32,000 bases of DNA from Dehalococcoidia bacterium (GTDB taxonomy: Bacteria > Chloroflexota > Dehalococcoidia > Lucifugimonadales > UBA1127), in assembly GCA_965247615.1 (NCBI GenBank), contig OZ252022.1, positions 789,233 through 821,232 on the forward strand. The letters run 5' to 3'. The translations under genes and the position numbers were made by a program. The notes under the pieces were generated by a model that worked only from the letters and a program-made list of their open reading frames with translations, was not told where the DNA came from and made no database searches. Of the stretch, positions 1 to 32,000 are shown piece by piece (within the stretch, counting starts at the first letter, position 1; every line of letters begins with the position of its first letter).

Positions 1-254
1 GTCGGCGGGTCGCGGCGGACCCCCCACGTTGGAGTGCCGCCGTACGTCGGCTTCGCCATGGCCATCGCTTCCGTCGCAGGTTTCTCCATCATCGCCTCGG
101 ACGTCGGCTCCGGCGCAGGCGCGGCCGCTGCCGGCGCCGGAGCCGGCACGGCGGGCGCCGGCGTCGACGTCTCTCCCTCGCCGCCCGCACACGCCAGCGC
201 CACTGTCAGCACCAGCGCCGCCGCGGCTCCCATTATTCGCTTATGAATCTCCAT
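1..254 (-). CDS. Solute-binding lipoprotein (ABC transporter family-5-like), N-terminal part; gene continues past the left edge
   Basis: Absent from the ORF track because it runs off the window. The reverse complement from ATG at 254 reads MEIHKRIMGAAAALVLTVALAC-AGGEGETSTPAP...KPTYGGTPTWGVRRDPP. This gives a signal peptide with lipobox LALAC, a Pro/Ala linker and a YGGT motif typical of the mature start of peptide/nickel-type binding proteins. AAGGAG (complement of 261-266) lies 6 nt upstream. Confidence 0.5.
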   Translation of the reverse strand, partial: MEIHKRIMGAAAALVLTVALACAGGEGETSTPAPAVPAPAPAAAAPAPEPTSEAMMEKPATEAMAMAKPTYGGTPTWGVRRDPP

Positions 255-368
255 CCTCTTCTCCTTACCTACCGTGTTCCGTCTGTGGGCCTACCCGCGC
301 CCGACTTCCGCTCACAGTGCGCTACTCAAACTCCCGCGTGGGGCGGGTTTCAAACCCGGCGCCCCGGC

Positions 369-1433
369 CTAGATGCCGTAGAACGCCCGGGGGTTGTCTT
401 CCAGGATCTTCTTCGTCACGCTCGGGCTCAGCCCGGAATCCTCCCGCAGAATCCGCAGCGCGTCCAGCTCCGCAGACCCGTCCGCGTGGCTGTAGTCCGA
501 CCCGATCATCAGGTTGTCCTCGAACCCCAGGTCGATCAGATAGGCCAGCGGGTCCTGTGTCTGACACGCCACAAAGAAGCGGTTGGCCTGCAGCAGCTCC
601 TGCTTCAGGTTGAACTGCTGCTGCCAGGACAGCCGTCGCTCCGCACCCGTCAAGGTGCTGATCATGAACGGGATCCATGACGCCGTGGCCTCGATGAAGC
701 CAAAGCGCAGGTCGGGAAACTTCTGCGGAACGTCGTTGGTGACCAGCGTGTGGAAGGCGTCCAGCACCGGCAGCGTGCTGTGCCACAGTCCAATGTTGCT
801 GCGGCTCACCGCCGAAAACTCCGGGAAACCCCGGCCCGTATGGAAGCAGATGGGCAGGTCCAGCTTGCTCGCCTCCTCATAGAGCGGGAAGAAGTAGGGG
901 TCGCTCGCCACCCGGTTCCCGCACTCCACACCCTTCTTGAACACCCCGCAGGCGCCGTTGGCCTTGGCGAAGTGCAGCTCCTCTATCGCCCGGTCCATGT
1001 CCAGCAGGGGGGCCATCGCCACCCAACGCAGCCGGCCGTTCCCCTCCTTCCACTTCGCCGCCAGCCACCGGTTGTACGCCCGGTACAGCCCCGCCTCCAC
1101 CTCACGCTTCGCCGTCACTGCGTCCAGGAACAGCGTCGTGTACATAACGTGGACGTCCACGCCCAGCTCGTCCATCTGCGCCAGCCGTGCCGGGATGTCC
1201 AGCAACTCCCGAGTCTTCGTCGTCGTCCCCGTCCGTTTGTCGTCCCGGATGCGGCGCAGACGCACCGCCCCGTCGATGAACCAGTACCGGTTGTACCCGG
1301 GGGGCAGGTTCACCGGCGCCTCAGACCCCTGCTGCAGCACCGTGGGCGGCTTCAGCCACCGGTCCACCTCATCCAGGTACTCCCACGTCTCGTCCGTCTC
1401 GTCGATATGCGTATCAGCATCGATCACCGTCAT
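369..1433 (-). CDS. Amidohydrolase-2 family metal-dependent hydrolase
   Basis: ORF 369-1442. N-terminus MTVIDADTHIDETDETWEYL and C-terminal GSDYSHAD are typical of the ACMSD/LigI-type amidohydrolase fold. I prefer ATG 1433 because GGGAGGGGA then sits 9 nt upstream; the GTG at 1442 abuts that SD. Confidence 0.85.
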   Translation of the reverse strand: MTVIDADTHIDETDETWEYLDEVDRWLKPPTVLQQGSEAPVNLPPGYNRYWFIDGAVRLRRIRDDKRTGTTTKTRELLDIPARLAQMDELGVDVHVMYTTLFLDAVTAKREVEAGLYRAYNRWLAAKWKEGNGRLRWVAMAPLLDMDRAIEELHFAKANGACGVFKKGVECGNRVASDPYFFPLYEEASKLDLPICFHTGRGFPEFSAVSRSNIGLWHSTLPVLDAFHTLVTNDVPQKFPDLRFGFIEATASWIPFMISTLTGAERRLSWQQQFNLKQELLQANRFFVACQTQDPLAYLIDLGFEDNLMIGSDYSHADGSAELDALRILREDSGLSPSVTKKILEDNPRAFYGI

Positions 1434-1517
1434 GCGGTTCACTCCCCTCCCGTAGCTTGCTCAGAGTCGGTGGTACATTCCAGAAAACGGAACAGACACA
1501 TCCTCATGTGCGCTGCG

Positions 1518-1526
1518 ATTATAGCA
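1518..1526 (-). promoter_or_regulatory. Extended -10 promoter element (TGcTATAAT) for the amidohydrolase gene
   Basis: The minus strand reads gTGcTATAATcgc about 85 nt upstream of the start, in the only AT-rich patch of the divergent intergenic region. No good -35 is present. Confidence 0.35.
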
Positions 1527-1639
1527 CTCTACCTTCAGAATACGAAATTAGTGGGGGATGAGATTCACGCGCCGCGGCCCTATACTATCCCCACCATCCC
1601 CCGCGGACCCGGAATCCAGAGCGGCGAGGCAGGAGGCCC

Positions 1640-2458
1640 GTGAGCGCCCAGGAGACTCCCCAATCCAGGACCATAGAGACCCATGGCCTGCGCCTCCACT
1701 ACCTTGACTGGGGCGGCGATGGCCTTCAGCCCATGCTCCTGCTCCACGGCCTCCAGGACTCCGCGCGCCTCTGGGACTTCTTCGCGGCCAACCTCCGGCA
1801 GAGCTACCGCGTCATGGCCCTCGACCACCGCGGCCACGGCGACAGCCCCTGGGCGCCCCCCGAAGCCTACAGGCTCGCCGACTACGTTGAAGAGCTTACC
1901 CAGGTCATCGAAGCCCTGGGCCTCCGGGACCTCGTCCTCATCGGCCACTCCGCCGGGGCCAAGAACGCCTTCATCTACGCCGCCCAGCGCCCGCAGCGGC
2001 TCTCCAAGCTCGTCATCGTCGACATGGACCCGGACCAGCACAACCCGGGCTCGGCCCAGATGCTCACCAGGTACCGCGCTGAGTCCGACGTCTATCCCAA
2101 CCTCGACGCCGTCGTCGACCGCCTCCGCTCCCGCGCACCCGGCGCGCCCCCGGACCTCCTGAGGCAACACGCCGTCGGCTTGACCCGGCCCCTCTCCGGC
2201 GGCGGCCTTACCTGGAAGCGCGACCGCAACGTCGTCGACCACTACGACCGCCCCGACGCCTGGTCCCACCTCCCCCGCATCTCCGTCCCCACCCTCATTG
2301 TCCGCGGCGCCGAAAGCACGCTTCTGCGCGCCGACGTGGCCCGCCGCATGCGGGACGCCATACCAGACTGCACTCTGGTGGAGCTGGAAGGCGGAGGCCA
2401 CTGGGCCCACCACGAGAGCCCCGACGCCTTCCAGCAGGCCGTCGAGGCTTTCCTGTAG
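1640..2458 (+). CDS. Alpha/beta-fold hydrolase
   Basis: Contains HGLQDS...W, the nucleophile elbow GHSAGA and a C-terminal GGHWAHHE. GTG start with AGGAGG 5 nt upstream. Confidence 0.85.
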   Translation: MSAQETPQSRTIETHGLRLHYLDWGGDGLQPMLLLHGLQDSARLWDFFAANLRQSYRVMALDHRGHGDSPWAPPEAYRLADYVEELTQVIEALGLRDLVLIGHSAGAKNAFIYAAQRPQRLSKLVIVDMDPDQHNPGSAQMLTRYRAESDVYPNLDAVVDRLRSRAPGAPPDLLRQHAVGLTRPLSGGGLTWKRDRNVVDHYDRPDAWSHLPRISVPTLIVRGAESTLLRADVARRMRDAIPDCTLVELEGGGHWAHHESPDAFQQAVEAFL

Positions 2459-2548
2459 GTAAGCCCCACGTGGACTGCGCCCCTCCACCCAGCGCGGCGG
2501 CTCCGGGGCGGCCGCTCACCCTGACGCACTCGAAGGGCGCGGGCGCGG

Positions 2549-3445
2549 TCAGAGCGCCGAGATGCCCGGCTGCCGCACCCGGACCGCGTACACGGACGTT
2601 CGCGCCGTCAGGAACAGCGTCCGGCGGTCCGCCTCGCCAAAGGCGCAGTTGGCCGGGATTTCCGGTAGGCGGATGACCCCCAGCTGCTCCCCATCGGGCC
2701 CAAAGACCCAGCACCCCCCGGGGCCGGTGCAGAACACGCGGCCCTGCGAGTCCACCTTCATGCCGTCGGGCACCCCTTCCTCCGCCGACGCCATGCTGGC
2801 GAACACCCGCCCGTTGCTCAGCGTCCCGTCCCCGAGCACGTCGAAGGCGCGAATGTAGCGGTGGTGGCACACTTCCCCACGCTCCTCCTCCTCGAAGCAG
2901 CCCTGGTCCCGGCGGCTGATGGCCACGTAGAGCACCCGCTCGTCCGGCGAAAACGCCAGCCCGTTGGGGTACTCGCACTCCCCCGTCGCCAGGCTGAGCC
3001 CCCCGTCCAAGGCGACGCGAAACACGCCGGACACGTCCAGCTCGCGCTGCTCCGGAGGGACCCGGCCGTTGGGGTCGGTGAAGTACACGCTGCCGTCGGA
3101 CCGGCACACCACGTCGTTGGGCCGGTTCAGCCGCTTGCCCTGCCACCCATCGGCCAACACCCCCCACCTGCCGTCGGCCTCCCGCCGGGTCACCCGCCGG
3201 TTGGCGCCCTCACACATCACCATGCGCCCCTGGCGGTCAAACGTCGTGCCGTTGCCCTCCCCCGTCTCTTCCCGCACAACGTCGACGCCCCCGCTCCGGC
3301 TCCACCGCAGCAGCAGACTTCGGCGAATGTCCACGAAGTAGAGAGACCCATCCGGGTGCCAGACGGGGCCTTCCGTGAAGACAAAGCCCGTGCCCAGGCG
3401 CTCCGGCTGATCGGATTCCAGGATCTCGGAGATCGATGTCGTCAT
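2549..3445 (-). CDS. SMP-30/gluconolactonase/LRE-family beta-propeller protein
   Basis: FTEGPVWHPDGSLYFVDI, NRPNDVV..DGSVYFTDP, PNGLAFSPDE and PDGMKVDSQGRVF repeats are diagnostic of the family. GGAGG SD is present. Confidence 0.85.
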   Translation of the reverse strand: MTTSISEILESDQPERLGTGFVFTEGPVWHPDGSLYFVDIRRSLLLRWSRSGGVDVVREETGEGNGTTFDRQGRMVMCEGANRRVTRREADGRWGVLADGWQGKRLNRPNDVVCRSDGSVYFTDPNGRVPPEQRELDVSGVFRVALDGGLSLATGECEYPNGLAFSPDERVLYVAISRRDQGCFEEEERGEVCHHRYIRAFDVLGDGTLSNGRVFASMASAEEGVPDGMKVDSQGRVFCTGPGGCWVFGPDGEQLGVIRLPEIPANCAFGEADRRTLFLTARTSVYAVRVRQPGISAL

Positions 3446-3583
3446 GGGACTGCCTCCATCTCTGGCTTGGTCTACGGAACATGCCCCGGTGCGCGCGCGG
3501 AGGGCGCGGGGGGCTCACCCCGGCCTCCCCGCCGCACTTTAGCATGGCGGAAACCGCGCAAACAAGGCGCGGCCCCAGGGAGC

Positions 3584-3609
3584 TTGACGCTGGCCTGCCC
3601 TCGTATTAC
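3584..3609 (+). promoter_or_regulatory. Possible promoter for the dienelactone hydrolase gene (TTGACG ... TATTAC)
   Basis: TTGACG lies at 3584-3589 and TATTAC at 3604-3609. The spacer is only 14 nt, which is suboptimal. Confidence 0.25.
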
Positions 3610-3669
3610 CCTTGCCTCTGTCCCCTCAGGCGGGGCGCCACAACTGGAAGTAGAGGAGGATAGCGGCCT

Positions 3670-4431
3670 ATGTATGAAGGAATGCTGGCGGAAACCGTTC
3701 GGATTCGAGGGCATGAGGGCGAAGAGATCAACGCCTACTCTGCCCGCCCGCTCGGCCCCGGTCCCTTCCCGGGCGTCGTCGTGATTCATCACATGCCGGG
3801 GTGGGACGAGTGGTGCAAAGAGGTTGCCCGCAAGTTCGCCTACCACGGCTACGCGGCCGTCCTTCCCGACCTGCACTACCGCGAGCGGCCCGACCCTGAG
3901 ACGTCCCACGATGAAGTCTCAGCCGCTGTCCGCGCTGCCGGCGGCGTCCCCGACGACCGCTGCATCGGCGACGTCCAGGGCGCCGTTGGCTACCTGCAGT
4001 CCCTGCCCACCCACAACGGCAAGGTTGGCGTCATCGGCTTCTGCTCCGGCGGGCGCCAGACCTACCTTGTCGCCTGCAACATCGCAGACTTTGACGCGGC
4101 CGTCGACTGCTGGGGCGGAGGCGTTACCGCCAAGGCGGCGGACCTCACCCCCGCCAACCCCGTCGCGCCCGTCGACATGACCCCCAACCTCGCCGGCCCC
4201 CTGCTCGGACTCTTTGGCAATGAGGACCAACGGCCCTCCCCACAGGACGTGAACGATACCGAGGAGGCCCTCAAGCAGGCGGGGAAGACCTACGAGTTTC
4301 ATCGCTACGACGGCGCGGGCCACGGCTTCTTCGCCACGGACCGCCCCGGCTATCGCCAGCACGCCGCTGTCGACGGCTGGGACAAGGTGCTTGCATGGTA
4401 CGCCAAGTACCTCCAGACGCCGGTGGCCTAG
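3670..4431 (+). CDS. Dienelactone hydrolase family protein
   Basis: Contains PGVVVIHHMPGWDEW, GVIGFCSGGRQ (nucleophile Cys motif) and YDGAGHGF. GAGGAGG SD lies upstream. Confidence 0.85.
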   Translation: MYEGMLAETVRIRGHEGEEINAYSARPLGPGPFPGVVVIHHMPGWDEWCKEVARKFAYHGYAAVLPDLHYRERPDPETSHDEVSAAVRAAGGVPDDRCIGDVQGAVGYLQSLPTHNGKVGVIGFCSGGRQTYLVACNIADFDAAVDCWGGGVTAKAADLTPANPVAPVDMTPNLAGPLLGLFGNEDQRPSPQDVNDTEEALKQAGKTYEFHRYDGAGHGFFATDRPGYRQHAAVDGWDKVLAWYAKYLQTPVA

Positions 4432-4492
4432 GCCGTCGGCGCCGGTTCCTAGCGCGCCTACCCGCGCAGACCGCTGACCGCTGACCGCAAAG

Positions 4493-4530
4493 GAAGGCGC
4501 CAGCCCATCGGATGGCGCCTTCTCTCGTCT
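4493..4530 (+). terminator. Rho-independent-type terminator hairpin after the dienelactone hydrolase gene
   Basis: Perfect 10-bp stem GAAGGCGCCA (4493-4502) / TGGCGCCTTC (4513-4522) with a 10-nt loop, followed by TCTCGTCTGTC. It lies in a convergent gap. Confidence 0.6.
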
Positions 4531-4565
4531 GTCGCGCCCCCTGCCCCGTGGGGCCCTGGCCCAGC

Positions 4566-5651
4566 CTACACGGCGATCAGTCCCGCCAGCATGGCCGCGT
4601 GGATGCCCTTGGAGATGGGAGCGAGCCCCGTGGCGATCATGGACCACGTGTCCCCGCCATCGGGGCTCCACAGCACCTCGCCGTCCGTCGTACCCGCGAA
4701 TAGGGAGAAGGCGCCCTCAGCCTCCTCCAGGCACATGGCCTCGATGTTGCCATGCAGTTCACGCGGGTACCCATTGGTCAGGACCTCCCAGCTGCGCCCG
4801 CCGTCGACGCTTCGCGCCACCTTGGCGTCGGCGGTCCCCGTGCGCCGCCAGGAGCGGGGCCCCGTGCGTGACGACGCGATTACCATAACGTCGGGGTTGC
4901 TCGGCAGGTACATCAGCTGATCGGGGTAGCCCCCCACCTCGTGCTGCCGGTCCATCCAGTGCTCCCAGCTGCTGCCGCCGTCCGACGTGACGTAGACACC
5001 GTCGCCGCCAGGCGCGAATATGCGATCGGGGTCCCGAGGGTCGATCACCGTCCGGTGCAGGTCCGGAGAGCGCACCGGCAGCTCCTCCCAGCTCTCGCCG
5101 GCGTCCGTGCTCCTCAGGAGCCCGCCGACCTCGATGCTCACGTACATCGTGCGGGCGTCCGCCGGGCTGAAGTTGATATGCTTGGCGTGCCCGCCGAACA
5201 GCTTGGTGGCGAAGCGCCAGGTCGGCGCCGACGGCACCGCGCGCAGGCTCGTGAACTCCTGCCAGCTCTGGCCCAGGTCGTCGCTGTAGAAGAGGTGGAC
5301 GGGCTCGGTGCCGGCGAAGAGCCTCGTGCGCCCGTTGACCCTCGCCGCGGCCAGGCTGTACACGTTGGTCTGGGTCAGGCCTTCATTGCGGGGCTCCCAG
5401 CTCCTGCCGCCGTCGGCGCTGACGTGTACGCCGCAGACGTTGTATCCGCCCGCGAACCAGAGGCCGCTCTCCCCCTCATGGAGCAGGGCCTGGATGTGAA
5501 AGTCCTCCAGCGCCTCGTGGGCCACGCGCCATCCCTGCGCCGCCCCGCCCTCCAGCAGCACGACGCCCCGCATCGTGCCCACCAACACCTCCGTCGACGG
5601 CTTTGCCGACGAGTACATGGTTGTGCCCCCGTGCGAGAGCCCAAGTGCCAT
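4566..5651 (-). CDS. BNR/Asp-box repeat beta-propeller protein (Ycf48/sialidase-like fold)
   Basis: Five S-x-D-x-G-x-S/T-W boxes: SADGGRSWE, STDAGESWE, TSDGGSSWE, SVDGGRSWE, SPDGGDTWS. AGGAGGTG SD lies 5 nt upstream. No signal peptide is present. Confidence 0.8.
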   Translation of the reverse strand: MALGLSHGGTTMYSSAKPSTEVLVGTMRGVVLLEGGAAQGWRVAHEALEDFHIQALLHEGESGLWFAGGYNVCGVHVSADGGRSWEPRNEGLTQTNVYSLAAARVNGRTRLFAGTEPVHLFYSDDLGQSWQEFTSLRAVPSAPTWRFATKLFGGHAKHINFSPADARTMYVSIEVGGLLRSTDAGESWEELPVRSPDLHRTVIDPRDPDRIFAPGGDGVYVTSDGGSSWEHWMDRQHEVGGYPDQLMYLPSNPDVMVIASSRTGPRSWRRTGTADAKVARSVDGGRSWEVLTNGYPRELHGNIEAMCLEEAEGAFSLFAGTTDGEVLWSPDGGDTWSMIATGLAPISKGIHAAMLAGLIAV

Positions 5652-5674
5652 GCGTCACCTCCTGCCTGTAGTCT

Positions 5675-5788
5675 CTAGATTCTTCGGTGGTGGGGGACCC
5701 GCTCCTTGTCTCCGCCGCAAGCCAGCACCGCCAGCGCCAGGACCGCCAGCGAGCCAAGGGCGAGAATCCGCACGGGCAACGACCGCAT
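5675..5788 (-). CDS. 37-codon mini-ORF encoding only a lipoprotein signal peptide
   Basis: Below the ORF-track cutoff. It reads MRSLPVRILALGSLAVLALAVLAC-GGDKERVPHHRRI*. The lipobox VLAC is followed by a stop 23 nt before the BNR gene, in a different frame. SD is weak. Confidence 0.25.
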   Translation of the reverse strand: MRSLPVRILALGSLAVLALAVLACGGDKERVPHHRRI

Positions 5789-5910
5789 GGCAATCCTGTC
5801 CGGGTGCGATAGAGGTTGGTTCTCCGCCGATGTCCGCATCGTCGCCGAGCGCAAGGAGCCGAAGAGCCCATCGTCGACAAGAACCCAGACGGGGAGCGTC
5901 CGGCGTCACA

Positions 5911-6225
5911 CTACCATATTGTAGTCTTACAGGAAAAGCCCGACGTCAACACCTGTCCTGCAACTCGCGGTGGGCTATCGTCCAACGGGATGGGGAGCAA
6001 GGTCTGGCTGCAGGTCCAGAACGAACCGCAAGGTGAAGTTTCTAAAGTTGTTAAGTTTGCTAAAGTGTGTACGGACACGGAATCTTCCGTAATGGGCTCA
6101 CTTTCAATGGGTATAGCCAGCGTGATGTCCACGTTGTCGTTCCTGTGGACGATGACCTCATCCACGACCATCTGCAGGATCTCCTTTCGCTGCTCGGGGG
6201 TCGATGTAAAGGGCGGAGTAATATG
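5911..6225 (-). pseudogene. C-terminal remnant of a large serine recombinase
   Basis: The minus frame reads ..FTSTPEQRKEILQMVVDEVIVHRNDNVDITLAIPIESEP... This matches the conserved tail of large serine recombinases (..ATFEQKRQLVELLIDRVIVTxGxVEIRYVIPT..) as I recall it. No resolvase catalytic or recombinase domain lies upstream. The GC drop begins here. Confidence 0.45.
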
Positions 6226-6247
6226 GACCGGCGAGGCGGGTGTGAAG

Positions 6248-6388
6248 GATGTACAAGGTGGAACTGTACGTTCGGGTGCGCCGGGCCTGCATGGTGGAGG
6301 GGATGAGCACTCAGGAGGCTGCCCGGGTGTTCGGTCTGCACCGGGACACGGTGGGCAAGATGCTGGAGTACTCGGCGCCGGAGGGCTG
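6248..6388 (+). pseudogene. N-terminal (HTH) remnant of an IS21-family IstA transposase
   Basis: Below the ORF-track cutoff. It reads MYKVELYVRVRRACMVEGMSTQEAARVFGLHRDTVGKMLEYSAPEG*, the characteristic IstA N-terminus, ending after 46 codons. No remainder of istA or istB follows. Confidence 0.7.
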
Positions 6389-6687
6389 AGGGCTTGTTAT
6401 TGTAATAAGAAATCTTCGCTGAGCTGCGGTAACATCGTCTGATCTCGAAAGCCTGGCACTGGCCTACCATGCTGCGAGTACCAGCTAGCCGGGTTTGAGC
6501 TTCCCACTAAGCGGACGTGGAGACCGTGGAAGACCGGTTGCGCCGGGAAGGGTTGGTGAAGCGTCAACGGATTCTCCCTGCGTCCGGCTGGTGCTGAGAA
6601 GCAGGCTGGTTAGATTAGAGTGGATCCTGAATAGCGACAATCCCTCACGTCATCCAGTTCTCGAAAGGAGGCGGAGGGGGAGGCAAA

Positions 6688-6867
6688 ATGACCCTGAGCA
6701 GACCGCCGGCGGCGGAACACTACCCGGCAGCGGGACAGACAGGGAAACCCATGTGCGGCTCCCTGCCCAGGAACAGCGAGCAAACCTTCAGGGAACCCCC
6801 CGGGAACGATTCCGGCATCCGGGAGAGGAACTGCGGGAGATGCATCATCGTCCTGAAACAGACCTGA
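6688..6867 (+). CDS. Hypothetical 59-aa Cys-containing small protein
   Basis: Below the ORF-track cutoff. GAAAGGAGGCGGAGGGGGAGG precedes the ATG. Product is MTLSRPPAAEHYPAAGQTGKPMCGSLPRNSEQTFREPPGNDSGIRERNCGRCIIVLKQT. I recognise no family. Confidence 0.25.
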   Translation: MTLSRPPAAEHYPAAGQTGKPMCGSLPRNSEQTFREPPGNDSGIRERNCGRCIIVLKQT

Positions 6868-6957
6868 AGAGATCGCCCGGGCGATCCAGTGGTTCACGGA
6901 ATCGGATCCCGCCTAGGATATTGCCCCGGCTGCTCCAGACATGATCGTGAGGTATCA

Positions 6958-7641
6958 ATGAATCCTTGGCAGTTGATCGGCCGGGCCCAAACCCCTGGCG
7001 GAGGAGCGGAGCTCGTTTTGTACCAACGTGACTCTGAGTTCTCGCTCAGAGCGGATAACCTGGAACTCATGAACAGCTGGGTTTATGGGTCAGAAGAAGC
7101 CATGGCCAGACTGGGCTGTCAGAACTTGGCAAAACGGCCGAGGGCTCGCGTTCTGATTGGCGGTCTGGGAATGGGCTACTCGGTGAGAACGGCGCTGGAC
7201 ATCCTTGGCGAGGATGCCCGGGTGGTGGTCGCGGAGCTGGTGCCAGCCGTGGTTGAATGGAACCGGGGAGTGCTTGCCGATTTGGCCGGCCGACCTCTTG
7301 ACGACCGCCGGACTGAACTCCATGAAGCCGACGTTATCCAGTTGATAACGGCCGCCGGAGGTGACTACGATGCCATCATGCTTGATGTCGACAATGGCGC
7401 GGAGGCGATGGTCCGAAAGGGCAACAACTGGCTTTACAGCCTGCCGGGGCTGATCGCCACCTACGCGGCGTTGCGGCGCGGCGGGGTATTGGCGATATGG
7501 TCTGCCGGTTCTCAACCGCCATTCGTCAGACGTTTGCGCCGTGCCGGTTTCGAGGTGGATGAAGTCAAGGTGCGGGCGCGTGGTGGAAGCAGCCGCAAGG
7601 GAGGCGCACATCATGTCGTCTGGATTGCCACGCGCGGTTGA
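6958..7641 (+). CDS. Spermidine-synthase-like (PABS-fold) class I SAM-dependent methyltransferase family protein
   Basis: Internal ATG of ORF 6889-7641 with GTGAGG SD. Motifs are ELMNSWVYGSEEAMA, the SAM motif I VLIGGLGMGYS, DAIMLDVDN and GGVLAIWS. Confidence 0.7.
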   Translation: MNPWQLIGRAQTPGGGAELVLYQRDSEFSLRADNLELMNSWVYGSEEAMARLGCQNLAKRPRARVLIGGLGMGYSVRTALDILGEDARVVVAELVPAVVEWNRGVLADLAGRPLDDRRTELHEADVIQLITAAGGDYDAIMLDVDNGAEAMVRKGNNWLYSLPGLIATYAALRRGGVLAIWSAGSQPPFVRRLRRAGFEVDEVKVRARGGSSRKGGAHHVVWIATRG

Positions 7642-7833
7642 TGGAGGACAGCGTTGAATGGTGCTGGCGAATTGGCCTATCACATGCCGAATGCCGCCGA
7701 GACAGTTGAGGCTCCATACACTGCGGCTGAGCGCCTTACCTTTCTTCCGCAGCCTGTTAGGATACCCGCTGACGAACTGAGCGTCCGATCATGCATCGAA
7801 CCGCATCGCGGGGGCATTTCAGGAGGAAAGTCA

Positions 7834-8568
7834 ATGTCTGCTAAGTTCAGACAACGCCACATGAGAGTGATGGAGTTGAACGAAAACGACGTTGCATCTC
7901 AGATACGAATGAACCATGGCCGTGAGCTTGAAGTTGTCGATGCCGCCCTCGATCAGATTCTCCAAGGCTTAGATGCTTTCGCCTATGTGAAGCAACGACC
8001 AGATAGCCGACTGGAAGATGCCCAAATGTTCCTTGCCGTGAGAAGTTTCAATTCACTGCACATTGCCAGACAGTTATTGGAACGCGGCTACTACCAGCAG
8101 GCGTCGGCACTGGTACGGATGGTCATGGAGGACCAGCTTGTTGCAGAAGACGCAGAAACCCATCCTCCAACGTTGGACGCGCTACTCGATGATAAAGGAT
8201 CTATCAGCAGTGGAGACCTGACCTACGGCAAAATGGCTGAACGAATTTCACCCGAAGCCAAAAAAGCGTGGGATGAGAAATACGGAGACCTCAGCGAAAG
8301 AGCCGCACACCCACGGCGTCTAAGCCTGTTGTTTCTCACAACTGTACGGCGGACTGTACGCCCTGGTGGTCACTACGATGAAGTACAAGTGAAGTTGACG
8401 TTCCTCTATCTCCTAGAGCAACTTGGGCAGGTGCTACGTACAGTTGGTCTCCTGACAGCGAATGTAGAAAGCCCTTGGGCTGAAGGAGCTAGGCCGGCAC
8501 TCAGGGATATGACGGCTCTCTATCGAGAAATAGTTGAGTGGTTTGAACGGAAAGTACAGGTGGATTGA
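7834..8568 (+). CDS. Hypothetical protein, DUF5677-like helical protein
   Basis: Internal ATG of ORF 7654-8568 with a perfect AGGAGG 7 nt upstream. Lower GC than the flanks. The pattern AVRSFNSLHIARQLLERGYYQQASALVRMVMED ... YGDLSERAAHP resembles DUF5677 as I recall it. This assignment is tentative. Confidence 0.55.
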   Translation: MSAKFRQRHMRVMELNENDVASQIRMNHGRELEVVDAALDQILQGLDAFAYVKQRPDSRLEDAQMFLAVRSFNSLHIARQLLERGYYQQASALVRMVMEDQLVAEDAETHPPTLDALLDDKGSISSGDLTYGKMAERISPEAKKAWDEKYGDLSERAAHPRRLSLLFLTTVRRTVRPGGHYDEVQVKLTFLYLLEQLGQVLRTVGLLTANVESPWAEGARPALRDMTALYREIVEWFERKVQVD

Positions 8569-8749
8569 ACACGTATCCCTAGGCATTGACATCACGTCGG
8601 TGGGAGAAAATGAATGTTGAGACTTGTCAGGAGGTGGCTGGCGAGTTGGGGAGTGACCGAAGAAGAACGTCTGGCTGGGGCGAGTGCGGGCCCAGGGCGC
8701 GGAGGCGGGGGCCGGTCCGTGGTTCGACACAGTCACGCGGACGATATCG

Positions 8750-8815
8750 TCCAGTTGACAGGGATCGAACCAGTCATGAGGGAGACGACTCATCTATCCC
8801 GGCTCGTCTAGCTCA
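8750..8815 (-). other. tRNA-like fragment (T-arm only), possible att-site remnant
   Basis: The minus strand contains ACTGG-TTCGATC-CCTGT (GGTTCGATCC T-loop signature) preceded by an ATGAG/CTCAT hairpin. No complementary 5' acceptor strand, no proper 7-nt anticodon loop and no D-arm are present. Confidence 0.2.
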
Positions 8816-8997
8816 GCTCCGGACGGCCTAGCCGGGTTCGGTACCTAGGCTGTTCGCCACGCCATTCCCTACGGCCCCACCCTCTCCGGCAGGCACGCTA
8901 CTGTCTAGCAATCTTGAATGGACCCAAAGCGACCGCCCACGAGTACCTGAGTTTTCCGTTGCTATTGTGTCTGTCGAATGAAGGTTCTCGATTTTGT

Positions 8998-9255
8998 CCA
9001 GCATGGTGGGTCTACCTGAACGGAGTGAAGCTGGACTTCAGCCGGCCGGGCAAGCCTACGGACAATGCCTTCATTGAGGCGTTCAACGGACGCTTTCGGC
9101 TGGAGAGTCTCAACGAGAACTGGTTCCTCTCCCTGGACGTCGCCGAGGAGAAAGTGGAAACCTGGCGGAGACAGTACAATGGGGAGAGGCCCCACAGTGC
9201 GCTGAACAGCCTGTCCCCGAGGGAGTTTGCGGCATTGGCTACAGAGGCGGATTGA
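8998..9255 (+). pseudogene. C-terminal remnant of an IS3-family transposase (OrfB, rve integrase core)
   Basis: Contains [36 protein letters not shown]...[23 protein letters not shown], the conserved end of IS3 OrfB. The DDE core and orfA are absent. Confidence 0.8.
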
Positions 9256-9320
9256 CCCGCAAGGCTCGCACTGAGCCCGGTACAAGAAATGGGGCAAGAT
9301 CACCTGCTTGCCGGACCAAC

Positions 9321-10940
9321 ATGGCAGGTGGTACAACTACTGGGGGCAGCTCAAGACACTCCCAACCCTCTCTGGTCAGAGCAAAACCCTTGCGAATAAC
9401 TGCCTTCCTCGCCTTGACGCTCCTCGCGCTCACCGCCTGCACTCAGGCAACGCCGACCCCTGCGCCGACCTTCTCTCCGATCTCACGGGCAGCCCCGACG
9501 CCTTCGCCAACCCCAGCGCCGACCCCCACCCTAACCCCGACCCCTACATCTACGCCTACTCCTACACCTACACCTATTCCGACGCCTTCACCAACCCCAA
9601 CGCCGACCCTCACGCCAACCCCGACTCCTACATCTACGCCTACTCCGACCCCCACCCCCACTCCTACGTCCACGCCTACTCCAACACCCATCCCGACACC
9701 CACGTTGGAACCACTCCCCTCGCCTATGCCCACCGCAACAGTACTACCGGATGCGCAAGAGACGTTGACCAATCGTGCCCCGGTCGTATCCATGGTCCAT
9801 GAGTCGTTGGCCATCCAGGGGGGTATCCCTGTACTGCTGAACGCCAATGCCTATGACCCGGACGGCGACCAGCTGACATACGAGTGGACGGTGACGCCCA
9901 TGGTCGGTCAGCTGGTGCAGGCGTTCCCCCGCTACCCCTCCTGGTTCGCACCTGAGGTCACTTCAACTCAAGTCGTCACGATAACGCTGACGGTGAGAGA
10001 CGCCCACGGCGGCCACTCATCCGCCGACATGGAGATTGTGGTGCTCCCACTGGCGGAGGAGATACCGACGCCGCCCGATGGCCACATGGAGAGGCTGGCT
10101 TTCGCCATGGAACGGATGCTCGCGTCACCTTCACAGCATGATGCATCAATGACCGTAGAGGAACAGAGTCCCTGGCTCAGACAGGCATGGGACTTCGCCA
10201 CCAAGTCGGGAAACTATGCTGAAATGGATTACGAATTTGAAATCGAGTTCCAAGGGCAGATTCCGATCGTCATTCTGGAGTGCTATCCCGTAGAACCTGG
10301 TGAATACCTTGTCCCCTGCGCTCCATCGAGGCTGGACTTTCCTGAGTCACGCCTGGATGACAAGTACATAGTCGGGGAGTTCTCGCACATCTTGTGGACC
10401 GCGATGGCGCACGAACTTGCACATATCTTCACAATGTCCTCTCTCGTTTCACCCGACGACGGCCAGGAACCACGCCCTGACCTCAACGCAATCTCAATGC
10501 TGGCGCTATTCAAGCAACATAGCGACCCGTCTAACTACTACTGCGACGGCAGAGAACTGCTTGCGGACACGCTCAAAGTTAAAGCGTTCCCAGCAACCTG
10601 GGGCGGATATTGGTTCAGCTGTAAGGGTGAGCATCACCCTCCTGACGAAGACGGTGCTCATGCCATCGTGCAAAGTCTTCTTGACGGCCAATACCCAGAC
10701 TGGTTCATGGAAGAATATGGACTGCCGGATGGCGGGTTTGCTTTGCGTCGAGTCTGGACAGACGTCATCGCCCTTGAAAAACTCGACCCGTTCCCGAAAC
10801 AGCTACTGGTGTGGCAACTGCGGGGTGCCTTCGGCGCCGGATATTGCTCGTACGAGGCGGCCGCGGACTCGGCGTACCGGAGAGCGCATCTCCCCAACCC
10901 CTGGGCAACCGGTGACACAGACGAGGCCGGATGCGGCTAG
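9321..10940 (+). CDS. Secreted lipoprotein: PT-rich linker, PKD/cadherin-like domain and an HExxH (putative zinc metallopeptidase) domain
   Basis: Signal peptide with lipobox ..[12 protein letters not shown]. About 90 aa of Pro/Thr linker. [27 protein letters not shown] is a PKD-like domain. HELAH lies at 10410-10424. The start is uncertain (ATG 9321 has no SD) and an IS3 remnant abuts the 5' end. Confidence 0.7.
9450..9728 (+). repeat. Degenerate tandem ACN-CCN (Thr-Pro) coding repeat
   Basis: Encodes TPTPAPT...[58 protein letters not shown], with a roughly 78-nt higher-order unit present twice. Confidence 0.9.
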
Positions 10941-11172
10941 AAGGCCAAGGGCGCAGTCAATCAGACTCAGCGCGTGACCCTTATGGGTGAGACGCAACAG
11001 CAACAAAACTTACTGGCGCTCGTGGGCTGTAGACCGGGCGCTCTAGCAGCAAGGGACGGTTGACAACAGTACCAGCTACACATCCTCGCCCTCGCATCCG
11101 GGCCGCCGCTCACCCGGGGTTCTGCTCATGGTGAGGCACTCAAACCGAATGAGCCTGCGCCCCGCCGCCCCC

Positions 11173-12303
11173 CTACCGCCCCACGTCCGACGGCGCCTGC
11201 CCCGACCGTATCGCCTGCAGCCCCTCCGCCGTCACCCGCGGCGCTTCCGCCAGCTCGTCGTACAGCCCTGGCGGCGGGTTCACGTCCCGCAGCGCCGGGA
11301 TCACCTCTTCCCCCATCAGCTTGATCGAGCGCATCACCCGCTTGTGCTCGATCCCGCCGAACATCATCCAGTTGCTGATGTGCGTGGCCCCCAGCGCTGC
11401 GGCCCCCCGGAACTTCTCGATCACCGTATCCGGGCCCCCGAAGAACAGACGCTCCTGAAACGTCGCATCATTCGGCTCCCCCTCGTAGGGGCCCACCTGC
11501 ACCCTGCCGTCGACCACCGCCAGCTGGTTCAGCGCCCTGCCGGCCCGGTTCTGCCACCGTGCGAAGGGGATCTGGCTGAAGGCCTCCCCGTCCGTATCGG
11601 CCACGTGGGTGATGCATTGCATCCCCAGCTCTAGCCCTCGGTGCGGCTTCCCCAGCTCCTTATGCGCCTGCACCAGCGCCGTCACGTGCGACCGCACCCC
11701 CTGCGCCCCCATCGCCCCCGTCGTGAACGGCAGCATGTCCCGCTCCGCCGCCAACTGCATCGATTCGACGCTCGTACCCGCCAGCCACAGCGGCGGGTAC
11801 GGCTTCTGCAGCGGCTTCGGCCACACCGTCACGGGGTCCGGCGCCTTCAGGTACTGTCCGTCGTACGTGAACGACTCATCCCGCGTCCAGGCCAGGATCA
11901 GCAGGTCCAGCGTCTCCGTGAACCGCTGCCGCGACTCCTCCAACGACACGCCGAACCTTCCCATCTCGTGGGGCTGGTAGCCCCGGCCCACTCCGCAGAT
12001 GAACCGCCCGTTGCTCAGGTTGTCGAGCACCGCCACCTCCTCCGCCAGCCGGAGGGGCTGCCAGATGGGAAGCACCAGCACCATCGTCGCGATCTTGATC
12101 GTCTTTGTCTGCCCCGCGATGTGGACCGCCTGCAGCAGCGGCGCCGGCGAGTTCCCGTAGTTCGAGAAGTGGTGCTCCGCGATCAGACAGAAGTCGAACC
12201 CCAGCTCCTCCGAGTACTGGATCTGCTCCAGTCCCTCCTGGTAGAGCGTCTGCCAGTCCCCCGCGCTGGGGTTCGGCCATTCGTAGAAGAGTCCAAATTT
12301 CAT
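11173..12303 (-). CDS. LLM-class (luciferase-like) flavin-dependent monooxygenase
   Basis: MKFGLFYEWPNP..., GFDFCLIAEHHFSNYG and LDNLSNGRFICGVGRGY are classical LLM motifs. Confidence 0.85.
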   Translation of the reverse strand: MKFGLFYEWPNPSAGDWQTLYQEGLEQIQYSEELGFDFCLIAEHHFSNYGNSPAPLLQAVHIAGQTKTIKIATMVLVLPIWQPLRLAEEVAVLDNLSNGRFICGVGRGYQPHEMGRFGVSLEESRQRFTETLDLLILAWTRDESFTYDGQYLKAPDPVTVWPKPLQKPYPPLWLAGTSVESMQLAAERDMLPFTTGAMGAQGVRSHVTALVQAHKELGKPHRGLELGMQCITHVADTDGEAFSQIPFARWQNRAGRALNQLAVVDGRVQVGPYEGEPNDATFQERLFFGGPDTVIEKFRGAAALGATHISNWMMFGGIEHKRVMRSIKLMGEEVIPALRDVNPPPGLYDELAEAPRVTAEGLQAIRSGQAPSDVGR

Positions 12304-12414
12304 GCTCGACGATACCTCACGTATTCAATCGCACAGATTCGAGTATGCCGGCCTCACTGGTCATCCGCCATCGCCTCCGGCAGGACCGGCGTCCACACGA
12401 GCGGGGACGTCGCG

Positions 12415-13230
12415 TTAGCCGTCCAGCAGCCCCCGGATCGCCGCCAGGTCCGGCTCACCAGGCCCCCGGTGCACTACCACCGCGTCGTCGAAGCCCAGCT
12501 CGGCTAGGCGCCGCAGCCGCCCGGCGGCGGCCTCGGGAGTGGCGCGCAGGTGGAACGGTGCCCTCGCCTCGTCCAGCGGCTCGTCCCCCTCCAGGTCCAC
12601 CGATATGTTCGTCACGACCGCCCGCCTCCCCCCTGCCTCCCGGTAACCCTTGATGCCCGCCGCCAGCGAGTCGAATCCCGTGAACGCGGCCGATGCTATC
12701 CAGCCGTCGAACTCCCGCGCCGCCCGCGAGATCCACCGCTCGCTGGTCCAGCTCCCAATGAGGACCGGTGGGCCGCCCCTTACCTCGGACTGCGGGCTCA
12801 GGTTGGCGCCCTCCACCTCCTCCCCGTCCCACAGCCGCCTCATCGTGGCCAGGCCCTCGTGCAGCGCGCGCATCCGGCTGTCGAAGTCCAGGCCCAGCGC
12901 CTCGAAATCGCCCCTGGTCGAGCCCGCCCCCACCCCCAGAAGCAGCCGCCCCTCGCAGACCATCTGTGCCGACAGGACTCGGTGCGCCAGCTCCACCGGA
13001 TTGCGCAGCGGCACCTGCAGGATGCCGATCCCAACCTCCAGACGTGTGCTGGCCGCCGCCGCCACGGAAACCCCGATCAGCGGGTCCAGCGACATGCGTC
13101 CGCGTCCTATGGAGTCGAAGAACCACACGCTGTCGAACCCGGCCTCCTCGGCCGCGCGGGCGTCCCTGGACACAACGTCGCCTGAGGGCTCCTCGCCCCG
13201 GCCGATGGGTAGCGCTATCCCGAGTCTCAT
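12415..13230 (-). CDS. LLM-class oxidoreductase (possibly F420-dependent)
   Basis: Internal ATG (MRLGIALPIG..) of ORF 12415-13296 with GGAGTGAG SD. Contains GFDSVWFFDS and GRLLLGVGAGS. The cofactor is not determinable from sequence. Confidence 0.8.
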   Translation of the reverse strand: MRLGIALPIGRGEEPSGDVVSRDARAAEEAGFDSVWFFDSIGRGRMSLDPLIGVSVAAAASTRLEVGIGILQVPLRNPVELAHRVLSAQMVCEGRLLLGVGAGSTRGDFEALGLDFDSRMRALHEGLATMRRLWDGEEVEGANLSPQSEVRGGPPVLIGSWTSERWISRAAREFDGWIASAAFTGFDSLAAGIKGYREAGGRRAVVTNISVDLEGDEPLDEARAPFHLRATPEAAAGRLRRLAELGFDDAVVVHRGPGEPDLAAIRGLLDG

Positions 13231-13286
13231 CTTCTGCTCACTCCACGATTTGTGGCGGCCGGCGCCGCCCGCAAAAAAGCCCACAC

Positions 13287-13315
13287 AGGCTAGCATCAGC
13301 CACTGGGACGGTCAA
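13287..13315 (-). promoter_or_regulatory. Possible promoter for the LLM genes (TTGACC-N17-TGcTAGCCT)
   Basis: The minus strand reads TTGACC (13310-13315), a 17-nt spacer, then TAGCCT (13287-13292) with an upstream TG. Confidence 0.35.
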
Positions 13316-13574
13316 CCGCCGGTGCTTGGACTGGCACTGTGCGGGGGCCCGGTGGGCGGGACCCGTGGTGCGTCCGCTCACCGTGGGCCCGTCGAGGGCG
13401 AGATCTGGGGAAGGGCGGCCCCGCGACCGCTCATCTAGGTCGAGGGCCTCAGCATAAGCGACCACCAAGAGCCCCCGTCCCGGGGTCGTGTGCGGCCTGA
13501 TGGAGTGGCAACAGTGGTGTGGCCGATCACCTGGGGCGCTCGAAGGGCGTGAGCGGGTGGGGAGTGGGTCGGCG

Positions 13575-14003
13575 CTAGTGGTGCTGGGCCAGCTCCACGT
13601 AGACGTCGTTGACCGCGCCCGGCTGGAGGTAGCCGATGAGCCCGCCCATCAGCCCCAAGCGCGGTGTCTCGTCGATGAGCGGGACGCCCAGCCCCTGCAG
13701 CGCCTTGAGCCGCTCCCCCACACCCTCCACCTCGAAGCAGATGTGGTGCAGCCCTTGCCCGCGGCTCGCCACAAAGCTGCCGATGAAGCCGTCGGGCCTC
13801 GTGGACTGCAGCAGCTCCAGGTGCGTCTCTCCCACTGGAATGAAGCAGCCCCGGACCCCACGCTCCTCCAACTCGATGATCTCCCCCGCCTCCAGGCCAA
13901 AGAGCTCCCGGTACCGCTGAATGGCCGCCTCCAGGTCGTTCACCGCGATGCCCACGTGATGCACCAGGCGCGTCGGCGCCGGCGCCCGCAGTGGAAGCGT
14001 CAT
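13575..14003 (-). CDS. VOC-family protein, methylmalonyl-CoA epimerase-like
   Basis: Internal ATG (MTLPLRAP..) with GGGAGG SD. Contains HHVGIAVNDLEAAIQRYRELFG, GETHLELL and GLHHICFEV. Confidence 0.8.
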   Translation of the reverse strand: MTLPLRAPAPTRLVHHVGIAVNDLEAAIQRYRELFGLEAGEIIELEERGVRGCFIPVGETHLELLQSTRPDGFIGSFVASRGQGLHHICFEVEGVGERLKALQGLGVPLIDETPRLGLMGGLIGYLQPGAVNDVYVELAQHH

Positions 14004-14072
14004 AGCAATCCTCCCAGCCGCTCGACTGCCAGGTCCATCATCGCCGCGCCCACCGCCCATCGCGGCAGCGAC

Positions 14073-15233
14073 CTAGCGCCTGATGCCGTGGTGCTCGCCC
14101 AGGTACTCCCGCATGTGGGGTTGGGTGCTCCGCTTGGCGCACTCTTCCTCGAAGACGGTCAAAACGCGCGGGTCCTCGTCCTCGTACTCCACCTGGCGGC
14201 CCCCCTTCTTGATGGAAACGTCGCCGCCGTAGCCCTCTCCCAGGTTGCGCTTTCTGCTGTCCAGCACCGGGTACCGCCGCCCCCCGAAGCCGAAGACCAG
14301 GTAGCGCGCCGGCACGCCGGACGTGTTGAAGTGCTGGTGGTATGTCGGCCCGTCCGGCGGCGCGAACAGCACCCCCGGGTGCCAGTCCACGCGGTTCGTC
14401 GCCACGGGGTTCTCCCCCTCCAGCCACAGCGACGAGTACCCGTGCCCCGTCACGCAGAAGATGTGCGCCCCTGCGTCGTGGCGGTGCGCCTTCTTGTATG
14501 TCCCCGTCGGAAACTCCGAGATGTGGCAGTGCATCGAGCTGTCCGCGAAGGCAAAGTTGATCATGTTGCCCCCGGCTCCCCGCGCCTCCCACTTCGGCAG
14601 GTCGAAGGTCTGCATGTCCGGCACAAAGTTGGTCTCCCACTGGTGCTGCCCCGGCCGGTTTGGCAGGAACTCGCCCTCGCCCCGGAAGAAGCGCTCGTCG
14701 CCGAAGCGCTCCGGGAAGCTGTGCTGGTTGTCGTAGATGAACGACGGGTTGTGGAAGATGTTGAAGATGACTGGCAGGTTCGTCACCGCCGCGAAGCGCG
14801 CCGGCTCCGTTCCCGAGCCGTTGAAGTGCTGGTGCTTCGCGTTCATCGGGATGCCCATGGCGCTGCCCGCGCCCCACTCGAACGTGTGCTTGGCCCCGTT
14901 CGGAAGCTCCACCGTCGTCGCGCCCCGGCCTGACACCACGTGGATCAGCTCGTCGTGCATGTGCTGCTCGGGGTTGAGCTGCCCCCCGGGCGGTATCTCG
15001 GACACGTAGGCGCTCAGGTAGTCGCTCTTCCCCGTCAGGTGCACGTACGCGCCCCGGCCCCCCATCCGCTCCCACGGCTCCAACGGCACGTTCACGCAAT
15101 CGACGGCGTACTCCTCCAGCACCGGGACCCCCTCCGTCTCCAGGAACTCGCGGTAGGGGTCTCGGGCGTAGTACGTGGGCAGCAGCTCCGGGTCCGGGGC
15201 CTTGTCATAGTCGGGTTTCGGCATCGTCGTCAT
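14073..15233 (-). CDS. Bicupin protein (gentisate-1,2-dioxygenase-like fold)
   Basis: Two cupin modules: ..EQHMHDELIHVVSGRG.. and ..AHRHDAGAHIFCVTGHG... GAGGAGGAG SD. Substrate unknown. Confidence 0.7.
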   Translation of the reverse strand: MTTMPKPDYDKAPDPELLPTYYARDPYREFLETEGVPVLEEYAVDCVNVPLEPWERMGGRGAYVHLTGKSDYLSAYVSEIPPGGQLNPEQHMHDELIHVVSGRGATTVELPNGAKHTFEWGAGSAMGIPMNAKHQHFNGSGTEPARFAAVTNLPVIFNIFHNPSFIYDNQHSFPERFGDERFFRGEGEFLPNRPGQHQWETNFVPDMQTFDLPKWEARGAGGNMINFAFADSSMHCHISEFPTGTYKKAHRHDAGAHIFCVTGHGYSSLWLEGENPVATNRVDWHPGVLFAPPDGPTYHQHFNTSGVPARYLVFGFGGRRYPVLDSRKRNLGEGYGGDVSIKKGGRQVEYEDEDPRVLTVFEEECAKRSTQPHMREYLGEHHGIRR

Positions 15234-15322
15234 TGCTTCTCCTCCTCTTCAGATCTGGGGCTTGCGCGCCAATTCAGAGAATCGCCAGTCCCGCGCCCTG
15301 TTTGGGTGATCTTCCCCCATCG

Positions 15323-15778
15323 TTACGCAGGGCCAGTCGGTGGGTGTTCGCCTGGTGCGAGCGACTGCGTGGCCGGCTCGCCCAGCGAACCGGGTACCGA
15401 CGACCAACTCCTGCTGCGGTATCCACGGCGATTCACGGTTATAACGGATGGATCGGTATTAGCGATCCGTTCCCATTCACGACCATGTACCAGAATACTC
15501 GCCACCATCTCTTGCCACGCCTCCGGTTGCGCGTTCTTCCAACGCATCAACACAACCGTCAAGCCATTGTGCGCGTACTCGAACGCATATGCCTGTAAAG
15601 GGACGCCCGTATCACGCGTGACGAGGACTCTTGCGCCAAACTCCAACACGCGGGCCATGAGACCGCTGTCGGGTCGAATCGGTGCGCCGATCTCATCATA
15701 GCGCAGGATCGGATAGCGCACCTCCTTCAACGCACGTATGACAGGATCATAGAGGTCCGCATCAGCGATTAGGGTCAT
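15323..15778 (-). CDS. DUF5615-family PIN-like putative toxin
   Basis: MTLIADADL..., ARVLVTRDTG and ..VITVNRRGYRSR match the DUF5615 pattern. The ATG lies 17 nt inside the upstream DUF433 gene. Confidence 0.7.
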   Translation of the reverse strand: MTLIADADLYDPVIRALKEVRYPILRYDEIGAPIRPDSGLMARVLEFGARVLVTRDTGVPLQAYAFEYAHNGLTVVLMRWKNAQPEAWQEMVASILVHGREWERIANTDPSVITVNRRGYRSRSWSSVPGSLGEPATQSLAPGEHPPTGPA

Positions 15779-16430
15779 TCACTGCGAGCCATCGTTCGTA
15801 TTCGATGGCGTTCTGGACCTGTTCATCGAGCAACATAGGATAGACTTCTCGTGCATCGCCCCCCTGTTCAACCGCTTCTGCGACCGCCCTCGTCGTCACG
15901 CGCGTTCCCTTGACGACCGGTGCTCCCCCCACGACGCCCGGGTCGACTTCGACGTGGGGGAATCGTTCAGGCGGCACAAGTTCTCTCTTCAGGTCCTCGA
16001 TGAGACCGGGGAAGAACACCTTGGCCATCTTTTGCAGGCCTTGCGAAGCAGCCAGCGGGGCCCAGTCCGGCTTCTCTGACAGCACCGCGACGACAAAGCC
16101 GGAGGAGACGAAGATGGTCGCCCGCATCCATGCACCGCGGTCTCCCTCGGCCAGGAGGGCGATGGTGTCCAGGGCAACCCCAATGGCTTTGGGTGTGGCG
16201 CCCTGTTCCTTCAGCTTCGTGATCAGCCGCAACAGGAGCAGGTCTCGGTAGGAGTAGGCGGTCTCAACGCCCCGGCCCACCGCATATCGCTGCCCCACTA
16301 CGAGATGCGCCTTTGACCAGGCCTGAAAGCTCTGGTAGCGGACCCTCGCGACCCTCGCAGCCGTTCGAGCCGAATAGATGCCGCTCCCGAATCCTGTTGT
16401 CATCGTCGCATGCCCTGCCCGCACCATCAC
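15762..16430 (-). CDS. DUF433-domain putative antitoxin with an N-terminal HTH-like domain
   Basis: The C-terminus VDPGVVGGAPVVKGTRVTTRAVAEAVEQGGDAREVYPMLLDEQVQNAIEYE is the DUF433 signature. The start is uncertain (16430 or 16403). Confidence 0.75.
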   Translation of the reverse strand: MMVRAGHATMTTGFGSGIYSARTAARVARVRYQSFQAWSKAHLVVGQRYAVGRGVETAYSYRDLLLLRLITKLKEQGATPKAIGVALDTIALLAEGDRGAWMRATIFVSSGFVVAVLSEKPDWAPLAASQGLQKMAKVFFPGLIEDLKRELVPPERFPHVEVDPGVVGGAPVVKGTRVTTRAVAEAVEQGGDAREVYPMLLDEQVQNAIEYERWLAVNDPNR

Positions 16431-16535
16431 TAAGAAGCGCTAGCAAACGCCGCTGCAAGTCTGTCTTTCCCATAGGACTCCGACAGTGCAACGCCTCTTC
16501 GCCGCCAACGCCGCGTTTCCCCTCAACCCCCCCGC

Positions 16536-17789
16536 CTACGTCACCGCCGCCTGCACATACGTCGCAAGCACCTTCTCGATGTCCGCGTGCGCCTTGCTCT
16601 CCCCCGCCTCCTGCGGCACGTACTTCCTCGGCGCAGACCCGTGCCCGAAGCCCCGCACCGGCTCCAGAGGCAGCTCGGGGAACGCGGCCCCGGACCCCTC
16701 GTGGATCACGTTCATGGGCTCGCCCCCGTCTTGGACGATCTCCATCTGCTGCTTGAGCATGCGCCGGAACAGGATGACCCCCTTGTCGGACTCGCCCAGC
16801 TTCTCCTTCGTCCGGTCCGCCAGCGGGCCCTGCGTGATCCAGGCCATGTAGTCCTGGTTGAACTGAATGCTGATGATCAGCCGCCCGTCGTCGCCGTACA
16901 GCGGTACGTGGTAGTACGGCACCCGTTCCTGCGGCGCCACGTCGGCCCCGGGGGCCGCGCGGAACGTGTACACGGACACGTGGTACGTGTGTGTGTCGTC
17001 CATCGGGACCCGGAACTGCAGCGTTCCGCGCTGCGGCGACCCCACCTGCAGGATGTTCGGGAAGATGATTGGGTGCCCCACCTTCCACAGGTCGTCCTCC
17101 TCCGTCCCCCCTTCCATCACCCGGCGCTTGATCACCCCGTACTCCGTCACGTCAAAGCCTATCTTCTTGTGCCGCTCCACCGCCGGGAGCTCTGACCGGG
17201 GCACCCCGGAGCGCTCCCTGACCCAGTTGCTCTGGTACCGGTGCAGCCACTCCGTGTGTACCGGGTCCAACGAGTTCTCCTGGCACTGCAGCCAGTTGCA
17301 CGGCAGCTCCGTGATCGCGATGTCCCGCGCCACGTTCTCCCACGCCAGCGGCCCCCACAGCGGCAGCACCGGCGCCGGCGACGGCCCCAGGTACGCGAAA
17401 ACCAGCCCGCCCGTCTCCTGCACCGGGTACGACACCGCCGTCACCCGGTCCTTGAACGTGCTGTCCGGCGCCTCCGCGGGCATCTCCAGGCACCGCCCCG
17501 TCTCGTCGAACCTCCACCCGTGGTACGGACAACGCAGCCCCTGCGCCTCCGGTATGCCGTACAGTAGGTTCACGCGGCGGTGCGGGCACGACTCCTGGAG
17601 CAGCCCCAACGTCCCGCTCCGGTCCCGGTACAGCACCAGCGACTCCCCCAGAATTCGCACCGACTTTGTCGGGTTCTCACGCAGCTCCTCGCTCGCGCCG
17701 ATGGGGTGCCAGTACTGGCGCAGCAGATCGCCCATGGGTGTGCCCGGTCCCACTCTGGTCAGCCGTTCGTTCTCCTTGGTCGATAGCAT
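16536..17789 (-). CDS. Rieske [2Fe-2S] non-heme-iron oxygenase, alpha-subunit type (paralog 1)
   Basis: Internal ATG (MLSTKENERL..) with AGGAGG SD. The Arg-rich extension in ORF 16536-17918 is implausible. Rieske motif is CPHRRVNL...CPYHGWRF. Confidence 0.85.
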   Translation of the reverse strand: MLSTKENERLTRVGPGTPMGDLLRQYWHPIGASEELRENPTKSVRILGESLVLYRDRSGTLGLLQESCPHRRVNLLYGIPEAQGLRCPYHGWRFDETGRCLEMPAEAPDSTFKDRVTAVSYPVQETGGLVFAYLGPSPAPVLPLWGPLAWENVARDIAITELPCNWLQCQENSLDPVHTEWLHRYQSNWVRERSGVPRSELPAVERHKKIGFDVTEYGVIKRRVMEGGTEEDDLWKVGHPIIFPNILQVGSPQRGTLQFRVPMDDTHTYHVSVYTFRAAPGADVAPQERVPYYHVPLYGDDGRLIISIQFNQDYMAWITQGPLADRTKEKLGESDKGVILFRRMLKQQMEIVQDGGEPMNVIHEGSGAAFPELPLEPVRGFGHGSAPRKYVPQEAGESKAHADIEKVLATYVQAAVT

Positions 17790-17823
17790 CGTTCCGCCTC
17801 CTGTCGTCTGTCTTGGTTCTCGC

Positions 17824-19161
17824 CTACTTGCCGGGCTGCACCTGTCCGTAGCCCGCCAGCTTCGTCTTCGTCTCCTCCGGCGTCGCGGCCCCTGCGTTCT
17901 TGGCCCGCTCCTGCGCAATGGGGCTGTACTTCACCGCCCGCCCCGTCCCGACGCCGCCCGTGCGCCTCGGTATCGCGCCGTCACCCCGCTCGCGGTAGCC
18001 CTTGCCCTCCTGGCTCTCCGCCGGAATCCGGTTGCAGATGTTCGACGCCGGGTCTCGGAACGTGTTCATCGGGTCCCCGCCGTCCTCCACGATCCGCATC
18101 TGCTCCCGCAGCAGCCGCCGGTACAGGATGATCCCCTTGTCCGACTCCCCCAACCGCTCCAGCCACCGCGTCGAGACCGGCCCCTGCGACATCCACGCCA
18201 TGTTGTCCTGGCCGCTGTTGTTGTCCAACACCTCCCAGATGGGCAGGCCCCGCTCGTCCACCCCCGGCAGCGGCACCTCGTACAGCGGGATCTCCTCCGG
18301 CGCCTGCTCCGGCGCCGTCTCCCCCGCCGGCATCTCGTGCACGTTGTACCACCAATACAGCGTGTGCGTGTCGTCTATCGGCACGCGTATCTGGTCCAGC
18401 CGCAGTATGTTGGGGAACACAATCGGGTGGCCGACGCGCCACAGCGGGCTCGTCTCGTCATCCCCCTCCAGCACGCGGCGCTTGATGATCCCGTACTCGA
18501 ACACGTCGAAGCCAATCTTCGTGTGACGCCTCACGTTCCCCTTGTTGCGCCAGTACCTCCCCTCCTGCTCTCCCTTGCCCAGCCGCTCGATGACGTAGTT
18601 CGAAAAGACCTGGTGCAGGTGCTCAACGTGCACCGGGTCCAGCGAGTTCTCCATGATCTGCATCCAGTTGCACGGAAGGACCGCCCAGCCGATGTCCCGC
18701 TGCACGTTGTCCTTCACAAACGCCTCCCAGTGGGGCACCAGGGGCCTCGGCTCCGGCCCCAACCAGGCCCACACCATGCCGCCCAGCTCCTCCACCGGGT
18801 ACGACTTGGCCGTCACCCGGTCCTTGAACGTGCTGTCCGGCGCCTCCGCCGGCATCTCCAGGCACTGCCCTGTCTCGTCGAACAGCCACCCGTGGTACGG
18901 GCAGCGCAGCCCGTGCTCCTCCGGGATGCCGTACAGCAGGTTCACCCGGCGGTGCGGGCACGATTCCTGAATCAAGCCCAGCGTCCCGCTCCGGTCCCGG
19001 AACAGCACCAGGTCCTCGCCCAGCAGCCGCACCGCCTTCGTCGGGTTCTCCTTCAGCTGCGACAGCGCGGCGATGGGCTGCCAGTAGCGCCGCATCAGCT
19101 CTCCCATCGGCGTGCCGGGGCCAACCTCCGTCAGCATCTGGTTCTGTTCCTTCGTCAGCAT
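17824..19161 (-). CDS. Rieske [2Fe-2S] non-heme-iron oxygenase, alpha-subunit type (paralog 2)
   Basis: MLTKEQNQMLTEVGPGTPMG... with CPHRRVNL...CPYHGWLF. CAGGAGA SD. Lies 34 nt upstream of paralog 1. Confidence 0.85.
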   Translation of the reverse strand: MLTKEQNQMLTEVGPGTPMGELMRRYWQPIAALSQLKENPTKAVRLLGEDLVLFRDRSGTLGLIQESCPHRRVNLLYGIPEEHGLRCPYHGWLFDETGQCLEMPAEAPDSTFKDRVTAKSYPVEELGGMVWAWLGPEPRPLVPHWEAFVKDNVQRDIGWAVLPCNWMQIMENSLDPVHVEHLHQVFSNYVIERLGKGEQEGRYWRNKGNVRRHTKIGFDVFEYGIIKRRVLEGDDETSPLWRVGHPIVFPNILRLDQIRVPIDDTHTLYWWYNVHEMPAGETAPEQAPEEIPLYEVPLPGVDERGLPIWEVLDNNSGQDNMAWMSQGPVSTRWLERLGESDKGIILYRRLLREQMRIVEDGGDPMNTFRDPASNICNRIPAESQEGKGYRERGDGAIPRRTGGVGTGRAVKYSPIAQERAKNAGAATPEETKTKLAGYGQVQPGK

Positions 19162-19230
19162 AGGCGTCTCCTGGCATGAAATACCGACGGATGCGATGCG
19201 GGACCATCATGCCGGCCGTCGATTAGCGCT

Positions 19231-19258
19231 AGTATAGCGCGGCCCCCGCCGCCGTCAA
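19231..19258 (-). promoter_or_regulatory. Near-consensus sigma70 promoter for the Rieske operon (TTGACG-N16-TATACT)
   Basis: The minus strand reads TTGACG (19253-19258), a 16-nt spacer, then TATACT (19231-19236). The -10 is embedded in the inverted repeat GCGCTA-GTA-TAGCGC (19226-19240). Confidence 0.55.
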
Positions 19259-19344
19259 GACGACGCGCGCCCCCGCGCGACGAGTATCGCCACCGCCCCG
19301 CATACCTGCCGCGCCGGATTCCACCATCGGCCCTCCAATCGAGA

Positions 19345-19362
19345 CCTCACGCCGGCGTGAGG
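19345..19362. repeat. Perfect 18-bp palindrome CCTCACGCCGGCGTGAGG
   Basis: Its reverse complement is identical to itself. It lies in the divergent region between the Rieske operon promoter and the DNA methyltransferase gene. Confidence 0.9.
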
Positions 19363-19510
19363 CCGCGGTGGGTTGAGGACCGCCTGTGTGCCCGCGCGGC
19401 ATGTATTGACCGAGTTCGTTTCGCCAAGAAAGCTCTCGGTAGCGCGACGCATGACACCCGGGACAGTTGCTGCTATCCTCTCTGCTGTCATCCCAACATG
19501 ACGGGGGCGC

Positions 19511-20389
19511 ATGAGCACCAGCACCATCTACCTTGGCGATAATCTGAAGATTCTGCGCGGAACGCCATCGGAGTCTTTCCCTCTCATCTACATCGACCCC
19601 CCGTTCAATACAGGGAAAGTTCAGGCCAAGACACGCCTGCGAACGACTCGGGATGCAAACGGCGATAGGACCGGGTTTCAGGGGCAGCGCTACCGGACAG
19701 AGAAGGGCGAAACGCTCTCGTTCGTTGACGTGTTTGACGACTACCTCGCGTTTCTCACGCCGCGCTTGGAGGAGGCCCACAGGCTTCTCACTCCAACCGG
19801 CTCGCTCTATTTCCATATCGACTATCGGGAGGTCCACTATTGCAAGGTGCTCCTCGATAGAATCTTTGGGCGGGACAGCTTCCTGAACGAGATAATCTGG
19901 GCCTACGATTTCGGAGGTAGGTCGAAGCGCCGTTGGCCGGCGAAGCACGACAATATCTTGGTCTATGCAAAAGACCCTGAGCGCTACACGTTCAATACTG
20001 ACGCAATAGACCGAATCCCCTACATGGCTCCTGGACTGGTTGGACCGGACAAGGCGGCGCGGGGCAAGCTGCCCACGGATGTCTGGTGGCACACAATAGT
20101 CCCCCCTGGCGGCAGGGAAAGCACAGGCTACGCCACGCAGAAGCCCCTGGCTATCATGAAGCGCATCATAGCGGCTTCATCGAATCCGGGGGATGTTGTG
20201 ATGGACTTCTTTGCCGGCAGCGGTACGACCGGGATGGCCGCCCGTCAGCTTGGTAGAGCATTTATGCTCATAGACAACAATGAGGAAGCATTGAAGGTAA
20301 TGGCCAAGCGATTTGATGGTCTGCCGGACGTCCGGTTTATTGACTTCGACCCGACGCCCTATCAATCAGGCCATCTGGTGTTGGCCTGA
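19511..20389 (+). CDS. Beta-class (motif IV before motif I) N6-adenine/N4-cytosine DNA methyltransferase, solitary
   Basis: DPPF (motif IV) at 19595-19606 and FFAGSGTTG (motif I) at 20207-20233. Visibly lower GC than the neighbours. No adjacent endonuclease ORF. Confidence 0.85.
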   Translation: MSTSTIYLGDNLKILRGTPSESFPLIYIDPPFNTGKVQAKTRLRTTRDANGDRTGFQGQRYRTEKGETLSFVDVFDDYLAFLTPRLEEAHRLLTPTGSLYFHIDYREVHYCKVLLDRIFGRDSFLNEIIWAYDFGGRSKRRWPAKHDNILVYAKDPERYTFNTDAIDRIPYMAPGLVGPDKAARGKLPTDVWWHTIVPPGGRESTGYATQKPLAIMKRIIAASSNPGDVVMDFFAGSGTTGMAARQLGRAFMLIDNNEEALKVMAKRFDGLPDVRFIDFDPTPYQSGHLVLA

Positions 20390-20444
20390 CACAAGTACAG
20401 CGCAGATCAATGATCAGAAGTTCGCCGGCTCGTTGGACCACAAG

Positions 20445-20466
20445 CGACATCGCTCACTCGATGTCG
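20445..20466. terminator. Hairpin in the convergent gap between the methyltransferase and cinA (possible bidirectional terminator)
   Basis: 8-bp stem CGACATCG / CGATGTCG with the loop CTCACT. There is no clear U-tract; TTGTGG follows on the minus strand. Confidence 0.35.
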
Positions 20467-20494
20467 TGCAACCCACGCCCACAAAGCTGTCGCG

Positions 20495-21727
20495 CTAGCG
20501 ACCACGCAGCGCCGCCATTACCTGCAGCAGCGCCTGCGTCACCGCCCGCCGCTTCACCAGCGGTCGGCGCGGCGGAAAGCGCATGCTCCCGCTTGTGCCG
20601 CCGCCCTCCCACGCCACGCCCACGAACACCGTGCCCGGGTCCACACCGTCGGCGGGCTCCGGCCCAGCCACGCCCGTGACCCCCACCCCCAGGTCTGCGC
20701 CAAGCTGCTCACGCGCCGCCCGCGCCATCTCCGCGGCTGCGGCGGCGCTCACCTCTCCGTGCTCCTTCAGGACAGCCCGGTCCACCCCGAATGCCCCGCC
20801 GGCGCTGGGCTGGTACGCCACGATGCTGCCCAGAAAGAAGTCGGAGCTGCCCGGTACGTCGCTGATCAGGCTCGACAGCAGGCCCCCCGTGCACGACTCC
20901 ATCGCCGCCAGCGTCAGCCCCTCCTCCCGGAGCCGTGCCCCCACCTGGCCCTCCGCCGTGTCGCCGTCCACCCCCCAGATGGAGGGCCCCAGCGCCTCCC
21001 GGATCTCCCGCTCCACGGGCTCGATGAGCTTCAGCGCCGCCGCCTCCGTCGGCGCCCGCGCGATCACCCGCAGGTGTATCCCGTCCTGCCGTGCGTAGAT
21101 GCCCAGGTACGGGTTTTCCTTGTTGAACAGGTGCTCCACCGTGTCCCCCGCCGCGGCTTCCGACAGCCCAAAGGTCTTCAGCGTCCGCGAGAGGATGATC
21201 GTGCCCGTCGCCCGCTCCCGCAGGCGCGGCGCCACCTGGTGCTCCCACATGTGCTCCATCTCAGAAGGCACGCCCGGCATCGTCACGATGGTCCGCCCAC
21301 CCTTCTCCGCCCACCAGCCCGGCGCCGTCCCCATCGGGTTGCGAAGCACCGCCGCCGACGCTATTCGCTCCGCCTGCTGGATGTTCCCCGCCGGCATGGG
21401 GCCCGCGTTGCGGGAGCGAAAGTTGGCCTCCAGCTCCGCCAGCAGCTCCTGGTCGATCTCGACCTCCTCCCCCAGCACCTCCGCGATGGCGTGGCGCGTC
21501 ATATCGTCCTTGGTGGGGCCCAGCCCGCCCGTGACGAAGATCATCTCAGAGCGGCCCAAACCCCGCTCCAGGGACTCCGTCAGCTCCGCCATCTCGTCCC
21601 CTACGATGCTGATCGCGTGCAGGTCCACTCCCAGCGCGGGCAGCCGGCTGGCGATGTGCGCCGAGTTCGTGTCTACAATCTCGCCCATCAGGATCTCAGT
21701 GCCGAATGCCAGGATCTCTGCGCGCAT
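20495..21727 (-). CDS. cinA: CinA-family protein (MoCF-binding domain plus PncC-type NMN deamidase domain)
   Basis: MRAEILAFGTEILMGEIVDTNSAHIA..., FVTGGLGPTKDDMT and the C-terminal ESCTGG motif. Length 410 aa. Confidence 0.9.
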   Translation of the reverse strand: MRAEILAFGTEILMGEIVDTNSAHIASRLPALGVDLHAISIVGDEMAELTESLERGLGRSEMIFVTGGLGPTKDDMTRHAIAEVLGEEVEIDQELLAELEANFRSRNAGPMPAGNIQQAERIASAAVLRNPMGTAPGWWAEKGGRTIVTMPGVPSEMEHMWEHQVAPRLRERATGTIILSRTLKTFGLSEAAAGDTVEHLFNKENPYLGIYARQDGIHLRVIARAPTEAAALKLIEPVEREIREALGPSIWGVDGDTAEGQVGARLREEGLTLAAMESCTGGLLSSLISDVPGSSDFFLGSIVAYQPSAGGAFGVDRAVLKEHGEVSAAAAAEMARAAREQLGADLGVGVTGVAGPEPADGVDPGTVFVGVAWEGGGTSGSMRFPPRRPLVKRRAVTQALLQVMAALRGR

Positions 21728-21788
21728 ACGAGGCCCCTTCCCGTCAAGCTGTCACGGAGTATAGGGTGCCCCCGGCTGAGAGGCAAGG

Positions 21789-21813
21789 CGTAGGGGCGCC
21801 CCTCGTGGGTGCC
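21789..21813. repeat. REP-like hairpin element, copy 1 (CGTAGGGGCGCCCCTCGTGGGTGCC)
   Basis: Stem GGCGCCC / GGGTGCC around the loop CTCGT. It matches 25728-25752 at 23 of 25 positions. In shadow ORFs it translates as the '..EGRPY..' string typical of this repeat class. Confidence 0.7.
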
Positions 21814-21842
21814 CTCACCCGTTGTCGCGCCAGCGACCCGCG

Positions 21843-21871
21843 TTGACACCCCCCACCCTCGACCGTACAAT
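21843..21871 (+). promoter_or_regulatory. Near-consensus sigma70 promoter (TTGACA-N17-TACAAT) for the Gfo/Idh/MocA gene
   Basis: TTGACA at 21843-21848, a 17-nt spacer, TACAAT at 21866-21871, about 40 nt upstream of the ATG at 21910. Confidence 0.6.
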
Positions 21872-21909
21872 TGCGCCTACTCTCAATCGGTCGTCAAGGG
21901 GGTATCTCC

Positions 21910-23130
21910 ATGACCAGCAGCAGCCCACCTACCCTGCGCGTCGGCATCGCCGGCGTGGGTGGCGGCGCCAGCCAGATGGTCCCCGCCTTCCAGCGCCACG
22001 GCAACATCAAGATCACCGCCGCCGCCGACGTTGACGACGACGTCCTCGCCCGCTTCAAGCGCGACCTGGAGGGCGAGACCTATCGCAGCGTCGAAGACAT
22101 GTGCAAGAGCCCCAACGTAGACCTCGTCTACGTCGCCACCCCCAACCAGTTCCACACCGAGCACGCCCTCACCGCCCTCGACCACCACAAGCACGTCCAC
22201 CTGGAAAAGCCCATGACCCTGAACATGGAGGAGGCCCAGACCATCGTCAACACCGCCGAGCGCAACGGCCTCCAGCTCACCGTCAACGTCAAGCACAGCT
22301 TCGAGCCGCGCATCCAGAAGATCAGGGAGATCGTCCGTGGCGGCGAGCTCGGCAACCTGCGCATGATGCACAACTGGTTCTACAACGACTGGCTCTACCG
22401 GCCCCGCGTCGCCGAGGAGCTCGACCCACGCCTCGGCGGCGGCGTCGTCTGGCGCCAGGGCCCCCACCACTTCGACATCATCCGCACCATCGGCGGCGGC
22501 ATGCTCCGCAGCGTCCGCGCCATGACCGGCCTCTGGGACGACACCCGCCCCGTCACCGGCGCCTTCGCCGCCTTCCTCGAGTTCCAGGACGGCGCCGCCG
22601 CCACCTCTGTCTACAACGGCTACGACCGCTTCCACTCCAACGACCTCGTCTTCGACGTCGGCGAGCCCTACCAACCCCCGGACACCGCCTCCTACGCCCG
22701 CGCCCGTAAGTCCCAGCGCCAACGCGGCGCTGACGCCGAGGTCGAGGCCAAGCGCGCCAACCGCTACGGTGGCGGCAACGCCCCCGCACCCGCCGGTCAG
22801 ACCCCCACAGCCGCCGCCCGTAGGCCCACCGGCGCCTACATCCTCGGCGGTCCCGAGGTGATAAGCCTCGACCTCGCCGACATCCGCCTCACTCCCGCGG
22901 GCATCATGGTCTACGGCCCCGACGACCGCTACGAGATCGACCTCACCAGCGACCGCGATGGCCGCGACGGCATCATCGCGCAGGTCTACAACGGCATCGC
23001 CCACAGCCGGCCCCCAACCCCCGACGGCCGGTGGGGCATGGCCACCCTGGAGGTGCTGCTCGCCGTCAACCAGTCGGGCGCAGAGCACCGCGAGGTGCTC
23101 CTCTCCCACCAGGTTCCCTCCAAGGACTGA
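21910..23130 (+). CDS. Gfo/Idh/MocA-family NAD(P)-dependent oxidoreductase
   Basis: Internal ATG (MTSSSPPTLRVGIAGVGGGAS..) with AAGGGGG SD. Rossmann-type N-terminus, EKPM motif (HLEKPMTL), and an unusually long C-terminal half. Confidence 0.85.
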   Translation: MTSSSPPTLRVGIAGVGGGASQMVPAFQRHGNIKITAAADVDDDVLARFKRDLEGETYRSVEDMCKSPNVDLVYVATPNQFHTEHALTALDHHKHVHLEKPMTLNMEEAQTIVNTAERNGLQLTVNVKHSFEPRIQKIREIVRGGELGNLRMMHNWFYNDWLYRPRVAEELDPRLGGGVVWRQGPHHFDIIRTIGGGMLRSVRAMTGLWDDTRPVTGAFAAFLEFQDGAAATSVYNGYDRFHSNDLVFDVGEPYQPPDTASYARARKSQRQRGADAEVEAKRANRYGGGNAPAPAGQTPTAAARRPTGAYILGGPEVISLDLADIRLTPAGIMVYGPDDRYEIDLTSDRDGRDGIIAQVYNGIAHSRPPTPDGRWGMATLEVLLAVNQSGAEHREVLLSHQVPSKD

Positions 23131-23170
23131 TCCCGCTCCCCCGGAGCGGCGGCCACCCCCGCAAGAAAGC

Positions 23171-23202
23171 GAAGAGCGGCTGCTCATGAGCAGCCGCTCT
23201 TC
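23171..23202. terminator. Strong bidirectional terminator hairpin
   Basis: Perfect 15-bp stem GAAGAGCGGCTGCTC / GAGCAGCCGCTCTTC with a 2-nt centre. It is flanked by AAGAAAGC (T-rich on the minus strand) and TCCTATTCGCTCTTC, in a convergent gap. Confidence 0.7.
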
Positions 23203-23263
23203 CTATTCGCTCTTCAGCGCCGCCGTGCGCTCGCCCGGCGACCCGGCCCATCGCTCAGGCGGC

Positions 23264-24334
23264 CTACTGCCACCTGGCGAAGCACCACCCGCCGCCCGTG
23301 CCCGCCGGTGAACGGTACACCGGCACGTACTCCAGCAGCTCCATCTCCAGGTGCTCCACCGTCGCCGATGCCGCAATCCAGTTCTGTATCTCAGACGCCG
23401 CCGAGTTCAGCTGCCGCCGCGGCAGCGACCCCAACAACGCTCCGTCCCGCTCCCGCATCCCCTTCAGCGCCAGCTGGTCCACCTCCTCGTCCACCACAAA
23501 GTGGCTCAGCCCCCCGGATCCCACCACGCACACCCGCTTGTCGCTGTCCCAGGACTTCACCGCCTCGCCGATCGCCTTCCCCAGCGCGTACGACCGCCGC
23601 GGCGTCGGCTGGTTCGGCGGGTAGCACGTGTTCTGGAACACCGGCACTATCGGCACCGTCTTCCCGTTCATGATCCGCCGCACGATGAACGCGAACCCGT
23701 GCGGCAGCCCCTGCCGCCGCGGCTGCGTCGTCCGCGTGAAGACCGGCTCATGCCCGTTCCCTTCCCTCTGGTACCAGCGCGACACGTCCCCGCCGTACTG
23801 CTCCTTCACCTCGCAGAAGTGCGCCACGTCGAACCCGCCGTCTATCAGCGACTCTATGAGGTGCAGCCCCAGCGCCGAGTCCACCGGCACGTCCATCTCC
23901 ACGTCCCCGTAGCCCCACATCGAGTGCCGGTACGGTGACGTGGACCCCTCCGGCATCCGGTTCGGGATGATTGGTACGCTGTTGCCCCAATATATGGCGA
24001 AGGACGGCATCACGTGGTCGAAGAACCACTCGTCCTGGTCGTCGCTGATGATGACCACCACGTCCGGGTTGGCGTCCGCCATCGTCTGCTCCAGCGTCGC
24101 GATGGCCTTCTGGCACGCCTCGTACTGCCCGTCGAAGCGCTCCTGCGTCAGCAGCCCGGCAATCTTCGGGTCCGCCTTCGCCAGCACCTCCTCGTACGTC
24201 GCCGAATACCCGGTGCTCGGGTCCACGATGTCCGTGTTTCTCTTGTCGCCCTCCTGCGGCAGCGACCACATGTCCGGCGCCAAGCTCAGCATCGGGCTGT
24301 GGGATGTCCCGATTCCCAGCACTATCTCGGCCAT
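23264..24334 (-). CDS. Class III extradiol ring-cleavage dioxygenase (LigB family)
   Basis: MAEIVLGIGTSHSPML is the N-terminal His motif of the family. Also DVVVIISDDQDEWF and GSGGLSHF. GAGGAGGAG SD. Confidence 0.8.
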   Translation of the reverse strand: MAEIVLGIGTSHSPMLSLAPDMWSLPQEGDKRNTDIVDPSTGYSATYEEVLAKADPKIAGLLTQERFDGQYEACQKAIATLEQTMADANPDVVVIISDDQDEWFFDHVMPSFAIYWGNSVPIIPNRMPEGSTSPYRHSMWGYGDVEMDVPVDSALGLHLIESLIDGGFDVAHFCEVKEQYGGDVSRWYQREGNGHEPVFTRTTQPRRQGLPHGFAFIVRRIMNGKTVPIVPVFQNTCYPPNQPTPRRSYALGKAIGEAVKSWDSDKRVCVVGSGGLSHFVVDEEVDQLALKGMRERDGALLGSLPRRQLNSAASEIQNWIAASATVEHLEMELLEYVPVYRSPAGTGGGWCFARWQ

Positions 24335-24390
24335 TCTCTCCTCCTCTGCTGGCGCCTTCGGCGCCCTCTTGATGTTGACGTAGCCTTCCC

Positions 24391-24470
24391 CCTACCGTCG
24401 TTCCCACCCCCCTCGCCGTCGTTCCCGCGAAAGCGGGAACCCAGGGGCGGGGTTCCACGCCGGAACGAAC
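24391..24470. repeat. Composite intergenic repeat/hairpin element
   Basis: Direct repeat CCGTCGTTCCC at 24395-24405 and 24416-24426. Hairpin GTTCCCGC-GAAA-GCGGGAAC at 24421-24440. Second hairpin GTTCC-ACGCC-GGAAC at 24452-24466. It translates as the '..SFPRKRE..' string typical of such repeats. Confidence 0.65.
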
Positions 24471-24556
24471 CGCCTCACATTCACGCCCTCCACGACCCCG
24501 CAACCCTCCCCTACATGGCCGTCGCGCCAGCGACCTGCCGCCCAGTGTAGCGCAGT

Positions 24557-25561
24557 TTAGCTGCCGGCGCCAACGGAAAGGTGCGAAAACACCTTGCGCG
24601 CATTCCCCTCGAAGAGCTTCTGCTTGTCTTCGCCGGTGAGCCACTCGATCTCGTCCACGTATCGCTTCGTGTCGTCAAACGACTTCCCGGTGTCCGGATC
24701 GATGGCGTTGGCCGCCCCCACAAGCTCGGAGGCAAACAGCACGTTGTCGACCCCCACCGCCCGGATCAGCGTCTCCACCGCCTCCTTGCTGTAGATCGCC
24801 GTGTCGTAATACAGCTTGTGCATCGCATCCTCGAAGGGGCCCAGCCGCTCTCTGATGAACTGCGCCCGGTACCTCGCTATCTGGTACGGCATCGCGCCGC
24901 CCCCGTGGGGGACGATGAGCTTCAGCGTCGGAAAGTCCTCGAACACCCGCGACGTCAGTATCTGCACCACGGAGGCCGTGTCCCCGTTTATGTAGTAGGT
25001 GCCCGTCGAGTGCAGCGCCGGGTTGATGGACGAGCTCACATGCACCATCGCCGGCACGTCCAGCTCCACCAGCTTCTCGTACAGCGGGTACCACCACTCG
25101 TCCCCCAGCGACGGCGATACACCCATGCCGCCGCTCGGGTCCGGGTTCAGGTTGCATCCCACGAAGCCGAACTCCGTAACGCACCGCTCCAGCTCCTCGA
25201 TGCAGTTCCTGGGATTGACCCCCGGCGACTGCGGTAGCTGGCACACGCCCGTGAGCCTGTCAGGGTAGAGCTGGCACGCCCGGTGGATCAGCTCATTGCA
25301 CGTCTCCGTCCAGTACCGGCTCACCAGCTCCGTCCCGAAGTGGTGCCCCATCGATCCCGCCGTGGGCGAAAACAGCAGATGGTCCGTGCCCCGCTCCGCT
25401 ATCAGCTTGAGCTGATTGTTCTCCAGGGCGGTCTGGATCTGCTCATCGGCGATGCCCGGGTTTCCCTTGGCTGGCCGGCCCAATCCGGAGATCTGCCGCC
25501 CGCGGTAGGCCTGCAGCGGCGTCGGCGCCGTCGTGAAGTGCGAGTGTACGTCGATAATCAT
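24557..25561 (-). CDS. Amidohydrolase-2 family enzyme, LigJ (4-oxalomesaconate hydratase)-like
   Basis: MIIDVHSHFTTAP.., WYPLYEKLVELDVPAMVH, DFPTLKLIVPHGGGAMPYQ, IDPDTGKSFDD and FEGNARKVF. This pattern matches LigJ as I recall it. The specific function is inferred. Confidence 0.75.
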   Translation of the reverse strand: MIIDVHSHFTTAPTPLQAYRGRQISGLGRPAKGNPGIADEQIQTALENNQLKLIAERGTDHLLFSPTAGSMGHHFGTELVSRYWTETCNELIHRACQLYPDRLTGVCQLPQSPGVNPRNCIEELERCVTEFGFVGCNLNPDPSGGMGVSPSLGDEWWYPLYEKLVELDVPAMVHVSSSINPALHSTGTYYINGDTASVVQILTSRVFEDFPTLKLIVPHGGGAMPYQIARYRAQFIRERLGPFEDAMHKLYYDTAIYSKEAVETLIRAVGVDNVLFASELVGAANAIDPDTGKSFDDTKRYVDEIEWLTGEDKQKLFEGNARKVFSHLSVGAGS

Positions 25562-25670
25562 CGTTGCCTCTCTGGCGCAGTCTGGGCTGAATTCTGTTCA
25601 CACGGCGCCTCGCCCAGGCGCGGCGAAGCCGATGCCTGCCGGCGCGTGCGTTGCCCTGCGCACTGCCCGT

Positions 25671-25698
25671 ATGGTACGACAGAGACCGGGCTTGTCAA
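25671..25698 (-). promoter_or_regulatory. Near-consensus sigma70 promoter (TTGACA-N16-TACCAT) for the LigJ-like/LigB-like genes
   Basis: The minus strand reads TTGACA (25693-25698), a 16-nt spacer, then TACCAT (25671-25676), about 110 nt upstream of the ATG at 25561. Confidence 0.5.
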
Positions 25699-25727
25699 TC
25701 CTGCCTTCACCGCCGCCGTCGCCGTAC

Positions 25728-25752
25728 CGTAGAGGCGCCCCTCGTGGGCGCC
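25728..25752. repeat. REP-like hairpin element, copy 2 (CGTAGAGGCGCCCCTCGTGGGCGCC)
   Basis: Perfect 7-bp stem GGCGCCC / GGGCGCC with the loop CTCGT, in the same orientation as copy 1. Confidence 0.7.
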
Positions 25753-25763
25753 AGCCCTGTCCC

Positions 25764-25961
25764 CTACTCTCCAAGCGGCCGCAGCGCGATGTGCCAGTAG
25801 TGGAGGTACTCCGTGTGCGGCGCTCCGTCCAGGCACAGCAGCATCGCCGCGTCCTTGAGATGGTCCCCGCACACCAGGCGGTGTCCGCCGCCGTCCTCCT
25901 CGTCGCAGAGTATCCAGGCCTCGTACTCCGCGCGCTGGGCGCAAAACACACAGTTCATCAC
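25764..25961 (-). CDS. Hypothetical 65-aa Cys/His-rich small protein (possible zinc-binding)
   Basis: Product is MMNCVFCAQRAEYEAWILCDEEDGGGHRLVCGDHLKD.. with CxxC ... C ... CxxH spacing. GC3-rich codons match the host bias. A GAGGG-type SD is present. I recognise no family. Confidence 0.4.
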   Translation of the reverse strand: MMNCVFCAQRAEYEAWILCDEEDGGGHRLVCGDHLKDAAMLLCLDGAPHTEYLHYWHIALRPLGE

Positions 25962-26230
25962 ACCCGCCCTCTCTGAAGTGGGCCGCCCCGGCTCCGCGCT
26001 CCATGAGAACAGCCCCCCCGTGAAGAGTCAAGCGTCCCCGTCCGCTGCGGGCAATCCAAAGCGCCAGTGACCCCGCGACCACCGCACCGCATGCCGTCGC
26101 GCCATCGATCCACCGCAGCGACATCGCGACCCCCCCACTGCCCGTCGCGGCAGCGACCCAGCCTCTAGGCAGTCCTGCAGCCCCATGATAGGATGCCCTG
26201 GCGCTCAGCCGCGGCGATCGGGGGACCACC

Positions 26231-27454
26231 ATGCCCGGACCACTGGAAGGCCTCACCGTCCTGGACCTCACCTGGGTCCTCTCCGGCCCCTACTGCACCA
26301 TGGTCCTCGCCGACCAGGGCGCCCAGGTCATCAAGGTCGAGCGCCCGGAGCTGGGCGACGCCTCCCGGGGCACCGGTCCCTTCGTCTCCCCCAACGGCCC
26401 CGTCCGCAGCCAGGCCGAAGGCATCAGCGCCTACTTCATGAGCATCAACCGCAACAAGCAGAGCATCACCCTCAACCTGGCCGTCCCACGCGGCCAGGAG
26501 CTCTTCCGCGACCTCGTCCGGCACGCCGACGTCGTCGTCGAAAACTACACCCCCGGCACCATGGCCAAGTGGGGCCTCGACTACGCGAGTCTCCAGGACG
26601 TCAACCCCCGACTCATCTACTGCGCCATCTCCGGCTTCGGGCAGACCGGCCCCTACGCCCAGCGCCCCGCCCTCGATATCATCGTCCAGGCCATGGGCGG
26701 CATCATGAGCATCACCGGCGAGCCCGGCCGCGGCCCCATGCGCGTCGGCGCCTCCGTCGGCGACATCATCGCCGGGCTCTTCGCCGCCGTCGGCATCTGC
26801 GCCGCCCTCCATGAGCGCGAGCGCTCCGGACGCGGCCAGATGCTGGACCTCAGCATGCTCGACTGCCAGGTTGCCACCCTAGAAAACGCCTTCGCCCGCT
26901 TCTTCGCCACCGGCGAGGTCCCCGGGCCCATCGGGACCCGCCACCCTTCCGCCACCCCCTTCCAGGCCTTCCCCACCAGCGACGGCTGGATCGTCGTCGC
27001 CATCTTCGGCGGCAACCCCGCACACTGGGCCCTCTTCTGCTCCGCCATCGATCGCCCCGACTTCATCGACGACGAGCGCTTCCAGACCGCCTGGGACCGC
27101 ACCCTCCATATCGACGTCCTCGAGCCCGCCATCAGCGAGGCCATGCGCCGCAAGACCACCGCCGAGTGGGAGGACGAGCTGATCGCCCTCGGCGTTCCCG
27201 CCGGCCCCGTCAAGAACGTGGCCCAGGTTGCGGAGGACCCCCAGGTGCAGGCGCGTCAGATGCTCACCGCCATCCCGGACTCGCGCCTCGGCACGTGGAA
27301 GCACGTCGGCACGCCCCTCCGCCTTTCCCGCACCCCGGGCGGCGTCGTCTCGGAGCCCCCGGACCTTGGCGTCCACACAACCGGCGTCCTGATGCGGCTC
27401 CTGGGCATGGACGAGGCCGAGGTTGACGCCCTGCGCCAGGACGGCGTTCTCTAG
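26231..27454 (+). CDS. Family III CoA-transferase (CaiB/BaiF type)
   Basis: PLEGLTVLDLTWVLSGPYCTMVLADQGAQVIKVERP is the canonical N-terminus, and the catalytic Asp region GDIIAG is present. Confidence 0.9.
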   Translation: MPGPLEGLTVLDLTWVLSGPYCTMVLADQGAQVIKVERPELGDASRGTGPFVSPNGPVRSQAEGISAYFMSINRNKQSITLNLAVPRGQELFRDLVRHADVVVENYTPGTMAKWGLDYASLQDVNPRLIYCAISGFGQTGPYAQRPALDIIVQAMGGIMSITGEPGRGPMRVGASVGDIIAGLFAAVGICAALHERERSGRGQMLDLSMLDCQVATLENAFARFFATGEVPGPIGTRHPSATPFQAFPTSDGWIVVAIFGGNPAHWALFCSAIDRPDFIDDERFQTAWDRTLHIDVLEPAISEAMRRKTTAEWEDELIALGVPAGPVKNVAQVAEDPQVQARQMLTAIPDSRLGTWKHVGTPLRLSRTPGGVVSEPPDLGVHTTGVLMRLLGMDEAEVDALRQDGVL

Positions 27455-27504
27455 CGGACCCCCGCGCTGCACCGCAAATCCAAGACCGCGCAGGAGTGAC
27501 CACC

Positions 27505-28317
27505 ATGGGTGAGCTGGACGGCAAGGCCGCCATCATCACTGGAGCCGGCAGGCTGAGGGGCATCGGCCGCGCCACCGCCGTCGCCCTGGCCACCATGGGG
27601 TGCAACGTCACCGTCACTGGCACCGGGCGTGACCCAAGCACCTTCCCCGACGACGAGCAGCGCGCCGGTTGGCGGGACATCCACAGCGTCGCCGAGCTCG
27701 TCGAGGCCCAGGGCAGGAGTGCCCTGCCCCTCGTCGTCGACGTCACCGACAGCGCGCAGGTCCAGGACATGGTCGACCGGACCCTCCAGGCCTTTGGCCG
27801 CGTCGACATCCTCGTCAACAACGCCGCCTATCCCCGCGGTCCGGACCGCGTCCCCGTCGTCGACCTGGACGAGCAGATCTTCCGCTACGTCATGGATATC
27901 AAGGTCGTCGGCACCTTCCTCTGCACCCGCGCCGCCGCCCCCGCCATGATCCGCCAGGGCGAAGGCGGCCGCATCGTCAACCTCTCCTCCACCGCCGGCA
28001 AGCGCGGCCCCGCCAACACCGCCGCCTATGCCGCCGCCAACGGCGCCGTCCAGCTCTTCACCCAGTCGTCTGCACAGGAGCTCGCGCCCTACGGCATCAC
28101 CGTCAACGCCGTCTGCCCCGGCGCCACCGACACCGCCCGCATGGACGTCCTCGGCCGCGGCGATACGTGGGCCGCCATCGAGCGCGGCATCCCCCTCGGC
28201 CGCGCTGCCACCGACGAGGAGGTCGCCCAGTTCATCGCCATCCTCTGCACAGACGCCTGCTTCCAGATCACCGGCCAGGCCCTCAACTTCAACGGCGGCA
28301 CCGTCATGGAGCACTGA
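27505..28317 (+). CDS. Short-chain dehydrogenase/reductase (SDR)
   Basis: The cofactor motif is ITGAGRLRGIGRA, with NNAA and a Y-x3-N variant (YAAAN) where the classical Y-x3-K would be. ATG 27505 has AGGAG 9 nt upstream. GTG 27496 is an alternative start. Confidence 0.85.
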   Translation: MGELDGKAAIITGAGRLRGIGRATAVALATMGCNVTVTGTGRDPSTFPDDEQRAGWRDIHSVAELVEAQGRSALPLVVDVTDSAQVQDMVDRTLQAFGRVDILVNNAAYPRGPDRVPVVDLDEQIFRYVMDIKVVGTFLCTRAAAPAMIRQGEGGRIVNLSSTAGKRGPANTAAYAAANGAVQLFTQSSAQELAPYGITVNAVCPGATDTARMDVLGRGDTWAAIERGIPLGRAATDEEVAQFIAILCTDACFQITGQALNFNGGTVMEH

Positions 28318-28373
28318 TGCGCCCAGGGGCCGATGGTCCTCCCCCCGCCCTCGTGAAGCGCCCGCGATACGGC

Positions 28374-28379
28374 TATAAT
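28374..28379 (+). promoter_or_regulatory. Perfect -10 hexamer TATAAT upstream of the DUF3090 gene
   Basis: Reads ggcTATAATgg, 45 nt before GTG 28424. The -35 (TCGTGA at 17 nt) is weak. Confidence 0.4.
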
Positions 28380-28423
28380 GGAGTTGCTTCACGCCAACTC
28401 CCATCGAATACAGGAAGGAAGCC

Positions 28424-28933
28424 GTGCCTCCTCGCCAAGAGCTAGGTCGAGCTATCAAGGTCGAAGCCGGCGCCCTCGGTCCCCCCGGCCAGCGGCGCTT
28501 CTACCTCTACGCCGAGGCTGAGGGCGGGACCGCCACCCTCTGGCTGGAGAAGGAGCAGCTCTTCAACCTCGCCATGACCGCCCAACGTGTCCTGGCGGCC
28601 CTCACGCAGCGCCAGGAATCCCCGCCCCCGCCACCCGCGGAAGACCTCGGAGCGCTCACCCTCGATTTCAGAGTCGCCCGCCTCTTCCTATCCCAAGAAG
28701 CCGAGGGCGGTCTCTTCCTCCTCGGCGCCCACGAGATCGCGGAGGAGCCCCCCGCCGACTCGCCCACCGCAACCATTGAGACCACTGCGGACCAGCTCAA
28801 GGTGTTCTCAGACCAGGCCCTCGAGGTGTGCGCCGCAGGTCGGCCCCCCTGCCCCCTCTGCGCCGCCCCAATGGACCCCGCAGGCCACGTCTGCGTCCGA
28901 AGCAACGGCCACTACGCCCGCGATACGCGCTAA
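28424..28933 (+). CDS. DUF3090 family protein (TIGR03847-like)
   Basis: GPPGQRRFYLYAEAEGGTATLWLEKEQL.. and the C-terminal CPLCAAPMDPAGHVCVRSNGH match the family signature. GTG start with GGAAGGAAG SD. Confidence 0.8.
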   Translation: MPPRQELGRAIKVEAGALGPPGQRRFYLYAEAEGGTATLWLEKEQLFNLAMTAQRVLAALTQRQESPPPPPAEDLGALTLDFRVARLFLSQEAEGGLFLLGAHEIAEEPPADSPTATIETTADQLKVFSDQALEVCAAGRPPCPLCAAPMDPAGHVCVRSNGHYARDTR

Positions 28934-29033
28934 CACGCCCGAACGCGGCGTGCGCCTCCGGTCCCCGCCGCCCGACCTCGCCGTAGGTGCGTCCCTTGTA
29001 GGAGCCCGACTCTGCCGTACCTGCCCGAAACCA

Positions 29034-29062
29034 TTGACAATCCGGCTTGTCATGGCTAATGT
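29034..29062 (+). promoter_or_regulatory. Near-consensus sigma70 promoter (TTGACA-N17-TAATGT) with an overlapping inverted repeat
   Basis: TTGACA at 29034-29039 and TAATGT at 29057-29062. The inverted repeat TGACAA-N6-TTGTCA overlaps the -35 and spacer. Confidence 0.55.
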
Positions 29063-29104
29063 CATCCTAAGCTTGCAGCTCATGCACGGGAAGAGGTTGT
29101 AGAT

Positions 29105-29248
29105 ATGGCTGAGGCATACTGCTTCAAGTGCCGCGAAAAGCGCGAGATCCAGAATCCCGCCCAGGTCACCCTGAAGAACGGCCGCCCCGCCACCCAGGGC
29201 GTCTGCCCCACCTGCGGGACCAAGGTCTTCCGCATCGGCAAGAGCTAG
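29105..29248 (+). CDS. DUF5679-type small zinc-ribbon protein (47 aa)
   Basis: Below the ORF-track cutoff. Product is MAEAYCFKCREKREIQNPAQVTLKNGRPATQGVCPTCGTKVFRIGKS*, with CxxC...CxxC and the conserved TLKNGRPA..G.CP.CGTKVFRIG core. Confidence 0.8.
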   Translation: MAEAYCFKCREKREIQNPAQVTLKNGRPATQGVCPTCGTKVFRIGKS

Positions 29249-29275
29249 ACCGCTTCCCTTCGTCCCTGGCCGGCC

Positions 29276-29965
29276 CTATGACGCAGCCCGGATGGGCAGC
29301 TTCCCCGCCACGCCCAAGCGGCTGATCAGGCCCTCCGGGTTTGCCCGCAGGACGATCGCCGCCTCTGCCAGCCCCAGCCCGGCGCCCCGCGCTATCTTCT
29401 CCGCCAGCGACTCTGTCAGAAGGTCCTCCGGCGCGTGCGCGTCCGAGTCCACCACCATGCGCGCCCCTACCGCCCTCCCGAGACTCGCCACGTGCCCGTT
29501 CGTCAGCGAGTGCCCTCGCCGCGCCGACAGCTCCAGCATCGTCCCACCCTCCGCCGCCAGCCGCGCCTCCTCTTCGCTTAGAAGACCCGGGTGCGCCAGC
29601 ACGTCCACCTCCGGGCTCTCCAGCGCCGCCCGGTTGGTCCCCTCCGCCACCGGCTCCACGATGCTCTCCCCGTGGCAAATCACAATCTGGGCCCCCAGGG
29701 ACCGCGCTCGCATTGCTGCCTCGTGGATCTTCGCCGGCGGCACGTGCGTCAGTTCCACCCCTGGAATGGCCAGGATCCCCATCTCCTCGGTCGCCATCTC
29801 GCACTCGCGCACCAGGATCTCGAGCACCCGCTCCTGGTCCCACAGCCCCACGTGGTCCGTCACGGCAATGGCGGTGTACCCCTTGACGCAGGCCCGCTGG
29901 ATGAGCTCCACCGGCGACAGGACGCCGTCGCTCAGGAACGTGTGCGTGTGAAAATCGTACAGCAT
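29276..29965 (-). CDS. PHP-domain metal-dependent phosphoesterase
   Basis: MLYDFHTHTFLSDG and AIAVTDHVG are PHP motifs I and II, with SDAHAPEDL late in the protein. GAGAGGAGAGG SD. Confidence 0.85.
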   Translation of the reverse strand: MLYDFHTHTFLSDGVLSPVELIQRACVKGYTAIAVTDHVGLWDQERVLEILVRECEMATEEMGILAIPGVELTHVPPAKIHEAAMRARSLGAQIVICHGESIVEPVAEGTNRAALESPEVDVLAHPGLLSEEEARLAAEGGTMLELSARRGHSLTNGHVASLGRAVGARMVVDSDAHAPEDLLTESLAEKIARGAGLGLAEAAIVLRANPEGLISRLGVAGKLPIRAAS

Positions 29966-30034
29966 CGGCCTCTCCTCTCAGTGTGCCGGTTCAAGCCTAC
30001 CACAGGAGGCTGGCTCTCACCCACGCCTGGGGCT

Positions 30035-30062
30035 TTGCCCGCGGCCCAGACCGGCGTATAGT
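30035..30062 (+). promoter_or_regulatory. Candidate promoter (TTGCCC-N16-TATAGT) for the DUF2203-rhodanese pair
   Basis: TTGCCC at 30035-30040 and TATAGT at 30057-30062, 36 nt upstream of ATG 30098. Confidence 0.45.
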
Positions 30063-30097
30063 AACCACGCAACGCCGATTCCGTCCCCTGGAGTCAC

Positions 30098-30502
30098 ATG
30101 GCCACCCGCCGCTTCTTCACCTTGGACCAGGCCCTTGAGCTCCTCCCCTGGCTGCGAAGCCAGTTCGCCGCCATTGCCGACTCCTCGGAGCGCCTCGCCG
30201 AGCTGCAACAGCAGATCGACGACCTCGCGCACCACCGCCAACGCAACGGCCACTCCAACCTCGGCAGCATCATGCACCAGAAGCGCCAGGAGGCACGCCA
30301 GATCACCGGCGACGTCCAGGCCGTCCTGACGACTATCGAGCGCCGCGGCATCCTCGTTCGCGACGTCAACCGCGGCCTCGTCGACTTCCCCGCCCGCCGT
30401 GAAGACGGCCAGGAGATCCACCTCTGCTGGCTCAAGAACGAGGACACCGTCGGCTTCTGGCACCTCCCCAACGCCGGCTTCGCCAGCCGCCAACCCATCT
30501 AG
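30098..30502 (+). CDS. DUF2203 domain protein
   Basis: RFFTLDQALELLPWL and GILVRDVNRGLVDFPARREDGQEIHLCWLKNEDTVGFWH match the DUF2203 pattern. Confidence 0.75.
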   Translation: MATRRFFTLDQALELLPWLRSQFAAIADSSERLAELQQQIDDLAHHRQRNGHSNLGSIMHQKRQEARQITGDVQAVLTTIERRGILVRDVNRGLVDFPARREDGQEIHLCWLKNEDTVGFWHLPNAGFASRQPI

Positions 30503-30555
30503 CCTGCAGCCCGCGCCGCCGCCGCCGACGGCAACCAGGAAAGAGAGGAGCACCC

Positions 30556-31395
30556 ATGACCGCCCCAACACAGGATCAGGGATACGCGCGCCCCGAGCTC
30601 TTGGTCGACACCGACTGGCTCCAGCAGCACCTCGACGACCCGAAGGTCCGCGTCATCGACTGCGACCCCATCGACGCATACCGCAGGGCCCACGTCCAGG
30701 GCGCCGTCGGACTACCCGTCCACCAGTTCCTCAAGGACTCCGCCGACTCCATCCACGTCATGCCCCCGGACCAGTTCGCCGCCCTCATGGGAAGGCTCGG
30801 CGTCGAAAACGACACCACCGTCGTCACCTACGACGCCGCCGGCAGCCTCCACGCCGCCCGCGTCTGGTGGGTCCTCAGCTACTACGGCCATCCCAACGTC
30901 CGGGTGCTCAACGGCGGCTGGCAAAAGTGGTTCGCAGAGGGCCGCCCCGCAAGCCTCCAGCCCGCCGCTGTTGCCCAGACCAGCTACACCCCCGCGGCCA
31001 ACCCGGACCTTCTCTGCACCCTGGACTACGCTAAGTCCTGTGTTGAACGAGAAGGCGTCGCCCTTCTCGACGTTCGCTCCGACGGCGAATGGACCGGCGA
31101 GAACGCCCGCGGCAACGCACACAGCGGCCACGTCCCCGGCGCCGTGCACCTGGAGTGGCTCAACTTCATGACCAGGGACGAACCCCGCGTATTCAAGCCC
31201 GCCAGCGAGCTCCGCGCCATGCTCGCCGAGGTGGGCGTCACCCCCGAACAAGAGGTCGTCACCTACTGACAGGGAGGCATCCGTGCGGCGCACGGCGTGT
31301 TTACCCTCAGCCTCCTCGGCTACGACCGCGTTCGCAACTACGACGGCTCCATGGGCGAGTGGGCCAACCGCGACGACACCCCACTGGTGAAGTGA
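30556..31395 (+). CDS. Two-domain rhodanese (thiosulfate/3-mercaptopyruvate sulfurtransferase family) with an in-frame TGA (31267-31269) at the catalytic Cys position; either a Sec-decoding candidate or a nonsense pseudogene
   Basis: The ORF track ends at ..EQEVVTY*. The same frame continues QGGIRAAHGVFTLSLLGYDRVRNYDGSMGEWANRDDTPLVK* to the TGA at 31393-31395. This restores the active-site loop [C]QGGIRA and the C-terminal NYDGSxxEW motif, for a typical total of about 279 aa. GAGAGGAG SD. Confidence 0.8.
31272..31316 (+). promoter_or_regulatory. Stem-loop immediately 3' of the in-frame TGA (candidate bacterial SECIS)
   Basis: Inner perfect hairpin CCGTGC-GGC-GCACGG at 31281-31295 starts 11 nt after the TGA. 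A possible outer helix pairs GGAGGC (31273-31278) with GCCTCC (31310-31315). Function is untested. Confidence 0.25.
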
Positions 31396-31435
31396 CCCGC
31401 CCCCAGCGGCTCATGGTGAGGCGCTCGGACCTAAT

Positions 31436-31576
31436 GTGCGGGGAGCTGGCTCTGGCCGTGGTATATCGAACTACTACCTGCGCGACCCGGAGTCGCCGCA
31501 AGAGTTGGCCTGGGTCGAGTCGGCTTCACTCGCCGCGCTGGCCGCGTACCCCTGGGACCCCGAGCCAGAGCAGTGA
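31436..31576 (+). CDS. Possible short or truncated antitoxin ORF overlapping mazF by GTGA
   Basis: This frame has no ATG; a GTG lies at 31436 without an SD. It reads ..ISNYYLRDPESPQELAWVESASLAALAAYPWDPEPEQ*. The stop TGA (31574-31576) overlaps the toxin GTG (31573-31575). Confidence 0.2.
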   Translation: MRGAGSGRGISNYYLRDPESPQELAWVESASLAALAAYPWDPEPEQ

Positions 31577-31890
31577 GACGGGGCGAGATCCCGTGGGCCG
31601 ACCTGCCCCGGCCCACGGGAAGGCGACCCGTAGTGTTGCTGTCTCGTGACCAGGCCTACGCCGTTCGGGAGTTCGTCATCGTCTCTCCGCGTACATCGCG
31701 CCGTGGAGGCCTGATAACCGAGGTTGAGCTAGGGCCTCAGGACGGACTGGCTAGACCCTCAGTCGTGAACCTTGACGTCATGAACACCGTGTCCAAGCAA
31801 CAGCTTCAGGAGCGGATTGTCGAGCTGAGTCCGGGGAAGCTCCGGTCCGTCGAGGCCGCGATCCATTTCGCCTTGGGCCTGGAAACCTAA
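31573..31890 (+). CDS. mazF: MazF/PemK-family type II toxin (mRNA interferase)
   Basis: RRGEIPWADLPRPTGRRPVVLLSRD, ..IVSPRTS.. and ..SVVNLDVMNTVSKQQLQERIVELSPGKLRSVEAAIHFALGL follow the PemK fold pattern. GTG start. Confidence 0.75.
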   Translation: MRRGEIPWADLPRPTGRRPVVLLSRDQAYAVREFVIVSPRTSRRGGLITEVELGPQDGLARPSVVNLDVMNTVSKQQLQERIVELSPGKLRSVEAAIHFALGLET

Positions 31891-31938
31891 CACGCCCCAG
31901 GCCCGGTCCCCACAAAGCCGTCGCCCCCCCTCCCCGCC

Positions 31939-32000
31939 TCAGCGCGCGGCGACCTCCGTGAGGCGACCCGTCGCGCAGTCGTAGATGAAGCCGCGCACCT
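31939..32000 (-). CDS. 3' end of a gene entering from the right edge (C-terminus resembles beta-carbonic anhydrase)
   Basis: The minus frame reads ..VRGFIYDCATGRLTEVAAR*. The pattern hGaaYDaxTGxL is typical of beta-carbonic anhydrase C-termini. Only 19 codons are visible. Confidence 0.25.
   Translation of the reverse strand, partial: VRGFIYDCATGRLTEVAAR

Follow-up and report, generated by a model that had tools for sequence, protein, structure and literature searches.

The window analysed here, by which we mean the whole 32-kb stretch of DNA (32,000 nucleotides), very probably harbours a genuine selenoprotein gene. The gene is predicted to encode a 279-residue tandem-domain rhodanese in which selenocysteine (Sec), specified by UGA codon 238, takes the place of the catalytic cysteine (Cys). 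Being a member of a family of selenoproteins predicted in 2005, it is no new kind of system. The features on which the argument turns are the following:

30098..30502, + strand: DUF2203 gene upstream of the rhodanese (Pfam PF09969, E = 5.6e-31)
30543..30550, + strand: Shine-Dalgarno-like GAGAGGAG, 5 nt before the ATG, as read from the sequence
30556..31266, + strand: rhodanese codons 1-237, from the ATG at 30556 to ...EQEVVTY, comprising the N-terminal non-catalytic domain and most of the C-terminal catalytic domain
31267..31269, + strand: in-frame UGA, codon 238, the proposed selenocysteine codon, at the position of the catalytic nucleophile
31270..31392, + strand: codons 239-279, which complete the active-site loop (QGGIRA) and the catalytic domain at its C-terminal end and depend on decoding of the UGA for their translation
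31281..31295, + strand: SECIS-like hairpin within the codons for I-R-A-A-H-G, made of stem CCGUGC (31281-31286), loop GGC (31287-31289) and stem GCACGG (31290-31295)
31393..31395, + strand: real stop codon TGA, lacking a hairpin at 11 nt after it

Past the first TGA the frame reads QGGIRAAHGVFTLSLLGYDRVRNYDGSMGEWANRDDTPLVK, a run of 41 codons up to the second TGA at 31393-31395, and the restored rhodanese counts 279 aa. An earlier note on this DNA had described an ORF of 237 codons with an in-frame continuation to a second TGA and about 279 aa once restored, all of which is confirmed from the sequence. A systematic scan of the window for in-frame TGA codons with coding signal on both sides returned the rhodanese only. 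The same-frame ORF pair at 13575-15248 (- strand) was considered as a second selenoprotein and rejected, since the intervening stop is TAG and a separate glyoxalase gene follows. The DUF2203 gene lies on the same strand, 53 nt before the rhodanese start, and the two are possibly co-transcribed. Their adjacency is limited to close relatives (10 loci), and the neighbourhood was dropped as a functional clue because the DUF3090 / DUF5679 / PHP / DUF2203 synteny is likewise restricted to these. A promoter-like site is seen at 30035-30062.

Pfam PF00581 matches the rhodanese in two stretches (E = 7e-39), the best of which (aa 19-127) corresponds to the N-terminal domain, and the alignment with PDB 1UAR spans aa 9-279 (E = 3.7e-54). 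The protein thereby shows the two domains and the chain of about 280 aa of a COG2897-type tandem-domain rhodanese. When aligned with the solved rhodaneses 1UAR, 8K55 and 3HWI, the UGA coincides with the Cys that opens CRIAERSSH / CRIGERSSH. Cys is also found at the UGA position in 110 of the 120 best homologues, within a loop of the form C-Q-[GAV]-[GA]-[IVL]-R, so that the placing of the TGA at the persulfide-forming Cys, first proposed from the letters of the window, stands. The remaining 10 of these homologues are database ORFs that all end in ...TY, nine of them 233-244 aa long and one a 160-aa fragment; with 110 Cys-type and 10 TGA-type sequences among the 120 best homologues, the family displays the Sec/Cys pairing looked for in bacterial selenoprotein genes. 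The window loop, U-Q-G-G-I-R, carries the nucleophile at its start and can be set beside C-x-x-G-x-[RT], which we take to be the six-residue active-site loop motif of the C-terminal rhodanese domain. Against the SseA equivalog model NF008557 (3-mercaptopyruvate sulfurtransferase) the protein scores 133.7 bits, the cut-off being 250. The sulfur donor is therefore not assignable by homology, and the rhodanese is a relative of SseA rather than an equivalog.

A small hairpin follows the UGA after a spacer of 11 nt (31270-31280), and its loop begins 17 nt after the UGA. The earlier note had announced a 6-bp GC stem with a G-initial loop, 11 nt after the TGA; position, length and loop are as described, but one of the pairs is U-A, the other five being G-C. 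The consensus bSECIS model that Zhang & Gladyshev put forward in 2005, and that PMC13188914 summarises (Fig. 2A), allows a loop of 3-9 nt, a stem of 4-16 bp, a G in the first two loop positions, a UGA-to-loop distance of 16-37 nt and an MFE <= -7.5 kcal/mol. All of these values are matched by the window hairpin, with a loop of 3 nt opened by GG, a stem of 6 bp, a distance of 17 nt and -8.0 kcal/mol for the 15 nt alone (a value reached by 5 of 200 shuffles). Loop length (3 nt) and spacing (17 nt) are both at the bottom of the ranges that the model permits, the latter as anticipated in the earlier note. The energy is -20.2 kcal/mol for the 42-nt context (z = -2.9), and for a 76-nt fold z is only -1.24. 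A lower stem is predicted in the window, with pairings that are not conserved across the family. Rfam gave no match at gathering thresholds and chance-level matches only at E <= 10. A reading of the hairpin as a terminator was rejected, there being no T-run and no + strand terminator-like site at this place.

If the hairpin acts as a SECIS element, SelB-GTP-Sec-tRNA(Sec) would bind it while the ribosome sits at the UGA, Sec would be inserted, and translation would run on to the real stop at 31393-31395, which is without such a hairpin. The selenolate in U-Q-G-G-I-R would then take sulfane sulfur from a donor, for which thiosulfate, 3-mercaptopyruvate or a persulfide are candidates, to form a Se-S intermediate instead of a cysteine persulfide. 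This intermediate would in turn hand the sulfur to an acceptor.

The alternative that survives best, although we judge it very unlikely, keeps the full-length protein and dispenses with Sec: the UGA would be read as a standard amino acid (e.g. Cys, Trp), either by hairpin-stimulated read-through or because the codon is reassigned genome-wide. Structures downstream of a stop can stimulate read-through in general. Furthermore, no selA, selB, selC or selD was observed in the 32-kb window or in about 1 Mb of fetched loci. ARAGORN found no tRNA in the 32-kb window and no tRNA-Sec in the approximately 1 Mb of fetched loci, in a search that may miss the 8/4 structure which tRNA-Sec can have in Chloroflexi. 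A tblastn search of the fetched loci with approximate E. coli SelA, SelB and SelD probes gave one match, in locus L120, which was rejected as SelB and is a 624-aa TypA/BipA-like GTPase. Reassignment is nevertheless contradicted by the use of UGA as a terminator. It ends 5 of the 25 Pfam-supported genes in the window as well as 32 of 129 of these rhodanese genes, 40-47 codons past the internal UGA (true stops in the family: TAG 70, TGA 32, TAA 27). UGA is therefore an ordinary stop in window and family, and no global reassignment has taken place. Decoding as a standard amino acid also fits poorly with the position itself, since no residue other than Cys or Sec would work as the catalytic nucleophile. 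TGC and TGT are one mutation away and are used by most homologues; with a Cys codon so easily reached, the retention of UGA together with a frozen hairpin calls for a benefit beyond that of Cys. In addition, the hairpin fits the SelB-type bSECIS model (PMC13188914), and there are documented cases of the Sec trait in the phyla concerned, namely in Chloroflexi (PMC1794560, Table 2), for which tRNA-Sec is documented too (PMC5389517), and in Methylomirabilota (PMC13188914). Selenocysteine thus remains the preferred reading of the codon.

Seen in one window alone, the open frame is unremarkable. A TGC-to-TGA nonsense mutation, leaving a pseudogene or a truncated 237-aa protein, could appeal to the single base that separates TGA from a Cys codon, to the 233-244-aa products given by gene callers, and to the 67% GC, at which a run of 41 codons without a stop is nothing out of the ordinary. 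The earlier note had itself called the intact downstream frame weak evidence, which is justified by this GC content and by the modest z of the 76-nt fold. The window-only evidence being weak, it is the comparative data that take the case far beyond chance. An in-frame TGA followed by a conserved tail is present at this codon in all 10 fetched metagenome homologue loci. A pattern scan of species-representative genomes, in which third codon positions were left free, yielded at least 120 loci, all of them tandem rhodaneses with '*' at this codon. They are full-length wherever the fetched stretch covers the whole gene, and 40-66% identical to the window protein. About 98 of the 120 matches listed are labelled Chloroflexota, and the others include Binatia, Entotheonellaceae and Methylomirabilota; SAR202 MAGs are among the TGA carriers. 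Altogether the TGA is kept in at least 130 other pattern-matching loci from more than 120 species, or at least 134 loci counting paralogues, in a sampling biased by the choice of genome loci for TGA. Pairwise identity of the Sec-type proteins goes down to 30% (median 46%).

The tail after the TGA measures 40-47 codons in all complete genes, and the entropy of the three codon positions after the TGA is 0.76 / 0.70 / 1.47 bits (127 genes), which as a coding signature is no weaker than what is seen before the TGA. A conserved UGA with constraint downstream of it, by which bacterial selenoprotein genes are recognised, is accordingly found here. A nonsense mutation is extremely unlikely in view of proteins so diverged that share the same TGA, of the purifying, third-position-biased pattern in the downstream codons and of the frozen synonymous sites of the hairpin; moreover, a product ending before the catalytic loop would be without an active site. 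It had been put forward at the outset as the alternative, and the recurrence of the TGA in at least 130 other loci, together with the coding constraint on the tail, contradicts it.

The same comparison bears on whether the hairpin is more than a mere by-product of the codons for I-R-A-A-H-G, devoid of RNA function. In favour of a by-product, the peptide is conserved in Cys-type homologues as well, two of these carry the identical 15 nt, and compensatory substitutions are absent. The codons, however, are not those that the peptide alone would dictate. Exactly ATC CGT GCG GCG CAC is used in 127 of 129 distinct Sec-type genes, compared with 0.5% (0.005) expected from codon usage, and this series includes the rare CGT, which makes up just 13% of CGN codons elsewhere in Sec-type genes. 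The third positions of the hairpin are C in 125/126, T in 125/126, G in 126/126, G in 126/126 and C in 126/126, while any of the four bases is found there in the pair of glycine codons immediately before the hairpin. The glycine codon that comes next after the hairpin codons prefers GGA (94/126), by which the stem gains a seventh pair, U-A; in the two glycine codons before the hairpin the preference is instead for C or T. Four tandem Sec paralogues with U-QAGLRAAHG, at about 43% identity, have this hairpin too, again with a spacing of 11 nt.

Among Cys-type homologues the hairpin is kept in 2 of 7, a difference from the Sec-type genes (Fisher p = 1.2e-6) that relies on a small DNA control (n=7, five loci from a metagenome contig scan and two look-ups). 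The two, L131 and L136, have it unaltered, and L137 differs from it by a single base. Five of the seven Cys-type genes encode the same peptide with other codons, which break the stem and fold no better than shuffles. That two Cys-type genes share the identical hairpin means that the hairpin alone is not diagnostic. The idea of a by-product is, for these reasons, hardly credible, and the hairpin remains a SECIS candidate, as initially suggested, with the published bSECIS features and frozen synonymous sites. Covariation among orthologues, for which the earlier note had proposed to look, was not seen: no compensatory changes occur in the hairpin across Sec-type genes, 127/129 of which have the identical 15 nt. 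Since the hairpin never varies, its support comes from invariance and not from covariation.

That base 31269 was misread or misassembled is the least likely explanation of all, and nothing specific speaks for it beyond the default worry about a single-base feature. Against it, the exact 237-aa product is recorded in assemblies from NCBI, ENA and Logan, one of the contigs measuring 3.05 Mb, 15/15 listed cluster members are 237 aa long, and TAC TGA CAG is found in three independent assemblies from different samples.

With regard to evolution, it is conceivable, though we consider it rather unlikely, that Sec is ancestral in this rhodanese subfamily. The 15-nt SECIS would then have been kept letter-for-letter over four lineages (Chloroflexota, Binatia, Entotheonellaceae and Methylomirabilota), and the hairpin would either be read by very different SelB proteins or have spread with the gene between phyla. 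The Cys forms would stem from repeated replacement of Sec by Cys, with decaying fossil hairpins left behind. The retained Sec might provide mostly aerobic organic-matter-degrading bacteria with a Se-S sulfurtransferase chemistry absent from Cys enzymes, or serve as a selenium carrier. Hints in this direction come from a midpoint-rooted NJ tree, in which the root state is U with at least 9 switches (the genome loci having been selected for TGA, a biased sample), and from the hairpins of Cys-type L131 and L136 and the near-hairpin of L137.

Public gene calls end the rhodanese just before its active site, at 233-244 aa, under the JGI name 'thiosulfate/3-mercaptopyruvate sulfurtransferase'. Such truncated calls affect many more than a hundred species from lineages that are abundant and uncultured, SAR202, other Dehalococcoidia and Binatia among them, and the selenium dependence and sulfur-transfer capacity of these lineages are therefore under-counted. 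The family also lends itself to clean tests. It combines a single UGA and an invariant 15-nt hairpin, always 11 nt away, with naturally occurring Cys counterparts, some of which have the hairpin while others lack it, and it is present in several MAGs of chromosome level; genomes of this level that carry the TGA form include OZ240214.1, OY761558.1, OZ242288.1 and OZ244252.1.

The closest structural relatives are Cys-type enzymes. The window protein aligns over its full length with 1UAR (Thermus thermophilus), 8K55 and the thiosulfate sulfurtransferase entries 3HWI, 3AAX and 3HZU (E = 3.7e-54 to 1e-40), and shares with them the two-domain layout and a catalytic residue in the same column. It differs in its nucleophile codon, UGA instead of TGY, and in its loop, Q-G-G-I-R-A instead of R-I-[AG]-E-R-S. 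The hairpin resembles SECIS elements of the E. coli fdhF/fdnG type in being a stem-loop inside the coding region 3' of the UGA, with G-G opening a small apical loop at a distance within 16-37 nt. The minimal E. coli element is the upper stem-loop, which, in work by Liu et al. in 1998, reportedly must sit 11 nt after the UGA; this spacing is the one seen in every family member here. Unlike the E. coli elements, the window hairpin has an unrelated sequence, a triloop on a 6-7 bp stem, no bulged U and a lower stem that is not conserved.

A link between the rhodanese fold and selenium is also known from NF041203 rhodanese_LYCAU (form 3, CxU) and from NF040901 ExtH, a rhodanese-like protein of the selenite/tellurite reduction operon. 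Membership of the window protein was rejected for the former (33.8 vs 115 bits, with a match to the N-terminal domain only and no CxU motif) as well as for the latter (77.5 vs 200 bits), both being different in architecture and motif.

Sec-rhodaneses themselves were predicted in 2005 from ocean (Sargasso Sea) metagenomes, under COG2897 (PMC1088965, Table 1), and appear as metagenome predictions in PMC2398784 too. A 2026 review lists 'rhodanese-related sulfurtransferase' selenoproteins with a UxxG motif as 'Predicted with high confidence', not verified (PMC13188914, Table 1). The statement in the earlier note that such proteins are metagenome predictions, never characterised, agrees with all three sources. 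Like the published proteins, the one described here has a PF00581 domain in a two-domain SseA/COG2897-type architecture, a single, catalytic Sec in U-x-x-G (here U-Q-G-G), a small hairpin directly after the UGA with G in the apical loop, many Cys homologues, and an origin among marine or environmental uncultured bacteria. Judging from the published descriptions, it probably corresponds to form 2 or form 4 of this family, which is represented by MCY3690685.1, MBM9537886.1 and AACY01016424. The published papers on Sec-rhodaneses deal with 3-8 sequences; here the family comprises at least 120 species, drawn from four or more labelled lineages, and has an invariant 15-nt hairpin.

The rhodanese gene of the window contains an in-frame TGA, and the open reading frame, the TGA, the continued frame and the second TGA were all read in the sequence as the earlier note had described them:

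ATG at 30556, + strand: rhodanese open reading frame of 237 codons ending ...EQEVVTY; GAGAGGAG precedes the ATG
31267-31269, + strand: in-frame TGA, directly after the 237 codons
Same frame, + strand: tail QGGIRAAHGVFTLSLLGYDRVRNYDGSMGEWANRDDTPLVK, 41 codons, closed by a second TGA at 31393-31395
31281-31286 (CCGTGC), 31287-31289 (GGC) and 31290-31295 (GCACGG), + strand: hairpin, 11 nt past the first TGA

The proposed 11-nt distance of the hairpin holds, but its stem, described as all-GC, has a U-A pair beside five G-C pairs. The 279-aa product, read with Cys in place of the TGA, gives two Pfam Rhodanese matches (E = 7e-39) and can be aligned over its full length to solved tandem rhodaneses, with Thermus thermophilus 1UAR as the top match (E = 3.7e-54); their catalytic Cys column (...VVYCRIAERSSH, ...VAYCRIGERSSH) falls on the TGA, which bears out its placement at the catalytic codon. 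Taken without homologues, the window sequence is only suggestive of selenocysteine (Sec), because a 76-nt fold has z = -1.24 and stretches without a stop codon are frequent at 67% GC.

An erroneous TGA is ruled out: TAC TGA CAG GGA GGC ATC CGT GCG GCG CAC is the reading in three assemblies that come from different samples, and the 237-aa product recurs. Assemblies from NCBI, ENA and Logan contain exact copies of it, the longest of their contigs reaching 3.05 Mb, and in its 90% cluster of 31 members the 15 that are listed all have 237 aa.

A protein search returned 6675 relatives, and 110 of the best 120 show Cys within the loop motif C-Q-[GAV]-[GA]-[IVL]-R. The remaining ten, database ORFs that all end ...V-x-T-Y, comprise nine of 233-244 aa and a 160-aa fragment; the eight not near-identical to the window's protein share 62-73% identity with it. 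TGA stands at the catalytic codon in 10/10 loci whose DNA was read, followed by 41-47 conserved codons and a real stop, and the orthologue alignment proposed in the earlier note thus finds either Cys or TGA at this position. One genome per GTDB species was scanned with the pattern TGA-CAR-GGN-GGN-ATH-CGN-GCN-GCN-CAY-GG, which left every third codon position free, and at least 120 loci were obtained. All matches listed are tandem rhodaneses with a stop at the catalytic position and 40-66% identity to the window's protein, full-length wherever the stretch read spans the whole gene; pairwise identity among these TGA-containing (Sec-type) proteins goes down to 30%, with a median of 46%. By record title, about 98 of the matches listed are Dehalococcoidia, SAR202 or other Chloroflexota and 15 are Binatia, the rest being 2 Entotheonellaceae, 1 Methylomirabilota, 1 'Deltaproteobacteria' and 3 Enterobacteriaceae. 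The last three are GTDB MAG records titled 'uncultured Enterobacteriaceae bacterium' (loci L047, L067 and L115), each with a Sec-rhodanese gene whose tail (…LRLLGFD[RQ]VRNYDASWAEWGNREDLP…) matches Binatia-type sequences; their record taxonomy is probably wrong.

The tail is under purifying selection as protein, with a signature no weaker than that of the codons preceding the TGA: in Sec-type genes, entropy by codon position is 0.76 / 0.70 / 1.47 bits past the hairpin and 1.11 / 0.95 / 1.62 bits before the TGA. Genome-wide reassignment of UGA is ruled out, and recoding is therefore local, because TGA ends 5/25 Pfam-supported window genes (369-31890; TAG 16/25, TAA 4/25) and 32 Sec-type rhodanese genes (TAG 70, TAA 27). 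High-GC bacteria usually favour TGA as stop; TAG is dominant in the window despite its ~67% G+C, and it leads in the Sec-type rhodanese genes as well.

The hairpin lies within all the limits that a 2026 review gives for bacterial SECIS elements, in line with its candidacy as such an element.

Hairpin compared with the bacterial SECIS constraints of a 2026 review (PMC13188914, Fig. 2A)
Apical loop: allowed 3-9 nt; here 3 nt (GGC)
Upper stem: allowed 4-16 bp; here 6 bp
G in first two loop positions: required; here GG
UGA-to-loop spacing: allowed 16-37 nt; here 17 nt
Minimum free energy: <= -7.5 kcal/mol; here -8.0 for the hairpin alone, -20.2 in 42-nt context

Loop size and spacing lie at the lower limits of the model. 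The minimal SECIS of E. coli fdhF must also be 11 nt after the UGA.

Selection acts on the hairpin at the RNA level. Third bases vary in the two glycine codons before it (first: C 61, T 37, A 21, G 7; second: C 91, A 15, T 14, G 6), whereas its own five third positions are C in 125/126, T in 125/126, G in 126/126, G in 126/126 and C in 126/126. The five exact codons occur in 127/129 genes whereas codon usage in the rest of these genes predicts 0.5% (ATC 61% of ATH, CGT 13% of CGN, GCG 31% of GCN, CAC 69% of CAY). The following glycine codon is GGA in 94/126, which adds a seventh pair (U-A). Covariation, which the earlier note had suggested looking for, was not found among the 129 genes, because the element never varies save for single uncompensated changes in two of them; the longer lower stem predicted in the window's fold is not conserved across the family. 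Four Dehalococcoidia genomes carry, ~0.1-1.1 kb from the first gene, a tandem Sec-rhodanese paralogue with ~43% identity to the window's protein and the loop U-QAGLRAAHG, and all four keep the same TGA, 11-nt spacer and 15-nt hairpin CCGUGCGGCGCACGG:

L012, about 4116-4949, - strand: second Sec-rhodanese
L065, about 880-1689, - strand: second Sec-rhodanese
L089, about 4045-4869, + strand: second Sec-rhodanese
L093, about 2408-3241, - strand: second Sec-rhodanese

The Binatia MAG JBFWXH also has two copies, on different contigs (L034, L088).

Seven homologues with catalytic Cys (Cys-type) that keep I-R-A-A-H-G, six as QGGIRAAHG and one as QAGIRAAHG, served as controls. Other codons break the stem in 5/7, and three of these, when folded, did no better than shuffles; the hairpin is kept exactly in 2/7 (Fisher p = 1.2e-6 vs Sec-type):

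L131, 4465-4493, + strand: Cys-type (TGC) with exact hairpin codons
L136, about 990-1020, + strand: Cys-type (TGC) with exact hairpin codons, encoding P0002, the Cys-type protein closest to the window's

L137, likewise Cys-type (TGC), is one base off the hairpin. All three resemble recent Sec-to-Cys conversions that left a fossil SECIS behind. In a rough NJ tree built from 118 Sec-type and 105 Cys-type N-terminal regions, parsimony requires at least nine Sec/Cys switches and midpoint rooting places Sec at the root, in a sample biased by the choice of genome loci for TGA; together with the fossil hairpins of L131 and L136, this tentatively suggests repeated Sec-to-Cys replacement.

The position and conservation of the UGA, together with the constraint on the tail as coding sequence and on the hairpin as RNA, support the Sec-rhodanese interpretation of the earlier note, and on these sequence grounds the UGA very probably does encode Sec, with the hairpin as its working SECIS. 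SelB-GTP-Sec-tRNA(Sec), bound to the hairpin while the ribosome stands at the UGA, would insert Sec, and translation would stop at 31393-31395. In the enzyme's U-Q-G-G-I-R loop, the selenolate would then accept sulfane sulfur from a donor, and the resulting Se-S intermediate would hand it to an acceptor. No tRNA or Rfam family was found in the window and no Sec machinery among its genes, nor was any tRNA-Sec or SelA/SelB/SelD-like gene found in the homologue loci read, which total ~1 Mb. Indirect support for this genome comes from the literature: the Sec trait (PMC1794560, Table 2) and tRNA-Sec (PMC5389517) are documented in Chloroflexi, and Methylomirabilota have very large predicted selenoproteomes (PMC13188914).

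The window's genes encode aromatic-compound catabolism enzymes, a CoA-transferase, a short-chain dehydrogenase (SDR), DUF3090, DUF5679, PHP and DUF2203 proteins and a PemK toxin. A cluster at 11173-25561 is typical of aromatic or recalcitrant-carbon catabolism and would fit a SAR202 or Dehalococcoidia-type organism; it also includes two Amidohydro_2 genes, a cupin, a glyoxalase and two luciferase-like monooxygenases.

16536-19161, - strand: two adjacent Rieske/LigXa-like oxygenases, in the catabolic cluster
23264-24334, - strand: LigB-type ring-cleavage dioxygenase, in the catabolic cluster
19511-20389, + strand: N6/N4 DNA methylase (PF01555, E = 4.5e-48)
31573-31890, directly 3' of the rhodanese: PemK/MazF-type toxin (Pfam E = 8.8e-15)

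No restriction-enzyme partner of the methylase is obvious among its Pfam-annotated neighbours. Ahead of the PemK gene lies a 46-codon ORF (31436-31576), perhaps a short or degraded antitoxin; L002 has a full RHH_1 antitoxin and PemK pair in the same place. The order DUF3090, DUF5679 (47 aa), PHP (opposite strand) and DUF2203, together spanning 28379-30502, and then Sec-rhodanese is kept only in close relatives (L002, L003, L017, L023, L032, L139), and the function of these four neighbours is unknown. At 5816-10940, G+C falls to 0.58 against 0.64-0.70 around; ORFs 5816-6442, 6889-7641 and 7654-8568 have no Pfam match, the one match of a 562-aa protein, to bacterial Ig (Big_9), is weak, and the stretch may be an acquired island.

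Sec 'rhodanese-related sulfurtransferases' (COG2897) were predicted from the Sargasso Sea in 2005, with three sequences and a SECIS figure (PMC1088965), and were recovered again in GOS (PMC2398784). The 2026 review lists five rhodanese-like selenoprotein forms as 'Predicted with high confidence', apart from those 'Experimentally verified' (PMC13188914), and the earlier note's statement that Sec-rhodaneses are uncharacterised metagenome predictions agrees with these sources. The window's protein scores 133.7 bits against the SseA equivalog cut-off of 250, and the solved rhodaneses that match it best have CRIGERS-type loops unlike its own, so homology singles out no sulfur donor. The gene belongs neither to form 3 (NF041203; 33.8 bits vs 115) nor to ExtH (77.5 bits vs 200). 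With U-Q-G-G it fits forms 2 and 4, rhodanese-related sulfurtransferases (PF00581) with the motif UxxG (PMC13188914), a match by description that does not distinguish the two. It is a further member of an already published, predicted selenoprotein family, and its novelty is modest; beyond the published counts, the family is present in at least 120 species, its 15-nt hairpin is letter-perfect at a fixed 11-nt spacing, and public annotations systematically truncate the gene.
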